Assembly: GCA_965203805.1 (NCBI GenBank)
Contig: OZ241917.1
Span: 160,001 to 224,000 of the forward strand
Source: Candidatus Latescibacterota bacterium
GTDB taxonomy: Bacteria > Latescibacterota > UBA2968 > GCA-2709665
Direction: 5' to 3'
DNA: 64,000 nucleotides
Of the stretch, positions 1 to 64,000 are shown piece by piece (within the stretch, counting starts at the first letter, position 1; every line of letters starts with the position of its first letter). Below the pieces are notes generated by a model. It made no database searches, was not told the origin of the DNA, and saw only the letters and a program-made list of their open reading frames with translations. A program made the translations under genes and the position numbers.

Positions 1-308
1 AAAAGGAACTGGTGCGCATCCCGGTCATCAACGGAACATTGCCGCACGAGATCATCGGTGTCTTTGGCGCGTCCAGGGTACTGTTAAAGCCCGCGGCGCC
101 GGGAACAGGGGTGATCGCCGGGGGGGGTATTCGGGCGGTTCTGGAACTGGCAGGCGTGCAGAACGTGTTGACCAAATCTCTGGGATCCCAGAATACCCAC
201 AATACCGTGAAGGCGACGCTCCAGGGTCTGGCCAGCCTGCGCGACGCACGGGCGTTCGCGCGGCTGCGGAATATCGACGAATCAGAGCTGACCGGCGTTC
301 GGGAGTAA
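1..308 (+). CDS. rpsE: 30S ribosomal protein S5, C-terminal part (5' truncated by window edge)
   Basis: [40 protein letters not shown] motif; sits before rpmD. Confidence 0.97.
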
Positions 309-314
309 TGCGGA

Positions 315-512
315 ATGGCAAACGACGGGAAGAAACTGAAGATCACCCAGGTTCGCAGCATGATCTCGCGCAATGAAAAACAGCGGCGCACGCTCGCGGC
401 ACTTGGCATTCGACGAATTCGTCACAGCGTAATCCACAACGATACCGCGCAAATTCGCGGAATGGTCAATGCAGTAGCACACCTCGTCGAAGTGAAACAG
501 GCGGACGTCTGA
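315..512 (+). CDS. rpmD: 50S ribosomal protein L30
   Basis: [24 protein letters not shown]; spc operon order. Confidence 0.97.
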
Positions 513-582
513 TTTCGGTTACGGGCGCTTAAAGGTCGCGACGGCCGGGCCCGCTTGCCCTCACGCGTAAGGACTCAGGAAG

Positions 583-1044
583 ATGGAACCAGGAAAGTTC
601 AAGCCCCCCAAGGGCGCGGTGACGAATCGGAAACGACTTGGCTGCGGCGTCGGATCCGGATGCGGCAAGACCAGCGGCAAGGGACACAAGGGTCAGAAGT
701 CCCGTTCGGGCGCCAAGTTGAGGCCGTGGTTTGAGGGTGGGCAGATGCCGTTGCAGCGCAGACTTCCCAAAGTCGGATTCAACAATCCGTCGAAGGTGAT
801 CTATCAGGTCGTCAATCTGGACGATATCGTCAAACGGGGATTGTCCGGACCCGTGACACCCGAACAACTGAAGCAGTCGGGCCTGATACGGTCGATCCGG
901 CGGCCTGTGAAAGTTCTGGGGCGGGGAGACGTCTCCGATCCCATTCAGGTTCATGTGCATGCGGCATCCAGGTCGGCCACAGAGAAAATCGAATCGGCCG
1001 GGGGAAGTGTGACCCTGATCGACGCGGGTTCCGGGGCGGGTTAA
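583..1044 (+). CDS. rplO: 50S ribosomal protein L15
   Basis: GSGCGKTSGKGHKGQKSRSG..FEGGQMPLQRRLPKVGF. Confidence 0.98.
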   Translation: MEPGKFKPPKGAVTNRKRLGCGVGSGCGKTSGKGHKGQKSRSGAKLRPWFEGGQMPLQRRLPKVGFNNPSKVIYQVVNLDDIVKRGLSGPVTPEQLKQSGLIRSIRRPVKVLGRGDVSDPIQVHVHAASRSATEKIESAGGSVTLIDAGSGAG

Positions 1045-1062
1045 TCTGAAGAGGAGGCGGCG

Positions 1063-2400
1063 GTGCTCCAGAGTTTCCAGAGTGCCTTTCGTATCCCCGA
1101 GTTACGCAATCGCATCCTGTTTACGCTGGGGATTCTGGTGGTCTTCCGGGTTGGCACGTATGTGACCATTCCCGGCATCGACCCCAGGGCCCTGGACGAG
1201 TACTTCAGCAGTGCCGCAACGGGCGTCCTGGGATTCTACGACATGTTTGCCGGCGGCGCGTTCGGCCGTGCGACCGTCTTTGCGCTGGGCATCATGCCGT
1301 ATATCAGCGCCTCTATTATCCTGCAGCTGATGGGCGCCGTCATTCCCTTTTTGCAGAAACTCCAGAAGGAGGGCGAAGAGGGGCGGAAGAAGATCACCCA
1401 GTATACCCGATACGGGACCGTTGCGCTGGCAGCCGCTCAGTCGTTTGGCGTCAGCCTGTTTATGGAAAGCCTCCGGTCGCCCATCACGGGAATGCTGGTG
1501 GTGCCGGATCCGGGCCTCGGCTTTCGCTTGCTGACGATACTGACAATTACCGCCGGTACCGTATTTGTGATGTGGCTGGGAGAACAGATAGACGACCGGG
1601 GCATCGGCAACGGCATGTCGATGTTGATTTTCATTGGGATCATCGCCCGTGCGCCCGCGGCCGTGATCCAGGAGTATCAGGACTTCGTGGCCAACAACAA
1701 GCCCATCCTGCTGGAGTTGTTCGTGGTCGTCATCATTGTCGCGGTAACCGCGCTGGTGGTCCTCATTACGCAGGGAACGAGAAAAATACCGGTACAATAC
1801 GCAAAACGAGTTGTGGGCCGGCGGGTCTACGGAGGCCAGAGCACACACATTCCGCTGAAGGTAAATACCTCCGGAGTGATGCCGATTATTTTCGCGCAGG
1901 CCATCATGTTTTTGCCATCCACTCTGGCCAATTTCTTCCCGATGAACGAGTGGGTGCAGGATATGGCATCCAGGTTTTCGCCGGCGACCACCCTGCATGC
2001 GCTTCCGTACTGGATTCTCTATTCCGCAATGATCATCTTTTTCGCCTACTTTTATACGGCGATCGTTTTCAACCCTGTAGATCTGGCCGATAATATGAAG
2101 CGGCAGGGCGGGTTCATTCCCGGCATCCGTCCCGGTAAGCGCACGTCCGATTTTATCGATCGGATTCTGACCCGGATTACGCTTCCAGGATCCATCTTTC
2201 TGGCGGCGATCGCGGTCTTCCCGTTTTTCGTGATCAGCTGGGCCGATGTGAATCCCGGTCTGATCGACTTCTTCGGAGGGACCGGGCTTCTGATTATCGT
2301 AGGTGTGGCGCTCGACACGTTACAGAGGGTGGAATCACACCTCCTGATGCGCCACTACGACGGCTTTATGAAGAAGGGCAGGCTCAGAGGACGTAGGTGA
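1063..2400 (+). CDS. secY: Preprotein translocase subunit SecY
   Basis: [43 protein letters not shown]; about 10 hydrophobic segments; GAGGAGG RBS before GTG. Confidence 0.98.
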
Positions 2401-2416
2401 TCGAAAGGATTTCAGA

Positions 2417-2533
2417 ATGAGGGTTCGCGCGTCCGTCAAGAGACGATGCAATCACTGCAAGATCATCCGGAGAAAGGGCGTGGTCCGGGTGATATGCAAA
2501 CACGATCCAAGTCATAAACAGAGACAGGGTTAG
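2417..2533 (+). CDS. rpmJ: 50S ribosomal protein L36 (38 aa, below the ORF-track cutoff)
   Basis: Translated by hand: [38 protein letters not shown], zinc-ribbon CxxC..C..H; AAGGA RBS. Confidence 0.97.
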
Positions 2534-2592
2534 TATTCTGTCCCGATAAAAGGCGACCCGAATTCGGCCGGCGAATCGCCCGGCCGATATAC

Positions 2593-2632
2593 CCCTTCGA
2601 CCCTTCCACAAGTTCAGGACAGGGCTCAGGGA
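2593..2632. repeat. Nested or tandem short REP-like element in the rpmJ-rpsM spacer
   Basis: CCCTTCGA-CCCTTCCACAAGTTCAGGACAGG-GCTCAGGGA; the reverse strand reads PEPCPELVEGSKG; resembles, from recall, the dispersed CCCTTCGACAAGCTCAGG repeat family. Confidence 0.45.
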
Positions 2633-2733
2633 TCCACGCAAGAGCAGGACCGGACGTATCGGCGGATGGATGGTAACAAATTTCCGGGACGGGACGCAGG
2701 GACCTTCGGAAACCGAACAAAGGAGGAGAACCC

Positions 2734-3114
2734 ATGGCACGTATCGCAGGGGTAGACGTGCCGCGCGATAAGCGTGTGGAAATCGCGCTGACATACATTT
2801 ACGGTATCGGCAGAAGTTCCTCAAACCGGATTCTTGAGAAGACGCAGATTTCCCCGGATACACGCGTTGACGCGTTGAGCGAGGAAGACGTTACCAAACT
2901 CCGGAGTGTGATCGAGGGGGAATACCGTGTGGAGGGCAACCTGAGGAGCGAGGTGGCCATGAACATCAAGCGTCTGATGGACATCGGCTGTTACCGCGGA
3001 CTTCGCTGGCGGCGGGGGCTTCCGGTGCGCGGCCAGCGCACCCGGACGAACGCCCGGACGCGAAAAGGACCGAAGAAGGGTCAGATTGCCAAAAAGAAGA
3101 AAGCGCAGGTTTAA
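2734..3114 (+). CDS. rpsM: 30S ribosomal protein S13
   Basis: [43 protein letters not shown]; AGGAGG RBS. Confidence 0.98.
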
Positions 3115-3136
3115 ACACGATTAAGGAGGCGATCAG

Positions 3137-3526
3137 TTGCCGCCGGAACAAAGAAGAGGCCGACGAAGGAGCAAGCGGGTCGACGGACAGGGTGTTGCCC
3201 ATATTAAAGCGACGTTCAACAATACCATCGTAACCCTGACCGACAGGGACGGGCACGTGATTTCGTGGTCCACTACTGGAAAAGTGGGTTTTAAGGGTTC
3301 CCGCAAGAGTACGCCCTTTGCCGCCCAGTTGGCTGCGGAAGCCGCGGCAAAAGAAGCAATGTCCATGGGGCTGCGACGTGTTGAGGTCTGGGTCAAGGGC
3401 CCGGGCGTCGGCCGGGAAGCCGCCGTACGCGCGTTGCAGGGCGCCGGACTGGAAATCGCGGCGATTCGCGATGTCACCCCGATTCCTCACAACGGCTGCC
3501 GGCCGCCCAAGCGACGTCGGGTGTAA
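3137..3526 (+). CDS. rpsK: 30S ribosomal protein S11 (TTG start)
   Basis: [42 protein letters not shown]; AAGGAGG RBS. Confidence 0.98.
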
Positions 3527-3553
3527 CGGTTTCCGACCGAGGAGGTCTATCGC

Positions 3554-4183
3554 ATGGCAAGGTATACGGACGCGAGCTGCAAATTGTGTCGCCGCGAAGG
3601 AGTTAAGCTGTTCCTGAAGGGCGAGCGCTGCTATCTGGACAAATGCTCGTTCGAAAAGCGCAGCTACGCGCCGGGCATGCACGGGCAGCGGCAGGGCCGC
3701 AAGCCTTCGGAATATGCCCTGCAGCTCAGAGAGAAGCAAAAGGCCAAGCGGCAGTACGGTGTGCTCGAAAGCCAGTTCCGCGGCTATTATCACAAGGCCG
3801 CCCGCCGGAAAGGCGTGACAGGGGAGCTTCTCCTGCAGACGTTGGAAAGCCGCCTGGATAACGTTACACACAGGCTGGGGTTCGCGCCTTCCCACAAGGC
3901 GGCGCGTCAACTGGTGCGGCACCGGCACATTATGGTGAATGGGCGTATCGTGGACGTCCCGTCTTTTCAGGTCGCGCCCGGCGATACAATTCAGGTTCGG
4001 GAAAAGAGCCGGCAACTGGCGTTGATCCACGAGTCCATCAAGCGTACCGGCGAGGGGCGACAGGCGGCGTGGCTGTCTCTGGACAAGGTGAATCTCACCG
4101 GCACCGTTCTCGACGTTCCCGCAAGGGAAGGGATTCCGACGCCTGTAGAAGAGCAACTCATTGTGGAATTGTATTCGAAGTAA
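3554..4183 (+). CDS. rpsD: 30S ribosomal protein S4
   Basis: [40 protein letters not shown]. Confidence 0.98.
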
Positions 4184-4273
4184 TCGCATCGGCTCTAATG
4201 AGGAGCGGCCCCGTATGCCTGCAACACCGGGGATGCCGCGCTGTTTCTTAGTTGATCCAAGGAGAATGTTTGT

Positions 4274-5290
4274 ATGAAGCCCAAGAACTTCCAGATGCCC
4301 AGGTCCGTCCAGATCAATGAGGACAGCCTCACCAGTTCTTACGGAATGTTTACGGTGCAACCTCTGGAACGTGGATTCGGAACCACAATCGGCAACGCAT
4401 TGCGCAGGGTATTGCTCTCGTCCATAGAAGGCGCCGCCGTTAAGGCCATTCGGGTGAAAGGGGTCCAGCACGAGTTCTCCGTTGTACAGGGCGTTGTCGA
4501 AGACATGACTGAAATCGTCCTGAATCTCAAAGAGGTCAACCTTCGGATGCATTCGGAGGAGGACAAACAGCTACGAATCGACAAGGCCGGGCCGGGCGCC
4601 CTGACGGCCGCGGAGCTGGAGGTGGACGCGGAGGTCGAGGTCATGAATCCCGATCAGCACATCGCGTCTCTCGATAAGGACGGCCACCTGGAACTGGATA
4701 TCACCGTGGGCAACGGGCGGGGGTATGTTCTTGCCGAAGAGAACAATGTCGCCGATCCCGCTACCGATACGATCATGCTTGACTCCGCATTTTCTCCCAT
4801 CCAGAAAGTGCATTACGAGGTGGACAATGCCAGGGTGGGACAACAGACGGACTACGATAAACTGACGCTGACCGTCTGGACCAACGGAACGGTCCGACCG
4901 GACGACGCCGTGTCTCATGCGGCCAAGATACTGAAGGACCATCTGGAGCTCTTTATTCACTTCGAGGAAGAGCCGGAGGAGGAGTACGAGGAAGTCATCG
5001 ACGAAGACACGCAGCGAGTGGCCTCACAACTTCAGATGCCGGTAGAAGAACTGGAATTATCGGTTCGTTCGGCGAATTGTCTGAAGGCTGCCAATATTTT
5101 GACCCTCGAAGACCTCGTGCAGAAGACCGAGACGGAGATGCTGAAGTTCCGGAATTTCGGCCGCAAATCGCTGAATGAGCTGACGGCCATCCTGGAAGGT
5201 ATGGGACTTCAGTTCGGCATGGATATTGCGAAGTACAGCGGGATTGCCGCCAGGAGTGATGAGGTGGCAGTGCTGGAGGACGAATTTTAG
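4274..5290 (+). CDS. rpoA: RNA polymerase subunit alpha
   Basis: PLERGFGTTIGNALRRVLLSS, ARVGQQTDYDKL, LELSVRSANCLK..RNFGRKSL. Confidence 0.98.
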   Translation: MKPKNFQMPRSVQINEDSLTSSYGMFTVQPLERGFGTTIGNALRRVLLSSIEGAAVKAIRVKGVQHEFSVVQGVVEDMTEIVLNLKEVNLRMHSEEDKQLRIDKAGPGALTAAELEVDAEVEVMNPDQHIASLDKDGHLELDITVGNGRGYVLAEENNVADPATDTIMLDSAFSPIQKVHYEVDNARVGQQTDYDKLTLTVWTNGTVRPDDAVSHAAKILKDHLELFIHFEEEPEEEYEEVIDEDTQRVASQLQMPVEELELSVRSANCLKAANILTLEDLVQKTETEMLKFRNFGRKSLNELTAILEGMGLQFGMDIAKYSGIAARSDEVAVLEDEF

Positions 5291-5316
5291 TAATTTCCCA
5301 AGGGGAAAGACGGGCT

Positions 5317-5868
5317 ATGAGACACGGCAAGCGGGGGCGCAAACTCGGACGTACAGCAAGCCACAAGAGAGCGATGATGAACAATATGGCCGCGTCTCTG
5401 TTCACGTACGGTTCGATACGTACGACCCACGCCAAGGCCAAGGAGTTGCGCGGTGTGGCTGAACGCCTGATCACGTTTGCCAAACGGGGCGATTTACACG
5501 CCAGACGACAGGTTCTGCGGCGAATTCGAAACCAGCGTGTCGTTGCGAAACTCTTCGACGAGATCGCAACGTCCTATACCGAACGGAACGGGGGCTATCT
5601 GCGGTTGCTCAAACTGGGCCCCCGCCGCGGCGACCGCGTTGAAATGTGCCTGGTGGAGATGGTCGGAGAGGAGTCGAGGGCCGATTTCGCTACGCGATCG
5701 GAATCTCTCGACGAAGCCGGTAACGGGCCTGACCGCGGGGAAACCGAAGGAGATTCCGCGGAGGAGGTCGCAGGCGGATCGGGCGGGCCCTCGTCGGCTC
5801 CGACCCGTGAAAGAGATTCCAGGGAAGCCGTCGAATCCGGAGAGGAACATAGGCGTACGATAAAATGA
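5317..5868 (+). CDS. rplQ: 50S ribosomal protein L17 with acidic low-complexity C-terminal extension
   Basis: MRHGKRGRKLGRTASH..ITFAKRGDLHARRQ..RNGGYLR..GPRRGD. Confidence 0.97.
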   Translation: MRHGKRGRKLGRTASHKRAMMNNMAASLFTYGSIRTTHAKAKELRGVAERLITFAKRGDLHARRQVLRRIRNQRVVAKLFDEIATSYTERNGGYLRLLKLGPRRGDRVEMCLVEMVGEESRADFATRSESLDEAGNGPDRGETEGDSAEEVAGGSGGPSSAPTRERDSREAVESGEEHRRTIK

Positions 5869-7175
5869 TTCCGTCACGTCGCAACAATATCTGGATGAGA
5901 GGGCAAATCGACAAGCCGGTCGATTTGCCCTTTGTCTTCCGGCACGTTCCGGGGCGCGGACTCGCCTGTCTCTGCCTCGTGCTATGCCTGTGGTCGACTG
6001 CCGTTGGCGGGACAGGCAGGCCGACTGACGAATTCCGTGGATTGTGGGTGGTTCGCCACTGGCTGAAGGGTCGGGAGCAGGTCATGCGAGCGGTGCGCAC
6101 CGCCGTGGAGGGGCGGATGAACGCCCTTCTGGTGCAGGTCCGGGGCCGGGGAGACGCCTTCTACGCCAGCCGACTGGTGCCGCGTGCCGAATCTCTGTCG
6201 GAGCCGGATTTCGACCCGCTTGCGCTTCTCGTGGAAGAGGGGCGCCGGGCGGGGCTGGAAGTGCACGCCTGGGTGAACATCTACCTCACCTGGCACCCGA
6301 CAGAGCGGCGTCCTGAGTCGGCGCAGCACGTATTTCTTCAGCATCCCGAGTGGTTCATGCACTCTTCGGACGGGATCGACCTGGGGCGCGTCGGGCTGAA
6401 CGGGGTCGATCTGGTCAAACGTTCGGTGGAGGGCCGGTACCTTTCGCCCGGAAATTCCGAAGTCAGGACCCATTTACTGGCGGTCATAGAAGAGATCGTC
6501 ACGCAATACGACGTCGACGGGATTCACATGGATTATGTCCGGTATCCGAATATCCACTATGACTACAATCCGGCTGTGACGGCGGAGTTTACGAGGCGTT
6601 TCGGATTCGACCCCGCGGAATGGAAAGAAAACAGGGCGAAATCCGAAGACGTCGGCTCGGGCGTCAGCGAAGTACGGTTGGCATGGGAGAAATGGCGAAG
6701 CGGACAGGTCAGTGTGCTGGTCGGGCAGGTACGCGAGCTGCTTTCACGCCTGAAGCCCGGCGCAAGGTTGTCTGCGGCCGTCAAACCGGACATAGAATTG
6801 GCATACACGCAATACGGCCAGGATTGGACCGGATGGATCAACGCGGGGCTCGTGGATTTTGTGGTGCCCATGTTTTACAAAGGATCCACGGCCGATATCG
6901 TTCGTCAGATGACCGAGGCCCGTGAGCGGGTGAAAAGAGGGAGTCTGTACGCCGGAATTGGCATCTGGAATCAGGGAGCCGACGACACGGTCGCCCAGAT
7001 CGACGTCGCTCGCCGCGCGGGCCTGCAGGGCGTGGTGTTGTTTTCCATCGATGGATTCATACAGCAGAAGGGTCTGGTGGGCCGGTTGCTGGACGGGCCG
7101 TTTCGTGAGCCGTCGCCACTTCCGGCGCGAAAATCGAACGTGGAGGGCACCTGTGCTGAGACCCAGGCGCGGTGA
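5865..7175 (+). CDS. Glycoside hydrolase-like 10 (DUF187/YddW-type) exported protein; start uncertain
   Basis: EFRGLWV, VQVRGRGDAFY, DPLA, LEVHAWVN, YDVDGIHMDYVRYP, QDW..W..DFVVPM; hydrophobic N-terminal segment; ATGA overlap with rplQ stop. Confidence 0.85.
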   Translation: MIPSRRNNIWMRGQIDKPVDLPFVFRHVPGRGLACLCLVLCLWSTAVGGTGRPTDEFRGLWVVRHWLKGREQVMRAVRTAVEGRMNALLVQVRGRGDAFYASRLVPRAESLSEPDFDPLALLVEEGRRAGLEVHAWVNIYLTWHPTERRPESAQHVFLQHPEWFMHSSDGIDLGRVGLNGVDLVKRSVEGRYLSPGNSEVRTHLLAVIEEIVTQYDVDGIHMDYVRYPNIHYDYNPAVTAEFTRRFGFDPAEWKENRAKSEDVGSGVSEVRLAWEKWRSGQVSVLVGQVRELLSRLKPGARLSAAVKPDIELAYTQYGQDWTGWINAGLVDFVVPMFYKGSTADIVRQMTEARERVKRGSLYAGIGIWNQGADDTVAQIDVARRAGLQGVVLFSIDGFIQQKGLVGRLLDGPFREPSPLPARKSNVEGTCAETQAR

Positions 7176-8517
7176 CCGGATAGAGCTTGACATCGAGGGG
7201 CTCGACAGGAGGGGCAATGGGGTGGGCCGCGTTGGCGAGTACACGCTGCTGGTTCGCGGCGCGGTGCCCGGAGACCGGGTCCGGGCGCGGGTGCGCAAGG
7301 TCCGAAACCGATTGAGAAGGGTCGAAGCCAGGGTGGAGGAGCTTCTCTCCTCCGAAATTCAGCGTATCGGTGCAAGCTGTTCTCACTTTGGCCTCTGCGG
7401 CGGGTGCCTGTGGCAGGATATTCCTTACGAGTCGCAGGTCCGACTGAAGCAGGACCTGGTAAGGAACTGCCTGCTTGAGGCCGGAATCGACACGGAACCC
7501 GACGCGCCGATACCTTCCGGGGAGCCGTTCTTCTACCGGAACAAGATGGAATTCTCCTTTGGCTCGTCGCCGGACGGGCGAAACGAGGTGGGATTGCACG
7601 TTTGGGGGCGCTTCGACCGTGTATTCGACCTGGACGCCTGTCATCTGCAGTCGGAATCGTCCAACCGGATCGTTGAACGCGTGCGCAACATTACCAGGTC
7701 TCTCCCCGTTTACGATTTGAAGCGGCACGACGGCCTGCTCCGGTTCCTGACCATACGGGAAGGTAAACTGACGGGTGAAACGATGGTTGTACTGACCACA
7801 TCGGGAGATGGGTTTCCCGGGGCGGAGACGTTGGGAAAAACGCTGAGGGAGTCCTTCCCGGAGGTGAAAAGCGTGATCCGCAGCGTTAATCTTCGACGGG
7901 CTCAGGTGGCCACCGGGGACCGCGAAGAGGTGCTTTCCGGTACGGGCTCGGTAAAAGAAAAACTGGGGGATTTTACTTTCGAGATATCGCCGGGCTCGTT
8001 CTTTCAGACCAACACCCGCCAGGCCGAGCATCTCTACCGGCGGGTCGTCGAATTGGCGGAGCCCGGTTCGGACGACCGGATTCTGGACGTGTATTGCGGA
8101 ACGGGCGCGATTTCGTTGTATCTTTCGCGGAAGGCAGGATACGTACTGGGCATCGAGGTCGTTGAAGGGGCGGTTCGGGATGCGATTCGCAACAGCGCCA
8201 TCAACGGTGTGTCCAACTGCGGTTTCATTGCGGGTGCGGCGGAAGATATCCTGTGGCGGATCCGGGAGCAGGGCGAGCGGTTTGACACCGTGGTCACCGA
8301 TCCCCCGCGACCGGGAATGCATCCAAAGGCGCTGAACGCGATCTGCGATCTGCGCCCGGAGCGCATCGTTTACGTCTCGTGTAATCCGGAGGCGCTGGGT
8401 TCGGACTTGAAGCGGCTGGAGGCGGGGGGTTACAGGACGGACTATGTGCAACTCGTGGATATGTTCCCCCACACGCCCCATTGCGAGGTTGTGGCCCGGT
8501 TGGCGGATACGGCCTGA
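7153..8517 (+). CDS. rlmD: 23S rRNA m5U methyltransferase (RlmD/TrmA family)
   Basis: N-terminal TRAM domain, CSHFGLCGGC Fe-S motif, YRNKMEF, SFFQTN, DVYCGTG, DPPRPG, YVSCNP, DMFPHTPH; GTG start chosen after GGAGGG. Confidence 0.9.
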   Translation: MLRPRRGDRIELDIEGLDRRGNGVGRVGEYTLLVRGAVPGDRVRARVRKVRNRLRRVEARVEELLSSEIQRIGASCSHFGLCGGCLWQDIPYESQVRLKQDLVRNCLLEAGIDTEPDAPIPSGEPFFYRNKMEFSFGSSPDGRNEVGLHVWGRFDRVFDLDACHLQSESSNRIVERVRNITRSLPVYDLKRHDGLLRFLTIREGKLTGETMVVLTTSGDGFPGAETLGKTLRESFPEVKSVIRSVNLRRAQVATGDREEVLSGTGSVKEKLGDFTFEISPGSFFQTNTRQAEHLYRRVVELAEPGSDDRILDVYCGTGAISLYLSRKAGYVLGIEVVEGAVRDAIRNSAINGVSNCGFIAGAAEDILWRIREQGERFDTVVTDPPRPGMHPKALNAICDLRPERIVYVSCNPEALGSDLKRLEAGGYRTDYVQLVDMFPHTPHCEVVARLADTA

Positions 8518-8547
8518 CGATCCGGTATACCACACGACACGCACGGT

Positions 8548-8586
8548 AAAGCAGAGGACGCGAGCGCCCTCTGCTTTTTATTTTTC
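8548..8586. terminator. Intrinsic terminator between convergent rlmD and greA
   Basis: AAAGCAGAGGACG-CGAG-CGCCCTCTGCTTTTTATTTTTT hairpin plus T tract. Confidence 0.8.
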
Positions 8587-8598
8587 CGAACGGAAGGG

Positions 8599-9072
8599 CT
8601 AATCCCTGCTGATATCCAGAATTTCGTACGCCAGCGTACCCACGGGAACCTTCGCTTCCACCTTCTCTCCAACGCCTTTGCCCAGAAGCGCCCGACCCAC
8701 GGGGGATTGTGTTGAGATCTTGTTCTGTTCGAAATCGGCCTCGTCCGTGGATACCAGCGTATACCGGATGTGCTCGCCGGTCCTGCGGTCCTTCAACGTC
8801 ACCGTAGCGCCAAGATATGCCTTGTCCTTGGCCATCAGGCTCTCGTCGATGATTTCAGATCTGACCAACTTGTCCTGGAGTTCGGCGATCTTCTTTTCGA
8901 CGAACATCTGACGTTCTTTCGCGCTGTGGTATTCCGCGTTCTCACTCAGGTCTCCATGTTCCCGGGCCCTGGCGATGGCCTCGATAACCGCCGGCCGTTC
9001 CCGGGTTCTGAGACGCTCCAGTTCGTTCCGGATCTTGTTGTAACCGTCTTTCGTGAGGTAAAGCCGATCCAT
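8599..9072 (-). CDS. greA: Transcription elongation factor GreA
   Basis: YLTKDGY..AREHGDLSENAEYH..IS..SPVGRALLGK; ATG start at 9072. Confidence 0.96.
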   Translation of the reverse strand: MDRLYLTKDGYNKIRNELERLRTRERPAVIEAIARAREHGDLSENAEYHSAKERQMFVEKKIAELQDKLVRSEIIDESLMAKDKAYLGATVTLKDRRTGEHIRYTLVSTDEADFEQNKISTQSPVGRALLGKGVGEKVEAKVPVGTLAYEILDISRD

Positions 9073-9132
9073 TGTCCTGTCTCGCTTCCTCGGTTGCGAA
9101 TCGCAGGTACTCACGCGCCCTGAAATTTCCGT

Positions 9133-9168
9133 AAAAATATCGGGGGTCCGGATCTGCGGACAGCCCCG
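9133..9168 (-). terminator. Terminator-like hairpin inside the greA 5' leader
   Basis: Minus strand CGGGG-CT-GTCCG-CAGATC-CGGAC-CCCCG followed by ATATTTTT, between the predicted promoter and the ATG. Confidence 0.6.
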
Positions 9169-9223
9169 CTACGTACGCCGAAGACGAATCTGGTGAATCC
9201 GGAAATGGACGCTAAGGTGCTCA

Positions 9224-9252
9224 AAATTAAGGTCTTTTTTGAATAAAGTCAA
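9224..9252 (-). promoter_or_regulatory. Predicted sigma70 promoter for greA
   Basis: Minus strand TTGACT-17 nt-TAATTT. Confidence 0.6.
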
Positions 9253-9279
9253 GATCAAAAGATGCCTGGCAGGTTCGGT

Positions 9280-9308
9280 TTGACATCTACCACAAAGGTT
9301 AGTATACT
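9280..9308 (+). promoter_or_regulatory. Near-consensus sigma70 promoter for the DapA-family gene
   Basis: TTGACA-17 nt-TATACT. Confidence 0.75.
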
Positions 9309-9402
9309 ATACGTCTCGTGAGTCCTTTTCGGCCGCCAGAGACACAATTCGCATGAATCGCCCCACCTGAAGAAGTGCGGCGGAACACGAACGAGGGAGG
9401 GA

Positions 9403-10314
9403 ATGGATACCACGTTTGTGCGTGGGCTGATACCGGCACTGATTACCCCAATGACCTGCGACGAAGCACTGGATGAAGCGGGCCTTGAGCGCCTGCTGAA
9501 TTACGTGATCGCCGCGGGGGCCCATGGCGTATTTGCAGGGGGTACCGCCGGAGAGTCCTGGGCCTTGAGCGTGGAAGAAAAGATACGGCTCTACGAGTGG
9601 ACCGTGAATTATACCGCCGGACGGGTGCCTGTTTACGCGGGTACCTCGGCGAATTGCACGTCCGAAGCCGTGCGGCTGGCCGAAGCGGCGCAGGAGGCGG
9701 GGGCCGATTGCCTTTCCGTGCTCACGCCATACTTTATCACGCCCGGTCCCGGCGAAATGTACGAACACTTTGCCGCCGTCGCACGGGCGGTGGACCTGCC
9801 CGTGCTCTTGTACGATCTCCCGGCCAGAACGGGAAACAGTCTTTCGGTAGATCTGGTCTTGCGGCTGGCGGCGGCGTTCGGCAACATCGTCGGAATCAAG
9901 GAAAGTTCGGGCGATTTTTCCCGTACGCTCGAGTACCTGCGAATCGCCCCGGAGGGCTTTCGCGTGATTATGGGCCGCGATACGCTGATTTACGCCGCCC
10001 TCGTTCACGGCGCCGCAGGGGCAATTGCCGCAAGCGCCAACGTGGCGCCCGAACTCGGGGTTGGCGTCTATGAGCGGTTCAGGGCGGGAGATACGGACGG
10101 CGCGCTGGATTTTCAGTTGCGGCTGGCGCCGTTGAGGTCCGCGTTTTCGCTTGGAACCCATCCGGCGATGCTCAAGGCCGGTGCAGACCTCGTCGGCGCC
10201 TGTGGAGGACCACCCCGGCGACCCGTGAGCCGTCTGGCGGGCAGCGATCTGCAAGCGTTGAAAGCCGTGCTTGCAAAGATGGGAAAGCTCCAGGCCAATG
10301 CGGCGTATGAGTGA
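9403..10314 (+). CDS. Dihydrodipicolinate synthase family (class I aldolase) protein
   Basis: GLIPALITP, GGTAGES, TPYF, LYDLP.RTG, IVGIKESSGD Schiff-base Lys; substrate not determinable. Confidence 0.88.
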   Translation: MDTTFVRGLIPALITPMTCDEALDEAGLERLLNYVIAAGAHGVFAGGTAGESWALSVEEKIRLYEWTVNYTAGRVPVYAGTSANCTSEAVRLAEAAQEAGADCLSVLTPYFITPGPGEMYEHFAAVARAVDLPVLLYDLPARTGNSLSVDLVLRLAAAFGNIVGIKESSGDFSRTLEYLRIAPEGFRVIMGRDTLIYAALVHGAAGAIAASANVAPELGVGVYERFRAGDTDGALDFQLRLAPLRSAFSLGTHPAMLKAGADLVGACGGPPRRPVSRLAGSDLQALKAVLAKMGKLQANAAYE

Positions 10315-10355
10315 ATCGGAAGGGCGGAGGCCATGACGTATCGACGAGCGGGGGA

Positions 10356-10970
10356 ATGATGGATCGACGGGAGAAGCATCGGACGATTCTGGTCGTTGGC
10401 GCACCCGGATCGGGCAAGGGAACGCAGGGGAAAATCCTGGGAAAGATACCGGGATTCCACCACCTGGCCTGCGGAGACGTTTTCAGGTCGCTCGATCCGG
10501 GCAGCGAGTTGGGCAAGATATTTCTGGCCTATTCCGGCAAGGGCCGGTTGGTTCCGGACCAGTTCACGGTGCAGTTGTGGCTGGACCACATTCGAGGCGC
10601 CATTCATAACGGCGGTTTTCGACCTGAAGAGGAGGTGCTCGTTCTCGACGGCATCCCGCGCAATCCGCGCCAGGCTGAAATGATGGTGAACTATATAGAC
10701 GTCAATCTGCTTATTCATCTGGATACAGCCGACGACAACGTCCTGGTTGAACGGGCGCTTCGCAGGGCGCTCAGAGAGAACCGGCTCGACGATGCCAGCG
10801 AAGCCGTCATCAGGCGGCGGATGCGCGAATTCGAGCGGGAGACCGCGCCTCTGCTGGACTATTATCCTGCAGAGGTGATTCGCCGGGTAGACGGAGACCA
10901 GAAACCGGTAGACGTATTGCGCGACGTCATCGGAATCATCCAGGAAGTCGATGCCGTGACAGGTTTCTGA
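10356..10970 (+). CDS. adk: Adenylate / nucleoside monophosphate kinase, short-LID type
   Basis: GAPGSGKGTQ, GDVFR, LVPD, LDGIPR, RLDD. Confidence 0.8.
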   Translation: MMDRREKHRTILVVGAPGSGKGTQGKILGKIPGFHHLACGDVFRSLDPGSELGKIFLAYSGKGRLVPDQFTVQLWLDHIRGAIHNGGFRPEEEVLVLDGIPRNPRQAEMMVNYIDVNLLIHLDTADDNVLVERALRRALRENRLDDASEAVIRRRMREFERETAPLLDYYPAEVIRRVDGDQKPVDVLRDVIGIIQEVDAVTGF

Positions 10971-10994
10971 GATCCGCTGTCGATCGGTGTGGAT

Positions 10995-11029
10995 GACGGT
11001 CGCCCGTTCTCGGGCGGCCGTCGCATTTT
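10995..11029 (+). terminator. Hairpin after the kinase gene, possible terminator
   Basis: GACGGTCGCCCG-TTCT-CGGGCGGCCGTC-GCATTTT. Confidence 0.5.
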
Positions 11030-11139
11030 GGGTATAAAGGGAATTCCGGATCCCGGTTCCGGGTTTCCGCGGTCCCCGCCACCCTGCCGGCCTTCGGTTT
11101 GGAGGCCGGTTCCATCTCGACGCAGGAGCAACATCAGAG

Positions 11140-14100
11140 ATGACTCGTTTGAGTTTCGGCCTGACATTACTGTTCCTGGCGTCGCCGGCCGTGGCGTCGC
11201 GCGCGATGACGGATTGGGCGGTGTACCAGCAGGACGACGGGCTTGCCCATAACGTCGTGACCGCAGTCGTGCAGGCGAAAGACGGCGCAATGTGGTTTGC
11301 CACACGCGGGGGTATCTCCCGATACGACGGCACGACCTGGCGGACGTTTACCGAAAAGCAGGGATTGCCCGCCAACGGGTTCAGCGGACTGTACGAAGCT
11401 GAGGACGGCACGCTGTGGGCCACCGGAGGACTCGGATTTCGGGGGCAGATCGAAAACCACATCGCCCGGCTGGCCGGGGACCGCTGGGAGCCGGTCATGT
11501 TGCCGGAAAACCTCGTGGATGTGAACGTGGGGCCGGTGATCGGCGTCGGCGAAGGAGGCTTGTGTTTTGCCACCGGGGGTATGGGAATACTCCACTTTAC
11601 CGGTGAAGAATGGAAGACGATCGATGAAGTGGATGGGCTTGCGTCCAACTATGTGCAATGCCTCTTGCGGTCGAAAGACGGCGCCGTATGGGCCGCGCAC
11701 ACCGGGCGGCGTCCGGGCGTGCCGTCTCCGCCCCGGTCGATGCGGGGGCGGGGCGGGGGCATGAGCCGATTCGACCCCGTGACCAATGAATGGGTGAAAG
11801 TCGCCACGCCTCGCGCCCTGGCGGGTAGCGCGGTCACGGCGATGGCCCAGGCGGTTGACGGCGCCGTCTGGATGGGTACGCTGAATCGCGGCGTCATGCG
11901 TTACGACGGTATCCATTGGCAGGGATTTTCGGTGGCGGACGGACTGCCCGCGGATCGGGTGCTGTCAGTGGCCGCGGCGCCCGACGGGTCCGTCTGGTTG
12001 GGAACCGTGGGGGGGGTGGTGCGGTTCCCGGCATTCGGAAGTGAATCGCAGGCCGGGGATCGCGGGCGGGTTCTTCAGGTCTTTACGGAAGAGAACGGGC
12101 TTCCAAGCAATCTGGTGACGTCCGTCTGCACAAGCACAGACGGTTCCGTATGGGTGGGAACGGCATGGGGTGTGGCGCGATACGGCGCCACCGGCTGGGA
12201 CCACCACCACCGCTGGGCGGGCGCGTCCGACCGTGGCGGGGTGGCCCTTGAACGCACGGCGGACGGCCGTTTGTGGGCGGCCACGGGAGAGCGTGTCTAC
12301 GAATATGACGGCGCCAACTGGAACGAGTCGTACCGGATTCGGAGGAACGGCCGCCGAAGGCCGGGGCGCATCGTGGCGCTGGAAGAAGGACGGGGCGGCA
12401 CGCTCTGGGCTGCCGTCGGCCGGCGTGTGTTGCGATTTGACGGCGTCCAATGGAAGGAATTCGGACTGCCCATGTCGGGCCCCGGATCGCGGATTCTGTC
12501 TATCTCTCCCGCGCGTTCCGGCGGGACGTGGGCTGGCACGCGCGCCGGGCTGTTTCGATTCGATGGGGAGGAATGGTCCGCGCACACGACCGGGATTTCA
12601 GGAGGAGTAAATGCGGTATACGAGTCCGGCGATGGCGCCCTCTGGCTTGGCGCCGCCGCCGGTGTCGTTCTGGAGAAAGACGGCGAACGAAGGACGTTTA
12701 CCACTGCCCACGGGTTGCCCGACGAGCCTGTCATCGCGCTGGCGGAATCGCAGGGCGCTGTCTGGGCCGCAACCCGCTTTAAGGGTATGTTTCGGTACCA
12801 TCAGGGTGCGTGGGAGGCCGTGCCGAGAGGAGACCAGACCGTTTTCGGCGGGGCGCACAGGCTCTTCGTGGATGACGACGGCATACTCTGGCTGGCGTCT
12901 CTCGCGATAGGCGCCGTCCATACCGATGGGGAGACCTGGACGCGGTACACGACGCGCAGCGGCCTGCCCGGCGCCAGCGTGTGGGACATCGCGCAGGACA
13001 GGCACGGCCGATTCTGGTTTGCAACGGACAAGGGTCTGGGATGCTACACGAGAGATGCGATCGCACCGGAAACATCGCTCTCCATGCCATCCAACGAGGT
13101 GGCGCCCTACCAGAGCGTGTTGTTCAAGTTCTCCGGTCAGGACGCCTGGAAGGATACCCCCACACGGGATCTGAAATACGCCTGGCGGGTGGACGGCGGC
13201 GACTGGTCGGTGTTTTCGGGCGAGGATCAGGCGCTCATGGGCCGCGTGGATCCTGGACCTCACACTTTCGAGGTGCGCGCGATGGACCGGGGATTCAATG
13301 TAGATCCGACACCGGCGCGCCGCACTTTCGTGGTTCTGGCGCCGGTCTGGCAGCGGCCGTGGTTCGTGGCGCTCAGTGTATTCTCTTTCGTGGCTCTCTG
13401 CGTATCGTCCGGGTACGCGCTGCACCGTCATCGACGGTGGCAGGAGGAACAGGCGCGGCAGATTCAGGAGCTGGAATCCGAGTTGCAGCAGGCGCACAGG
13501 ATGCAGATGGGGCTGCTGCCCACAGGCCCGATCCGGGACGAATCCTTTGAAATCGCGGGGGTCTGCGCACCGGCGAACCACGTTGGCGGCGACTATTTCA
13601 ATTATTTCTGGCTGGACGAGCGTACGCTGGGCTTCGGCGCTGCGGACGTATCGGGAAAGGCGATGGAGGCCGCGGTTCGCGCGATGCAGTTAAGCGGAAT
13701 CTTCAGGTACGAATTTCGAGGCCGGAGGCCGTTGAACGAGGTTGCGATGCGCCTGGACGAGGATTTGAGAGAGCAGATGGACGAGGCCAGTTTCGTCACC
13801 TGCTGCCTCGGCACGCTGAATCTCGAAACACGGTGCGTACAACTGATTAATGCCGCCCATCCCTTTCCGTATCACTATTCCGCCAGCGCTCGGGAATTGC
13901 GCGAAATTCACCTGCCGTCCATTCCTCTGGGCATCGTGTTGCCCCCGGGAAGCGCCGGGGGGCACGCGGAGGCCGCCATCCCCGTCGCGCCGGACGACTT
14001 GCTGGTGTTCTACAGCGATGGTGTAACGGATATGAGGAATGCGGCGGGCGAATTCTACGAGACGGATCGGCTGGAACAGACCATCAAGGCGCACATTCAC

Positions 14101-14235
14101 GCGGGCGCCGCGGATCTGGTCTCGGTGATCCTCGAGGATGTATACCGTTTCAAGGGAGAGGCGTCTCAGGCCGACGATATCACGCTTCTGGTGATTCGAA
14201 TGCAGAACGCAGACCGCGCGGAAACCGGCGGATGA
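11140..14235 (+). CDS. Membrane sensor phosphatase: beta-propeller repeats, Y_Y_Y-like domain, TM, SpoIIE/PP2C domain
   Basis: Signal peptide; repeated GL..N.V..DG..W.GT..G..RYDG units; YAWRVDG..PGPHTFEVRAMD; TM; VGGDYF, ADVSGK, NAAHP, YSDGVTD, DDITLL. Confidence 0.88.
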   Translation: MTRLSFGLTLLFLASPAVASRAMTDWAVYQQDDGLAHNVVTAVVQAKDGAMWFATRGGISRYDGTTWRTFTEKQGLPANGFSGLYEAEDGTLWATGGLGFRGQIENHIARLAGDRWEPVMLPENLVDVNVGPVIGVGEGGLCFATGGMGILHFTGEEWKTIDEVDGLASNYVQCLLRSKDGAVWAAHTGRRPGVPSPPRSMRGRGGGMSRFDPVTNEWVKVATPRALAGSAVTAMAQAVDGAVWMGTLNRGVMRYDGIHWQGFSVADGLPADRVLSVAAAPDGSVWLGTVGGVVRFPAFGSESQAGDRGRVLQVFTEENGLPSNLVTSVCTSTDGSVWVGTAWGVARYGATGWDHHHRWAGASDRGGVALERTADGRLWAATGERVYEYDGANWNESYRIRRNGRRRPGRIVALEEGRGGTLWAAVGRRVLRFDGVQWKEFGLPMSGPGSRILSISPARSGGTWAGTRAGLFRFDGEEWSAHTTGISGGVNAVYESGDGALWLGAAAGVVLEKDGERRTFTTAHGLPDEPVIALAESQGAVWAATRFKGMFRYHQGAWEAVPRGDQTVFGGAHRLFVDDDGILWLASLAIGAVHTDGETWTRYTTRSGLPGASVWDIAQDRHGRFWFATDKGLGCYTRDAIAPETSLSMPSNEVAPYQSVLFKFSGQDAWKDTPTRDLKYAWRVDGGDWSVFSGEDQALMGRVDPGPHTFEVRAMDRGFNVDPTPARRTFVVLAPVWQRPWFVALSVFSFVALCVSSGYALHRHRRWQEEQARQIQELESELQQAHRMQMGLLPTGPIRDESFEIAGVCAPANHVGGDYFNYFWLDERTLGFGAADVSGKAMEAAVRAMQLSGIFRYEFRGRRPLNEVAMRLDEDLREQMDEASFVTCCLGTLNLETRCVQLINAAHPFPYHYSASARELREIHLPSIPLGIVLPPGSAGGHAEAAIPVAPDDLLVFYSDGVTDMRNAAGEFYETDRLEQTIKAHIHAGAADLVSVILEDVYRFKGEASQADDITLLVIRMQNADRAETGG

Positions 14236-14286
14236 GTCCGACACACCCGGTGTGCGCAGGCGGCGTCACGTCGTGTGAAAGGATGC

Positions 14287-15165
14287 CTAGGCGCGTTCGT
14301 TATCGTCCGCCGGTCCGATCCCGGGATTGCGCGCTTCCGCGGATTTCACCGTCTGGGCGATCAAGGTGGCAATAGTCATTGGCCCCACGCCGCCGGGTAC
14401 GGGCGTGTAGGCCGCGCATCGGTCCACGACAGCAGAGAGTTCCACGTCGCCGACCGGCCCCGGATGGTAGCCGGCGTCAATGACGACCGCGTCGTCCGCA
14501 ATCCAATCGGCCCTGATGAACTCCGGTCTCCCGACCGCCCCGACGACAATGTCGGCCCAACGCACAATGCATGGCAGATTTCGGGTTCTGGAATGACAAA
14601 TGGTCACGGTTGCGTTCGCATTCAGCAGCATCATGGCCATTGGTTTGCCCAGAATGGGGCTCCGACCGACCACAACGGCGTTTCTGCCCTCCAGCGGGAT
14701 ATCGTAATGAAGAAGAAGCTTCATAATGCCCGCCGGTGTCGCCGCGCCGTAGGCTGGCGCACCCATCGCCATGAGACCGAAGCCGTGCGCCGTGACGCCG
14801 TCCACATCTTTGCGGGGCGAGATCCGGTCGAAGCACGTGCGCTCGTGGATATGGGCGGGAACCGGATGCTGCAGGAGAATTCCGTGTACGCGCGGGTCCG
14901 CGTTGAGCCTGTCGATTTCGGCCAGGAGTTGGCGCGTGGTCGTTTCTTCCCGCAGCAGGACTCGAACTGAATCCATGCCCACCCGTTTGCAGGCGTTTCC
15001 TTTCATTCGTACATAGGTGGCCGAGGCCGGGTCGTCTCCCACCAGAATGGTGGCAAGTACGGGGACCATGCCGTCCGCACGGTCCCGGATATGCGCCACC
15101 CGTTGTTTCAGGTCGAATTCAATCTGTCCGGCGAGTCTCTTTCCATCCAGAACCGTTGCAGGCAT
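14287..15165 (-). CDS. folD: Methylenetetrahydrofolate dehydrogenase/cyclohydrolase
   Basis: [48 protein letters not shown]. Confidence 0.96.
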
Positions 15166-15279
15166 CCCGCCTCCCTGTCTGCGGTCTATCACCCTGTCGC
15201 GTCCTCCGGTTGTCGCAACCGACCTCCCGGACGTGACGGCGCCGGCCCGTCCACCCCTCGTAACGTCTCCTGTTCTCTC

Positions 15280-18200
15280 TTACCCTTCCTCGCACCACTT
15301 CCGGGCATTCTGAAAGAGCTGCAGCCAGGGCGAAGCGCCAAGGCGCTGCTTCCAGGATTCCGGCATCCAGCCCCACTGCCATTTCAGGAACGTCCTCTCC
15401 GGGTGCGGCATCATCGCCAGGTGGCGGCCGTCCGGGGAACAGAGGGCGGCGATGCCAAGGGGAGAGCCGTTGGGATTGAACGGATAGGCTTCACTGATTC
15501 GATCGGCGTCGTCGACGTATCGGATGGGGGCCAGGCTTTCCCGGATGACCCCATCCAGCGTTTCAGCGTCCGGAAAATGGATTCGGCCCTCGCCGTGCGC
15601 AACCCATATTCCCAGGGTGGCGCCACGCATGTTTCTGAGCATCACCGCCGGACTTTCCTGGATCTGTACCGTGACGAAGCGTGACTCGAAACGCCCGGAT
15701 GTATTCTGGACGAATCGAGGCTGACTCCCGGTTTCGATGCCCGGCCGGGGTACCCATCCGAGCAGGGCCATCAGCTGGCAGCCATTGCAGACGCCCAGGC
15801 TGAATGTGTCCGGTCGTACGTAAAACGACTGAAATTGGTCGCGCAGCCCCGGACTGAACCGGATGACTCCCGCCCATCCCTTGGCGGAATCCAGGACGTC
15901 CGCGTAACTGAAACCACCGACAAACGCGATGCCGCGAAAGGCGTCCAGCTGAACCCGATCAGCCTGAAGATCGGTCATGGTCACGTCCCAGGGCTCCAGG
16001 CCTGCCGCGTGGAACGCCGAGGCCATCTCACGGTCGCCGTTGCTTCCTTCCTCGCGGACGATGGCAACCGGAATCTTTGTCCGGGACGCCAGAATCTCGG
16101 GCGCGGTCGGCGCCGGTGTGAACGGTACCGTGTATCGGGGCGCCACTCGCTGCCTCAGCGAGTGGCGTTCCTGCTCCACGCACTGCGGGTCTGCCTGAAG
16201 CCGCTCGAGTCGGTAGCTCGTTTCCTCCCACAGGTCGCGAAGGTCCGCCATTTCATCGTCGAGTACGGTCAGGCCGTTCACGGCGATCTGTACCGACGTG
16301 TCTTCCGTGGTTTCGCCAATGGGAATACAGGGCACGTCCGCGGCCTCGAGGGTTTCGAGAACATGGGATGCTTTTTCGGCATGTACTTCGAATACCAGGC
16401 CCATCTCCTCGGAAAAGAGGGACGCCATCGGATCTGTAGACGCCGGAAGATCGATGCGGATGCCGCAATTTCCGGCAAACGCCATTTCGAGCAGACAGGT
16501 TACGATGCCGCCGTCGCTGCGGTCGTGACCCGCGGCAACGGCGTTTTCGGCGATGAGTCGCTGCATGGCGTTGAACGCGCGTTTGAGCCGACCGGGGTCG
16601 TCAACGTCGGGCGGCGTATCGCCGATCTGGCTGTAAACCTGGGCGAGGGCGGAACCGCCAAGGCGGTTCCTTCCGCCTGACATGTCGATGAAGAGCAGGC
16701 GACTGTTTCCGGGGAGTTTGAGGTCCGGCGTGACAACCCTGGTGACATCCGGACACGTTACATAAGCCGAAACGACCAGGGCTCCCGGCGCGGTCACGGT
16801 TTCCTCGGTCCCGTCGGGTCCGGGGGCCAGCGCAGCCATGGACAGGCTGTCTTTCCCGCCGTCGATGGCGATACCCAGCTCAAGCATCATGTCCACCATG
16901 GACGTGGCCGCATCGTAAAGCGAGGCGCCTTCGCCCGGCAGTTTCGCGGCCCACATCCAGTTCCCGGAGCATTTGACGTCTTCCAGGGAGCTTATGTGAG
17001 CCCATACCAGATTGGTCAGTGCTTCTCCGACGGTCATCCGGGCCATTGTCGCGGGGTCCAACAGCCCGATTACGGGCTGCTCCCCGATGGCCGTGGCGGC
17101 GCCGGTGATGCCGAAGTGGCTTTGCGCAATCACGGCGACGTCTGAAACCGTGAGCTGAAGCGGGCCCGCGCATTGCTGGCGAGCAACCAGTCCGGTGACG
17201 CTACGGTCGACCTTGTTGGTCAGAAAACGTTTGGAGCCAACCGAAACGAGGCGCAACACCCTCTCCAATGCGGACTTTACGGTGACGTCTTCAGGCAAAT
17301 TGAGGGGGGCCAATTCGGGTTGATTACGGTAGAGTTCGAATTCCTTCCGGGGCATGTCGCCCAGCACTTTGTCCAGTTCCAGGTCAACCGGGGTGGTGCC
17401 GTCATCGTCGTCGTACAGGACGATTCTTCCGCTTCCGGTTACATGCCCCACAAACGCCGCCTGTATCTTTTCGCGACCGCACAGGGCTCTGAACGCGCCC
17501 TCGTGCCGGGGATGCAGAAGCAGCGCGTCGTTTTCCTGGTATTCGGCGCCCCAGATCTCCAGCACGGACAGCGACCGGTCGCCCACGGGCAGCTGGCGAA
17601 CCTCGATGCGGGCGCCTTCAGGCGCGACGATTTCCTTGAGGACGTTACAGTTGCCGCCGGCCCCCTGGTCGTGGATGCTGACGATGGGATTGTCTTCGCC
17701 CATTTCCACGCATGCGCGGATGACCCGGTTTACTTTCTGCTCCATTTCAGCATCGCCCCGCTGTACCGCGTTGAAGTCCAATTCGGCCGTGTTCTCGCCC
17801 TGCACCATCGACGAAGCCGCCCCACCTCCCATCCCGATGCGGTACGCGGGACCTCCGAGCTTGACTACCCACATCTTCCTTTCGGGTTTTCCCTTGGTCG
17901 TGTGGCGGGCGTCGATCTGGCCGATGCCCCCGGTGAACATGATGGGTTTGATCCATTCGCGGCGCTGTCCGTTCGGCAGCCGCATACCAAATGCGCGGGT
18001 ATAGCCCTGAATGAGCGGTTCGCCGAATTTATTGCCGTAGTCGGACGCGCCGTTGCTGGCTTCGATTTCGATCCGGACGGGAGATGCCAGATTTCGGGGA
18101 TATGCGAACGTCCGGTCCTCCCAGGGCATCTCATAGCCGGGGATGCGGAGATTGCCCACGCAGTAGGCCGCGGTACCAGCGACGACAAGGCCGCCCCGAC

Positions 18201-19191
18201 CGACGGCATGCACGTCCCTGATGCGGCCGCCCGTACCGGTTTCCGCTCCCGGGAACGGCGCGACTCCGGTGGGAAAATTATGCGTTTCAGCGGTGAAGAC
18301 GATGTCATAATTCCGTTCGGAAGCGGCGAAAGGGCTCGGTTCTCCGGGCCTGCCGGGCAGGATGGTTCTCACAGAATACCCTCTGATGCCGCTGGCGTTG
18401 TCCCTGAACGCAATCGCGCTGTTGCCGGGGTTGGCTGCCAGGGGCCGCTGAATCATACCTAGAAGATGCTCCTGAATCTCCTCGCCGTCGATCGTCAGCC
18501 GGCCTCGAAAAAACCAGTGCCGCGAGTGTTCGCTGTTGGACTGGGCAATGTCGAAACACTCCACGTTCGTGGGATTGCGTCTAAAGTGATCCAGAAAGAG
18601 GTCCGTATAATAGTCGAGGTCCCATTCATCGAAGGCCAGTCCCAACGTTGCGTTGATGCGTTCCAACGCCGGTCTTCCCTCTTGAATGAGCGGGACCTCG
18701 GAGACGGGCTCCGGCAGCACGCCGGTCTCGAAGGACGCCAGCGGCGAGGGGTATTCGCATTCGGTCATGCGGTCATGGATCAGTTCGAGGAATTCGGATT
18801 CCTGCTCGTGCGTCAGCCGGGGCCGCAGCAGATAGCGCCTCGAGCGCTCGACGCGAGTGACTCCCGTCAGACCGCATGCGTGGCAGACTGAAACGGCGTT
18901 CGTGGACCAGGCCGTGCTGAAGTTCAGGCGAGGACCGACCTCGATCAGCGTGCCGTCATCGCCCAGAAACGGCGTTGGGCCGAACTTTTCCGGTTCGAAG
19001 GTCTCGCTCAGGAGCCAGGTGAGCCGCTCCCGTTCTCCGGCGGCCAATGAACCCTTCGGTGCGACGTTGAAGCAGGTTTCGGTTTCAAGCCGCGCAACAC
19101 CGTGACAGACGGTCTGTCGGACCTGACTGATCAGGGAGTCGGTCTGAGTCGGGGAGAGGTGCGGCGTGCGGTATAGATGTAGAAGACCCAC
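15280..19191 (-). CDS. purL: Phosphoribosylformylglycinamidine synthase, large single-chain type
   Basis: QSNSEHSRH, AETHNFPT, GAETGTGGRIRD, SIHDQGAGG, FLTNKVDRSV, GGFSYAD, GVCNGCQ, MMPHPER; GTG start chosen after AAGGAA. Confidence 0.96.
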   Translation of the reverse strand: MGLLHLYRTPHLSPTQTDSLISQVRQTVCHGVARLETETCFNVAPKGSLAAGERERLTWLLSETFEPEKFGPTPFLGDDGTLIEVGPRLNFSTAWSTNAVSVCHACGLTGVTRVERSRRYLLRPRLTHEQESEFLELIHDRMTECEYPSPLASFETGVLPEPVSEVPLIQEGRPALERINATLGLAFDEWDLDYYTDLFLDHFRRNPTNVECFDIAQSNSEHSRHWFFRGRLTIDGEEIQEHLLGMIQRPLAANPGNSAIAFRDNASGIRGYSVRTILPGRPGEPSPFAASERNYDIVFTAETHNFPTGVAPFPGAETGTGGRIRDVHAVGRGGLVVAGTAAYCVGNLRIPGYEMPWEDRTFAYPRNLASPVRIEIEASNGASDYGNKFGEPLIQGYTRAFGMRLPNGQRREWIKPIMFTGGIGQIDARHTTKGKPERKMWVVKLGGPAYRIGMGGGAASSMVQGENTAELDFNAVQRGDAEMEQKVNRVIRACVEMGEDNPIVSIHDQGAGGNCNVLKEIVAPEGARIEVRQLPVGDRSLSVLEIWGAEYQENDALLLHPRHEGAFRALCGREKIQAAFVGHVTGSGRIVLYDDDDGTTPVDLELDKVLGDMPRKEFELYRNQPELAPLNLPEDVTVKSALERVLRLVSVGSKRFLTNKVDRSVTGLVARQQCAGPLQLTVSDVAVIAQSHFGITGAATAIGEQPVIGLLDPATMARMTVGEALTNLVWAHISSLEDVKCSGNWMWAAKLPGEGASLYDAATSMVDMMLELGIAIDGGKDSLSMAALAPGPDGTEETVTAPGALVVSAYVTCPDVTRVVTPDLKLPGNSRLLFIDMSGGRNRLGGSALAQVYSQIGDTPPDVDDPGRLKRAFNAMQRLIAENAVAAGHDRSDGGIVTCLLEMAFAGNCGIRIDLPASTDPMASLFSEEMGLVFEVHAEKASHVLETLEAADVPCIPIGETTEDTSVQIAVNGLTVLDDEMADLRDLWEETSYRLERLQADPQCVEQERHSLRQRVAPRYTVPFTPAPTAPEILASRTKIPVAIVREEGSNGDREMASAFHAAGLEPWDVTMTDLQADRVQLDAFRGIAFVGGFSYADVLDSAKGWAGVIRFSPGLRDQFQSFYVRPDTFSLGVCNGCQLMALLGWVPRPGIETGSQPRFVQNTSGRFESRFVTVQIQESPAVMLRNMRGATLGIWVAHGEGRIHFPDAETLDGVIRESLAPIRYVDDADRISEAYPFNPNGSPLGIAALCSPDGRHLAMMPHPERTFLKWQWGWMPESWKQRLGASPWLQLFQNARKWCEEG

Positions 19192-19199
19192 GTTTCGTT

Positions 19200-19952
19200 T
19201 CAGTTCCTTTCCGAGGCTGTCCATTGGGAAGCACCGATATGCGTGTGCAGCAATTCGGGCAGGGATCTGATGACTCGATCCGCCCGAATGTCGCTGTCAT
19301 GGGGCAGCCCCTCCCGTTTGGCATCGTTCCATACACAGTAGATGCCCAGTTTCTGCGGAACTGCTACCTCCCACTCCAGGTTGTCGCCCACCATCCACGT
19401 TTCCCCGGGCACGGCGTCCAGGAGGCGGAGCGCATCCGCATAGATTCGAATATCCGGCTTTCCGTAGCCGTACTCTCCTTCGATGAGAATGGCATCGAAG
19501 AATGGCGCAAGATTGAACCTGCGTATCTTATCCCGCTGGGGTTCGGCGCCTCCGTTCGTTACCAGCGCCATCCGCACCCGGCCGGCGCGAAGCGTTCGAA
19601 GCGTTTCGAGGGCGCCGGGGAACGGTTTAATCGTCTTTTGGCGCGCCTGGTGGTAGGATCGGGCGATTTCACCGGCGAGGTCCCAACTGTCTATGCCGAG
19701 CGTCCGCAAGCCATGGTGGATGAGTCGCTGGTACGCACGCGGCATGTTCTGGCGGTTCGCCCGGTGCCGGTCGGGATCGCCCCAGAACCAGGTTCGGGCC
19801 TCATTGAGCGCACGGAGCAGTTCGTTGGCATCGGCTCCGGGAATTCCGCACGCCGCCTCCTCGCAGACCCGCTTCCAGCACGGACCCGCATAGGTGGAAT
19901 AGGAGACGATGGTGTCGTCCAGATCCATCAACATCGCGGCGGGAAGGCGCAA
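19200..19952 (-). CDS. HAD-superfamily hydrolase; start uncertain
   Basis: DLDDT motif I, VTNG, GKPD, MVGDNLEWEV. Confidence 0.85.
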   Translation of the reverse strand: MRLPAAMLMDLDDTIVSYSTYAGPCWKRVCEEAACGIPGADANELLRALNEARTWFWGDPDRHRANRQNMPRAYQRLIHHGLRTLGIDSWDLAGEIARSYHQARQKTIKPFPGALETLRTLRAGRVRMALVTNGGAEPQRDKIRRFNLAPFFDAILIEGEYGYGKPDIRIYADALRLLDAVPGETWMVGDNLEWEVAVPQKLGIYCVWNDAKREGLPHDSDIRADRVIRSLPELLHTHIGASQWTASERN

Positions 19953-20069
19953 GGCCGGGCCCTTTCGATGATCGAGTTCGGCGTTGGTTCGGTTGTGGCG
20001 TCCCCGATAGAAAAGGGGTACCGCACGTGGCCAACCGGAATAATTATAGCGAATCGCGGTGCATATCGC

Positions 20070-20125
20070 CAATTTATAAATTTCATTAAATCAATAAAAA
20101 AATTTTATAATACTATAATACAAAG
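20070..20125. promoter_or_regulatory. AT-rich divergent promoter region
   Basis: About 55 nt of nearly pure A/T containing two TATAAT hexamers between divergent genes, in a GC-rich background. Confidence 0.5.
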
Positions 20126-20320
20126 ATGACCGGATACCGGGGACGCTCCACGCTTTCCGCTGGCTTACCGAAACCGAATTGGGTTGACAACCCGATTTGA
20201 TGGCCCTATTTTCTTCGCGGCATCCACGCGATGTCGTTTTCGGCCTTCGAGGGGTTCGCCGGGAGGGAACCTTCGAGGGCCGTTTTGACATGGCAGTCTT
20301 CTGTCTCGATGGGAGTGAGC

Positions 20321-21274
20321 ATGAATCTCCGTCCGCTCTGTTTGGGCGGTCCCCGGATTTCGGAAGTCGGACTGGGCGCCGGACCGTTCCGGGGATTGGA
20401 CTGGGGACCCGTGAACGACGAGACGTCGGTACGTACCGTCCACCGGGCGCTCGACGTGGGCGTGAACCTATTCGATACGGCTGACGCTTACGGGAACGGT
20501 CGCAGCGAACGGGTTCTGGGCAGGGCGCTGGCGGGGGTGCGGGAACAGGTCGTGCTGGCCACCAAAGGCGGCTGGTGGTACCTGGACGGCACCCCTTATT
20601 GCGATTTCTCGTTGATTTACCTGTGCCGGGCGGTAGAGGCCAGTCTGCGGTGTCTGAGAACGGACTATATCGATCTCTACTACATCCACGATCCGGATAC
20701 CGAGACCATTCGGCGAAGCGGTGTTTTCGAGTTTCTGAACCGGTTGAAAGAGGCGGGAACCATCCGTTTCGCCGGCGTTTCGGTCGATACGGTCGAGCAG
20801 GCGCGGCTGTGCATCGACTCCGGCTGTGTGGACGTGATTCAGATTTATTACAATATCTTGGACCAGCGTCCGGATCCCGGTCTGTTCGAGGCGGCACGGG
20901 CAGCGGGTGTCGGAACGGTGATCAAGGCGCCTATGGCGAGGGGTCTGTTGAGCGGGAAGTACCGAGAGGATTCCCGCTTTCCAGGAGCGGACTTTCGGTC
21001 GTATTGGCGCAGAGACGGCCGATTGCAGCGAGCGCTTGCCCAGGTGGCGAGGGTGGAAGCGCTGGTGGGCGGCCGGAGTCCAACGCTTGCACAGACGGCC
21101 CTCAGGTTCGTACTGAGCCATCCGGACGTGTCATGCGTGATTCCGGGCGCCAAGACGCCTGAACAGGCCGAGGCAAACGCGGCCGCGTCTGAATTGGGGT
21201 CGCTGGACGCCGCCGACGTTGCCGCGCTGAAGTCGCTCTACTCAGAGATGGCCGGTCCGGTTGATGCCCGGTAG
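20321..21274 (+). CDS. Aldo/keto reductase
   Basis: FDTADAYGNGRSE, LATK, SLRCLRTDYIDLYYIH, VIPGAK. Confidence 0.92.
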   Translation: MNLRPLCLGGPRISEVGLGAGPFRGLDWGPVNDETSVRTVHRALDVGVNLFDTADAYGNGRSERVLGRALAGVREQVVLATKGGWWYLDGTPYCDFSLIYLCRAVEASLRCLRTDYIDLYYIHDPDTETIRRSGVFEFLNRLKEAGTIRFAGVSVDTVEQARLCIDSGCVDVIQIYYNILDQRPDPGLFEAARAAGVGTVIKAPMARGLLSGKYREDSRFPGADFRSYWRRDGRLQRALAQVARVEALVGGRSPTLAQTALRFVLSHPDVSCVIPGAKTPEQAEANAAASELGSLDAADVAALKSLYSEMAGPVDAR

Positions 21275-21323
21275 CGGCGCGGGGAAGGCAGTGTATGGAA
21301 GGGTTGTTCATCCGTGCAAACCG

Positions 21324-21362
21324 AAGCAAAAGAGGCGGGGTTTAACCCCGCCTCTTTTGCTT
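21324..21362. terminator. Bidirectional intrinsic terminator
   Basis: AAGCAAAAGAGGCGGGG-TTTAA-CCCCGCCTCTTTTGCTT inverted repeat between convergent genes. Confidence 0.88.
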
Positions 21363-21387
21363 GTGGATGCCACTTGCAGATGCGACT

Positions 21388-21573
21388 TCAGTCCGCGGCG
21401 ATACCCAGGGATTCCGCGCCGGTACTCGCCTCGCCCGCCAGGGCCTGCCTGGCATTGTCCATAAACTGCGCGATGCGCACCTGAAGGTCTTTGGCTTCCG
21501 ATTCAAACCGATCCAGCTCGTCCACGAGATCCTCATAATCGAGGCGTGGCGCGACGCCTGCGCGGTTCGCCAT
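21388..21573 (-). CDS. Small hypothetical protein (61 aa, acidic, helical)
   Basis: AAGGGAG RBS before ATG; terminator downstream; coiled-coil-like LDYEDLVDELDRFESEAKDLQVRIAQF. Confidence 0.6.
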   Translation of the reverse strand: MANRAGVAPRLDYEDLVDELDRFESEAKDLQVRIAQFMDNARQALAGEASTGAESLGIAAD

Positions 21574-21722
21574 ACAACACACTCCCTTCGTGCAAGGGGA
21601 ATCAGGGAGAGGGGGGAGGTTGATTGCCGTACACGCTCGGGTTATATATGTTAGGGATCAAAATATAGGACAGGGTGAGAGTAGGGTCAAGAGAAAAGGC
21701 GAAAATAGCGGATTTCCCGCGG

Positions 21723-22670
21723 TCAGGAATGCGGCCCCCGCCTCGACGGAGCATCCATCAGGGACCTGATCTGAGCCTCGCGCGGCAGCGCGGCCTGCGC
21801 GCCGGTCCGGGTTACCGCGAGCGCGCCCGCGCAGTTCGCGAAGGCGACGGCGTCGGGAAGGGATGCGGCTGCGCAGAGTGCGGCCGCGAGCGCTCCGTTG
21901 AAGGCGTCTCCGGCGCCGGTCGTGTCGCGAACGTCGACCACGGGCGCCTGAACCAGAATGGCATTGCGGTCGGTCGCCAGAAGCGCGCCGCGTGCGCCAA
22001 GGGTGATGATGACATTGTCGACCCCCCGGGCCATCAGGATGTCTGCGGCACGGCGCGCCGCCTTTTCGGTATCCGGGCGAACGCCGGTCAGAATCTCGGT
22101 TTCCGTTTCGTTCGGCGTGAGAAGGAATAGATCGGAAAGTAGACTGTCGGGGAGGTCGCGGGCGGGCGCCGGATTGAGAATCACCGGGACCCCGTGGTCC
22201 CTCGCAATTCCTGCAGCGTGGAGGACTGTCGGCAGAGGCGTTTCAAGCTGAAGGAGGCACGCGGAAGCTTGGTCGAAAAGGGATCGGGCAGCCTCAATCT
22301 GAACTGGAGAAAGGGCGGCGTTGGCACCGGGAACCACGGCAATGACGTTCTCGCCCTTGCCGTCCACGAGGATCGAGGCGATGCCCGACGGCAGATCCGG
22401 GTCTCTCGTCACGCAGGTCGTATCGATGCCCTCCGATTCCAGGCAGCGCAGGGCGTCCGCGCCGAATGCGTCCCTTCCGATTCGTGCAACGAACGAGACG
22501 TGCGCGCCCGAACGGGCCGCCGCTACCGCCTGATTGGCGCCCTTGCCTCCCGGCAACGTGACAAACGTATCCGCCATGATCGTCTGGCCGGGGCTGGGCA
22601 GGCTCGCCGATCGGACGATCAGGTCCGTATTGGAACTTCCGATGACCAGAACGTGCGGACGCGAAACCAT
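21723..22670 (-). CDS. rbsK: Ribokinase (PfkB family)
   Basis: GSSNTD, PGGKGANQAVA, LQLE, NPAPA, TPNETE, DTTGAGDAFNG. Confidence 0.92.
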   Translation of the reverse strand: MVSRPHVLVIGSSNTDLIVRSASLPSPGQTIMADTFVTLPGGKGANQAVAAARSGAHVSFVARIGRDAFGADALRCLESEGIDTTCVTRDPDLPSGIASILVDGKGENVIAVVPGANAALSPVQIEAARSLFDQASACLLQLETPLPTVLHAAGIARDHGVPVILNPAPARDLPDSLLSDLFLLTPNETETEILTGVRPDTEKAARRAADILMARGVDNVIITLGARGALLATDRNAILVQAPVVDVRDTTGAGDAFNGALAAALCAAASLPDAVAFANCAGALAVTRTGAQAALPREAQIRSLMDAPSRRGPHS

Positions 22671-22870
22671 GGTTATCTCAGAATCAATCGATGGGCGCCG
22701 CGACGGTCGGGTTGCGAGATAGACCGCACCGGTTTCGACCCGCCCCCGGACGCCGCCGAAGGGACTCCGGACCGGAATGCAAGTTAACCCTGTCGGGGCG
22801 GGTTCGTCAAGGTGAACCTGTGCGAATTCGCCCGGTCGTGACGGGAGCGTTCGGACCTCATTGTATTCTC

Positions 22871-22899
22871 TTGACTTGCCTGTGGGGTTTGCTTAAGTT
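22871..22899 (+). promoter_or_regulatory. Predicted sigma70 promoter upstream of bamD-nadD
   Basis: TTGACT-17 nt-TAAGTT. Confidence 0.45.
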
Positions 22900-23152
22900 T
22901 TCCCGATCTGCCGAAGGATACCGGACGCTTCCGCGAACTCGGTCTGAACCGCCGGCAGCGATTCCCGCCGGTCTTGTACGGAACCATCCGCGGGTTTCCG
23001 GAGTCAAAGGTATGCGCGTCGAGCTTTACCGATTGATTCCATGGCATACGCCACCCGAAGACGTCCTGGTTGCAGGGTGGTCGATCGCACCGACCGTTCG
23101 GGGTTGGGATAAACACGGCCCCGATTTTCTGTTATTGCGGGGTGGGAAGGGT

Positions 23153-23974
23153 ATGATGACGCGGTGTGTCATCGTTCTGTGTTCAATTGGCCTGCTGGCA
23201 TTGGGCGGATGCGCCCAGAACAGGTATCGCCATCCGAGTGCGGATCTGTACCTGGAAAAGGCGAACGAAGCGCTCGAGCAGAAGAATTGCTGGGAGGCCC
23301 AGAAGTTGCTCCGAAATCTGCTGTCGGACTTTCCGGGGTCACATCTGGTCGACCGGGCCCAATATAAACTGGGGTTCGCGTTTTTGTGCGACAAGGACTA
23401 CGTGACGGCAGTGTTTGAATTCGAGCGGCTGCTGAACGAGTTTCCAACCAGCCCGTTCGTCGACCAGGCGCGGTACCAGATAGGGGTGTGTTACTACCGT
23501 CAGTCCCGGGGCATCCACCACGACCAGGATGAGACCCATAAGGCCATCAGGGAATTCGAACGGTTTATCGAGGATTTCCCCGATAGCGATCTCGTCCCGA
23601 GCACGCGCGACAGAATACTGGAACTTCGGACCAAACTGGCGCAAAAGAAACTCATGGTCGCCCGGAACTACATTCGGTGGGACATGTTCGAATCCGCCGC
23701 GCGGTATTGTGAAATTGTCCTGAAGGAATTCAAAGATACCCCGCTCGCGGCGCAGGCCAGGTTTCTTCTCGCACGCACAAGACACCAACTTGGCGCCCTG
23801 GACGAAGCGCTCGAGATGTTGAGGCTCCTGGCCGCGGACGGGGTTCAGGACGAACTGAAACGCGAGATTGCCGAAGAGATACGCCGGATCGAGAAAACCC
23901 GGGCCGGACAGAAGACCGAACACCGGAAACCGGCGGCGAAAACAAATGGCTCCAGCGCCGCGAGTTCCAGGTGA
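23153..23974 (+). CDS. bamD: Outer membrane assembly lipoprotein BamD
   Basis: Lipobox LGGC; TPR repeats (FPGS..AQY, FPTSP..ARY); DQDET..AI..F; precedes nadD. Confidence 0.85.
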   Translation: MMTRCVIVLCSIGLLALGGCAQNRYRHPSADLYLEKANEALEQKNCWEAQKLLRNLLSDFPGSHLVDRAQYKLGFAFLCDKDYVTAVFEFERLLNEFPTSPFVDQARYQIGVCYYRQSRGIHHDQDETHKAIREFERFIEDFPDSDLVPSTRDRILELRTKLAQKKLMVARNYIRWDMFESAARYCEIVLKEFKDTPLAAQARFLLARTRHQLGALDEALEMLRLLAADGVQDELKREIAEEIRRIEKTRAGQKTEHRKPAAKTNGSSAASSR

Positions 23975-23980
23975 GGCGGC

Positions 23981-24568
23981 ATGGGCGGAAGGATCGGCAT
24001 CCTCGGCGGCACGTTTGATCCCATTCATCTCGGCCATCTGATAATCGCCCAGGAAGCGCTGGCACAGTGTTGTCTGGACCGCGTCCTGTTCGTTCCCTCA
24101 GCGGACCCTCCCCACAAAAACGCCGCCGACGTGGCGCCGGCCGACGCGCGCGTCAGTATGGTTGCGCTTGCCCTCGACAGACAGCCCGGGTTTGAGCTGT
24201 GCCCGATCGAATTGGAACGAACCGGCAAGTCCTATACTGTCGAGACCCTGAGGCAACTGCGTGGAAAACTCGGGTCCGCGACTGAATTTTACCTGATCAT
24301 CGGTGCGGATAACGCGCCGGAGATGTCGACATGGTGCGATCCCCAGGGGGTTCTCGACCTCGCCCACGTGACGGTGATGGGTCGCCCCGGGTTTCTTCCC
24401 GATGATGTCGACAGACGAATAGCGGCTCGAATGCGTTTCCTGCAAACGCCGCTTATCGAGATCTCGTCAACGCAGATCCGTTCGCGCATTCGTTCGGGCA
24501 GGCCCATTCGTTATTGGGTGCCGGACAAAGTCGCGCGTTATATAGAAGCGCACCGCCTTTACGTATAG
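23981..24568 (+). CDS. nadD: Nicotinate-nucleotide adenylyltransferase
   Basis: GGTFDPIHLGH, PPHK, SYTVETL, IIGAD, ISSTQIR. Confidence 0.96.
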   Translation: MGGRIGILGGTFDPIHLGHLIIAQEALAQCCLDRVLFVPSADPPHKNAADVAPADARVSMVALALDRQPGFELCPIELERTGKSYTVETLRQLRGKLGSATEFYLIIGADNAPEMSTWCDPQGVLDLAHVTVMGRPGFLPDDVDRRIAARMRFLQTPLIEISSTQIRSRIRSGRPIRYWVPDKVARYIEAHRLYV

Positions 24569-24583
24569 AAATGAGAAACTGCG

Positions 24584-24850
24584 ATGGCTGAATCCACGGA
24601 GGGACATACTCAAAGCAGCGCCCAACTGGGCGGAAAACCCGAAGGTCGAATTCAGCGGTATTTCTGTGTCGACGATGAAAAATACCACGCATTCGCGAGA
24701 GTTTCCAAAGACGCGACGGTATTGCGTCGGATACCCAAGCGGATTCGGGTGATGGGCAAGGACGTGGACGGTTGGGTTGTGGAGGTGACGGTACCCGCGA
24801 CGGACGGCGTGGTTCGAGTGGATCCGCTTGAAGCTCCGAACAAGATTTGA
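24584..24850 (+). CDS. Hypothetical protein (88 aa)
   Basis: ATG 15 nt after the nadD stop; plausible beta-rich sequence; no family recognised. Confidence 0.6.
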   Translation: MAESTEGHTQSSAQLGGKPEGRIQRYFCVDDEKYHAFARVSKDATVLRRIPKRIRVMGKDVDGWVVEVTVPATDGVVRVDPLEAPNKI

Positions 24851-25028
24851 GCCCGGCGTCAACGGCGCGTGAACGTCGGCCCGGTCTTTCGTGCCGCAGC
24901 GCCGTCCGGGGCGCCGGTTTCGGGAGGCTCGAACGTGGGGATACATTGGCAAATCGACCGGCGAAAACGGCGAATGGCGTGGACCATTAACCGGAGCGCC
25001 GATACTCCGTGAGAAATTCGGGGGAAGC

Positions 25029-25361
25029 ATGTTACTTTCGGACGGCCGAAACCGGGATGAGACGACCAGCGTGACGATCTTCGGGCGCCAGTATCCCATA
25101 TTAAGCCGGGAGTCGTCCGCCTATACGCGTCGGGTCGCCGATCTGGTCGATCGTCGCATGACAGAGATTGCCTCGCAGCAGAAGCTGGCCGAACCGACAA
25201 AAATAGCCATCATCGCGGCACTGGATATCGCAGACAGATTGTTGAAGTATCGGACGGGTCGCGAAAGGGCAGGCAGGCAGGCCGAGCTGGTGGCCGCGCG
25301 TCTGACGATGTTGCTGGACGACGTACACGGGAGCACGCGCGACGGGTCCGATACGGCCTGA
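25029..25361 (+). CDS. zapA: Cell division protein ZapA
   Basis: VTIFGRQYPI..Y..RVA..VD.RM..I..KIAIIAALDIAD; ATG after GGGGGAAG. Confidence 0.85.
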   Translation: MLLSDGRNRDETTSVTIFGRQYPILSRESSAYTRRVADLVDRRMTEIASQQKLAEPTKIAIIAALDIADRLLKYRTGRERAGRQAELVAARLTMLLDDVHGSTRDGSDTA

Positions 25362-25390
25362 CTGCACAAGGTCGACGGGGGCGGGTCGAT

Positions 25391-26113
25391 TCAATGCGGG
25401 GCAGCAGGCGAGGATCCAGGCGGTTCCAGGAATCTGTATCTGAAGATCGTATAGAGGATTTTCCAGCCAGCCCGGACCGTGCCGCTCAGGGTTCCGGTAA
25501 TCTTGGACACGCCGATACGACGTCGGTAACGTACCGGAACGTCCAGGTGCCGGAGGCCCATCCGGGCAGCCTTCACCTGCATCTCCACCGTCCAGCCGAA
25601 GGTCCTGTCCTGCATATCGAGCGCGACAAGCGCCGGGTAGGTTATGGCGCGAAATGGCCCGAGGTCGGTGAAGCCGGCGCCAAACAGGCGACGAATGAGC
25701 CACGTGGCCAGCCAGTTGCCGAAGCGGGCCTGTGGAAGCAGCGCGCCGGGCTCCCGGACGCCCAGCGTGCGCGACCCGATCACGAGGTCCGCGCGATTCT
25801 CAGCGATGGGCGCCACCAAGAGCGACATTTCATCGGGATGGTCACTGTAGTCGCCGTCCAGGAAGACCACGATATCGGGTTTCTCCAGGGCCGCGATGCC
25901 CGCCAGGCAAGCCCATCCGTATCCCCTTCGATGTTCGTGTACAATTCGGGCCCCCATCTGCCTGGCCAGGTCGACCGTACGGTCGGTGGAGCCGTTGTCC
26001 ACCACCACCACGTCGGCTTCGAGATGACCTGGAATATCGGACAGCACGTTCTGAATGGCGTCCTGCTCGTTGAAAACCGGGATGACCACGGAGATTTCGG
26101 GACGGGCGCGCAT
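25391..26113 (-). CDS. Glycosyltransferase family 2
   Basis: VVIPVFNE, VVDNGSTD, GYG.AC, FLDGDYSD, TDLGPFRA, GWTVEMQ. Confidence 0.92.
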   Translation of the reverse strand: MRARPEISVVIPVFNEQDAIQNVLSDIPGHLEADVVVVDNGSTDRTVDLARQMGARIVHEHRRGYGWACLAGIAALEKPDIVVFLDGDYSDHPDEMSLLVAPIAENRADLVIGSRTLGVREPGALLPQARFGNWLATWLIRRLFGAGFTDLGPFRAITYPALVALDMQDRTFGWTVEMQVKAARMGLRHLDVPVRYRRRIGVSKITGTLSGTVRAGWKILYTIFRYRFLEPPGSSPAAPH

Positions 26114-26149
26114 GGCAGGAGTGTCTGTTCGTTTCGGGATGAAACGCGT

Positions 26150-26350
26150 TTACTTCCGATCCGGCGGCTTACGTATCATCCGGTTCGTTCTGGCGTTGCC
26201 CCGCCCCTTCAGGCGGGCGACCAGAATAAAGATGCAGAAGACAATGCCCAGGATAACGGTGCCGGCGACCTTGTCCGGATGATCCGCAAGCCACATCAGC
26301 GCCAGCGTAATCAGCAGGCAGATGCCTGCGATGGTCGTTTCTCTGGTCAT
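26150..26350 (-). CDS. Small two-TM membrane protein
   Basis: Two hydrophobic segments and a basic tail; GAGGTG RBS-like sequence upstream. Confidence 0.55.
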   Translation of the reverse strand: MTRETTIAGICLLITLALMWLADHPDKVAGTVILGIVFCIFILVARLKGRGNARTNRMIRKPPDRK

Positions 26351-26563
26351 CGGATCCACCTCTATTTCGGGTCGTGGGAGTCTGTCACCGGAAATCTAAC
26401 GGACGGCACGAGCATTGTCAATGGATTCGGCCCGAAGGCGGCCGTTCGCAGACTGGCCGGCAAACCCGGTTCACGGCTCCTTATCCGATTCCGGGGCCGG
26501 AAGTTTGGTACAGCTTCCGATAACCCGCACCTCCAGGGGCGCGGTTTTTTTTCGCGTGTCCGG

Positions 26564-27787
26564 TCAGCCGCGTCCGCCGCCGCGCGGAGAATGTCCGCGA
26601 GATACGCCCTCCGCAAGGGTTTCCGGGACGAGAAACGCGAAGGTGCCCGCGGCCAACAGGCCGAAACCCGCGATTGCAAACGTGGCGGGGGAGAGTCCGA
26701 GCAGATCGGCGATTCCGCCCACGACGAGGGGCGCGCCCATATGGCCCGTATCGCCGACCAGGCGCCAGGCCCCCAGAAATTCTCCGAACGATTCCCTCGG
26801 CGCAAGGTCCGCGCCAAGCGTCATCATGGAACCGGAGCCGATGCCATTGCCCAGGCCGAGAAGCGTCGTGGCCAGAAGCAGCCCCGTAAAGCCCTGGGTG
26901 AGGGGTATGGCTGCCATGGCGACGGCCTGGATCAGGAAGCAGGGTACCATCGCGAACTTTCTTCCGAAACGGTCCATGACAAGGCCGGCCGGGTAGAAGA
27001 GCGACATGTCCGCCAGCGCGGAAACGGTGATGATCAATCCGATGGACTGAACGTCCAGGCCGATCACGTCGGCCGCGTAAAGCGGTACGACGACGTGGCG
27101 TCCTGCCCGGATGGTCTGTGCGAAGAGTTGCCCCGAACCGGCGATGGCCAATTCTCGAAAATGCGTTTTGAAGATCGCCAGAACGGGTTTCAGCCGGCCG
27201 CCGCGGGCCTGCCGGGCCGCGGGCGTCGGTTCGGTTTCGAACCACCATGCGGCAATGATAACGACAAGAGCCGCCAGAACCCCGAATACGAGAAACGGGG
27301 CTTCCAGACCGTAAGATAAGGCGAGTGCGCCGCCCGGCAGGGGACCCGCGAAGGTTCCGATGCGTTGAATCCCGCCGAAGATCGAGAGCGCCCGTCCGCG
27401 GTGAAATACAGGGACGGCGTCCGCCAGATAGGCGTGACAGGAGATATGCCAGAGGGAACCGCCGACGCCGGCGGCAAGACGGTAGCACACGACTTCGTTG
27501 ATGTCCTGCGCCCAGAACAGCGCGAGCGTGGACACGGCGACGCAGCTGACGCCAAGAACCATCACGGGCTTCCGACCGAAGTTCCCGAGCAGAATACCTG
27601 CAGGCAGCGCGGCGACCAGCCTGCCCACGCCTTCGGCGGCAAGGACGCCGCCGATGAGGCCGTACGACGCGCCGAAGGTCTTTGCATAGAGCGGAAGGAT
27701 GGGAATGAGCATTCCGTTGCCGAACATCAACAGCAGCGACGGAACGTAGACGGGCAAAACAAGGGGATTGCGGATGGGTTTCGTCAT
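26564..27787 (-). CDS. MFS transporter
   Basis: About 12 hydrophobic segments; G.L...FGRK and GLVMDRFGRK loop motifs. Confidence 0.92.
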   Translation of the reverse strand: MTKPIRNPLVLPVYVPSLLLMFGNGMLIPILPLYAKTFGASYGLIGGVLAAEGVGRLVAALPAGILLGNFGRKPVMVLGVSCVAVSTLALFWAQDINEVVCYRLAAGVGGSLWHISCHAYLADAVPVFHRGRALSIFGGIQRIGTFAGPLPGGALALSYGLEAPFLVFGVLAALVVIIAAWWFETEPTPAARQARGGRLKPVLAIFKTHFRELAIAGSGQLFAQTIRAGRHVVVPLYAADVIGLDVQSIGLIITVSALADMSLFYPAGLVMDRFGRKFAMVPCFLIQAVAMAAIPLTQGFTGLLLATTLLGLGNGIGSGSMMTLGADLAPRESFGEFLGAWRLVGDTGHMGAPLVVGGIADLLGLSPATFAIAGFGLLAAGTFAFLVPETLAEGVSRGHSPRGGGRG

Positions 27788-27924
27788 TGGGTTCCAGGAG
27801 GTGCGGGGGGCCGGAAGTCGGGTATGTTAAACAGCGGACGGGGTTTTGTCAAGGAACGCTTTGGTTTGAACAGGCGCAGCCGTACGACACGCCGTGTGCC
27901 ATTTCGGGGAAGGCAGGTTGAGCC

Positions 27925-28887
27925 ATGAAGATTGTTCTGTGTCCGCCGGTGGACGAAGCGTTGTGTGAGCAAGTGCGCGAGGCCGCGCCCGGGGCGGAAG
28001 TGGTGATGGCAGCGATGGATGACGCCCCCGCGGTCGTTGGCGACGCCGACGTGATATTCGGCATGTATACCGAGGAGATCATCCGTGCCGCCGCAAAGGT
28101 CAGCTGGATACAGACTACGAGCGCGGGCATGGATATGTTGATGGACATACCCGGTGTCCGGGAGGCCGATTTCAGATTGAGCAACGCCAGCGGGTTGCAC
28201 GCCCTACAGGTCGCGGAACACGCCTGGGCGCTGACGTCGGCCCTGTTCCGGGGCCTGCACGTAACCGTGCGAAATCAGCTTGCGCACGAATGGAAGGGCG
28301 CGCCGATTCAGGATCTGTACGGGGCCACGGCCGGGATCGTGGGATTCGGCGGAATCGGGCGGCGGTACGCCCGGCTGGCCAGGGGATTCGATATGCGAAT
28401 TCTCGCGGTGGACGTTCAGCAGTCCGAAGTGCCCGATTACGTGGAGGCGCTGTGGGGAACGGATCGGCTGGAAGCATTGCTGGCGGAATCCGACGTGGTG
28501 TTTATCGCTTGTCCCTGTACGCCGCAGACCGAGAGGCTGATCGACGCGCGTGCGTTTCGCATGATGAAGAATTCGGCCTTCCTGGTCAATACGGCACGAG
28601 GCCCGATCGTCGACGAGGCGGCGCTGATCGATGCACTGATGTCCGGTGAGATCGCCGGCGCGGGCCTGGACGTCTTCGAGACCGAGCCGCTGCCGGAGAC
28701 CAGCCCGCTCTGGGAAATGGAAAACGTGATCATCACCACCCACTCGGCGGGTGTATCGAGCTACCGCCCGCAACGCACGGTCGACTTCTTCTGCGAGAAT
28801 CTGAGACGGTTTCTGGCGGGGAAGCCGCTGTTGAACGAGACGGACCGGGAACTGGGATATCCCACTCTGGAAAGCCGCGTCGATTGA
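27925..28887 (+). CDS. D-2-hydroxyacid dehydrogenase
   Basis: VAEH, GIVGFGGIG, LVNTARGPIVDE, GAGLDVFETEP, IITTH. Confidence 0.92.
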   Translation: MKIVLCPPVDEALCEQVREAAPGAEVVMAAMDDAPAVVGDADVIFGMYTEEIIRAAAKVSWIQTTSAGMDMLMDIPGVREADFRLSNASGLHALQVAEHAWALTSALFRGLHVTVRNQLAHEWKGAPIQDLYGATAGIVGFGGIGRRYARLARGFDMRILAVDVQQSEVPDYVEALWGTDRLEALLAESDVVFIACPCTPQTERLIDARAFRMMKNSAFLVNTARGPIVDEAALIDALMSGEIAGAGLDVFETEPLPETSPLWEMENVIITTHSAGVSSYRPQRTVDFFCENLRRFLAGKPLLNETDRELGYPTLESRVD

Positions 28888-28918
28888 CCTGTACCACCCG
28901 ATTCCGGAGAGATGGAAG

Positions 28919-30250
28919 ATGGCGGAAATAAGGGCCTTTCGCGGAATCCGATTCGCGACCGACAGGATAGGCGACGTTGGAGACGTGGTCGCGCCCCCCT
29001 ACGATGTCATCGACCCTTCGATGCAACGGGCGCTGTACGACGCTCATCCCAACAACATCGTACGCATTATTCAGGGCGAGGAATACGCAGGAGACTCGGT
29101 CGACGAAAACCGGTACACCCGTGCCGCGGAGGCCTATCGAAGCTGGCTTGAACAGGGTGTCCTGGTCCGGGACCGGAAGGAAGGAATTTATCTGTACGCA
29201 CAGGATTTCGACGTCAGTACTCCCGATGGGACAACCAATAAGACCAGGCTGGGGGTCGTCGCGCTGGTGCGTGCGGATGCATTGGGAGAAGGCGCAATCC
29301 TGCCGCACGAGAATACGATGCCGGGCCCGAAGGCGGACCGGCTGGCGCTGATGCGGCACACCCGGGCGGCGTTCGGCCAGATCTTTTCGTTATACTCCGA
29401 CCCCGACGGCCGGGTGCGGGATATCGTGGCGCCGGTCCTGGAAAACGCACCGCTCTTCGCGTTCACGGGGGACGATGGCGTCGGACACCGCTTCTGGCGG
29501 GTAACCGATCGGGCGACCGTAGACGGCGTCGCCCGATCGCTGGAAGAAAAGCCGTTCTTCATCGCCGACGGCCATCACCGATATGAAACCGCGGTGGTCT
29601 ACCGGGATGAACGCGCGGCGGCCGAAGGCGGGCAGTGGCAGGGCAGGCCCTACGGGTACCGGATGCAGACTCTCGTGAATATGGACGATACGGAGGGGAT
29701 GGCCATCAATGCGATTCACCGGGTGGTCATGGATCTGGGACCCGGCGGGGTCGCGCGCCTGGTCAGCGGTATGGCGAAACTGTGTGACGTCGAACGGGCG
29801 CCCCTCCGGGATACCCGGTCGGTACTGCGGGAGTTGAGACGGCGCGGCGGTCGCGGACCCGTGTTCGGACTATGCCATGGAACGTGCGGCGAAGTCCACT
29901 ATCTGAGGTTGAAGCGCGGCGTGCGGCCGTCCGATCTGGATGACGGGGGCCATTCGGAGGCCTGGCGGGGCCTGGATACGGGGTTGTTGCAACTGGTTCT
30001 GTGCAGGGTACTGGATCTGGACCAGGAGACATTGACCAGAGGTGAGAAGGTGAAATTCGTCAAGGTCGAAAGCGAAGTGCTGGACATGGTGAAGGCGGCG
30101 CCCGACCGGGCAGGTTTCTTTTTGAACCCGGTGGGCATGCAGCAATTGCGCGATGTTGTGCTCGCGGGAGAGCGCATGCCGCCCAAGTCCACGTTTTTTT
30201 ACCCGAAAGTGTATTCGGGACTGGTGATACAGGATCTGCAATCGTTCTGA
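28919..30250 (+). CDS. DUF1015 family protein
   Basis: PPYDVI, ILPHENT, IADGHHRYET, MPPKSTFFYPK. Confidence 0.9.
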   Translation: MAEIRAFRGIRFATDRIGDVGDVVAPPYDVIDPSMQRALYDAHPNNIVRIIQGEEYAGDSVDENRYTRAAEAYRSWLEQGVLVRDRKEGIYLYAQDFDVSTPDGTTNKTRLGVVALVRADALGEGAILPHENTMPGPKADRLALMRHTRAAFGQIFSLYSDPDGRVRDIVAPVLENAPLFAFTGDDGVGHRFWRVTDRATVDGVARSLEEKPFFIADGHHRYETAVVYRDERAAAEGGQWQGRPYGYRMQTLVNMDDTEGMAINAIHRVVMDLGPGGVARLVSGMAKLCDVERAPLRDTRSVLRELRRRGGRGPVFGLCHGTCGEVHYLRLKRGVRPSDLDDGGHSEAWRGLDTGLLQLVLCRVLDLDQETLTRGEKVKFVKVESEVLDMVKAAPDRAGFFLNPVGMQQLRDVVLAGERMPPKSTFFYPKVYSGLVIQDLQSF

Positions 30251-30286
30251 CAGTGACTGTGAACCCAGGTAAAACCACACGGGAAG

Positions 30287-30311
30287 AAGGGGCGCCATGC
30301 GCCCTTTTTTT
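30287..30311 (+). terminator. Intrinsic terminator
   Basis: AAGGGGCGC-CAT-GCGCCC-TTTTTTT. Confidence 0.75.
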
Positions 30312-30371
30312 GATTCGGCCCGAACGCCGGACTCAGTTCTTACAAGTGCTTCGCCGGCATCCGGATTGAAA

Positions 30372-31556
30372 CTACAGGACCGGCAATTTCCCTGGGGCGG
30401 GTTCCGACAGGATTTCGCATCCGGTATCCGTCACGACAACGTCCTCTTCGAGCATGAAATACGCGCCGTCCGTATAGAGAGAAGGTTCGACGGTGAGCAC
30501 CATGCCTTCCTCGAGAACCGTGTCGTCTTCAAGTTCGATGAACGGAGGTTCGATGATGTCCAGACCGATGGCGTGTCCGATCCCGGTGACCTGCCGCGCC
30601 TGCTTTGCGTAACCCGCCCTCGCCAGCGTTTCGTTCGAAACGCGAACCAGGTCGGATATCGGAATGCCGGGGCGGACCGCGGCGGTTGCCGCTTGCAGGC
30701 ACTCATACACGGCGCGGTACGCGTCCTTGTGTTTTGGTTCGGCCCGCCCCACGGCGAACATGCGCGTGTAGTCCGACCAGTATCCCCGGTACACGCCGCC
30801 GGCGTCGTGGGCGATGAGCTCGCCTTCGGTCAGGACGCGGTCGGTGTGCCGGCGCAGGCTGCGGTTGCTGCTGCGCGCGTTGCCGGGGACGTACGTGGCC
30901 AGGGTGATCGAACCCGGGGCGTCCATCCCCCGTTTCATGTGCTCGACGCAGAGCAGGCTATACAGGTCCCTTTCCGTCATGCCGGGCGTGACGGAGTCGA
31001 AGAGGGCTCGGTAGGCCTGGCCGGTGATCCTCACGGCCTCGCGAATGTAGGCGATCTCGGCGGGGGACTTGGCGAAACGGGTCTTCCAGAGCGTTTGCGA
31101 GGCATCCGTGAATTGTACGCCGGGAAGATTGTCCTTCAGCCGGCCGAAGTCGTCGTAAGGCATTCGCGACCAGAGGACGCCGCCCAGTTCGGCGCCGATG
31201 CGGGAGTTGTGGAGGCCGAGTTCGCGGATGACTCCGGTCAGGAGCGAGACCCCCGCGCGGATGCGGATGGGCGGCTGATACGTGCGCAGGTCCTGAATCC
31301 AGGCGTCTTCCTCACACATTCCGGTTTCCAGCGGCGGGACGATGAGCACCGGGTCGCGTTCAAGTGGAAGCAGGGCGAAAAGAGACGTGAATTTGTGCCC
31401 CCAGCGATGGGTCCAGTGCCCCGTGAAATAGCGATGGTTCGTGTCCGTGGTAATCAGCACGGCGTCCAGGCGGTTGCTCGACATGAGATCCCGCAGCCTG
31501 GCCAGGCGTCGTTCGTATTCGTGGGCGTTGAAATCGGCGTAGTCGCTGGTCAGCAT
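30372..31556 (-). CDS. M24 family (Xaa-Pro) peptidase
   Basis: KSPAEI, D.G..Y.GYWSD.TR, GHAIGLDIIE, TVEP, LEEDVVVT. Confidence 0.9.
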   Translation of the reverse strand: MLTSDYADFNAHEYERRLARLRDLMSSNRLDAVLITTDTNHRYFTGHWTHRWGHKFTSLFALLPLERDPVLIVPPLETGMCEEDAWIQDLRTYQPPIRIRAGVSLLTGVIRELGLHNSRIGAELGGVLWSRMPYDDFGRLKDNLPGVQFTDASQTLWKTRFAKSPAEIAYIREAVRITGQAYRALFDSVTPGMTERDLYSLLCVEHMKRGMDAPGSITLATYVPGNARSSNRSLRRHTDRVLTEGELIAHDAGGVYRGYWSDYTRMFAVGRAEPKHKDAYRAVYECLQAATAAVRPGIPISDLVRVSNETLARAGYAKQARQVTGIGHAIGLDIIEPPFIELEDDTVLEEGMVLTVEPSLYTDGAYFMLEEDVVVTDTGCEILSEPAPGKLPVL

Positions 31557-31686
31557 GAATGGGATCCTTTAAGATGGGTTTTGTGATGAGTCCCTTTGGC
31601 ACGGAGTTACCGCGCACACGATCGCATGGATGTGATTGCGTGCCTTGCATTCAACCTGACGTAACCGGGCGCACTGAGGCGACACG

Positions 31687-32535
31687 ATGCCGTTGCAGGC
31701 CTTCATTCTGGTGATGATCTCCACCGTCCTTCACGCCGCCTGGAATTTTGCGGTGAGGAAGGCATCCGGAAACCTGGGTGTGCTGTGGCTGGGTATGTGG
31801 TTTGCGTCCGTCCTGTGCCTTCCGGCGGTCTTTCTTGTGCCACCTGGGTCTGGCTCGCTAACGGCCGGATGGCCCTTCATTGCGGCGACCGGTCTGACGC
31901 ATTCCCTGTATTTCCTCATGTTGGCCAAAGCCTACGAAGATGGAGAGATTTCGGTCGTATACCCGGTTGCCCGCGGCACGGGCGTGGGAGGTACGGCCCT
32001 GGGCGCGTGGTTGTTGATCGACGAGAAGCTCACGTTCCCGGGTGCTGTGGGCATCGTAACCGTCCTGCTCGGCATCATCCTGCTGGGCCTGGGTGGGGTG
32101 CGTTCGCGGCAGCGGCGCCGTTCCATACCGTATGCGCTCATCGTAGGCGCATCGATCGCCGTCTATTCCGTCGTGGACAAGCTGGGCGTATCGCTTGTTC
32201 ATCCCGTGCATTACGTCTTTTCCCTGTTCGTCATTCCGGGGGTGATCCTCTCTCCGTACGTGCTCTTGCGGCACCGATCCGCGGTTGTCCGGACCTGGCG
32301 CGGCATGAAGAAATACGCGTTCCTGGCAGGGCCGGGTTCCATGGCGACATACCTGCTCGTTCTGTATGCCATGCGCATCGGAAAGGTCAGCTATATTCTG
32401 GCCGTCAGGGAGTTTTCGGTGGTCATCGGCGCCCTGCTGGGGGTACTTTTCCTCGGCGAACGGTTCGGATGGCATAAAGGAGTGGGCATCGGCGCGGTTG
32501 TTTTGGGGCTGGTGCTTGTCAAGCTGGGGGGATAG
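31687..32535 (+). CDS. EamA/DMT family transporter
   Basis: HAAWN, SVVYPVARG, YSVVDK, AVREFSVV; about 10 TM segments. Confidence 0.9.
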   Translation: MPLQAFILVMISTVLHAAWNFAVRKASGNLGVLWLGMWFASVLCLPAVFLVPPGSGSLTAGWPFIAATGLTHSLYFLMLAKAYEDGEISVVYPVARGTGVGGTALGAWLLIDEKLTFPGAVGIVTVLLGIILLGLGGVRSRQRRRSIPYALIVGASIAVYSVVDKLGVSLVHPVHYVFSLFVIPGVILSPYVLLRHRSAVVRTWRGMKKYAFLAGPGSMATYLLVLYAMRIGKVSYILAVREFSVVIGALLGVLFLGERFGWHKGVGIGAVVLGLVLVKLGG

Positions 32536-32560
32536 GCGAACGGCCGCCTGGGAGCAGCAG

Positions 32561-32670
32561 GAACAGCGATCAACCGTCAGCCTGAACCTAGGAATCCAAT
32601 CAGCTGACGTCAGCGCCGTGAAGAGGCGGCACGTGAATCGGCGCAGCAAGACGGGTTGAATCCGCGGTTC
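32561..32670 (-). ncRNA. Candidate structured small RNA (unclassified)
   Basis: Ends are complementary (GAACCGCGGATTCAACCCGTC with GACGGTTGATCGCTGTTC), with internal hairpins; lies directly downstream of a minus-strand promoter with no credible ORF. Confidence 0.35.
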
Positions 32671-32699
32671 AAGATAGCCTGGCGGAAGGGGAGCGTCAA
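32671..32699 (-). promoter_or_regulatory. Predicted sigma70 promoter facing the candidate sRNA
   Basis: Minus strand TTGACG-17 nt-TATCTT. Confidence 0.5.
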
Positions 32700-32745
32700 G
32701 CCCTTAAGCCCTCTGTGGGGATGCCGTGAGAAAGGGAGATTTCGC

Positions 32746-32774
32746 TTTACACGCCATTGGCCGATTCGTATCAT
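32746..32774 (+). promoter_or_regulatory. Predicted sigma70 promoter for the GH38-like gene
   Basis: TTTACA-17 nt-TATCAT. Confidence 0.55.
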
Positions 32775-32839
32775 ACGTCGGCCGATCATAGAGGTCCGGT
32801 AACGCACGCCCACCGAACTGAAACATCGTCGAATCCTCC

Positions 32840-35371
32840 ATGTCGAAAGAGGCAATATACGTCGTTCCGTATTCGCGGTTGACGCTCTTCGGATTGGGCG
32901 ACAAAGAGGCGTGCCTGTCTCGGGGCGTGCAGATTATCGCGCGGGTACTGGGACTGTTGGAGGCCAGGGACGACTTCAGGTTCCTTATTGAAAATCCGGT
33001 CCATTTGTGCGCTTTTCTCAAGGCGCATCCCGAGGCCGCGGATCGGGTCCGGGGCGCGGTTTCCGCGGGGCGGCTGGAGTTGGGCGCCGGCTGGACCCAG
33101 ATGGATCACCGGCTGTCCGCTGGCGAAGACCTGGTTCGGAATCTGCTTTACGGAAAGACCTTCGTCCGCGAGGCGCTTGGCGCGGACCCGACGGTTGTGA
33201 ATCTGGGTGACGGGCGGGGTACGACTTCGCAATACGTTCAGGTTGCCTCCAAGTGTGGTGTCGAACTCGTCGTCCTCATGGGTAACGGGTGGAATCAGGA
33301 CGTCCTGTACCGCTGGCCGGGGCCCGACGGATCGCAGGTGATCTGTTGGGACGCTTTGGGCGGCGGACTCCTGCTCTGGGAAGCCGTTCGGGGAACGCCG
33401 AAGTCCAGGCGGGCTGCAAACGACGTTATGGCCGGCTGGCGCGAAACCCACAATGGCGGGTTGGCGATGCACTGGGGCGGGCTGATGGTTCAGCCCAACG
33501 AAGAGACGCTGGCGCAGCTTGAAGCGTGGGCGGAAGAACAGGACGTCGAGCTTAAACTGGGGACCCCCTCAGGCATTCTCCCGCAGTCCCGGAAAATGGC
33601 GCCGCTCAGAGAGGTGCTCCGGCAGAATTCGCCCGGCGGACCGCATCCGGAACCGGTGTTTCCCGAAACGGCGCCTCTGAACGATCCAGCCGTCCGCGGG
33701 CTGCTGCGGGCCGAGCAGATGTCGGCAATCGCGGAGACGTTTCTTGAGTCGGAATATCCCGGCAAGGTCCTGAAGGCGGCCTGGCTGCGTCAACTCGAGG
33801 CAACATCGTACCGCTTCGATGGCGCGGCGGCGAAGGAGGGGCTGGAACGAAGGCGGAACGATCAGCAGGGCGTCATCGACACGGCGGGACGTATTTCACG
33901 GAATGCCGAGGTGGTGATCGCAGAGCGTATCATCCCCCGTGACGGTCCTGACGGCAGATTGCCCATTGTTGTGTTCAATCCGTTATCCTGGCCGCGCACC
34001 GACCTTGTGGAAGCGCACGTCACGTTTTACGGTGAGGTGGAGGCGACCGACTTTTCCCGGTACGAAACGTACAGGCTGGTGGATGCTTCCGGGCGTCCGG
34101 TGCCGTTCCAGGAACTGGCGGGAAGGCAGACGGAGACGGCCGAGATACGCCTGGTCTTCGCGGCGCGGGAGGTTCCGGCCAACGGATACACAACGTACTA
34201 TCTGATTCCGGGTGTTACGGACAGGCAGCCGCTCGTGGGCATTCAGCCGCCGGAGATGATGGCGCCGGGACAGATGGCGCCTGAATTCCCGGAGCCTTCG
34301 TTCGTTCTGGAGGACGTTGAAGACCGCGTGTCCGAAGCATTCGGGGGGGTGCGGATCGGCCGCCGGTTCAGGACGGCGTCCATCGACCTCGAAGTCGACG
34401 AAATTACCGGCCGGGTGCGGGTGTCGGACCGAGCCGCCGGTGAATTGCTGGTCGACGGCATTCATCTCGTCGGGACAGAGGAGGCGCTGACCGGCGGATG
34501 CGCGGTGACGGGAAGGCGGTTCGAGATGGCCGTGGAACGCGTCGATCTGGAAGAAAGCGGCGAGGTCCGGGCAACGGTGCTGGTGGCCGGGAAACTGTTG
34601 TCGTCCCCCTGTGAGATCAGGTACCGGCTTTACGGTGAACCGGACCGCGTGGACGTGGACCTCCGGCTCCAATGGCGCGATGCGAAGCCGGTACGGGTGC
34701 AGATGGTCTTCCCGGCCGCCGGTGACACCATCCGGTACGGAACGCCGCACGGACAACAGTTGCTCGAGCAAGACGAGCACGAAGGTGATTCATCCGACGT
34801 CCGGCGGGTCTGCCAGGGATGGGTGGCAGTGGAAGGATCGGACACCGGCTTCGTGCTGGCCTCGGACCGGAAGGCGTTTCAGTTCGGTCCCGGCGAAGTC
34901 CGCGGCGACGTTTTGCATTCAGGTCTCGATCCCGCATCGTATTCATACAATGTCATCTGGCGCTCGTTTCCGGAAGACGTGGCGTGCGGTTACTCCATCA
35001 GGGGATACCGTGGAGACTTCGCGCGGGGAAACGCTTTCCACGACGGATGGAACCTGGGCCAGCGGCTGAGCGCCCGGGTCGTGTACGACACGGTTTCCGG
35101 GAAGTCGTTGCCGGACCGGATGCAATTCATCTCCCTCGACGGCCCCGGAATCGTATGCACGACAATCAAGCGGGCCGAAGACGGCGAAGGACTGATTCTG
35201 CGCGCGTACGAAACCGTCGGCAGAAACTGTGAAGCCCGCCTGGTATCCTGCCGTCACGTCGTCTCGGTTCGCGAAACCGACCTGATGGAGCGACGCGTGC
35301 GCGATCTGGACGGGGAAACCATCCCATTCGCCCCTTTTGAAATCAAGACCGTGCGGGTTCTGCTGAATTGA
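32840..35371 (+). CDS. Alpha-mannosidase (GH38)-like protein with apparently degenerate metal site
   Basis: GRLELGAGW, GEDLVRNLLYGK, YRW.GPDGS, VVFNPLSWPR, VPANGY, IKRAEDG.GLILRAYE.G, F.PFEIKTV. Confidence 0.75.
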   Translation: MSKEAIYVVPYSRLTLFGLGDKEACLSRGVQIIARVLGLLEARDDFRFLIENPVHLCAFLKAHPEAADRVRGAVSAGRLELGAGWTQMDHRLSAGEDLVRNLLYGKTFVREALGADPTVVNLGDGRGTTSQYVQVASKCGVELVVLMGNGWNQDVLYRWPGPDGSQVICWDALGGGLLLWEAVRGTPKSRRAANDVMAGWRETHNGGLAMHWGGLMVQPNEETLAQLEAWAEEQDVELKLGTPSGILPQSRKMAPLREVLRQNSPGGPHPEPVFPETAPLNDPAVRGLLRAEQMSAIAETFLESEYPGKVLKAAWLRQLEATSYRFDGAAAKEGLERRRNDQQGVIDTAGRISRNAEVVIAERIIPRDGPDGRLPIVVFNPLSWPRTDLVEAHVTFYGEVEATDFSRYETYRLVDASGRPVPFQELAGRQTETAEIRLVFAAREVPANGYTTYYLIPGVTDRQPLVGIQPPEMMAPGQMAPEFPEPSFVLEDVEDRVSEAFGGVRIGRRFRTASIDLEVDEITGRVRVSDRAAGELLVDGIHLVGTEEALTGGCAVTGRRFEMAVERVDLEESGEVRATVLVAGKLLSSPCEIRYRLYGEPDRVDVDLRLQWRDAKPVRVQMVFPAAGDTIRYGTPHGQQLLEQDEHEGDSSDVRRVCQGWVAVEGSDTGFVLASDRKAFQFGPGEVRGDVLHSGLDPASYSYNVIWRSFPEDVACGYSIRGYRGDFARGNAFHDGWNLGQRLSARVVYDTVSGKSLPDRMQFISLDGPGIVCTTIKRAEDGEGLILRAYETVGRNCEARLVSCRHVVSVRETDLMERRVRDLDGETIPFAPFEIKTVRVLLN

Positions 35372-35488
35372 CGGCAGCCGAACGGAAGGCGGCCGCCGTC
35401 GCCCCTAAAGGTGCGCTTCCGGTTTTGCCGGCGTGCCCGTGCGCCGATCCCGGGACGAGCCCGCGATAACCTTGAGGAGGTGTCTCTC

Positions 35489-36217
35489 ATGGCAGGCATC
35501 GAGGTACCGGTACGTTATTATAAGGATTTCCCCGGCGGTTACGATTACGGGTTCGAGGACTTGAAGCTGCCGCTTGAGCGCTGTTGCTTCCTGCTTGTGG
35601 ACGTGGACGGCGCCTATTCGTTCAAGGGCGAACGCAGGGCGCATCCGACCACCCGGGATTTCATCGCGCCGGCCCTGGAGGCGGCCAGGGCCATAAACAT
35701 GAAAGTGGCGTATGTCCACAACGATCTGAGGCTCGTGGCCGATCCCGGCTGTGTGGCGGGTCAGCTCTGGAGCAGGACGAAGGTACCCAATGGTGACGTG
35801 ATGGAGAGTTGGACCAAACGGCCGGATTACGAACCGGTCTACGTGGATTGCGTTGCGCCACGACCGGGCGAGCCGAATTTCCCCAAGTGGATGTGGAGCG
35901 GGTTTCGCGATACGTTTCTCGATCAGAGGCTCCGCTCCTGGGGTATCGAGAATCTGTTCGTTGTGGGCTACAGCCGGCGGGCGTGCCTGCACTACACGTG
36001 CGCGGAGGCGATGGGCCACAACTACCGTGTCATCCTCCTCCGTGACTGTTCGAATCCGCCGGGCGAGATCGAGTTTCCCGATACGCTGGACGACAGCCTG
36101 CCCGAGGGCGGATGGGTGAATCGCATGATGCTTCGCCAGTTCGAGCACCTGATCGGATTCACCACGACCTCTTCGGAGTTTGTCGCCTCCTGCGAACAGG
36201 TGGAGGCATCGGAATGA
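35489..36217 (+). CDS. Isochorismatase/cysteine hydrolase family protein
   Basis: Asp-Lys-Cys triad (LLVD, FPK..WSGF.DT, GY....C); LLRDC; GAGGAGG RBS. Confidence 0.82.
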   Translation: MAGIEVPVRYYKDFPGGYDYGFEDLKLPLERCCFLLVDVDGAYSFKGERRAHPTTRDFIAPALEAARAINMKVAYVHNDLRLVADPGCVAGQLWSRTKVPNGDVMESWTKRPDYEPVYVDCVAPRPGEPNFPKWMWSGFRDTFLDQRLRSWGIENLFVVGYSRRACLHYTCAEAMGHNYRVILLRDCSNPPGEIEFPDTLDDSLPEGGWVNRMMLRQFEHLIGFTTTSSEFVASCEQVEASE

Positions 36218-37335
36218 AGATCCGTGACATCGACTCCATACTGATCGACTCGCCGGGGCGGAAGTGGACGATAGTTCGGGTCCATACGGACGAGGGACCG
36301 GTGGGGCTGGGCGAAGCCACCTACTCGCAAAAAGAACCCGTTGTGGCTGCGGCGCTGGAACATATGAAACAGGAACTCGTCGGCGAGGATGTATCGCGGA
36401 TCGAGTATCTGTGGCACAAGATCTATCGGATTTCCTCACTCAGCGGAATCTGGCGAATGGTGGGTCCCGTCTGGATGAGCGCCCTGAGCGGAATCGACCA
36501 GGCGCTGTGGGACCTGAAGGGCAAGGCGGCGAACCTCCCGGTAGTCGAGTTGCTGGGAGGAAGATTCCGGGACACCGTCCGTGTGTATACCCACTTCGGC
36601 GGCGCCACCCCCGAAGAATCGGCGAAGCGCGCCAGGTTCTGGGCCGACCGGGGCTACAGGGCATTGAAGACGGGCGCGCGTTCGAATACCGGTCGCCCGT
36701 TCGAATTCTACCTGGACGATGGCGCGCCCGCAGAAACGGCGGCGCATTTTGCGGCAGCGAGAGAAGCTGTCGGGCCGGATGTCGACCTGCTGGTGGACTG
36801 CCACGGCCGTTTTACCGTTGGCGGGGCGGTACGGCTGGCGCGTGCGCTGGAACCCTATGACCTGTTCTGCTTTGAAGACCCGGTTCCCCCTGAAGATCTG
36901 TCAGCGTACCCAAAGGTGAGATCGCAGACAAGCATACCGATCATGGGCAGCGAACGGTTGAACACCAAGACGCAATACCGGCAACTGCTGGAACTGGACG
37001 GAATAGATATCGCACAGCCGGATCTCATCTACGCGGGAGGAATTACGGAGGTGAAGAAGATCGCGGCGATCGCCGATACCTATCATGTTCCGATATCCTT
37101 TCACAATACGAAGGGGCCCGTGGGTATTCTGGCAGCGGCGCATCTGCTGGCGTCTATTCCCAACGAAGCGCCGATGGAGTTCGTCACCGGTATCGAATGG
37201 CGGGATGAGATTTTGGTGGAACCCCTGAAGATCGAAGCGGGCTGTCTGGTGGTGCCCGAAGGGCCCGGACTCGGGGTCGAACTGGATATGGAAGGCGTGG
37301 AGAAATATCGGTGGCGCGTGGGAGACCCCTATTGA
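36214..37335 (+). CDS. Mandelate racemase/muconate lactonizing enzyme family acid-sugar dehydratase (DgoD-like)
   Basis: GLGEA, SGIDQALWDLKGK, VDCHG, FEDP, GSE, QPD, GPGLG; ATGA overlap with the upstream gene. Confidence 0.9.
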   Translation: MKIRDIDSILIDSPGRKWTIVRVHTDEGPVGLGEATYSQKEPVVAAALEHMKQELVGEDVSRIEYLWHKIYRISSLSGIWRMVGPVWMSALSGIDQALWDLKGKAANLPVVELLGGRFRDTVRVYTHFGGATPEESAKRARFWADRGYRALKTGARSNTGRPFEFYLDDGAPAETAAHFAAAREAVGPDVDLLVDCHGRFTVGGAVRLARALEPYDLFCFEDPVPPEDLSAYPKVRSQTSIPIMGSERLNTKTQYRQLLELDGIDIAQPDLIYAGGITEVKKIAAIADTYHVPISFHNTKGPVGILAAAHLLASIPNEAPMEFVTGIEWRDEILVEPLKIEAGCLVVPEGPGLGVELDMEGVEKYRWRVGDPY

Positions 37336-37428
37336 CGCTTCCGCGAGCCCCGGCCGGCCCACACGCTGTCCCGTCGATACCAGGCCGTCCTGCCCATCGA
37401 TCAACCACATACCGGAAATGCTCCGACA

Positions 37429-39036
37429 ATGCTTGACGTCCTGATCAGAAATGCCAGCATCATCGATGGAACGGGCGCGGCCGCCAATGTTGGCGACGTG
37501 GGTATCGATGGAGACGAGATTGCCGCCGTCGGCAGCGTGTCCGGCCCGGCCAGGGTGGAAATCGACGGGTCCGGTTTGACGGCGGCGCCCGGATTCATCG
37601 ACATCCACACCCATTCGGACTACAGCCTGCTGATCGACGGGCGGGGTGAGAGCGCGCTATACCAGGGCGTGACGACCCATGTTTGCGGTAACTGCGGAAT
37701 ATCGGCATTTCCGGCAGGCGGCAACGGATGCTATTTCGGCCCGTTGGAGTCCAGTCGGCTCAGGTCGGAAATCGCGGCGGACTGGACATCCGCGGACGGG
37801 TATTTCGAGACGCTGGAGCGGCAGGGCGTGGCCATCAACGCCGCGTTTCTCGTGGGACATGGCTCGGTACGGCATACCGTAATGGGGCAATCCGTGCGGC
37901 CGCCCCGCCCCGATCAGCTGCAGGAAATGAAGCGTCTCGTCGACGCTCAGATGGCCGAAGGCGCGCTGGGGATCTCCACCGGTCTCACCTATATGCCCGG
38001 GAGCAGCGCGACGACGGACGAAATCATCGCGCTGGCGGCCGTGACGGCGCCCTACGGCGGAATTTACGCCACACATATGCGCAACTATACGGCGTCCATC
38101 ATGGATGCGCTGGAGGAGGCGATTGCGATCGGGAGGGAGGCCGGCGTTCCCGTTCACGCGTCGCACATTACGCCCTGTCCTCCGGCCACGGGCAGCGCGC
38201 CGCGATTGCTCGAACGCATCAGCCGCGCTCGAGCGGAAGGGCAGGACGTCACGGCGGAGACGGAATTCTATGCGACAGGATCCACGTCCTTGAAGTCTCT
38301 GCTGCCGCCGTGGGCCCTCGAGGGCGGAAACGGGAGGATGGCGGAACGATTGTCGACGCCTTTACTGCGAAGGCGCATGTGGCGTGAGATCCGGGAAAGC
38401 GGATCGGAACTCGGCGGGAGCACCAAGACGGTATTGATGCAACGTGGTCTCTGGAAAAAGCTCTGGCTCGGAAACTGCGCAATTAACGCCTCGCTGACGG
38501 GCAAGAGCTTCGCTGAAATCGGCCGGCTTCGCGGTGTCCATCCGTTCGATGCCGTCTGCGATATCCTGATCGAAGAGAAAGGCGCCGTGAGCTTTTACGG
38601 CGAGGACAAGGCCGACCCGGATATCGACTGCCTCGCCCGGGGGTCGCATTGCGGCGTGGGATCGGATGGGCTGGCCATGGCCAATACGGGTCCGCTTGCA
38701 AACGAGAGGGAGCATCCCCGCTGCTATGGTGGCATGGCGTACCTGATTCGTACGCTCGTCCGGGAACGGGGCGTGCTTTCTCTCGAGCGTCTGGTGGAAA
38801 AGCTCACCCGGTTTCCGGCCGATCGGATGGGGTTTGAAGACCGCGGTCGGCTTCAGGAAGGAAAACGGGCCGACCTGGTCCTGTTCGATCCCGAAGGGAT
38901 GCGCGATCTGGCTACAATTCAGAATCCTTGTCGCTATTCAGAAGGGGTTCGCTGGCTCTTCGTCAACGGCGTTGCGGCGATTTCAGATGGAATGGCGACC
39001 GGCAGGAGAGGCGGCCGCGTGTTGCGGCGAAGGTGA
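37429..39036 (+). CDS. N-acyl-D-amino-acid deacylase family amidohydrolase
   Basis: PGFIDIHTHSD, QGVTT.V.GNCG, STGL.Y.PG, YATHMR, HPR.YG, RG.L.EG..ADLVLFD. Confidence 0.9.
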   Translation: MLDVLIRNASIIDGTGAAANVGDVGIDGDEIAAVGSVSGPARVEIDGSGLTAAPGFIDIHTHSDYSLLIDGRGESALYQGVTTHVCGNCGISAFPAGGNGCYFGPLESSRLRSEIAADWTSADGYFETLERQGVAINAAFLVGHGSVRHTVMGQSVRPPRPDQLQEMKRLVDAQMAEGALGISTGLTYMPGSSATTDEIIALAAVTAPYGGIYATHMRNYTASIMDALEEAIAIGREAGVPVHASHITPCPPATGSAPRLLERISRARAEGQDVTAETEFYATGSTSLKSLLPPWALEGGNGRMAERLSTPLLRRRMWREIRESGSELGGSTKTVLMQRGLWKKLWLGNCAINASLTGKSFAEIGRLRGVHPFDAVCDILIEEKGAVSFYGEDKADPDIDCLARGSHCGVGSDGLAMANTGPLANEREHPRCYGGMAYLIRTLVRERGVLSLERLVEKLTRFPADRMGFEDRGRLQEGKRADLVLFDPEGMRDLATIQNPCRYSEGVRWLFVNGVAAISDGMATGRRGGRVLRRR

Positions 39037-39133
39037 CGCTGTGGTCGGAGAACGGCGGACTTTCGGCAGCAGTTCGAGTCTTTCTCCGGGCCACGTGTCG
39101 AGAAAGTCAATATCGGGAACCGGATATTCAGTT

Positions 39134-41500
39134 ATGCGATCACGGTACATTGCCTCAAGCGAACCCGGACGGATTCCGCCATCGGGCTCGGGACGCGCAT
39201 GCGGCGTATTCCTCTCCTGGTGCGCGACGTCGCGGATTCTGATTTTCGTTGTCGTCCTGGTTTGCGCGTTCCCCGCAGCCGCCGCGGATCCGGCGCCTCG
39301 GTCCGCTTTTGAGGATAGCGCAGCGATGCTCCTTGCCGAAGTCCCGCTGGACGTGCTCCTGGCAAAGTACGGCGATTCGCTGTTCAGCCCGCCTGAGGGC
39401 AGGGCGCGGATCTTGAGGGATCGCTACGGCGTGCCTCACATCTACGGCCTTCGAGACGTCGACGTCGCTTACGGATTCGGCTATGCGCAGGCCCAGGATC
39501 ACCTGGTTCCGATGTTGCTGAATTACCGGGCGGCGTCGGGTACGGCGTCGGAAGTGCTGGGCGCCGATCATCTGGAGAGCGACGAGCGGGCGTTGCTCTG
39601 GCGGGTCCGGGACGTGGCCGTCGCACGATACGGCGCGCTGCCCCCCGAGACACGGGACCTGATTCGCGCATTTGCCAGCGGCGTGAACCACTATATCGAC
39701 GTGTACAGGGAGGGGTTGCCCGACTGGGTAACCCGTGTGGGCGGTACGGACGTCGTGGCGCTGTCCCGGTGGCTGATCATGTTGTTTGCGGAGCGGGCGG
39801 GAATTCTCGAATTGCAGGATGAGGGCCTGACGCCGTTGCTGCGTGCCCGCCGCACCACGTCGAATATGTGGGTGTTGGGAGCATCGCGAACCGCCTCGGG
39901 GAACCCGGTTTTCGTGATGGACGTGCACCTCCCGTGGCGCGCTCCGTTTCAACCTTACGAGGCGCACCTTGTCAGCGGGGAAGGGCTGAACGTATCTGGC
40001 GTGACCGTGTTTGGCCTTCCGGTCATTCTGGCAGGCCACAACCGCCGCATGGCGTGGTCGTTGGCAGCGAACGACGCGGACGTGTTCGATCTGTATGAAC
40101 TGAAACTGGATCCGGCAAACCGTAAACGGTATGTGTTCGAGAAGGAAATGAGGCGCATGTCGTCTCAGCGCGTGCGCATTCGGGTCAGGGAGCCCCGGGG
40201 AATCCGTGAAGTCGAGCGCGAGTTGCTCTATTCGCACCATGGGCCGGTCTACAAGGCTGTAGATGACCGGGCCTATGCGGGGCGGTGCAGCGCCGGGGAG
40301 GTCGTCAATGCCATCGGGCAGTTCCATATGATCAATCGGGCAGGCGACCCGGACGCGTTCGAACGTGCGTTGCGAATGCTCCAGTTGCCCATGTTCCATG
40401 TCCTGTACGGCGACGTCGAAGGCCGCATGTTGTATGTCTACAGCGCGCGCAGCCCGGTACGAGCGGAAACATTCGACTGGAGAAGCCCCGTCCCCGGTTG
40501 GGTTCCCGATACGGAATGGCGGAGTATAATGGGGTACGATCGCCTCCCGAGAATACTGAATCCCGCGTCGGATTTCCTTCAGAACTGCAATGATGCGCCG
40601 AATTTCGTTACGCACAACAGCGGTCTGAAGCCCACGGATTATCCGCCTTTCATGGGCTGGGGCGGGCTGGACGACCGCGGGCGGCGTCTGCTGACATGGC
40701 TGTCGGCCAACCCGAAGGCGACGCTGGACCAGTTAAAGGAACTGGCCAGAGACTCCTATCTGATCGCGGCGGAGGAACTGAAAGGCTTCATCCTCAGGGC
40801 GTACAATCGAACGTGGTGGGACATCTACGACCCGGACAGGCAGTTGGCCCATGCTGTGGAACTGCTGCGCGGCTGGGACAACCGCGCGTCCGTCGACAGC
40901 CGCGCGACACTCCTGTTCGCCATCTGGAAGTCCAGGTTCATCGAGCTGTTTTCGGGTGTCCCGCCCGAACAACTGAACCAGGTGCGGGTCATGGAGGAAC
41001 TTGCCCTCGAGGGGCTGAGAATGACCGTGGAGCACCTGATGATGAAATACGGGCGGCTGGACGTGCCCTGGGGCGAGGTGCACGTGATAGAACGGGGTGG
41101 CCGCATGTTTCCGGTGGGAGGTTCGGCGCCGGGCACGTATGCCCTGCATACCATGCGGTCCATCCCGGGTGACGACGGGTTGTTCCGCGTCGAGAGTGGA
41201 TCGGCCTATACGATGGTGGTGGAACTCGCCGATACAATTCGATCATGGAGCCTTCAGTCTCTCGGAAACAGTGAGGATCCCGATTCGGACAACTATAGCG
41301 ACCAGGCGGCGATGCAGGCAAGCGGAGAACTGAAGCGCTTTCGGCTGGACAACGAAGCGATCACCGCGGATCTTCAGTCGGTCGTGACCGTGCCGCTCGA
41401 GCAGGCGGAGGTCGACCGGGAGCAGTTTCGCGTCCGGTGGAAGCTGAAGTCGGCGTCCGACGGGATGGCGGACCCGGAGCCGGTCGATGGAGGCGGTTGA
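39134..41500 (+). CDS. Penicillin acylase family (Ntn hydrolase), exported; start uncertain
   Basis: RDRYGVPHIY, YGFGYAQAQD, beta-chain start SNMW, HLPW, YEAHL, HHGPV, QNCN. Confidence 0.88.
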   Translation: MRSRYIASSEPGRIPPSGSGRACGVFLSWCATSRILIFVVVLVCAFPAAAADPAPRSAFEDSAAMLLAEVPLDVLLAKYGDSLFSPPEGRARILRDRYGVPHIYGLRDVDVAYGFGYAQAQDHLVPMLLNYRAASGTASEVLGADHLESDERALLWRVRDVAVARYGALPPETRDLIRAFASGVNHYIDVYREGLPDWVTRVGGTDVVALSRWLIMLFAERAGILELQDEGLTPLLRARRTTSNMWVLGASRTASGNPVFVMDVHLPWRAPFQPYEAHLVSGEGLNVSGVTVFGLPVILAGHNRRMAWSLAANDADVFDLYELKLDPANRKRYVFEKEMRRMSSQRVRIRVREPRGIREVERELLYSHHGPVYKAVDDRAYAGRCSAGEVVNAIGQFHMINRAGDPDAFERALRMLQLPMFHVLYGDVEGRMLYVYSARSPVRAETFDWRSPVPGWVPDTEWRSIMGYDRLPRILNPASDFLQNCNDAPNFVTHNSGLKPTDYPPFMGWGGLDDRGRRLLTWLSANPKATLDQLKELARDSYLIAAEELKGFILRAYNRTWWDIYDPDRQLAHAVELLRGWDNRASVDSRATLLFAIWKSRFIELFSGVPPEQLNQVRVMEELALEGLRMTVEHLMMKYGRLDVPWGEVHVIERGGRMFPVGGSAPGTYALHTMRSIPGDDGLFRVESGSAYTMVVELADTIRSWSLQSLGNSEDPDSDNYSDQAAMQASGELKRFRLDNEAITADLQSVVTVPLEQAEVDREQFRVRWKLKSASDGMADPEPVDGGG

Positions 41501-41503
41501 ATC

Positions 41504-42271
41504 GTGTTGCCCAGCATGCGCCTGGAAGACAAAATCGTGATGGTGACGGGCGCGGGCTCCGGCATCGGCCGGGCCGTGGCCATCGCGGCCGCCGAGGCGG
41601 GCGCGCACTGTGTGCCGTGTGAACTGCCGGAAAAGACCGATGACCTGGCGGGTGTCTGCGCCGACGTCGAACGTCTGGGACGGCGGGCGCTGCCCGTATC
41701 CCTCCGGCTGCCGGACGTGGAGAGCATTGAACTTGCCGTTGAGCAGGCCGTGAAGGAGATGGGGCGGATCGACGTGCTCGTGAACAATGCCGGCGTGAAT
41801 ATCCCCAGAGACGCGCTGGACGTCGACGAGGCGGACTGGGACGGCGTTATGGACGTGAATCTGAAGGGCCTGTTCTTCATGTCCCAGCGCGTCGGGCGCC
41901 GGATGGTGAACGCCGGTGGTGGCAAGATCGTCAATATGGCTTCACAGAACGGCGTGATCGGTTACTATCGCCGAGCGGCCTATTGTTCCAGCAAAGCCGG
42001 GGTGGTGAATCTGACACGCGTACTGGCGCTCGAGTGGGCTCCGTACGGAATCACCGTAAACGCCGTGGGACCCACGTTTATCCTGACGCCCCTTACGCAG
42101 TCCACCTTTGACGATCCGGCGCTCCGGCAGGATCTGTTGAAGCGGATCCCGCTCGGGCGGGTTGGGCGGCCCGAAGACGTCGTGGGGGCCGTGGTTTTCC
42201 TGGCGAGCCAGGCCGCGGATCTGATCACGGGGCACACGCTTCTCGTAGACGGCGGCTGGACGGCGGTTTAG
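41504..42271 (+). CDS. Short-chain dehydrogenase/reductase
   Basis: TGAGSGIG, NNAG, YCSSK, TG....VDGG. Confidence 0.93.
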   Translation: MLPSMRLEDKIVMVTGAGSGIGRAVAIAAAEAGAHCVPCELPEKTDDLAGVCADVERLGRRALPVSLRLPDVESIELAVEQAVKEMGRIDVLVNNAGVNIPRDALDVDEADWDGVMDVNLKGLFFMSQRVGRRMVNAGGGKIVNMASQNGVIGYYRRAAYCSSKAGVVNLTRVLALEWAPYGITVNAVGPTFILTPLTQSTFDDPALRQDLLKRIPLGRVGRPEDVVGAVVFLASQAADLITGHTLLVDGGWTAV

Positions 42272-42325
42272 TCGGTTTCGACGATTGCAGGAAACGATTT
42301 ATACCGGCTGGAAGAGGTCTGTGAA

Positions 42326-43291
42326 ATGGATTCGCCTGGCATTTCTGCAGTCACCGTAGTCGGGGCGGGAACCATGGGCGCCGGTATCGCCGGCATGTTC
42401 GCCCGGAGGGGATGTTGCGTCCATCTCGTCGACCTGAGCGATGCGCTTTTGGATCGGGCCAGGGCGCGCCTGCGGCTGGGCCAGGAGGCGCTGGTCGAGG
42501 CCGGCCTGCTGTGCTCCCGCGACGCGGATGCGTCGGAATCGCGGGTGACAACGACGACGGACCTGGCCGAAGCGTGCGACGGGTCGGATTTTCTGCTGGA
42601 GGCGGTGACCGAAGACCTGGCGTTGAAGCAGGAGCTGTTCTCGGCATTCGACAGACTCTGTCCGCATGACACTGTTCTGGCCACCAATACGTCGGGCCTG
42701 TCGGTGACCGCCATTGCGGGCGCGACCGGTCGTCCGGAAAAGGTGGGCGGGATGCACTTCTGGAACCCGCCGCATCTGATTCCCCTGGTGGAAGTGATAC
42801 GCGCCGACACGACCTCCGACGAAACGGCCGAACGCCTGAAGGCGGTCGCCATCGGGCTGAACAAAAAACCGATCATGGTGCGGCGGGACATTCCCGGATT
42901 CGTGGGGAACCGCCTGCAGTTCGCCGTGGTTCGTGAGGCGCTGCATCTGCTTCAGGAAGGCGTGGCTTCCGCCGAGGATATCGATACCGCGATGACCGCG
43001 GGCCCCGGCCTTCGCTACAGTTTCCTTGGCCCGCTGCGGACCGCGGATCTGGGCGGACTCGATGTGTTTCGAGCCATCAGCAGTTATCTGTTCGCCAGTT
43101 TGAGCGTGGACCGGGAGGCGCCCGAGGCGTTGCACGCGCTCGTCGAGGACGGGAAGCTCGGCGCGAAGACGGGCGCGGGGTTTTACCGCTATTCTAACGC
43201 CGACCTGGGGCGGTTCATACAACATCGTGACCGGACCCTGCTGAGATTGACTGAGGTCCTGGAGGCGGAAGAGGGTGTGACCCATGGCTGA
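42326..43291 (+). CDS. 3-hydroxyacyl-CoA dehydrogenase family protein
   Basis: GAGTMG, EAVTE, TNTS, HFWNPP..PLVE, PGFVGNR, GP....D..GLD, G.KTG.GFY. Confidence 0.92.
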   Translation: MDSPGISAVTVVGAGTMGAGIAGMFARRGCCVHLVDLSDALLDRARARLRLGQEALVEAGLLCSRDADASESRVTTTTDLAEACDGSDFLLEAVTEDLALKQELFSAFDRLCPHDTVLATNTSGLSVTAIAGATGRPEKVGGMHFWNPPHLIPLVEVIRADTTSDETAERLKAVAIGLNKKPIMVRRDIPGFVGNRLQFAVVREALHLLQEGVASAEDIDTAMTAGPGLRYSFLGPLRTADLGGLDVFRAISSYLFASLSVDREAPEALHALVEDGKLGAKTGAGFYRYSNADLGRFIQHRDRTLLRLTEVLEAEEGVTHG

Positions 43292-44282
43292 TCTGGCATC
43301 CGGCTCGGGCCCGCTGTTTACAGATCCGGACCCCGAGGAGGCGCGACGGGCCTTCCGGAAGAAACGCGCGGCCTTCGAAGACAAAGTGACGTCCGTTCAG
43401 GATGCAGTTGCACAATTCGTGAGAGACGGCGACTACGTCGCCTCGGGCGGGTTTGGCGCGAACCGGATTTCGACCGCGTGCATGCACGAGATCCTTCGGC
43501 AAGGCCGGCAGGATCTGGGTTTTGCCGGCCATACGACCACTCACGACTTCGAAATCCTGGCAGCAGGAAATCGAAGCGGCCGCAAGTTGCTGTCCCGGGT
43601 GGATGCGGCATATATCGTCGGACTGGAGGCAAGGGGGTTGTCGCCGCAAGCCAGGCGGACGATGCAAAGCGGCGAGGTCACCGTGTGCGAGTGGTCTAAC
43701 TTTGCCCTGGCGGCGCGCTTCCGGGCGGCGGCCGCGGGTGTGCCGTTTATGCCCATGCGGAGTCTGCTGGGCACGGACACCTTCAAGCGCAGTGCGGCGA
43801 AGGAAATCGTCTGTCCGTTCACGGGACATAGGCTTCTGGCCGTGCCCGCGCTGTATCCCGACGTCTCGTTTATCCACGTGCACGAAAGCGATCCCTGCGG
43901 AAATTGCCGGATTCGCGGGATTTCGGTGGCGGATTTCGACCTCGCGCGCGCCTCCAAACGCCTGGTCGTCACAACGGAGCGACTCGTCGGCACCGAAGAG
44001 ATCCGGCGGACGCCGGAGGCCACGGTGATTCCCGCGTTTTGCGTGGATGCGGTCTGCGAGGTACCGTTCGGTTCTTATCCGGGAAACATGGCGGGAGCGT
44101 ATTTCTCGGATGAGGACCATCTCACGGAATGGCTCGACGTCGAACGGGATGAAGACAGGTTTGACGCCTTTTTGCAGAAGTACATCTACGACGTGGAGCG
44201 CTTTGAGCAGTATGTACAGCTGTGCGGTGGGGCCGAACGCCTGAAGGAACTGCGGGATCTGGAGTTGCATCCGGAGTCCTGA
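43284..44282 (+). CDS. CoA-transferase subunit A (glutaconate CoA-transferase-like)
   Basis: V.DGD...SGGF, A.A.GVPF.P.RS.LGTD, PAL.PD...IH, VD.V.E.PFG.YP. Confidence 0.88.
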   Translation: MADLASGSGPLFTDPDPEEARRAFRKKRAAFEDKVTSVQDAVAQFVRDGDYVASGGFGANRISTACMHEILRQGRQDLGFAGHTTTHDFEILAAGNRSGRKLLSRVDAAYIVGLEARGLSPQARRTMQSGEVTVCEWSNFALAARFRAAAAGVPFMPMRSLLGTDTFKRSAAKEIVCPFTGHRLLAVPALYPDVSFIHVHESDPCGNCRIRGISVADFDLARASKRLVVTTERLVGTEEIRRTPEATVIPAFCVDAVCEVPFGSYPGNMAGAYFSDEDHLTEWLDVERDEDRFDAFLQKYIYDVERFEQYVQLCGGAERLKELRDLELHPES

Positions 44283-44356
44283 TGGCCGCGCGGTCGTGCG
44301 TTCCGGCTGTTGAAGCGGACATTCACGGCCGTCAACGCGTTAAGGAGGAGAAGGGC

Positions 44357-45124
44357 ATGTCCGATTACAGCGCCACCGAACTGGCGATCTGCACGGCATC
44401 CAGAATGTTGGAGGACGGCGCCACGGTGGGCGTCGGAACCGGAGCGCCGTGCGCCACGGCGATGCTTGCGCAAAAACGTCATGCCCCGCATCTGCTGGTC
44501 GCGTTCGAAGCAGGCGGCCTCGCGCCGCTGTTGCCGTCCATGCCGATTTCAGTTGGGGATTCCAGGACGTTTTATCAGGCGCAGATGGCGACCAGTATGG
44601 GCGACGTCATGGAGGCGTGCCAGCGCGGGATGATGGATTACGCCTTCCTGGGCGGGGCTCAGATCGATCCGTTCGGCAACCTGAACTCAACGGTGATCGG
44701 GGATCACGGGCGTCCCAAAGTACGGTTTCCGGGCAGTGGCGGGGGAAACGACTTCGCCAGTCTGTGCTGGCGCACAATGGTCATGACGCAGCACGATCGA
44801 AGGCGGTTCGTGGAACGGCTGGATTTCCTGACCACGCCAGGCTTCCTTACGGGTCCCGGCGCCCGCGAGGAGGCGGGGTTGCCGCACGGCGGAGGGCCGT
44901 ATAAGGTGATCACGGACCTGGCGGTGATGGGGTACGATCCCGTTAGCTGCCGGATGCAGGTGGAGAGCCTGCATCCCGGGGTCACCTTCGAGACGGTTCA
45001 GGCAAACACCGGGTTCGAGTTGTCGCTGTCGCCCGGCGCGGGTGAAACAGCGGCACCTGAAGAGGACGAATTGCGCATCCTCAGGGATGAGGTGGATCCG
45101 TACCGGTATATCATCGGCAGATAG
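44357..45124 (+). CDS. CoA-transferase subunit B
   Basis: VGTG.P, catalytic-position FEAG, LGGAQIDPFGNLN, PGSGG.ND, TGF; AAGGAGG RBS. Confidence 0.88.
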   Translation: MSDYSATELAICTASRMLEDGATVGVGTGAPCATAMLAQKRHAPHLLVAFEAGGLAPLLPSMPISVGDSRTFYQAQMATSMGDVMEACQRGMMDYAFLGGAQIDPFGNLNSTVIGDHGRPKVRFPGSGGGNDFASLCWRTMVMTQHDRRRFVERLDFLTTPGFLTGPGAREEAGLPHGGGPYKVITDLAVMGYDPVSCRMQVESLHPGVTFETVQANTGFELSLSPGAGETAAPEEDELRILRDEVDPYRYIIGR

Positions 45125-45140
45125 AAGGCGGAGGATTCGA

Positions 45141-46004
45141 ATGGCATCCGTAGAGGAGATTTACCGTTTTGACGAGCTGACCTGGCCCGAGGTAAACGAA
45201 GCCGTGGCGATGGGCAAGATCCCCATAATTCCCACGGGCTCGGTCGAACAGCACGGGCACCATCTGCCGCTGAAGGTCGATCATCTCTGCGCCGACGCGG
45301 TGGCGACCGAGGCCGCGAGACGGAAGCCGGGCCTGAGCCTGGTATTGCCGCCGGTCAGCTACGGCTACGTCCACCACGTCATGGACTTTCCGGGGTCGTT
45401 GAATATTCATTTCGAGCATTTTATACAGTACGTTCTGGATATTTGCAAGAGCCTGGCCTATCATGGATTCAAGAAGATGATCCTGGTGAACGGCCACGGA
45501 TCCAACCACAACCTCGTGGACATGGTGGCCAGGCGCGCGATCGTCGAAACGGACGCGAGTTGCGTGTTCTGTTCCTGGTGGCAGTTGTTGAAAGTGAATC
45601 CGGACTTCGACAAGAAGTGGCGTGAGAGCGTCTTCCCGGGAGGCTGCGCCCACGCGGGCGAACTGGAAACGTCAATGATGTTGTACCTTGCGCCTGAAAG
45701 CGTGCGCAAGGACCGGATCAGGAGCGAGATTGCGAAAACGAACAAACTGGGGTCGAAGTTCGTCTGGACGGATCTGTTCGCCAAGGGTGCGATGGGACTG
45801 ATCGAATGGACCAGCCAGTATACCGACAGCGGTGTGATGGGCGAGGCCGAGAAGGCGACTGCGGAGAAGGGCAGGATCGTTTTCGAGGAAGCCAGCCGGA
45901 ATCTGGCGGAGTTCATTGAGGAATACCACGCGATGGAGATCGCCGGGCGTACGCCGCACCAGAAGGATGCGCCGACGTTTCCGCTCTCGTATCCCACGGA
46001 TTGA
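45141..46004 (+). CDS. Creatininase family amidohydrolase
   Basis: PTGSVEQHG.HLP..VD, HH..FPGS, NGHGSN, HAGELETS, G.A..ATAEKG. Confidence 0.92.
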   Translation: MASVEEIYRFDELTWPEVNEAVAMGKIPIIPTGSVEQHGHHLPLKVDHLCADAVATEAARRKPGLSLVLPPVSYGYVHHVMDFPGSLNIHFEHFIQYVLDICKSLAYHGFKKMILVNGHGSNHNLVDMVARRAIVETDASCVFCSWWQLLKVNPDFDKKWRESVFPGGCAHAGELETSMMLYLAPESVRKDRIRSEIAKTNKLGSKFVWTDLFAKGAMGLIEWTSQYTDSGVMGEAEKATAEKGRIVFEEASRNLAEFIEEYHAMEIAGRTPHQKDAPTFPLSYPTD

Positions 46005-46103
46005 ATTGACGTATCGGGAGCATGCTGCCGGGTTTTGCGGATGCTTCCTGAACATTCATGCAGATTTCCATTTCTGAAACAAGTGGAAAAAAGGGGGTGC
46101 AGA

Positions 46104-47072
46104 ATGAAGCTTGTAACCTTTGGGATTGGTAGAAACCGGTACGTCGGGGCCGTTACCGCCGATGGCGGAATCGTCGTGGATCTCGCGGCCGCAGAGAAGG
46201 AACTGGCCGGAAATCAGGGCCGGGAGCCCCGCGGAATTTTCGGCGAGATGCTCAGTCTGCTCGACGCGGGTGGGGCGGGGCTCCGCGCGGCGAAACAGGT
46301 ATCGCAATTTGCCGAAGACCGGTTGGGAGGTACGGCCGACGGCCGGCTTGGTCATCCGATCGGCCGCGTAAGGCTCAAGGCGCCTGTGCCGAATCCCCGA
46401 AAGGTGTTCTGCCTGGCGGGAAACTACCAGGACCATATTGAAGAGGGCGGCGGAAAAATGGCCGTCCAGGACAGGGAAACGCCGCGGGTCTTCATGAAGC
46501 CGCCGTCCACGACGGTGATCGGGCCCGGAGAGCGCATCCTGATTCCGCCCGTGGCCCGTTCGATCGACTGGGAGGGCGAACTGGCCGTGGTGATGGGGAG
46601 AAAGGCAAAGGCGGTCAAGGCGGAAGACGCGCTGAAATACGTGGCCGGCTATACGATAATGAACGACGTGTCCGAACGGGACCTCGTGATCAAAGAGCGG
46701 ACGGATAGCCGCGACCGAGACAAGTGGTTCGACTGGCTGAACGGAAAATGGCTGGATACGTTCGGACCCCAGGGGCCGTGGATCGTAACGTCCGATGAGA
46801 TTGAGGACCCCCAGGCGCTGGAGATCAGCACCTACGTGAATGGCGAGAGAAAACAGAACAACAACACGGGGCAGATGTTATATCCCGTTGATATGATCAT
46901 CGAATATATCTCGGCGATCATTACCCTCGAGCCGGGCGATCTGATCAGTACCGGCACCATTTCCGGAGTGGGCGCGACCACGGGAACCTTCATGAAGCCC
47001 GGTGACCGTGTGGAAATCGAAATCTCGGGAATCGGCGTGTTGCGGAACGGCGTGGCGGCAAGCAAGCGTTGA
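46104..47072 (+). CDS. Fumarylacetoacetate hydrolase family protein
   Basis: CLAGNY..H, F.KP, DWEGEL, NDVS.R, GK..DTFGP.GP, LEPGD.I.TGT. Confidence 0.92.
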   Translation: MKLVTFGIGRNRYVGAVTADGGIVVDLAAAEKELAGNQGREPRGIFGEMLSLLDAGGAGLRAAKQVSQFAEDRLGGTADGRLGHPIGRVRLKAPVPNPRKVFCLAGNYQDHIEEGGGKMAVQDRETPRVFMKPPSTTVIGPGERILIPPVARSIDWEGELAVVMGRKAKAVKAEDALKYVAGYTIMNDVSERDLVIKERTDSRDRDKWFDWLNGKWLDTFGPQGPWIVTSDEIEDPQALEISTYVNGERKQNNNTGQMLYPVDMIIEYISAIITLEPGDLISTGTISGVGATTGTFMKPGDRVEIEISGIGVLRNGVAASKR

Positions 47073-47145
47073 CTTTGCAGCGGCTCGATGGATATTCTCG
47101 CCGCCGAAAAGACGCCTGTGCGTTCCGGTATAAGGGTACGGTGAA

Positions 47146-48177
47146 GTGGACGCGAAGAGTAAACGTAAGATCAACTGGTACAGGTGTCCCGTGGACAGGG
47201 ATACGCTGAACGCGCTGAATCGGCGCAGCGACTTCAAGGGGTTTCTGCAGACGCTGGGTCACCTCGGCTTGCTCACCCTGACGGGCGGGTTTGCCTGGTA
47301 CGCGTCGGAACACCTCGCGCTGGCTTTCCTGATCCTGGCCCTGTTCCTGCACGGGACCGGTTATGCATTTCTGCTGAACGGGTTTCACGAGTTCTGCCAT
47401 GGTACGGTGTTCAGATCGAGGTGGTTGAACGTGATATTTCTCAAGGTCTTCAGTTTCCTGGGCTGGTACAATCCCGTCTTTTTCTGGACCAGCCACTCGA
47501 AGCACCACCGGTTCACCCTGCATCCGCCGGACGATATGGAAGTCGTGCTTCCGGTGGAGATTACGCTCGGCAGTTTCCTCAAGGCCGCGGTTGTCAATCC
47601 CTGGGGTCTGTACAACAGATTGAAAGGGGTCGTTCGCCTGTGTTTCGGAAAGTTGGAGGGTCCGTGGGAGCATGTCCTGTTTCCGGAGTCGGACCCCGCG
47701 CTGCGGCGGCGTCTGTTTAACTGGGCGCGTATCCTGCTGGCGGGTCACGGGCTGCTCGCGGGCGTGTCGATCTATTCCGGTCTGTGGATGCTTCCGGTAT
47801 TGGTCACGTTGGCGCCGTTCTACGGCGGGTGGCTGCTGTTTCTCTGCAACAACACGCAACATGTGGGCCTCCGGGACAACGTGCCCGACTTCAGACTGAA
47901 CAGCCGGACTGTGATATTGAATCCGCTGTTTCGGTTTCTCTATTGGCACATGAACTACCACATCGAACATCACATGTACGCCGCGGTTCCGTGTTATCAC
48001 CTGGGAAGGCTGCACAAGATGATCAAACCCGAAATGCCGCGGTGTCAGGTCGGCCTCATCGCCTGCTGGAAGGAAATCATCGGCATTTTGAAAAAGCAGA
48101 AAACAGACTCCGGGTACCAGTATACGCCGGAACTCCCCCCGCGCGTTGAGAATTACGAGCCGGAGCCGGCCGATTAA
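47146..48177 (+). CDS. Membrane fatty-acid desaturase/hydroxylase family protein
   Basis: Three His boxes HEFCH, HSKHH, YHIEHH plus TM segments. Confidence 0.88.
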   Translation: MDAKSKRKINWYRCPVDRDTLNALNRRSDFKGFLQTLGHLGLLTLTGGFAWYASEHLALAFLILALFLHGTGYAFLLNGFHEFCHGTVFRSRWLNVIFLKVFSFLGWYNPVFFWTSHSKHHRFTLHPPDDMEVVLPVEITLGSFLKAAVVNPWGLYNRLKGVVRLCFGKLEGPWEHVLFPESDPALRRRLFNWARILLAGHGLLAGVSIYSGLWMLPVLVTLAPFYGGWLLFLCNNTQHVGLRDNVPDFRLNSRTVILNPLFRFLYWHMNYHIEHHMYAAVPCYHLGRLHKMIKPEMPRCQVGLIACWKEIIGILKKQKTDSGYQYTPELPPRVENYEPEPAD

Positions 48178-48221
48178 CCCCCTCATCCGAAACCGCACCC
48201 CTTGAAGGGACCCGTCCTGCC

Positions 48222-49415
48222 GTGGCAGACCGCCCGAAGATCGCCGCCGTCGTTACCGAGTACCGCAAGTACTCCCATGCCCAGCATATCTGCGACCGCT
48301 TTCTCGAAGGTTACGGCTGGAACGGCCGGCATCACCGACCGCCCATGGACCTGGTCTCGCTCTACGTGGATCAGCGCCCGGAAGGCGACCTCAGCGGCGA
48401 GCGGGCCGCCCGTTTCCCCGGCGTGGTCATCTATCCCACCGTGGGCGATGCCCTGACCCGCGGCGGTTCGGACCTCGCCGTGGATGGCGTCCTTCTCGTG
48501 GGCGAGCACGGACAATACGGTACGAACGACAGGGGTCAGCATCTTTATCCGCGGTACGAGTTGTTCAAGCAGATCGCGGCTGTGTACCGCACGTCGGGCA
48601 GGAGCGCGCCGGTCTTCAACGACAAGCATCTGTCGTGGCGCTGGGACTGGGCGAAAGAGATGTACGATGTTTCACGGGAGATGGGTTTTGCCTTTATGGC
48701 GGGCTCGTCACTCCCGGTGACGTGGCGTACGCCCTCCATCGATATGCCGCTTGACGCCCGTGTGACCGAAGCCATGTGCATCGGTTACGGCGGCGTGGAC
48801 AGCTACGATTTTCACGCACTGGAGACCCTGCAGTGCATGGTCGAGCGGCGCCGGGGAGGCGAGACGGGCGTCCTGTGGCTCGACACGTTCCGGGGCGAAC
48901 GTTTCTGGAATGCGCATCATGATCGTGTCTGGTCACGGGAACTCTTCGAGTCCTGCCTGGCGCGCAGCCACACGCTGGCGCAGCCTCGCGCGGGTTTCAG
49001 CCATGTGCTACCCACACTGGACGAGATGAAGTCGCTCGAGGACGATCCCATCGCCTACCAGTACGAACACAACGACGGCCTGGTATCCACCATGATTCTG
49101 CTCAACGGCGTTGTGCGGGATTTCAATTTCGCGGCGCACCTGCCGGAGCGGCGCCATCCTCTGTCCACCCAGATGTACCTGCCCATGCCGCCCGCGTACA
49201 CGACCCTTGCGAATTTCTTTTCGCCTCAGGTCAATAATGTGGAACGCATGTTCCTCACGGGTATCGCCACATATCCCGTTGAGCGGACCCTGCTCACCAC
49301 GGGACTCGTGGCCGCGGGGGTGGAAGGTCTGAACCGGGACCAGGCACGGGTTCAGACGCCGCATCTGAACGTGGTATACCGGCCCAATCCCGAATCGACC
49401 TTCTGGAGGACGTGA
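48222..49415 (+). CDS. Uncharacterised oxidoreductase-like protein, paralog 1
   Basis: SHAQHI.DRF, SLYVDQ, LAVDGVLLVGEHG, FNDKHLS, AGSSLP, YDFHALE; clearly homologous to the next gene. Confidence 0.75.
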   Translation: MADRPKIAAVVTEYRKYSHAQHICDRFLEGYGWNGRHHRPPMDLVSLYVDQRPEGDLSGERAARFPGVVIYPTVGDALTRGGSDLAVDGVLLVGEHGQYGTNDRGQHLYPRYELFKQIAAVYRTSGRSAPVFNDKHLSWRWDWAKEMYDVSREMGFAFMAGSSLPVTWRTPSIDMPLDARVTEAMCIGYGGVDSYDFHALETLQCMVERRRGGETGVLWLDTFRGERFWNAHHDRVWSRELFESCLARSHTLAQPRAGFSHVLPTLDEMKSLEDDPIAYQYEHNDGLVSTMILLNGVVRDFNFAAHLPERRHPLSTQMYLPMPPAYTTLANFFSPQVNNVERMFLTGIATYPVERTLLTTGLVAAGVEGLNRDQARVQTPHLNVVYRPNPESTFWRT

Positions 49416-50630
49416 ATGGATTGCCGCGGAAAACAGGGCGCGCCGGCTGCCGCGCCACGGCGTCTCGCCGTGATCGCCACCATTTATCGCTACCTCTCCC
49501 ACGCGCAGCATATCGCGGACCGGTTCGAGGTCGGGTACCCGTATGAAGGGCGGTGGCGGTGGCCTGACACGCGCATCGTTTCGCTCTACGTAGACCAGAA
49601 GCCGGAGGGTGACCAGAGCCGGGACCGCGCAAGGGAATTCGGGTTTGACGTCTACGACACCATATCCCGGGCGCTTCGCTGCGGCACCGACCGGCTGGCC
49701 GTGGATGCGGTGTTGATCATCGGGGAGCACGGCGAATACCCGAATAACGACAAGGGGCAGAAACTCTATCCGCGGTATGAGTTCTTCAAGGAGTGCGTCA
49801 GGGTCTTTGAGCAGGACGGTGTTGCCGTGCCCGTGTTTAACGACAAACACCTCTCCTACAGCTTTGGGAAAGCCCGCGAGATGGTGGCTGACTCCCGCCG
49901 CCTCGGGTTTCCGCTTCTGGCGGGGTCTTCGCTGCCCGTCAGCTATCGGTTGCCGGACCTGGAGTTGCCGCTGGACTGCGGCATTCAGGAGGCCCTGATG
50001 GTGGGGGTTGGCGGCTCCGATGCGATGGACTACCATGCACTCGAAGCCATGCAGTGCATGGTCGAACGCAGGCAGGGGGGCGAAACCGGCGTCAGGGCCG
50101 TGCAGATGATCGAGGGTGACGCCGTCTGGCGGGCGGGCGAGGAGGGCCGATGGACCAGGGAGTTGCTTGAAGCAGCCCTTTCGCGCAGCGATTCGCCTTG
50201 CGGCCTGCCCGAAGCAGACGGCCGCACCCGGGATCTCCTGGAGGCAGGGGAACTGCCGGGCCTCGCGAAAAATCCCGCGGCCTACTTTATCGAGTACCGG
50301 GACGGCTTGAGGGCGACGCTTCTCATGCTGAACGGGGCCGTGCGCGATTACTGCTTTGCGGCGCGGGTGGACGGATACGATACGCCGGCATCCACGCAGT
50401 TTCTCCTGTCACCCACGCCGAACGTCACCTATTCGGCCTGCTTGGTCCACAAAATCGTGGAGATGATAGAAAGTGGCGCGGCGCCGTACCCGCCTGAACG
50501 GACCCTCATCGTCTGCGGCATTCTCGAGGCCTGTCTTACATCCAGATTGCAGGGCGAGACACGCCTGGAGACGCCCCACATCGACGTGGCCTACCAGGCG
50601 CCCGCGGAGTCTCACCACGCGAAGGCTTGA
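49416..50630 (+). CDS. Uncharacterised oxidoreductase-like protein, paralog 2
   Basis: Same motif series as 48222-49415; starts directly after its stop. Confidence 0.75.
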   Translation: MDCRGKQGAPAAAPRRLAVIATIYRYLSHAQHIADRFEVGYPYEGRWRWPDTRIVSLYVDQKPEGDQSRDRAREFGFDVYDTISRALRCGTDRLAVDAVLIIGEHGEYPNNDKGQKLYPRYEFFKECVRVFEQDGVAVPVFNDKHLSYSFGKAREMVADSRRLGFPLLAGSSLPVSYRLPDLELPLDCGIQEALMVGVGGSDAMDYHALEAMQCMVERRQGGETGVRAVQMIEGDAVWRAGEEGRWTRELLEAALSRSDSPCGLPEADGRTRDLLEAGELPGLAKNPAAYFIEYRDGLRATLLMLNGAVRDYCFAARVDGYDTPASTQFLLSPTPNVTYSACLVHKIVEMIESGAAPYPPERTLIVCGILEACLTSRLQGETRLETPHIDVAYQAPAESHHAKA

Positions 50631-50793
50631 CAGGTTCAGCACCACGAGTCTTGATCCCGGGCAAACCGGCAGTATGTCCGGGTTTCTTTATTGCCTGCAG
50701 GATTACTGCTGCGAAACCGCGGGATTTTTTATACTATTATGGAAACGAGTCGGGCGATTGATTGACGGACGTCGAACACACGGGAGGTGTGCC

Positions 50794-51891
50794 ATGAAAA
50801 TGCAGGCATCGGTACTGTTGGAACCCCTCAGGCCCCTGGTCGTGGAGGATCTGGAACTTGAAGGGCCGAAGCAGGACGAAGTCATGGTGCGGATGGTGGC
50901 CAGCGGGGTCTGTCACAGCTGTCTGCACGTGGTGGACGGAGGCTGGAAGGGGTTTCCGATGCCCATGGTGCTCGGCGATGAAGGGGCCGGTGTGGTCGAG
51001 GAGGTGGGGCCCGGCGTGACGAACGTGAAGCCGGGCGATCACGTGATCCTCTCTTGGGCGCCCACCTGCGGGCGCTGCCACTATTGTGTGACCGGGTTGT
51101 CGCACCTTTGCGAACGCGGGGTTCCGTCCAACGGCGTGTTGATGGATGGCACCTCGAGAATGAAACTGAGGGGTGAAACGGTTTACCACTACGGGCCGGC
51201 GTGCAGCTTTTCTTCCTATTCCGTAATGCCGGCGTCGTGCGCGGTGCCCATTCGCCAGGATATGCCGCTCGACGTGGCCGCGCTGATCGGATGTTCTGTA
51301 ATGACGGGCGTGGGTTCGGTGATCAACACCGCCGCGGTGACGCCGGGGGAGAGCATGGCGGTTTTCGGCGCGGGCGGCATCGGCCTGAACGCGGTCCAGG
51401 GCGGAACGCTGGTGCAGGCCCATCCCATCATCGCCGTGGACATCAATCCCGCGAAGCTGGAATACGCGAAGTCGTTCGGCGCCACCCACACGATCAACGC
51501 CGCCGAGGGTGATCCGGTGGAAGCGATCCGCGACATTACGGGACGCGGGGCCGACCATTCGTTCGTGGCCGTGGGAGAGCCGCGGGTGATCAACCAGGCG
51601 TGGGACTGTCTGGCATCCCGGGGACAGTGCGTGCTGATCGGGCTTCCGCCAACCGGATCCACGGTGACCTTCGATACGGGCAATCTCCAGTCGAACGAAC
51701 GCATCATGCGGGGATCCAAATACGGAAGCGCGAGGACGTGGGACGATTTTCCCCGGATGGTCGAGCTCTACCTGGCAGGAAAACTGAAGATAGACGAACT
51801 GGTGACCCGGAAATACGGCGTGGATGAAGCGAACGAGGCGTTCGATGCGCTTACGGCAGGCGAGGTGGCTCGGGGCCTGATCGTCTTCTGA
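50794..51891 (+). CDS. Zn-dependent alcohol dehydrogenase (MDR family)
   Basis: CHS, structural Zn CGRCHYC..C, GCSVMTG, GAGGIG; GGAGG RBS. Confidence 0.92.
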   Translation: MKMQASVLLEPLRPLVVEDLELEGPKQDEVMVRMVASGVCHSCLHVVDGGWKGFPMPMVLGDEGAGVVEEVGPGVTNVKPGDHVILSWAPTCGRCHYCVTGLSHLCERGVPSNGVLMDGTSRMKLRGETVYHYGPACSFSSYSVMPASCAVPIRQDMPLDVAALIGCSVMTGVGSVINTAAVTPGESMAVFGAGGIGLNAVQGGTLVQAHPIIAVDINPAKLEYAKSFGATHTINAAEGDPVEAIRDITGRGADHSFVAVGEPRVINQAWDCLASRGQCVLIGLPPTGSTVTFDTGNLQSNERIMRGSKYGSARTWDDFPRMVELYLAGKLKIDELVTRKYGVDEANEAFDALTAGEVARGLIVF

Positions 51892-51912
51892 CCGCGGACG
51901 AACGGAGTAAGG

Positions 51913-52830
51913 CTATTCGTTCGATCGGTCGTCACGCCAGGACGGCTCGGTCCATGTATTGTGCCAGTTCCATTTCCAGAGCACCCGCTTCGAAGGCAGT
52001 TCCACTTCGTATTCCACCCCAGCCGTGAAGGGCAGCACACGGGTTCTCTTTCCCACGGCCTCCCGAATCCATTCAATGAAAGCGCCCACGTCCGTGACGT
52101 CGGGCGGCCAGGTCCCGTGCGGGATCGGGTCCGACGCGCGGTCGGTGCGGTAGTGGATGGGTATCAGGAACTCCGGCTCGATGGCTTCGATGCATCGGAT
52201 AAGCTTGTCCGTGCGGTCCTCCCCGCCCCATTCCGTGAGGCCCATCTTCATATGGATGAGGTAGGTGACCCGGCCTCGCAGCTTCTCGAGCGCAAGGTAG
52301 GGTTCGGTGAGGTCACCCGTGTGCAGAAACGAGACGCCGAGGTCCCGGACGGTGACGAGGTATCCGCAGTTGGGCAGGTCCGGCCTCTGGTTTTCCCCGC
52401 TTTCGATGATGTCCACGTGAACGGGCCCGAGGTCCAGTTCGAACGGGCCGGGAAAGATGCGGGATTCTCCGCCGACGTGGCTCAGGTGACGGGGGAAGAC
52501 GACCTGCACGATGTTGGGATCCAGGTACTTCGTAATGGGCAGGTCCCGGTCGAACGCGGCGTCTCGGTATTTTTCGTCAACCGGTTGATCGGGATCGCAG
52601 CACCCAGGGCTGACGAAGATTTTCTTGAAGCGATCGCCTCGGCAGAGCCGGCGAAGCGTGCCCGGATGGCAGTGGTCGAAGTGTTCGTGGCTGATGAAGA
52701 TGTAGTCGAAATCGGGCGACGCGCCGGTCAGATGATCGCCAAACAGGTAGGGGTCGAAGGCGAAGTTGACCGCGTCGGTCCGGACCTCGAATCCACCGCA
52801 GCCGGTCCATTTGAGAAAGATCGGATTCAT
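51913..52830 (-). CDS. MBL-fold metallo-hydrolase
   Basis: FDPY, ISHEHFDH, HTGD, IPIHY. Confidence 0.88.
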   Translation of the reverse strand: MNPIFLKWTGCGGFEVRTDAVNFAFDPYLFGDHLTGASPDFDYIFISHEHFDHCHPGTLRRLCRGDRFKKIFVSPGCCDPDQPVDEKYRDAAFDRDLPITKYLDPNIVQVVFPRHLSHVGGESRIFPGPFELDLGPVHVDIIESGENQRPDLPNCGYLVTVRDLGVSFLHTGDLTEPYLALEKLRGRVTYLIHMKMGLTEWGGEDRTDKLIRCIEAIEPEFLIPIHYRTDRASDPIPHGTWPPDVTDVGAFIEWIREAVGKRTRVLPFTAGVEYEVELPSKRVLWKWNWHNTWTEPSWRDDRSNE

Positions 52831-52875
52831 GGGTGACTCGCTTTTGTGATTCGTCTTATTCAAAAAACGGAACTT

Positions 52876-52901
52876 ACATGGATGGACAGGATGGACAGGA
52901 T
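52876..52901 (+). repeat. Short tandem repeat, about 9-nt period, 3 copies
   Basis: ACATGGATGG-ACAGGATGG-ACAGGAT. Confidence 0.6.
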
Positions 52902-53211
52902 AAAAACAAAAGCAGGAAGAATGCTACCTGTCATGGAATTTGCCGTTAAATCCTTCCACACCGGACCGCGCAACACAACACTGACCAACCCGGATTCTTA
53001 ACTGCAGAAACTGCCGCGGTTTTTATACGATAAATTTTTTATAAACAATATTTTATTCAATTAAAAGACCAATGTTTGTGAATCATCCAGGGGGATTGAG
53101 TCACATCTGTCCAGGATCGGTTTCAGACCTTGACGTCATTGCCCTTTTCATCTGCAATAAAGCTGCGAAACTGGTGACCCGATTGCGGTCGTTTCCGCTC
53201 TGGTTTGCACG

Positions 53212-53239
53212 TTCTGTGGCTTTCGTGCTTTTTGTGGCT
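53212..53239 (-). repeat. Short tandem repeat, 9-nt period, 3 copies
   Basis: Plus strand TTCTGTGGC-TTTCGTGCT-TTTTGTGGC. Confidence 0.55.
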
Positions 53240-53371
53240 ATAGTCGTTCGACGATCACAGATGACCGCGTCGTCTCCCCTGTAAAAGCGGACACCTGCCC
53301 GGACAACATATCGATCACGAATCGGAAAGCAAAGCATGGAATGGGGTGCGCCTGTGGCAGGAAGCGGCGAC

Positions 53372-53932
53372 ATGCGTGTTGAGTCGAATCGCGGGACGCC
53401 TTCGGGCCTTCAACCTGCGGGGCCCCAATCCGGTCTCACGATCTCCCTCTTCGTCTACGGCACCCTGAAGCGCGGTTATTCGAACCACGACGGCTACTGT
53501 CGCGGCGTGCTGGCGATTGAGCCGGCGCTGGTCAGGGGATGCATGTATATCAGGCCGGATCGCATTCCGTTTCTCGACGTACCCGACCGGGATATCCTCG
53601 CCATTGGAACCGCCGATCCGCGGTCCGATGCGGCCGCGCAGCGACGCCTTGCACGTGACATTGAGTCTGGAAAATTGGCCGAAAGCCCGCCCGATCCGCA
53701 GGTGAGCGACCGGGGCGTCGTGCGCGGGGAATTGCTCGTATTCGACGATCCTGAAACCCGCCTGCCCGCCATCGACCGCCTGGAAGGCTTCCGCCCCGCC
53801 GGTCGAAGTCTGTACCGCCGGGTGCTCGTGCCGGTACGGGTGAAAGATTCGTTCACAGTCGCCTGGACTTACGCGGTGGAGACGAAACCGCTCGATTGGC
53901 CGAAACTGGGATCCGACTGTTGGGCGGGATGA
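53372..53932 (+). CDS. Gamma-glutamylcyclotransferase (AIG2-like) family protein; start uncertain
   Basis: LFVYGTLKRG..NH, V.GEL, IDRLEG, LYRR. Confidence 0.85.
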   Translation: MRVESNRGTPSGLQPAGPQSGLTISLFVYGTLKRGYSNHDGYCRGVLAIEPALVRGCMYIRPDRIPFLDVPDRDILAIGTADPRSDAAAQRRLARDIESGKLAESPPDPQVSDRGVVRGELLVFDDPETRLPAIDRLEGFRPAGRSLYRRVLVPVRVKDSFTVAWTYAVETKPLDWPKLGSDCWAG

Positions 53933-54155
53933 GGGTACACGCCGCGGAGAAGTCGTTTGACCCTATACGGGGCGTCGACGATGTGTATCAATATAGCAGC
54001 AGAGAATATAAGGGAGAGTTACAATAACGCGAAATTACCAGTAAACTGAGAGTCTCCTCCAAATAGTCCGGCGTATCGGCCCCTCACTTCCGTGCTGTTC
54101 GCGTCCCCGATTCCTGATCCGCACAGGCTGTTGAAATTTCCCCGCCCCCGACCTT

Positions 54156-54207
54156 ATATAACAGTTGTTATATTTCCCTTGACAATCACCCGATCATTGT
54201 TTATATT
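54156..54207 (+). promoter_or_regulatory. Palindromic operator plus sigma70 promoter of the defence operon
   Basis: Perfect ATATAACA-GT-TGTTATAT (54156-54173), 5 nt upstream of TTGACA-17 nt-TATATT (54179-54207). Confidence 0.7.
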
Positions 54208-54241
54208 CCGTGTGCCTATATAGAAAAGACGGGGAGTCTGT

Positions 54242-57200
54242 ATGTCAACCGTTATGTCAAGCAGAATTCCAGACGATTATTACAAGCGTATCAAGAGCGC
54301 GAGAGGCGTCATGGGGCTGACCCAGACCCAGTTCGCAAACTTGATCGGAGTCTCGTTTGCTTCCGTCAATCGATGGGAAAACGGACAGTCTCGCCCGAAT
54401 GGTCTGGCATGGAGGCGCATCGTCGAACTTGAACACGAGTCCATCGCTGCAGTGGACGCAGGTCAGGACCATTCAGAGACGAAACCAACCGCTCCGCCGC
54501 AACTTGATTTCGCGGCCGACCCTCACGCCGTTTCCGTCCTCGCAGAAGCACATCGGCTGGCCTGGGGGCACCTCTTCAACCCCACGTTCGCGACCGAGAC
54601 TTCGTCAATCGATCCACTTCCTCATCAGCGCATCGCGGTATATGAGACAATGTTACAAAAGGCCCCCCTGCGATTCCTTCTCGCAGACGACGCAGGCGCC
54701 GGCAAAACGATCATGACTGGATTGTACGTTCGCGAGATGTTGTCCCGTGGATTGATACGACGCGTCTTGATCGTGCCCCCCGCCGGTCTGGTGGGTAACT
54801 GGGAGCGGGAGATGCGGACGCTGTTTCGGCTTCAGTTCCGGATCATTCACGGTACGGATGCGCAGGCCGGAAATCCATTCACGCTTCCCGAAAGCGACTT
54901 GGTCATCGTGAGCGTCGATACTCTGGCCGGAAAACGCATGTTTACGCATCTGCGAAACCGGGATACGAAGGCTTACGACCTGGTCGTTTTCGACGAAGCT
55001 CACAAGTTGTCTGCTCATCGGGCGCCAGGGTTCCAGGTACGGAAAACGGACCGATACAGACTCGGGGAAGCAATCGCCGGCGCCGAGTCCGGCGACTGCG
55101 ATTGGGCGCTTTCCTGGTCTGCCCAGCACTTGCTACTTCTGACGGCAACTCCCCATATGGGGAAGGACTATCCGTACTACGCGCTATGGCGCCTGCTGCT
55201 TCCGGAGACCCTAACGACCCAGGACGCTTTTGACGAATTCTCTAGTGAGTCCCGTTCCAGACACTTTCTCCGCCGGACGAAGGAGGAGATGGTCCACTTT
55301 GACGGGTCAGCACTGTACCCGCAGAGAAACTGCGATACCCTCAGCTACAGTCTTTCGCAGGGGCCTGGTAGCGAACAGGAACTCTACGATGAGACCACGG
55401 ATTACATTAAGTATTTCTACAACCGTGCGAGGCAGCTGAACCGTTCCGCCGCTCGGTTGGCGATGAGCGTATTCCAGCGGCGGCTGGCAAGTTCGACGTA
55501 CGCATTGATGCGATCCTTCGAGCGGCGGGAAGCGAAACTGGGCGCTTTGATCGAAGCAATACGCAGAGGCAATGTAACCGAGGAACAGCTGGTTCGCCAA
55601 CAGCGGCAGTTGGATGGTCTCGACGACGCATTCGAAACGCGTACCTTTGATGAGGATCCGGATACGGATGATGGACAGGAGCAGGACGAGGCGTACGAAA
55701 GCCAGGCATTAGGCGGCACCGTGGCTGTCAGTCTTGTCGAACTGGAGGATGAACGACGCAGGGTGGTAGGGCTGCTGAGCAGGGCTCGTGATCGACTCGA
55801 AGTGGGCGAGGAATCGAAATTTGAAAGGCTTCGAGAGGTACTTCGGGAACCCAAATACGCAAACGAGAAATTTATCATCTTCACGGAACACCGGGACACC
55901 GCCGTCTTCCTTGTACGTCGACTTGAGGGTCTCGGCTTCACGGGGCGTGTCGCCCTGATTCACGGTGGATTGGCGTATCAAGAGCGAGAGAGACAGGTGG
56001 AATTCTTCCGGCGGCCGGCGACAGAGGGTGGCGCCAGCTACCTCGTTGCGACCGACGCAGCCGGTGAGGGAATAAACCTGCAATTCTGCTGGCTGATGGT
56101 TAATTACGACATACCCTGGAATCCTGCACGGCTCGAACAGCGGATGGGGCGCATTCACCGCTACGGCCAAGTGCACGATCCTGTAATCGTCGTCAATCTC
56201 GTCGCAGGCGGAACGCGAGAAGGGCGGGTCTTGAAAACCCTTCTCGACAAGCTGGAGGCAATGCGGCGACAGCTGCAATCCGACAAGGTATTCGACGTTG
56301 TCGGACGTCTCTTCGCAGATGTATCCATACGGGAATATCTCGAACAGGCGGTCACCCAGAACGCCGAAGCTGCTGCAAGTCGACTGGAGGGCGACCTTAC
56401 GGTGGAGCAGATGGAGGCTCTCGACGATAAAGAACGCTCGATTTATGGCGAAGGGGGTGACGTACGGCGCAGGCTTACCCGTCTCAACAAAGATACAGAT
56501 CAGGAGTCCTTTCGCAGGCTCCTGCCCGGATTCGTTCGCCGTTTCGTGGCCAAGGCCGCGCCTCTGCTCGACCTGCGGGTGGATGGCGATCTGGAACAGT
56601 CCTTCGCACTCGTTCCGGGAAGCGCTCGCGCCGGCAATCTCGTCTTGTCTGCACTCGACACGTACCCCGAAACCGCGCAGGGTCGGCTGACGGTCTACAG
56701 GTCGGCCGGCGGAGAGGAAGCGGTGTGGATGCATCCGGGCGAACCGGTCTTCGACGCCATCTCGGCGTCGATTATAAGCCGGTACGAACGTGAGGGTGTC
56801 CGCGGATCGGTGTTCATCGACCCGGAAGCGTCCGAGCCCTATCTGTTCCATATTGCGAGAATGACGGTAGAAGAGGAAGGTCCGGTCGCCACGCGGTCGC
56901 CTGAATTGCCGGACGAAGATCCTGCCGCGGTATCACGCTCAAGGCTTCTTGATTCCAGACTGATCGGGCTACGTCAATCGAGCGATGGAAACGTCGAGGA
57001 GTCACAGGTGGAACGCATGCTCATATTGCAGGAGGCGGACGGCTTCGCGCCCGGGCGTGAGCCGCTAGCGGCCGCGGCTCTGAGTCTCCTTTCAGATGTC
57101 GCTCGGTTTGCGCGTGAAGACGTACTTGAGTCCCTCCTGGAACAACATCGACAGCGCCGTACCGCCGAACTGTCGGCCCGTATCGACTTTGTCAATCGCG

Positions 57201-57856
57201 GATTCGACTATGAGGCTGCGGAACTCGCATCAGCACGTTCGCGGCTTACCGCGCAGGCTCGAGCGGGCGACAGCAAGGCAAACGCAAGACTTGGCTATGT
57301 TAAGGCACGTCAACGGCTCCAGGCTGCGTGCCGGGCTAGACGCCAGGCCGAACTGACGGGCGAATCAGACATTGCCGGGGCTGGTGAGGTCGAGTTTCTG
57401 GTTCATGCGCTTGTCGTGCCGGCTCAGAACAATGAAGATTCAGACCGTTATGACACGGACATCGAAGCTATCGCAATGGAAGTCGCGATCGACTATGAAA
57501 GGAGTTTCGGCGCTGATGTGAAGGATGTATCCAAACCCAAACTTGCCCGGCGCGTCGGACTCCCCGACTGGCCGGGATTTGACGTACTTTCGGTCCGTGA
57601 CTGCGCGGAGCGTCGCAGGATAGAGGTCAAGGGACGCGCCGGTACCGGAAGCGTAGAGATGAGGGCGAATGAGTGGGCTAACGCCTGCATCCACCGCAAC
57701 GAATACTGGCTCTACGTCGTCTTTGACTGTGCATCACCCCGACCACGCCTCGTAAGGGTGCGTGATCCGTTTACCAAACTGCTCGTCAGTAGACGCGAGA
57801 CTGTAGCCCACACCATCACGCCTGGTGAAATATCGAAGGCAGCCGAGGACCGGTGA
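54242..57856 (+). CDS. XRE-HTH + SNF2-family helicase + C-terminal DUF3883/NOV-like nuclease domain
   Basis: LTQTQFA.LIGVSFASVNRWENG (HTH_3); PLPHQ, LLADDAGAGKT, FDEAH, LTATPH, EGINLQ, WNP.RLEQRMGRIHRYGQ; GFDVLS..IEVKGR..NEW. Confidence 0.9.
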   Translation: MSTVMSSRIPDDYYKRIKSARGVMGLTQTQFANLIGVSFASVNRWENGQSRPNGLAWRRIVELEHESIAAVDAGQDHSETKPTAPPQLDFAADPHAVSVLAEAHRLAWGHLFNPTFATETSSIDPLPHQRIAVYETMLQKAPLRFLLADDAGAGKTIMTGLYVREMLSRGLIRRVLIVPPAGLVGNWEREMRTLFRLQFRIIHGTDAQAGNPFTLPESDLVIVSVDTLAGKRMFTHLRNRDTKAYDLVVFDEAHKLSAHRAPGFQVRKTDRYRLGEAIAGAESGDCDWALSWSAQHLLLLTATPHMGKDYPYYALWRLLLPETLTTQDAFDEFSSESRSRHFLRRTKEEMVHFDGSALYPQRNCDTLSYSLSQGPGSEQELYDETTDYIKYFYNRARQLNRSAARLAMSVFQRRLASSTYALMRSFERREAKLGALIEAIRRGNVTEEQLVRQQRQLDGLDDAFETRTFDEDPDTDDGQEQDEAYESQALGGTVAVSLVELEDERRRVVGLLSRARDRLEVGEESKFERLREVLREPKYANEKFIIFTEHRDTAVFLVRRLEGLGFTGRVALIHGGLAYQERERQVEFFRRPATEGGASYLVATDAAGEGINLQFCWLMVNYDIPWNPARLEQRMGRIHRYGQVHDPVIVVNLVAGGTREGRVLKTLLDKLEAMRRQLQSDKVFDVVGRLFADVSIREYLEQAVTQNAEAAASRLEGDLTVEQMEALDDKERSIYGEGGDVRRRLTRLNKDTDQESFRRLLPGFVRRFVAKAAPLLDLRVDGDLEQSFALVPGSARAGNLVLSALDTYPETAQGRLTVYRSAGGEEAVWMHPGEPVFDAISASIISRYEREGVRGSVFIDPEASEPYLFHIARMTVEEEGPVATRSPELPDEDPAAVSRSRLLDSRLIGLRQSSDGNVEESQVERMLILQEADGFAPGREPLAAAALSLLSDVARFAREDVLESLLEQHRQRRTAELSARIDFVNRGFDYEAAELASARSRLTAQARAGDSKANARLGYVKARQRLQAACRARRQAELTGESDIAGAGEVEFLVHALVVPAQNNEDSDRYDTDIEAIAMEVAIDYERSFGADVKDVSKPKLARRVGLPDWPGFDVLSVRDCAERRRIEVKGRAGTGSVEMRANEWANACIHRNEYWLYVVFDCASPRPRLVRVRDPFTKLLVSRRETVAHTITPGEISKAAEDR

Positions 57857-57881
57857 ACCGATACGTATACAATCCTCGCCG

Positions 57882-59498
57882 ATGAGGAGTCTCAACGTGA
57901 TCACAAAAGCCATGCGGTTCTTCAACACGGCTGGTCCCATCGATACCGAGATGCACTACCATATCCCGCCCCTTGCGCGGCTGGACGCGGAGGACCTCAT
58001 GCTGCTCATCCGGCAGCAGAAGTACTTCGTCCTGCACGCGCCGCGGCAGACCGGCAAGACATCGGCATTGTTCGCCTTGAGGGACCAGCTCAACACCAGC
58101 GGCGAGTTTCGCTGCGTCTACGTAAACGTCGAGGTCGGCCAGTCAGCGCGAGAGGACGTGGCCGCCGCGATGCGGGCCATACTCGGTCAGATGGCTTCGG
58201 AGGCGGAGTACGTTTTGAGCGACTCGACTCTTGCGAAACTAAGCCTCGACACATTCGAGGCGTTCGGCCCGCACCAGGCGCTCCGAGGGACATTGGCGCG
58301 CTGGGCCGAGTCGGACGCCAGGCCACTGGTGCTCATGCTCGACGAGATCGACGCGCTGATCGGCGACACCCTGCTGGCAGTGCTGCGGCAACTGCGTGCC
58401 GGCTATCCGGAACGCCCGCGCCGCTTTCCGCAGAGTGTGATTCTGTGCGGGGTGCGCGACGTGCGGGACTACCGCATCCGGTCGTCCGTCGAGAACGCCG
58501 TCGTCGCCGGTGGCAGCGCCTTCAACGTCCGCGCCGAGTCCCTGCGGCTGGGTGACTTCACCCGCGCCGACGTCGAGCGCCTGCTGGCGCAGCACACCTC
58601 GGAGACCGGCCAGTCGTTCGCCGGCGAGGCGCGCGCCGCGGTCTGGGAGTTGACGCGGGGGCAGCCGTGGCTGGTCAACGCCCTGGCCTACGAAGCTTGC
58701 TTCAGGAACAGGGCGGGGAGAGACCGTGAGCGTACGATCACTGCCGAAGCCGTCCAGGACGCGCGCGAAGATTTGATCCTGCGCCGCGAGACCCATTTGG
58801 ATCAACTCACCGACAAGCTGCAGGAGGAACGAGTGCGCCGCGTGGTCGAGCCACTGCTGAGCGGCGGCGGTGCCGATCCGGTTGCAGACGATGATCTTCA
58901 GTACGTCCGCGACCTGGGTCTGGTGGGCCAGGGCAAGCCCGTCGCGATTGCCAACCCGATTTACCGCGAAGTGATCCCGCGCGCCCTCACCTATACCACA
59001 CAGGAGATGTCGATCCATCACGACCCGGCCTGGTACGTCGACGCCGATGGGAGCCTGGAGGCGAGTAGACTGCTGGCCGCGTTCCAAGAGTTTTTCCGTG
59101 AACACTCCGAACATTGGGAGGAGCGATTCCAGTACAAGGAGGCCGGACCGCAGTTGCTGCTGCAGGCGTTCCTGCAGCGCATCGTCAACAGCGGGGGACG
59201 TATTGAGCGCGAGTATGGCTTGGGCCGGGGACGCACGGATATGCTGTTGGTGTGGCCGGTGAGCGGGGATACCGGCCGTAAGCAGAAGGTCGTCGTCGAA
59301 TGTAAAATCCTGCGCCGGGGGCTGGAGCGAACGCTGGTCGAGGGATTGGCGCAGACGCGCGCCTACATGGATCGCTGCGCCGCGGCGGAGGGGCATCTCG
59401 TGCTCTTTGACCGGAGCAAGGACAGGTCGTGGGACGACAAGGTGTATCGCCGCGAGGAAACCGAAGGCGGCGCGCGGGTTACGGTGTGGGGAATGTGA
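57882..59498 (+). CDS. AAA-family ATPase with C-terminal PD-(D/E)XK nuclease-like domain (start 57882, 57897 or 57912)
   Basis: FFNTAGP, Walker A APRQTGKT, Walker B LMLDEID, GQPWLVN, EREY..GRGRTD....VVECK. Confidence 0.82.
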   Translation: MRSLNVITKAMRFFNTAGPIDTEMHYHIPPLARLDAEDLMLLIRQQKYFVLHAPRQTGKTSALFALRDQLNTSGEFRCVYVNVEVGQSAREDVAAAMRAILGQMASEAEYVLSDSTLAKLSLDTFEAFGPHQALRGTLARWAESDARPLVLMLDEIDALIGDTLLAVLRQLRAGYPERPRRFPQSVILCGVRDVRDYRIRSSVENAVVAGGSAFNVRAESLRLGDFTRADVERLLAQHTSETGQSFAGEARAAVWELTRGQPWLVNALAYEACFRNRAGRDRERTITAEAVQDAREDLILRRETHLDQLTDKLQEERVRRVVEPLLSGGGADPVADDDLQYVRDLGLVGQGKPVAIANPIYREVIPRALTYTTQEMSIHHDPAWYVDADGSLEASRLLAAFQEFFREHSEHWEERFQYKEAGPQLLLQAFLQRIVNSGGRIEREYGLGRGRTDMLLVWPVSGDTGRKQKVVVECKILRRGLERTLVEGLAQTRAYMDRCAAAEGHLVLFDRSKDRSWDDKVYRREETEGGARVTVWGM

Positions 59499-59889
59499 AC
59501 TGAAAAAGCTGCCGGCCGTGCGGCTAAAGAGGCTGCGAAGGAAAGCGAGATCGGTGCAAGGAGAACGGAACGTACAGCAGCCGCGTTTTCGCAAAGGGAG
59601 GCCACCCGGCGTGGTCATGCGCCAATCACCGACGGCAACGCACGTCTATTTGACGAGTACATTGGAACCGTTTAGTGGGACTGGGGAGTTCTGCACGGTG
59701 GAAGTGGTTGCGTTCGAAATGACGCGCTTCGCCGGAACAAGGCTGCTCAGAGGCAACGGACCGAGAGTGGAAATGGTGGACCGTGGCGCGATGAGGATTA
59801 AGGAGTGGCGCTATAATGGAGCAATCAGGAAACGACACTTGTCCCACAATTGACAGATCGACGGTCCATTTAAATAATAAGAGGGATTG

Positions 59890-60813
59890 ATGGCCAGAAA
59901 TTGGGAGAATGACTTCAGCCAGTGGGCGCGACCACCAGGCAGAACTGAGGATGAGCGTTGTGAAAATGCCATCAAAGCTATTCGCAATGCAATCGCCGAA
60001 AACGATAAGTTGAAGAGCCGGACACTGAAAGTTTTCCCGCATGGCTCGTACCACAACAGTGTCAATGTCCGGCAGGATAGTGACGTCGACGTGGGGATAC
60101 TTTGCGACGAGTCTTTCTTTCGCCACCTCCCCGATGGGACCACCCCTGAGACCTTTAGCCTTATTCCAGCTACCTACGTCTATACTCAGTTTAAGAACGA
60201 AATCGAGGAAGCTCTGACTGAACACTTAGGATATGGGGCTGTGCGTCGTGGAAACAAAGCCATCAATATTCGAGAAAACACGTACCATGTAGAAGCTGAC
60301 ATTGCTCCGTTCTTTGAATATCGATTCTACTCGCACGATGGAACCTATCGCTGTGGTGTAGCTTTGTCACCCGACAATGGCGGGCTGATCTATAACTACC
60401 CCGAGCGGATACTCGATAGCTGGCCGCAGATACCGATGCACTTCGAGAACGGAGTTGCTAAAAACAAAAAAACAGATCGTTCCTACAAGGGCGTCGTTCG
60501 CGTTCTCAAAAAGATACGCAACGAAATGGAGGATGCTGGCATCGCTGCCGCGAGGTCGATTCCTGGATTCTTGGTCGAGTGCATGATCTGGAATGTGCCG
60601 AATGCGTGTTTTAAGGGAAATACGTGGGACGAAAGAGTACAAGCGGTGCTTCTACACCTTTGGTCAGGTACCAAGGATGAATCGAGCTGTGAGAAATGGA
60701 AAGAGGTCAACGATATAAAGTTCCTCTTTGCATCAGCTCAACCTTGGACTATACGTGAGGCATATGCCTTCATTGACGCTGCGTGGAGCTATGTAGGTGT
60801 AAGGATAAAATGA
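59890..60813 (+). CDS. CBASS CD-NTase, CdnE-like
   Basis: W..PP..TE..RCENA...IR.A; GSY.N..NVR.DSDVD; ADIAP; NYP; NGV.KN; YK..VR.LK; F.VEC..WN. Confidence 0.88.
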   Translation: MARNWENDFSQWARPPGRTEDERCENAIKAIRNAIAENDKLKSRTLKVFPHGSYHNSVNVRQDSDVDVGILCDESFFRHLPDGTTPETFSLIPATYVYTQFKNEIEEALTEHLGYGAVRRGNKAINIRENTYHVEADIAPFFEYRFYSHDGTYRCGVALSPDNGGLIYNYPERILDSWPQIPMHFENGVAKNKKTDRSYKGVVRVLKKIRNEMEDAGIAAARSIPGFLVECMIWNVPNACFKGNTWDERVQAVLLHLWSGTKDESSCEKWKEVNDIKFLFASAQPWTIREAYAFIDAAWSYVGVRIK

Positions 60814-61454
60814 AAATTGAACGGATCCATATCTATGTCTTTGTTGGAATAGCCGCACTTGTGTGGTGGGTGACTTTGGTTTTTCAGGGTACCATTGTCA
60901 CCTGGGAACACGCAACGCCCTTCAGTGTAGTCGTATTTGCGCTTGGATTGTTTGGGTTTGCCTTCGATCGATTTTTTTGGCGTTTCAGATTATTTCACGG
61001 ATGGCTGGTTAAACGGCCGGACCTGCGCGGGACTTGGCGTGTCGAAATCCAGTCAAGTTATATCAATCCTGAGAGGATGGAGCGGGTACCCGCGTTCGTT
61101 TGCTACATGGGGGTCAAACAGACTCTTTCGGAGCTCAAGATGCATTTGATGACACCGGAATCCGAGTCCTTGTCCATCGCAGGCCACATTGCGCGCCAAC
61201 CGAGCGGAGAGGGTTATCAGGTGATCTGTAGCTACACGAACGAACCTGACATCCTTCTTCGAAACGAACGTGTTAGTGATATGCACAAGGGAATACTAAT
61301 AATCGATTCTCATGGTTCCGGTGTGCGGCCCGATACACTTACGGCGGAATACTGGACAGACCGCAAGACGGTGGGTACGATGGTTTTCAGCATGCGTGCC
61401 AACGAGGTTTTTACCCGCTTTGAAGACGCGAGGCAGTATTTCGAGCAAAGCTAA
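60810..61454 (+). CDS. CBASS effector, two TM helices plus beta-barrel (Cap15/S-2TM-beta-like)
   Basis: Two N-terminal TM segments; RPDLRGTW, I/V.QT, T.ES.S, Y.NEP, H.G, YWTDR.T.G; ATGA overlap with the CD-NTase stop. Confidence 0.85.
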   Translation: MKIERIHIYVFVGIAALVWWVTLVFQGTIVTWEHATPFSVVVFALGLFGFAFDRFFWRFRLFHGWLVKRPDLRGTWRVEIQSSYINPERMERVPAFVCYMGVKQTLSELKMHLMTPESESLSIAGHIARQPSGEGYQVICSYTNEPDILLRNERVSDMHKGILIIDSHGSGVRPDTLTAEYWTDRKTVGTMVFSMRANEVFTRFEDARQYFEQS

Positions 61455-61510
61455 TCAGACATTCAGATGCCAATCTTTGCATACCCAATCTTAATCGAGC
61501 CGAATAAGAC

Positions 61511-61642
61511 GTGACCCCCGACGACAAGCGCCTCATTGAAAATGCCTTCCCGCTCATGCAGATTTCTCTCGACTCCGTACACGAGAAGAACGTGCAGTAC
61601 GGGCACATATCCACCCTAAAAATACGGAACAGCCAAAAATGA
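61511..61642 (+). pseudogene. Truncated second copy of the DUF1156 methyltransferase 5' end (open 43-codon ORF)
   Basis: MTPDDKRLIENAFPLMQISLDSVHEKNVQYGHISTLKIRNSQK*; 28/36 aa and 82/108 nt identical (hand count) to 63537-63644. Confidence 0.88.
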
Positions 61643-63540
61643 TCAAAACTAACCTATCTTTCTCTTTACCGCAGCCATGGCAAGGGCAGACATTCAGCAT
61701 TCAGGAGGTTGGTCCGATAAACTATCTTGTAGGTCCAAATGGAAGTGGCAAAACTCAATTCGCGGGTGAATTGGTCCGACACCTCGAAGAGTCACGCCTG
61801 CTTGGTACAGATAGGCTAAGTGAAATGGGGAGATCCTCGCAGGTAAGAACCTATTTCGGTGACCCATTTGACGAAGGTTTCCCATCGCGCCATTTCGACC
61901 AATTAAGATTAGCTGGTGCGGATGGATCAGGTATTGACACAATAGTCCTACTGGAAGAGAGAATGGACCTCCGTATCCAGGTTGAAGCAATTCTTAGTAG
62001 TCTCTTCGATCGAGAGATTATCCTCGAATGGGAATCAGGATTTCTTGTACCCTACATACGACGCAGAGGAGACAGCGCATCTTACAGGCTGGATCGCGAA
62101 GAGTGCCATGGAATCAAGGAACTCTTAGTGATGTTGACGCACCTTTATGACGACGAGCGTAAGTACCTAATTGTAGACGAACCCGAGCTCAATTTACACC
62201 CTCAACATCAAGCTTTCTTTTTACAGGAAGTTCGTAAGCTCGCAGGAGATCCATCAACCGACAGTAGAAAGAAAATCGTATTCCTGATTACGCACTCCCC
62301 ATTTATCCTGGACTTTCGGTCCGAGGACGATCTGAAGTCAGTCATATCCTTCAGCCTGGATTACTCCTCCCCGAAGCAGATTGCCAATCTTGACCTGGAA
62401 ACATCCTTGAGATCGTTTTCGTTAGCAGGAAGAATGAACACGAATCATAAGCAACTCTTTTTTTCCGACAATCCAATCTTCGTCGAAGGTCTTCTCGACG
62501 CCCAGCTAATTGCGGCAATGATGGAGGCTCGCGGTGCGTCAGTCGCTGCCGCCGGAAGTTGTATCATTGACTCGGGTGGTTCCGAGGAAGTTAACCATTA
62601 TTTGACCTTGTGCAAAGGTCTTGGCAAGGAAGCTCATTTCCTTTATGACCTCGATAGTTTATTTGGTGGAAACCTACGGGCTTGCATACGAGATGACCAA
62701 TCGGTACGAAGCTTTTTGGCAGCTGCTGGACTCGGAAGTGACTTTGGTAAATATTGCGGCGCGCTGGACAGGAAACTCAAATGCCTGATAGATCTCTTAC
62801 TCACGATTCCTTCTCAACAAGGTCATCTTGCAGGGTTACACGACTTTCTGAAATCGCTCGGTAAAATGCCTTGGGATAAAGGTAAACTGGCAAGGGCACG
62901 AACAGCAGTAATGACGGCGATAAGCAAGCATAGAGAAGACATCATACGATCGGTTTCGCCGCAATTGGTCGCGGATATAGAAGGTCATAGGGAACAAATA
63001 CTTACAGCCTTGAAGCAGAAGAATATCAGTGTCTTACCGGGAGGAAGTATAGAACGATACCTGCCACACTATACGGGAGATGAATACCGCCTTAACGATG
63101 AGCAAAAACGAAAAGCCGTAAATTCAGAGATCCGAGAATTCCCCAACTTGGCCAGTGAAGAAGCGTTTGCTAATAGATACGGGCAATTGTACGAAGCCAT
63201 TTGTGCCTTGCCATCAAAGGATGATGTGGACGTCGATACAGTTCTTCGAAAATACATAAGTGACTACATACATGAGCTTCAGAAAGTAATACTGGAAAAT
63301 TCCGGTCTTAGCCGCAAACAAATACTACGACGTTTGAATGCCATTCTTCCAGGACTTTCCCGAGTTTTTTCTCTCTCTACATATGAGTCGAGCCAGCAGG
63401 ACGAGTTCAGCGCGACAATCGAAATCGCAAGAATGCTTGGCGTCGAAAAGCGTGTTGTATACGTAAGCCACCGAACTAACGCAGGCATGGGGAAATTCGA
63501 TATAGAGGAAGCTACAAAAATGAGCGAGAACGCACTATGA
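61639..63540 (+). CDS. OLD-family-like ABC-ATPase + TOPRIM nuclease
   Basis: Walker A GPNGSGKT, Walker B LIVDEPELNLHP, ITHSP, TOPRIM FVEG..D and YDLD, G.IERYL; visibly lower GC than host genes. Confidence 0.82.
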   Translation: MIKTNLSFSLPQPWQGQTFSIQEVGPINYLVGPNGSGKTQFAGELVRHLEESRLLGTDRLSEMGRSSQVRTYFGDPFDEGFPSRHFDQLRLAGADGSGIDTIVLLEERMDLRIQVEAILSSLFDREIILEWESGFLVPYIRRRGDSASYRLDREECHGIKELLVMLTHLYDDERKYLIVDEPELNLHPQHQAFFLQEVRKLAGDPSTDSRKKIVFLITHSPFILDFRSEDDLKSVISFSLDYSSPKQIANLDLETSLRSFSLAGRMNTNHKQLFFSDNPIFVEGLLDAQLIAAMMEARGASVAAAGSCIIDSGGSEEVNHYLTLCKGLGKEAHFLYDLDSLFGGNLRACIRDDQSVRSFLAAAGLGSDFGKYCGALDRKLKCLIDLLLTIPSQQGHLAGLHDFLKSLGKMPWDKGKLARARTAVMTAISKHREDIIRSVSPQLVADIEGHREQILTALKQKNISVLPGGSIERYLPHYTGDEYRLNDEQKRKAVNSEIREFPNLASEEAFANRYGQLYEAICALPSKDDVDVDTVLRKYISDYIHELQKVILENSGLSRKQILRRLNAILPGLSRVFSLSTYESSQQDEFSATIEIARMLGVEKRVVYVSHRTNAGMGKFDIEEATKMSENAL

Positions 63541-64000
63541 ACGCCAATGACAAACGCCTTATCGAAGTCGCCTTCCCGCTGAAGCAGGTCTCCCTCGACT
63601 CTGTCCACGAGAAAAACGTGCGGCACGGCCATATTTCCACGCTCCACATCTGGCCGGCAAGGAGGCCGTTGGCGGCTTGTCGTGCGGCCTTGATCGCCAC
63701 GCTGCTTCCCGACCCGGGCGACGCGGAAACCCGAAACGCGATTATGGAACGTATGGCTGGTCGCATTATCGACAAGATCGAGCGCAAGCGGGTGAACGGC
63801 CGCCTGGTTGAGAAGACCAAGCCTGAGACGCTTGGAGGCATCCTTCACTGGAAACGCGAAAGTGATTCAGATCTCACGTGGTTCCGCGATGAGATCCGCA
63901 AAGCTTACGGCGGGCGTGAGCCAAAAGTTTTGGACCCGTTTGCGGGTGGGGGTGCCATTCCCCTCGAAGCCTTGCGTCTCGGTTGTGACGTCACGGCCAT
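63537..64000 (+). CDS. DUF1156 adenine DNA methyltransferase (3' truncated by window edge; absent from ORF track)
   Basis: Translated by hand: MNANDKRLIEVAFPLKQVS..GHISTLHIWPARRPLAACRA..LLPDP..KVLDPFAGGGAIPLEALRLG (SAM-binding motif). Confidence 0.9.
   Translation, partial: MNANDKRLIEVAFPLKQVSLDSVHEKNVRHGHISTLHIWPARRPLAACRAALIATLLPDPGDAETRNAIMERMAGRIIDKIERKRVNGRLVEKTKPETLGGILHWKRESDSDLTWFRDEIRKAYGGREPKVLDPFAGGGAIPLEALRLGCDVTA

Follow-up and report, generated by a model that had tools for sequence, protein, structure and literature searches.

A stranded hmaB 5′ end among nested defence genes points to homology-anchored passenger exchange in Hma loci

Results

An Hma locus with defence genes in its gaps

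The 64,000-nt stretch of DNA analysed here (the window) ends within a locus that we assign, from its sequence, to the Hma systems (also called the Type-1 DUF499-centred BREX-related system). The hmaA gene (54242..57856, plus strand) encodes a 1204-a.a. protein with an HTH, an SNF2 helicase and a C-terminal NOV_C nuclease domain of the PD-(D/E)xK type (PADLOC HmaA, 7.1e-162; Pfam HTH_3, SNF2-rel_dom, Helicase_C and NOV_C, 5e-13). A sigma-70-like promoter match (54179..54207, plus strand, 11/12), which is a consensus match only, lies 35 nt before it. The hmaB gene, for a 1060-a.a. DUF1156 N6-adenine methylase (Pfam DUF1156, 1.2e-18), occupies 63537..64000 on the plus strand of the window and runs on to 66719 beyond it; the PADLOC HmaB match is 2e-27 for the 154 a.a. 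inside the window and 8.7e-113 for the full protein. The DUF499 gene that the first-pass annotation had suggested looking for past 64 kb is indeed there: hmaC (6638-9958 of L003, beyond the window; PADLOC HmaC, 1.3e-73; Pfam DUF499, 1.2e-18) lies on the same strand in the order A-B-C, with a DEAD helicase gene between hmaB and hmaC (L003 3673-6378) and a TIR protein gene beyond hmaC (L003 10069-11028). The whole is a predicted anti-phage operon with gaps filled by other defence genes; phage protection has been reported for a Halomonas HmaA (Liu 2024, PMC11232893).

As first described, three co-directional units lie between the SNF2 helicase and DUF1156 methylase genes: an AAA_22 ATPase, a CD-NTase with Cap15, and an OLD-like gene. 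The first passenger (57912..59498, plus strand) encodes an AAA_22-type ATPase of 528 a.a. (Pfam AAA_22, 1.4e-9), for which the PADLOC search gave no match; its homologues, with 68–86% identity, are found directly 3′ of hmaA in six loci and of hmaC in seven. Reading its C-terminus by eye suggests a D...ExK-like motif. It is followed by the frameshifted, C-terminal remnant of a ~150-a.a. gene (59593..59805, plus strand), detected in two frames by tblastn with cluster-9 proteins (E down to 4.6e-9), and the intact form of this gene usually sits 3′ of the AAA gene.

The second passenger is a type I CBASS unit, composed of a 308-a.a. CD-NTase (59887..60813, plus strand; PADLOC Cyclase, 2.5e-113; Pfam SMODS, 4.2e-5) and a single effector, a 214-a.a. 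Cap15-type 2TM protein (60810..61454, plus strand; PADLOC 2TM effector, 2.9e-58; Pfam Cap15_CD_rec, 1.7e-14). The two genes overlap, Cap2/Cap3 and HORMA/TRIP13 are absent, and an ORF scan of the locus revealed no additional ORF in the unit. The third passenger (61639..63540, plus strand) encodes an OLD-family ABC ATPase with a TOPRIM nuclease domain, 633 a.a. in length (Pfam AAA_15, 8.1e-12, AAA_21 and OLD-like_TOPRIM, 1.7e-10; PADLOC GajA, 1e-15, and Old, 6.4e-15). Its TGA overlaps the ATG of hmaB, and no GajB-like partner gene was seen in the ORF scan of the locus.

Two features that had been proposed to unite this array fared less well. Transcription from one promoter is doubtful, since a sigma-70-like site (59850..59878, plus strand, 11/12; again a consensus match only) lies immediately 5′ of the CD-NTase gene. 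The RTGAAC hexamers at 57853, 59495 and 63537 are present, but as a junction signature they amount to no more than chance: the plus strand of the window holds 35 copies against about 24 expected from base composition, AC follows 45 of 674 TGA stops of long ORFs in the first 3 Mb, and among the relatives 0 of 52 hmaA genes end in RTGAAC and 4 of 68 hmaB genes start with ATGAAC. We rejected the motif.

A decaying hmaB start between CBASS and OLD

The second methylase 5′ end reported at 61511 does exist. Nucleotides 61512-61617 are 77% identical to 63538-63643 over 106 nt, and this pair is the sole long direct repeat within 57800-63760. The stub (61511..61642, plus strand) is a 43-codon ORF with a GTG start, the TGA of which overlaps the OLD ATG; its homology to hmaB (tblastn E, 6.7e-12; N-terminal HMM E, 6.3e-17) extends to about 61621. 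It carries substitutions at sites invariant in 31 HmaB proteins (V11N, K16M, R29Q, H30Y, H37K and W39R), and is decayed.

On its upstream side, the stub retains the spacer usual between Cap15 and hmaB (61455..61510, plus strand). In three CBASS-bearing relatives (L015, L035 and L068), an intact hmaB follows the Cap15 end after 55 nt, collinear with the Cap15 end, 56-nt spacer and stub of the window, and in the base-for-base alignment the hmaB ATG of these loci coincides with the GTG of the stub. Because of this collinearity, we regard the stub as the old methylase start, stranded upstream of OLD and of a further hmaB 5′ end, as had been supposed. On its downstream side, the stub is cut at about hmaB nt 113, at the 5′ edge of the OLD gene's own 17-nt leader (61622..61638, plus strand). 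L014 and L011 have this leader, ATACGGAAyAGCCAAAr, before OLD as well, preceded by a stub in L014 but not in L011. The nearest hmaB start to the stub is that of L014 (84%), not those of the CBASS loci (74–77%), over 95 nt only; we rejected this ranking as a guide to the origin of the stub, as 95 nt is too short a stretch and a few bases separate the ranks.

Contigs of run X3, which may be the source sample, span both stub junctions without differences. Run X4 gave no cover at ≥88% likeness over 61348-62683, followed by traces (depth 0.44–1.19) on to 63351, and no contig joins across this stretch. The first-pass annotation had every arrival leaving a scar. This does not hold for the first two cargo units, which are without a methylase scar: a tblastn search of 40000-90000 with E up to 10 detected no additional hmaA, hmaB or hmaC stub, leaving one stub only in the locus.

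Stubs recur in related loci

Methylase stubs had been predicted in relatives, and we found them in 11 of 81 loci (10 of the 80 relatives and the window), as counted by tblastn and then by HMM, which gave no weaker extras; the other 70 have none. Many of the 80 relatives are akin to each other, and these locus counts are not event counts. The stretches L092–L095 (same genus/family) and L101 duplicate loci among the 80 and were left uncounted, and the lone N-terminal fragments in L106, L108 and L109, with no full hmaB within 10 kb, were left unclassified. A Pfam DUF1156 search of 168 genomes of the phylum missed the window's own stub (G000 gave five matches, all full genes), indicating that such a search undercounts decayed stubs. 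Since most loci are stub-free and only one of the three passengers of the window has a stub, either few exchanges take the stub-leaving route or stubs quickly disappear.

The stubs in the 81 loci represent seven junction types, in every case with a passenger immediately downstream, namely OLD, HEC-01, PARIS AriAB or Dsr2. Their identity to the resident start ranges from 77% in the window up to 97% in the subfamily (L014). Six more loci, from more distant DUF1156 subfamilies, have stubs of 127–289 nt that are 84–94% identical to the resident start and precede a UG19 reverse transcriptase, SIR2-HerA and others. The cargo between hmaA and hmaB proved highly variable (gaps of 223–8876 nt, at least 500 nt in 71 of 72), but the site is not unique: the hmaB-hmaC gap varies equally (7–9092 nt), and other core-gene ends are duplicated as well, with hmaB 3′ stubs in five loci, hmaA 3′ fragments in four (plus one weak) and an hmaC 5′ stub in one (plus one weak).

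The unbroken arrangement, ancestral or restored, is seen in relatives, in L015, L035 and L068 for the window and in L012 for L004. The flanks of the latter two are 90–93% identical; L012 reads unk1234, 23 nt, intact hmaB, and L004 reads unk1234, 24 nt, stub, HEC-01A/B, hmaB. In L011, the OLD stop still overlaps a degenerate stub start (ATGA to ATAA), with a new passenger after it. The presumed displaced unit has beside it a partial core copy resembling the resident core, and the passengers on either side are unrelated.

These comparisons bear on whether the stub came with the DNA above it. A donor running from the hmaA end through CBASS to hmaB nt 1–113 might have entered an existing OLD-hmaB locus, with its homology anchor upstream and an illegitimate join 17 nt before the OLD ATG. 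Cap15, spacer and stub do form one collinear block, L055 and L070 have OLD directly before hmaB with an ATGA overlap and no stub, and the DNA from CBASS to OLD has 45–54% G+C versus 58–66% in the surroundings. However, L014 has the identical stub-OLD junction without CBASS upstream, and in L011 and in L004 compared with L012 the stub clearly goes with the older gene upstream, with the newcomer downstream of it, making this order of events unlikely.

Retention of the stub as a short leader ORF, coupling translation of the passenger to the hmaB start signals, would explain why the 43-codon frame is open in the window and L014, with its TGA overlapping the OLD ATG, in operons where such overlaps are common (23 of 66 genes upstream of hmaB overlap it by ATGA). 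The stubs themselves argue against such a role: that of L011 has no start codon, those of L004, L008 and L009 have in-frame deletions, that of L013 has a 21-nt deletion, and those of the window, L009 and L011 have substitutions at invariant residues. As OLD also occurs without any stub in L055 and L070, we consider the leader function very improbable.

Features of the anchor and the junctions

Across 71 hmaB genes, codons 11–40 rank second among the nucleotide windows in conservation (83.5% mean pairwise identity), and no conserved window lies closer to the variable gap. Their synonymous-codon identity, 0.56, falls within the 0.55–0.59 of other conserved windows, and none of the six inverted-repeat pairs in 57800-63760 lies at passenger borders. 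We therefore rejected the idea that the hmaB 5′ block contains a dedicated DNA site. Consistent with the first-pass annotation, no integrase or transposase family was detected in 43 ORFs upstream, eight in the locus and 11 in the 20 kb beyond the window.

Integron gene cassettes are stacked, co-directional and mostly promoter-poor, at one place in a conserved platform. The passengers here share these features, but the 62 scanned ORFs include no IntI tyrosine recombinase or other integrase family, the passenger borders (57800-63760) have no attC-like imperfect inverted repeat, the junctions do not fall at one fixed base, and at least CBASS seems to carry its own promoter (by consensus match only). 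A comparable site-specific capture, by a hypothetical recombinase acting at about hmaB nt 110, would fit the three junction types that end at nt 107–113 (OLD, HEC-01 and AriAB) and the length of the subfamily stubs, all of which are ≤65 codons. With other junctions at nt 127–289, unexceptional synonymous identity in codons 11–40, no inverted repeats bounding the passengers and no recombinase gene in the locus, we find it hardly credible.

The resident hmaB of the window is nearest to that of L014, the other stub-OLD locus, in codons 1–90, and to those of L035, L068 and L069 in codons 121–240 and 301–420. The gene thus appears to be a mosaic, although the signal is modest; L005 and L006, which have no OLD, are almost as close as L014 in the 5′ part.

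The window and L014 share an identical stub-OLD junction with different genes upstream of the stub, and L004, L008 and L009 share one junction with L010, with different upstream partners. A single simple arrival per locus is therefore insufficient, and such sharing needs later swaps through the stub, a cassette carrying its own junction, or repeated joins at one microhomology.

The second of these options can be pictured as a circle of a passenger and a ~110–290-nt hmaB 5′ piece, which would enter any hmaB through one Campbell-type homologous crossover and perhaps loop out again. It would account for the same stub-passenger junction in differing upstream contexts three times (the two cases above and L099/L102), for the native spacing of every stub to its own upstream gene, and for the 97% identity in L014; the same model has been put forward for Rhs tips (Jackson 2009, PMC2935791). 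On the other hand, no circle or empty-site molecule was seen, none of the X3–X6 contigs on 54000-64000 joins across the OLD gene, later swaps of upstream passengers by crossover inside the stub would give the same patterns, and the repeats in the window are just 77% alike, which is poor for recombination. We hold this portable form as a tentative possibility; it would refine displacement rather than deny it, with the conserved block serving as an integrase-free attachment site.

Discussion

The stub, its collinearity with CBASS-hmaB junctions, the recurrence of stubs and an empty-site relative are best read, with a probability of roughly 0.7, as homology-anchored displacement of the hmaB 5′ end by recombination between related Hma loci. 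As to the recombination pathway, the order and direction of events and the part played by RecA-type homology, we infer the following. In the earlier state, hmaB would have directly followed the CBASS pair, its start remaining as the 106-nt stub at 61511. Two different Hma loci would then have recombined, so that OLD and a further hmaB 5′ end came to lie behind the stub. One join would lie within shared hmaB sequence, and the other would be illegitimate, with hmaB nt ~113 meeting the OLD leader at a 5-nt microhomology (CACAT). The very conserved first ~40–60 codons of hmaB provide the nearest strong homology to the variable region, and would anchor passenger exchange among Hma loci of many phyla. 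Each join inside hmaB would leave a short stub and add a slot, without replacing the old passenger.

The hotspot idea itself has already been published. Payne et al. (2024, bioRxiv 10.1101/2024.01.29.577857) reported embedded genes in 931 of the 1,485 Hma systems in their set, and Liu et al. [quoted passage not shown] As in the present loci, the published systems have co-directional defence systems nested between hmaA, hmaB and hmaC, with HEC-01, PARIS, OLD-like and CBASS passengers. Payne et al. curated only loci with each hma gene once and none a pseudogene, and left the route of embedding open; the accessible texts of both papers (the preprint supplements aside) make no mention of stubs, remnants, duplicated hma gene ends or recombination.

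A close parallel is the displacement of Rhs C-terminal tips (Jackson et al. 2009, PMC2935791), in which recombination is likewise anchored by homology in a conserved core, the incumbent part is displaced by incoming variable DNA but remains with a partial core copy, displaced units build arrays, displaced fragments decay, and the imported part is lower in G+C. The Hma locus is the mirror image: the core 3′ end is duplicated in Rhs and the 5′ end here, and Rhs toxin tips are fused to the core, whereas whole independent defence genes lie upstream here, and the displaced unit is predicted to remain functional in its own right. In the orphan immunity arrays of the Vibrio cholerae T6SS (Kirchberger 2017, cited in PMC8189183), modules are likewise replaced by homologous and homology-facilitated illegitimate recombination, and old modules and truncated effector genes are kept, although that is an interbacterial toxin system whose retained parts are immunity genes.

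[quoted passage not shown] As physical traces of the embedding events, the stubs indicate that exchange relies on conserved core-gene ends as anchors, not on mobile-element enzymes, and they account for passengers stacking rather than replacing one another. If, as is possible though doubtful, the first ~110–290 nt of hmaB act as a recombinase-free attachment site, small units with a copy of the block would cross phyla, integrate into any Hma operon by host homologous recombination, stack and be able to loop out. Such a system would be the RecA-driven equivalent of an integron, and the stub-delimited units would give exact borders for mining new defence genes, possibly also in loci of the BREX, DISARM and type I R-M kinds. 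Searching for partial core-gene ends is a simple way to locate cassette borders and read arrival order, and the stubs open the mechanism to bench tests on defined DNA substrates.

A complete Hma operon carrying a partial copy of hmaB

All three core genes of an Hma defence operon are present at the locus. hmaA (54242-57856, + strand) encodes HTH, SNF2 helicase and NOV_C nuclease domains (PADLOC HmaA, 7.1e-162), hmaB (63537 to 66719, + strand, ending outside the window) a 1060-aa DUF1156 methylase (HmaB, 8.7e-113), and hmaC, downstream of hmaB at 6638-9958 of L003 (the stretch past the window end, in its own coordinates), a DUF499 ATPase, with a TIR protein encoded 3′ of it. Between hmaA and hmaB lie further genes, hereafter passengers: an AAA_22 ATPase gene (57912-59498), the frameshifted remains of a small gene typically found 3′ of the AAA ATPase (59593-59805), a type I CBASS (CD-NTase, 59887-60813; Cap15 effector, 60810-61454) and an OLD-family ATPase-TOPRIM gene (61639-63540). 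A stub, that is, a partial copy of the hmaB 5′ end, starts at 61511 between Cap15 and OLD. The hmaB-hmaC gap holds a 901-aa DEAD helicase (DEAD/Helicase_C, L003 3673-6378), which had no tblastn match in the best 80 of 557 related loci. G+C is 45-54% from CBASS through OLD, versus 58-66% in the surroundings. Sigma-70-like promoter matches (11 of 12) precede hmaA (54179-54207) and, immediately, the CD-NTase gene (59850-59878); no terminator-like site was found on the + strand of 53000-64000, and no integrase or transposase family among the 43, 8 and 11 ORFs scanned upstream, in the locus and beyond the window, respectively.

What remains of the small gene is its C-terminal half, frameshifted; the gene (~150 aa, of unassigned family) adjoins the AAA ATPase on its 3′ side in four related loci (L062, L069, L068, L025); ~570 nt are missing at the remnant, including the 5′ half of the gene. 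The AAA_22 ATPase has up to 13 DNA-level matches per related genome (67-78% identity), including five head-to-tail copies in genome G026 (C1:2462-10801), and is single-copy in the window's own genome; in related Hma loci it lies directly 3′ of hmaA in 6 and of hmaC in 7. With five full-length DUF1156 methylase genes (G000:C1:439996, 1430190, 4363386, 4547055 and the window's), this genome probably carries several Hma-type systems.

Hma was named in Payne 2021, and a 2026 paper calls it a Type-1 DUF499-centred BREX-related system. Embedded genes occur in 931/1,485 Hma systems, in 96.7% of cases in the same orientation, and the origin of the embedding was left open (Payne 2024, 10.1101/2024.01.29.577857). 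HmaA of Halomonas defends, and the region was termed an insertion hotspot (Liu 2024, PMC11232893). The first-pass annotation proposed that cargo is repeatedly gained between hmaA and hmaB; that the region is a hotspot has already been published (Payne 2024, Liu 2024).

Origin of the stub

The second methylase start noticed in the first pass was borne out: 61512-61617 and 63538-63643 are 77% identical over 106 nt, the sole long direct repeat of the region, and tblastn (E 6.7e-12) and an N-terminal HMM (E 6.3e-17) both support the stub. Contigs of sequencing run X3, which may be the source sample, cover both stub junctions with no differences. Starting at a GTG, the stub stays open for 43 codons up to a TGA that overlaps the ATG of OLD. 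It lacks several residues invariant in 31 HmaB proteins and is therefore not retained as a methylase part.

In three relatives (L015, L035, L068), 55 nt separate the end of Cap15 from an intact hmaB start. The corresponding parts of the window (Cap15 end, 56-nt spacer, stub) can be aligned with this stretch base for base, with the stub GTG opposite their ATG, so that CBASS formerly lay directly 5′ of hmaB. The L068 order, hmaA - AAA - small gene - CBASS - hmaB, would be the arrangement expected before the arrival of OLD. The hmaB homology ends at ~nt 113, where a 17-nt leader, ATACGGAACAGCCAAAA, begins; OLD has this leader at its 5′ side in two relatives as well, following a stub in L014 and with none before it in L011. 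By our own reading, the join has a putative 5-nt microhomology, CACAT, present at hmaB nt 109-113 and in the L011 OLD leader.

The first pass had also noted that hmaA, the ATPase gene and OLD each end in RTGAAC. All three words are present, yet they are uninformative and attributable to chance: the window + strand carries 35 copies versus ~24 expected, 6.7% of the TGA stops of long ORFs precede an AC, none of 52 related hmaA genes ends in RTGAAC, and only 4/68 related hmaB genes start with ATGAAC, most having ATGACC.

Recurrence of stubs in related loci

Species-representative genomes were scanned with an alignment of the 31 HmaB proteins, and 557 stretches encoded a relative; the best 80 were kept, so the figures describe the closest relatives only. 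In these, the hmaA-hmaB gap spans 223-8876 nt (median 3624; at least 500 nt in 71/72) and the hmaB-hmaC gap 7-9092 nt (at least 500 nt in 59/68). The 521 gap ORFs, including the window's six passenger proteins, form 229 clusters, with types such as HEC-01, PARIS, short pAgo with TIR-APAZ, SIR2, Dsr2, GmrSD, CBASS, OLD, AbiJ and STAND NTPases; transposases are few among them. A DDE_Tnp_1 insertion sequence interrupts a CD-NTase gene (L068:8388-9194), and an rve element a Dsr2-like gene (L051:5935-6789).

The tblastn check for duplicated DUF1156 N-terminal ends suggested in the first pass found that 10 of the best 80 of 557 relatives (L004, L008, L009, L010, L011, L013, L014, L027, L051, L081) carry an hmaB 5′ stub ahead of the full-length gene, or 11/81 loci with the window; in the same 80, the N-terminal HMM agreed with tblastn and gave no weaker extra stubs. 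As the loci are partly related, we counted junction types: OLD (window, L014); HEC-01 (L004, L008, L009, L010); HEC-01 with a longer stub (L013); AriAB (L011), which has 9 nt beyond the homology in common with the second type and may be related to it; and one each in L027, L051 and L081. The stubs end at hmaB nt 107-113, 130, 137, 144 and 182, none beyond codon 65. By our own arithmetic, if seven breakpoints were placed uniformly over the stretch in which they could be detected (~nt 75 to 3180), the chance of none lying beyond nt 182 would be near 5e-11. There is thus a bias to short stubs, arising from the mechanism or because long repeats are lost.

In L051 (3920-4597) and L081 (9944-10453), intact ORFs join hmaB residues ~1-45 and, in the same frame, the NOV_C nuclease end of hmaA; the fusions are independent because their junctions differ. 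The isolated HmaA C-terminal region nicks DNA (Liu 2024, PMC11232893).

Other core-gene ends are also duplicated: hmaB 3′ ends (L020, strong; L049, L063, L064, L073, short), hmaA 3′ ends (L020, L051, L063, L081, the last twice; L060, weak) and hmaC 5′ ends (L081; L016, weak). A Pfam DUF1156 search of 168 genomes of the phylum gave matches in 71, and 14 stretches were examined further. In hmaB subfamilies only 29-47% identical to the window's, stubs measuring 127-289 nt and matching the resident start at 84-94% identity emerged at six more loci: L096 (two stubs, one 5′ of a UG19 reverse transcriptase), L097/L098 (two, one 5′ of SIR2-HerA), L099 and L102 (one junction common to both), L100 and L104. 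This search overlooked the window's decayed stub, and its stub count is therefore too low. In L096 (G101:C2:3316001-3336000) the full hmaB is preceded by its two stubs at distances of 2.6 and 12.9 kb, and the DNA between the stubs holds a helicase-DUF2290 pair, an ABC ATPase, an HTH-M78 peptidase and a CBASS (cyclase and patatin, opposite strand). ORFs of 115-210 aa in L106, L108 and L109 are N-terminal DUF1156 fragments, and the 10 kb covered for each contains no complete methylase gene; in L106 an ABC ATPase adjoins the fragment, and a PhyH neighbour is shared with L096.

Order of arrival and possible mechanism

L012 and L004 have flanks 90-93% identical; L012 reads unk1234 - 23 nt - intact hmaB, and L004 reads unk1234 - 24 nt - stub - HEC-01A - HEC-01B - hmaB. 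L010 has the same stub-HEC-01 junction, but its upstream gene is a short pAgo, at a near-usual spacing of 40 nt (before hmaB in other loci the spacing is 14-22 nt and in one case 60). The stop codon of OLD in L011 still overlaps a degenerate stub start (ATGA to ATAA), and the AriAB gene follows. Judged by these alignments, the stub keeps with the upstream gene, putatively the older one, and the newcomer is found downstream of the stub, ahead of the full hmaB, matching the first-pass idea of an old start left as a scar. Pieces of L004 HEC-01A and HEC-01B (30 and 111 nt, 90-93% identical) lie 5′ of unk1234 in L012 (5723-5864), so the L012/L004 history is more complex than a single insertion.

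The last newcomer gene overlaps the hmaB start by ATGA in 23/66 loci, involving at least 7 gene families, which fits passengers travelling together with an hmaB 5′ end. Codons 1-90 of the window's hmaB are nearest L014, codons 121-240 and 301-420 nearest L035, L068 and L069, and the specificity region nearest L024 and L016, indicating a mosaic gene, with modest signal.

Codons 11-40, at the upstream edge of hmaB, rank second among its windows in nucleotide conservation (mean pairwise identity 83.5%; 95% as protein). Their synonymous-codon identity (0.56) resembles that of other conserved windows, and no inverted repeats were found at passenger boundaries (57800-63760); therefore, no dedicated site is seen. 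For exchange between Hma loci, this block, conserved as protein, would be the closest homologous stretch; the loci span many phyla in the best 80 of 557. A stub would result when one join falls within hmaB and the second crossover lies farther along the gene, and none when the join is upstream of hmaB; the 70/81 stubless loci fit the latter.

One junction recurs in differing upstream contexts three times (window/L014, L004/L010, L099/L102), for which three explanations may be considered. The upstream passenger could have been swapped later via the stub, or joins could have occurred repeatedly at microhomology. Alternatively, a cassette carrying its own junction might integrate as a circle through one crossover, a route suggested for Rhs tips (Jackson 2009, PMC2935791).

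The curation in Payne 2024 left out loci with repeated or broken hma genes. The main text of Payne 2024 and the text of Liu 2024 contain nothing on stubs, remnants, duplicated or truncated hma ends, recombination or scars, and such stubs are absent from titles and abstracts found on embedded defence genes and homology-facilitated illegitimate recombination. Both the stub and its recurrence are genuine, and together they represent the first direct footprint of passenger entry into Hma operons.

Follow-up and report, generated by a model that had tools for sequence, protein, structure and literature searches.

The window analysed here (64,000 nucleotides, positions 160,001 to 224,000 of contig OZ241917.1 from a Candidatus Latescibacterota bacterium) ends within a defence operon in which all genes lie on the forward strand, in the order hmaA, embedded cassettes, hmaB, DEAD helicase, hmaC and a gene for a TIR protein (Table 1). 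Judging from profile matches to HmaA, HmaB and HmaC alike, the locus is an Hma, or Type-1 DUF499-centred BREX-related, system. The PADLOC match of HmaA (E value 7e-162) extends over residues 88-1162, and the Pfam domains detected in this protein are Helicase_C, SNF2-rel_dom, HTH_3 and, at residues 1074-1166, NOV_C; the methylase HmaB combines a Pfam DUF1156 domain (1.2e-18, residues 12-62) with a PADLOC match at 8.7e-113.

The genes embedded between hmaA and hmaB are an ATPase, a CBASS pair and an OLD-family gene. The AAA_22-type ATPase, for which no PADLOC family was matched, directly follows hmaA in 6 related loci as well (L018, L056, L061, L063, L068 and L069; tblastn, 68-84% identity; here and below, L denotes loci and G genomes). 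The OLD protein, which PADLOC assigns to GajA/Old, carries AAA_15/AAA_21 at residues 157-225 and OLD-like_TOPRIM at residues 274-339 (E value 1.7e-10), and this presence of both domains in one protein places it, on domain content, in the OLD-family ABC ATPase-TOPRIM class. In the present analysis, PADLOC also matched HEC-01, an ATPase and TOPRIM pair. The promoter-like site in front of the cyclase agrees with the consensus at 11 of 12 positions, a hint only, given that the 6 such sites in the region do not exceed the number in shuffled sequences (4.8 ± 2.5).

Table 1. Features of the Hma locus in and next to the window
Feature	Position	Strand	Remarks
hmaA, SNF2 helicase	54242..57856	+	N-terminal HTH, C-terminal NOV_C (PD-(D/E)xK-like); left border of embedding zone
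Embedded AAA_22-type ATPase	57825..59498	+	Start overlaps hmaA 3′ end; Pfam AAA_22 1.7e-09
Promoter-like site, TTGACA, 17 nt, AATAAT	59850..59878	+	Just before CBASS cyclase; hint only
Embedded CBASS cyclase (CD-NTase)	59887..60813	+	PADLOC Cyclase E 2.5e-113; Pfam SMODS weak
Embedded CBASS effector Cap15 (2TM)	60783..61454	+	Pfam Cap15_CD_rec 1.9e-14; PADLOC 2TM effector 3.4e-58
Cap15-stub spacer	61455..61510	+	Homologous to Cap15-hmaB spacer of G110
Stub proper	61511..61627	+	Putatively displaced hmaB codons 1 to ~39; local alignment 61512-61617, 77% identity
Junction segment	61628..61642	+	Four non-hmaB codons, then TGA overlapping OLD ATG
Embedded OLD-family ABC ATPase-TOPRIM nuclease fusion	61639..63540	+	633 aa; GC 46%
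hmaB, DUF1156 N6-adenine methylase	63537..64000	+	1060 aa; first 45 codons are the conserved anchor; extends past window to genome position 226716
hmaC, DUF499 ATPase	L001:8638-11958	+	Pfam DUF499 1.2e-18; PADLOC HmaC 1.3e-73

The stub and its closest allele

Between Cap15 and the OLD gene lies an ORF (61511-61642) of 43 codons, with a GTG start, an open frame and a TGA end. The original prediction likened it to the beginning of the methylase, and codon-by-codon comparison with the gene starting at 63537 bears this out: 27 of 36 residues are the same, or 28 if GTG is read as Met. A recount returned the same 26 nucleotide differences in codons 1-36, 13 of them in codons that keep the residue, and the similarity to hmaB stops at codon ~38/39. 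In a tblastn search of the whole genome, the stub matched the adjoining methylase with an E value of 1e-14 and the other DUF1156 methylases, four paralogs in all, at no more than 48% identity, so that the match to the adjoining gene is far above chance. Stop and start codons overlap as ATGA at both ends of the OLD gene, as had been noted, with the stub TGA and OLD ATG at 61639-61642 and the OLD TGA and methylase ATG at 63537-63540.

The arrangement is genuine. A single contig of runs X1/X2 (possibly the source sample) covers 60500-64000 with 0 differences, both junctions are bridged by three contigs of run X3, from another sample, and the order stub-OLD-methylase is found again in another genome, G010. 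With contigs from two samples carrying the arrangement and its recurrence in G010, an assembly chimera, the outcome most damaging to the original prediction, is ruled out. A fresh in-situ tandem duplication fares no better, given the 26 differences and the foreign origin of the nearest allele; as nothing except the repeat itself speaks for a chimera or a tandem duplication, we assign this pair of explanations practically no weight. The nearest allele of the stub is the hmaB of G010 (77/90 nucleotides), and the window's own hmaB, at 70/90, ranks only 17th of 33 alleles. The proposal that the stub comes from a different allele is thus upheld, and the abundant synonymous differences are those expected of two alleles that diverged while functional.

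Empty and occupied sites

Three relatives, G110, G130 and G093, carry a CD-NTase and Cap15 (63-79% amino acid identity) directly upstream of hmaB, with both OLD and stub absent from this position. From the 3′ end of Cap15 through the spacer and the ATG to hmaB codon ~39, these relatives can be aligned with the Cap15, spacer and stub of the window; the stub GTG falls on their hmaB ATG, and past codon ~39 the window departs from them into OLD. The spacer alone aligns with that of G110 at a global score of 14, as against -7.4 ± 3.9 for shuffled sequences, none of 2000 of which scored as high. Because these empty-site relatives align with the window through Cap15, spacer and stub, the stub appears to be a displaced hmaB start still in its old context.

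A comparison of G029 with G039 and G030 provides a second and independent pair of empty and occupied sites. In G029, a gene for a 1219-residue protein is followed by a 24-nucleotide spacer and the hmaB ATG; in G039 and G030, the same gene and spacer are followed by an ATG, a stub, an AAA_21 (HEC-01A-like) cassette and then hmaB. The gene upstream of the G010 stub, coding for 437 residues, has no homolog among the loci compared.

Recurrence, breakpoints and a shared junction

Stubs occur upstream of hmaB at 7 of 29 orthologous loci, and none was detected within the 4-8.5 kb of upstream sequence examined at the other 22; a phylum-wide scan of 168 genomes yielded no orthologous hmaB beyond those of the class scan. 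A further 11 stubs belong to paralogous DUF1156 methylases, spread over 8 loci; in G065, three stubs form an array (locus L020). The breakpoints of the paralogous stubs range from codon 25 to codon 93, a spread in keeping with illegitimate joins rather than with a fixed site. Within the orthologous family, codon ~36-39 is where junctions of the OLD type as well as those of the HEC-01 type break; a third cassette, in G087, breaks later, with homology extending to codon ~60. Since the loci are kin, three junction events may be enough to account for the orthologous stubs.

The segment joining stub and OLD is common to G010 and G040, and 15 nucleotides of the junction are also present in L033. As it is shared by G010 and G040, the junction predates the genome analysed here, and the OLD genes that share it are only 61-66% identical. 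All OLD orthologs embedded in Hma have an hmaB start on their 3′ side: immediately downstream, this start is functional in the present locus, L035, L037 and L041, and decayed in L033, L036 and L043. Even the HEC-01-like pairs located outside Hma (L031, L032) retain a decayed hmaB start.

The duplication is limited to the 5′ end of hmaB, and a search for stubs of the hmaB 3′, hmaC 5′ and hmaA 3′ ends found none. No part of hmaB makes a better anchor than its first 41 aligned codons, with an amino acid identity of 0.99 and a synonymous codon identity of 0.70, compared with 0.54-0.59 elsewhere in the gene. A sliding-window search inside hmaB for an edge between donor and recipient sequence revealed a hypervariable middle only and no clear 5′ mosaic edge.

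Decay of the stubs

Functional hmaB N-termini are nearly invariant: by eye, 13 of 14 are identical over residues 6-45. The stub of the window bears six replacements (V11N, K16M, V18I, R29Q, H30Y and H37K), and 6 of the 7 stubs have replacements at otherwise invariant residues, so that the stub peptide is, as far as these comparisons tell, free of the constraint that holds the real N-terminus invariant. The start or the frame has been lost in the equivalent stubs of G040, G016, L031, L032, L033 and L036; start codon and open frame are both kept in the present locus, G010, G039 and G030. Among the 4 loci with the shared junction, the stub ORF is kept in the present locus and in G010 and lost in G040 and L033. 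In simulations, an open stub frame arises by chance in 55-77% of cases.

Origin of the stub

Homology with hmaB, equivalence to the empty sites, recurrence, relaxed constraint and a shared junction together characterize this stub, which we interpret, with a probability of about 0.7, as the scar of a displacement caused by homology-anchored insertion of a cassette. The earlier state would have been an hmaB directly behind Cap15, as is still the case in three relatives, and the incoming segment would have consisted of a gene for an OLD-type ATPase-nuclease joined to the beginning of a different hmaB allele. One side would have joined by homology within hmaB and the other through an illegitimate junction ~39 codons into the resident gene, which would suit homology-facilitated illegitimate recombination or some comparable repair process. 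The first ~39 codons of the resident gene would thus have been left behind as the stub, with hmaB keeping a complete 5′ end. From then on, the stub would have persisted as hmaB-like DNA only, still recombining or converting with the 5′ ends of hmaB genes; the ATGA overlaps and the open frame of the stub were probably inherited as by-products and not selected. Resident and incoming sides are indistinguishable here because a mirror-image event gives the same product. The one-sided homologous capture of OLD with a foreign methylase allele, one of two possibilities raised in the original prediction, accordingly draws good support from the empty-site relatives and from the G010-nearest allele. As far as this one window is concerned, the stub is in all likelihood an inert scar, a modest result.

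Some observations sit less comfortably with a displacement scar. An OLD gene lacking a Shine-Dalgarno sequence above background, together with the ATGA kept in both this locus and G010, resembles a selected relay; two cassette types coincide in breaking at codon ~36-39; and a neutral stub as old as a junction shared by OLD genes of 61-66% identity should have become unrecognisable. As the stub is still recognisable, the displacement scenario has to invoke recurrent rounds of gene conversion or re-insertion, of which G010 gives the only documented case.

The second possibility raised in the original prediction was a retained translational relay, in which the scar-born frame is now kept, termination at ATGA re-initiates translation of OLD, and OLD in turn feeds hmaB. 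The stop/start overlaps at both ends of OLD do take the ATGA form known from translationally coupled operons. The stub-OLD overlap is retained in both genomes with a whole stub, the present one and G010, and in the latter the chain of upstream gene, stub, OLD and hmaB is overlapped throughout, with an extra ATGA to the upstream gene. Terminator-like sites are absent between 59400 and 64000. Calculated with a generic anti-Shine-Dalgarno consensus and not that of the host, the pairing energy of the OLD leader (dG -3.5) is close to the random mean (-3.3), and most OLD orthologs in other contexts display GGAG/AGGA-like upstream motifs (by eye). Unlike in coupled operons, however, the upstream partner here is a fragment of a gene, and its own start is weak: by the same generic consensus, the GTG scores -2.2, weaker than the random mean, and it is located 56 nucleotides past the Cap15 stop, with no evident means of loading ribosomes onto the stub. 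Moreover, G040 retains the same OLD leader devoid of a Shine-Dalgarno sequence although its stub is nearly all deleted, and stubs ahead of cassettes with a GGAG motif of their own decay (G040, G016). ATGA (Met-Ile) is intrinsic to the OLD start, being present in 13 of 17 ortholog starts, so that the stub-OLD overlap requires only the right frame, a 1-in-3 chance, and chance alone also predicts the open frame. With the frame open at chance level, the GTG lacking a Shine-Dalgarno sequence and equivalent stubs decaying, we consider the relay possible but rather unlikely. The four loci with an open frame and start codon, and the position of orthologous-family stubs, always in front of ABC-type ATPase sensors, could also be taken to suggest a functional micropeptide of 43 residues mimicking the DUF1156 N-terminus, e.g., a decoy or adaptor that would link OLD with the Hma complex or with an HmaB inhibitor made by a phage. 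Such a role is very improbable in view of the six replacements at residues invariant in functional copies, the graded decay across loci (start loss, frameshifts, in-frame deletion) and the variable length of the paralogous stubs, from 25 to 93 codons; in addition, a 38-residue piece of a helical domain would hardly fold alone.

Site-specific insertion would involve a mobile element that targets the 5′ end of hmaB by means of an integrase, either its own or one acting in trans, and that brings along a substitute copy of this end. Prophages in E. coli icd leave just such a duplicated gene end, with mainly synonymous differences, one copy completing the gene and the other remaining as a stub. The duplicated end of hmaB likewise differs mostly at synonymous sites, and the two cassette types share a breakpoint. 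Unlike in integration of the icd type, however, breakpoints vary between loci, being scattered over codons 25-93 in the paralogous family, the insert is a single 1.9-kb gene rather than an element of the usual size, and the Pfam matches of the ORFs between hmaA and hmaB include no recombinase, integrase or transposase domain, so that we see little prospect for this explanation. Homing by the OLD nuclease was considered as well and dropped, given that breakpoints vary and that the target site is still intact on the downstream side of the insert. Equally hard to credit is programmed excision or amplification of the 2-kb OLD cassette, leaving a hybrid but intact methylase. The stub and the hmaB 5′ end are direct repeats 2026 nucleotides apart, and in G010, where the repeats share an exact run of 90 nucleotides and appear homogenised, recombination between the two copies looks real, so that exchange happens in some genomes. 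In the present genome, by contrast, identity between the repeats is 77% and the longest exact run measures 11 nucleotides, well under the length that RecA requires, which makes the predicted loop-out or amplification of OLD unlikely here. No joint expected of a deletion or circle was present in the contigs of 4 runs, of which X4 covers small parts of the region; as contigs are unable to show rare forms, this absence does not count against loop-out.

Relation to known systems

Genes embedded in Hma have been described under the heading of ‘guilt by embedding’, with HEC candidates, in a preprint (bioRxiv 10.1101/2024.01.29.577857), and OLD-ABC ‘backup effectors’ inside BREX-related loci in a second study (PMC12839542). 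According to the main text of these papers, the loci concerned have the same HmaA, HmaB and HmaC, i.e., the Type-1 BR system, and similar nested defence genes, including the HEC-01 ATPase and TOPRIM pair, ATPase-TOPRIM fusions and CBASS. The number of Hma/BR loci is given by the two papers as about 1,500-3,600. In their main text, neither paper offers a mechanism of insertion, the preprint presenting only the idea of a ‘genomic sink’, and methylase 5′ stubs are not described. Supplements aside, the words ‘recombination’ and ‘truncated’ are absent from both texts; ‘pseudogene’ and ‘remnant’ are absent from that of PMC12839542, and ‘pseudogene’ appears in the preprint only in filtering steps, the filter, as given there, retaining only loci with each hma gene once and none of them a pseudogene.

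A parallel to a displacement scar is provided by the arrays of orphan toxin/immunity modules in rhs, CDI and T6SS loci, which the text of PMC5361080 ascribes to homology-facilitated illegitimate recombination. There, as here, a conserved part of a gene serves as the anchor, the incoming module brings its own copy, the old end is displaced yet kept, and repeated events build arrays, of which L020 is the counterpart in our set. Those arrays, as described in the same source, grow downstream of a conserved 5′ core, with 3′ tips displaced. In the Hma loci, by contrast, it is the downstream gene whose 5′ end serves as the anchor, and arrays extend in the upstream direction; furthermore, entire defence systems take the place of toxin tips as modules, and there is no cognate partner for the displaced piece to keep.

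Embedding of genes in Hma, BREX and type I R-M operons now serves the discovery of new defence systems, and the main texts of the two studies of embedded genes leave the route of insertion open (10.1101/2024.01.29.577857, PMC12839542). The stubs would be physical footprints of this embedding. The scar itself is ordinary, and it is the recurring pattern that suggests how genes become embedded in Hma. The insertions hit the methylase gene within its first tens of codons and supply it with a new start, so that the methylase remains intact and the added gene becomes part of the operon immediately upstream. Displacement thus gives a testable route for the modular growth of defence operons, and methylase 5′ fragments might serve as a marker for ordering insertions and for finding the boundaries of embedded cassettes. 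Annotation pipelines call for caution in this respect, as loci with duplicated or broken hma genes get discarded.

A broader, doubtful but possible extension is that the first ~40 codons of DUF1156 methylases serve defence cassettes in general as a docking site that needs no integrase. The cassettes would move together with an hmaB start or, once a stub exists, as a stub end, cassette and hmaB start combined. If so, the two homology arms of the latter form, directed at the same target, would permit entry into any Hma locus by ordinary recombination, cassettes would accumulate upstream of hmaB with earlier ones not being displaced, and the stub would be a live recombination arm and not only a fossil, allowing embedded systems such as OLD and HEC-01 to pass from one Hma locus to another, even between phyla. 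The same stub-OLD junction is found behind two different upstream genes, Cap15 in the window and the gene for the 437-residue protein in G010, each of them in a native configuration of gene followed by hmaB start; one junction behind two native upstream genes implies at least one crossover inside a stub.

As regards base composition, the stub resembles hmaB (GC3 0.74) and OLD has a GC3 of 0.45. A recent import, suggested by the step in GC content at the methylase start, was rejected since low GC is usual in OLD orthologs: in 6 of the 7 loci compared, their GC content is 45-47% (53.5% in L037), and that of HmaB in these loci is 54-58%.

A displaced methylase start in an Hma locus

The locus is an Hma system, alias the Type-1 DUF499-centred BREX-related system in the accessible text of PMC12839542, with gene identities taken from Pfam and PADLOC. 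Four embedded cassettes lie on one strand between hmaA and hmaB: an AAA_22 ATPase, a CBASS pair (cyclase and Cap15), a displaced copy of the hmaB start (hereafter, the stub), and OLD, an OLD-family ABC ATPase-TOPRIM gene.

Features of the Hma locus (window positions unless stated otherwise; L001, the locus of the window itself)
Feature	Position	Strand	Description
hmaA	54242-57856		SNF2 helicase with HTH and NOV_C domains
AAA_22-type ATPase	57825-59498		Without PADLOC family; overlaps hmaA 3′ end by 32 nt
Stub ORF	61511-61642	+	GTG start, 43 codons, TGA
OLD	61639-63540		633 codons
hmaB	63537 to past window end		DUF1156 N6-methylase, 1060 aa
DEAD-box helicase	L001:5673-8378 (genome 226673-229378)		901 aa; between hmaB and hmaC; start overlaps hmaB 3′ end by 47 nt
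hmaC			DUF499 ATPase
TIR protein			3′ of hmaC

Compared codon by codon, the stub and the methylase share 27 of 36 residues, or the 28 originally counted if the GTG is taken as methionine, and of the 26 nucleotide differences over stub codons 1-36, 13 fall in codons that keep the residue, as the original prediction had it; similarity ends at codon 38/39. Equally borne out by the sequence are the absence of an internal stop and the two overlaps, that of the stub TGA with the OLD ATG and that of the OLD TGA with the methylase ATG (63537-63540). The match is not due to chance; in a search of the whole 5.87-Mb genome, the stub matched the adjacent methylase at E 1e-14 and was at most 48% identical to the four other DUF1156 methylases encoded there. 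The GC3 of the stub (0.74) is close to that of the hmaB start (0.79), against 0.45 for OLD. An assembly chimera, which had been named as fatal to the whole observation, is ruled out: one contig of sequencing runs X1/X2, possibly the source sample, covers 60500-64000 with zero differences, and both junctions are bridged by three contigs of X3, a run on a different sample from that study.

Empty and occupied sites

Orthologs of the CBASS pair (63-79% amino acid identity) are found directly 5′ of hmaB in three related genomes, G110, G130, and G093, without OLD and without a stub. The window aligns with these relatives over the Cap15 3′ end, the spacer, the start codon (ATG in the relatives, GTG in the window), and the coding sequence to approximately codon 39, beyond which the relatives stay hmaB and the window becomes the OLD leader. 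The homology score of the Cap15-stub spacer was 14, compared to -7.4 +/- 3.9 for shuffles, and was reached by 0 of 2000 shuffles. An independent second case comes from G029, where a 1219-aa gene is followed by a 24-nt spacer and hmaB, and from G039 and G030, where the same gene and spacer precede an ATG, a stub, an AAA_21 cassette (HEC-01A by PADLOC, i.e., of the Hma-embedded candidate that pairs an ATPase with a TOPRIM protein), and hmaB. The stub of G039 and G030 starts like the hmaB of G029 (M-T-(T)-N-K-R-L), and the functional hmaB after the cassette starts with another extension (M-A-x-M-T-P-N), which goes with the same cassette in G087 and of which a decayed version remains in the orphan copy L031. 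By these two comparisons, a stub is an hmaB start that kept its place next to its former neighbour while a cassette equipped with another hmaB start came to separate it from the remainder of the gene. Thus, of the origins proposed initially, the scar of a homologous capture involving a foreign methylase allele is the one supported.

Within the class, 3 of the 132 genomes have an OLD ortholog, every time inside Hma, and a species-wide collection contained 23 OLD loci, 39-65% identical and from several phyla, two of which are the G010 and G040 loci again. Hma-embedded OLD is always directly followed by an hmaB start; the window, L035, L037, and L041 have a functional one, L033 and L043 a decayed one. 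L036 combines OLD and a decayed hmaB start with a flank free of Hma genes, and in the HEC-01-like pairs L031 and L032, located outside Hma, a decayed hmaB start is again found at the 3′ side. The presence of an hmaB start 3′ of both embedded and orphan cassettes therefore indicates that the cassettes move with a piece of the methylase start.

Approximately 20 nt before the OLD ATG are common to the window, G010, and G040, 15 of them also to L033, and G040 keeps only the last ~25 nt of the stub; the stub-OLD junction predates this genome. The identities of the window OLD (66% to G040, 61% to G010) do not track those of hmaA (65% and 76%, respectively). Because OLD is low in GC across loci (45-47% in 6 of the 7 compared, 53.5% in L037, versus 54-58% for hmaB), the GC step at 63540 is a property of the gene and was rejected as a date of import.

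The non-Hma cassettes with a decayed methylase start at the 3′ side, L031 (G107), L032 (G088:C36), L030 (G104:C2), and L036, include a HEC-01-like ATPase and DUF4276 pair, an AAA_15-like pair, and OLD; they look as if they had departed from an Hma locus taking a piece of it.

Recurrence of the stubs

Searching the 132 genomes of the class with the 45-residue hmaB N-terminus returned 136 matches, among them 29 orthologous hmaB loci in 28 genomes, all of which were inspected; a scan of 168 genomes of the phylum yielded no further orthologous locus. Stubs precede 7 of the 29 (in G000, the genome of the window, and in G010, G016, G030, G039, G040, and G087), and none was found within the 4-8.5 kb examined at the other 22. 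In all 7 cases, the next gene encodes an ABC-type ATPase, namely, OLD in G000 and G010, a 607-aa AAA_21 protein in G040, and, in G039, G030, G016, and G087, HEC-01-like ATPases with 86-94% mutual identity, 3 of the 4 with a DUF4276 partner. These loci are kin and amount to at least three junction events, not seven, in a sample of one class plus the 23 OLD loci, where genomes are related and independent events few. Another 11 stubs came from paralogous DUF1156 methylase families of the same class; they are spread over 8 loci, with a series of three in G065, and have breakpoints between codons 25 and 93. Among the cassettes that follow them are a SIR2-STAND protein, a HerA-like ATPase, a reverse transcriptase, and a further OLD, besides unknowns. 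Duplication is confined to the hmaB 5′ end: fragments of the hmaB 3′, hmaC 5′, and hmaA 3′ ends were looked for and none was found. Breakage at codon ~36-39 is common to the OLD-type and HEC-01-type junctions, a coincidence that counts against the scar reading, and His37 is replaced by Gln, Lys, or Arg in every stub of both types.

Locus L020 (G065:C2:3317000-3336000, minus strand) is an upstream "array" of displaced starts, with three successive 5′ stubs ahead of a paralogous DUF1156 methylase, separated by a 721+221 aa pair, an AAA_15 ATPase and a 155-aa protein with reverse-strand genes, and a 641-aa reverse-transcriptase protein. In L022 (G103:C1), the stub (7853-8025) is 94% identical, with a 53-nt exact run, to the methylase start 890 nt downstream (methylase from 8743), and no obvious operon-strand gene lies between them; this may be a very recent event or a site from which the cassette has since been deleted.

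Origin of the stub and its possible role

The simplest path to such a scar would combine a homologous crossover inside hmaB with an illegitimate join some tens of codons into the resident gene. The hmaB start is the best anchor in the gene: synonymous codon identity reaches 0.70 there versus 0.54-0.59 elsewhere, and the first 150-nt window is the most similar one in nearly every pairwise comparison. A mirror image is possible, where CBASS would have brought along a donor hmaB in truncated form and the anchor would be the AAA_22 gene or hmaA. Insertion of the integrase type is not supported, as there is no recombinase among the embedded ORFs and the breakpoints vary in the paralogous families. 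The orphan arrays of rhs, CDI, and T6SS, attributed to "homology-facilitated illegitimate recombination" in the accessible text of PMC5361080, follow the same logic as the hmaB stubs but mirrored: the hmaB anchor is downstream and the array grows upstream.

Once in place, the two copies of the hmaB start could in principle recombine, and the original prediction envisaged that, as a direct repeat, they could let the OLD cassette loop out or amplify. RecA-dependent homologous recombination has a minimum homology length, of which the window stub falls short, with 77% identity to its own hmaB over 106 nt and a longest exact run of 11 nt; loop-out by this route should be negligible in this genome, and no deletion or circle joint at the stub and hmaB start was seen in the contigs of X1-X4, which cannot show rare forms. 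Exchange between copies is seen in G010, where 90 nt of the stub match that genome's hmaB exactly before giving way to junction-type sequence as in the window stub, which shows gene conversion or a recent crossover. Such events would explain a recognisable stub at a junction common to OLD genes that are 61-66% identical. We further infer that at least one exchange had its crossover inside a stub, because the same junction stands behind different upstream genes in the native order of gene, then hmaB start, i.e., Cap15 and spacer in the window (as in G110 and G093) and, in G010, a 437-aa gene that overlaps the ATG of the stub with its stop codon, for which no empty-site comparator was found.

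The functional hmaB start is strongly constrained: residues 6-45 are identical in 13 of 14 N-termini compared by eye among the printed hits, and mean amino acid identity over codons 5-45 is 0.99. Replacements are present in 6 of the 7 orthologous stubs (V11N, K16M, V18I, R29Q, H30Y, and H37K in the window), G039 and G030 share an in-frame 6-nt deletion, the G016 stub lacks the first ~10 codons, that of G040 has neither an ATG (OLD's stop became TAA) nor a frame, and decay is far advanced in the orphan stubs. Such a series of decay stages speaks against a conserved function of the peptide. With about half of the stub-hmaB differences synonymous and about half replacements at invariant sites, the sequences fit a two-phase history, with divergence while both copies were functional and subsequent neutral drift of the stub. 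The open frame is uninformative because 55-77% of hmaB starts stay open in simulations with 13-29 random substitutions. A translational relay, the other role initially suggested, where translation of the stub ends at the ATGA and ribosomes re-initiate on OLD, draws mixed evidence and seems unlikely. The ATGA overlaps hold, and OLD shows no Shine-Dalgarno signal above background (dG -3.5 versus a random mean of -3.3, compared to -7.6 at hmaA, -6.3 at the cyclase, and -5.6 at hmaB, using a generic consensus anti-Shine-Dalgarno that may not be the organism's own); GGAG/AGGA-like motifs, judged by eye, precede most OLD orthologs in other contexts, and G010 has ATGA links throughout, from the upstream gene via the stub and OLD to hmaB. 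However, the stub starts with a GTG of dG -2.2 (same generic sequence) 56 nt past the Cap15 stop, G040 has the same OLD leader without a stub ORF, and ATGA is inherent to the OLD start in 13 of 17 orthologs. On balance, the window stub is most probably no more than a common scar of recombination, which may have been co-opted for coupling.

Neither the system nor the embedded OLD nor embedding as such is new. According to the main text of 10.1101/2024.01.29.577857, 931 of 1,485 Hma systems contain embedded genes, and the HEC candidates are named there; in that of PMC12839542, OLD-ABC/TOPRIM modules inside BREX-related loci are presented as backup effectors. A search of the accessible Hma/DUF1156 literature turned up neither methylase 5′ stubs nor a mechanism of insertion, although supplementary files might show such loci. 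In the available text of PMC12839542, "pseudogene", "truncated", "remnant", and "recombination" are absent; in that of 10.1101/2024.01.29.577857, "truncated" and "recombination" are absent and "pseudogene" appears only in the filtering steps, which kept only loci with each hma gene once and none a pseudogene. The recurrent stub pattern is a modestly new, testable clue to how Hma operons gain embedded defences.

Other features of Hma loci

The AAA_22-type ATPase has counterparts of 68-84% identity at the same position in six related Hma loci (L018, L056, L061, L063, L068, and L069) and is thus a candidate semi-core accessory gene for the Hma clade in question. The hmaB-hmaC gap, which holds the DEAD-box helicase, is a second site of embedding, where the genes on either side have left no stubs; hmaB and hmaC adjoin in G029, and the gap in G010 has no match to the helicase. 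Short prokaryotic Argonaute systems (TIR-APAZ-like protein and pAgo) are embedded between hmaA and hmaB in L014 (G016; pAgo_I 7e-167 and Aga_TIR 2e-65 by PADLOC) and in L017 (G011), the latter assigned by similar ORF starts only. Just upstream of hmaA, GC dips to 43-49%, versus ~60% around, at window 52750-53350 and 53950-54400.

Besides hmaB, G000 has four more full-length DUF1156 methylase genes, at 439975, 1430169, 4547022, and 4363562(-), 27-33% identical over the catalytic part, which implies several Hma-like systems in one genome; no stubs adjoining them were found at E <= 0.001. In X1-X3, short contigs with 3-9 differences add depth at window 63542-63658 and 61553-61669; their upstream loose ends all differ from one another, as if further organisms in these samples contributed hmaB starts, each with its own upstream sequence. 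Finally, the middle of hmaB (~nt 1400-2250; genome 224950-225800, beyond the window end; loci L010-L019) is hypervariable and mosaic, with pairwise identity of 35-55% versus 75-95% in the flanks and the same middle segment common to different genome pairs, which looks like swapping of target-recognition domains between alleles.
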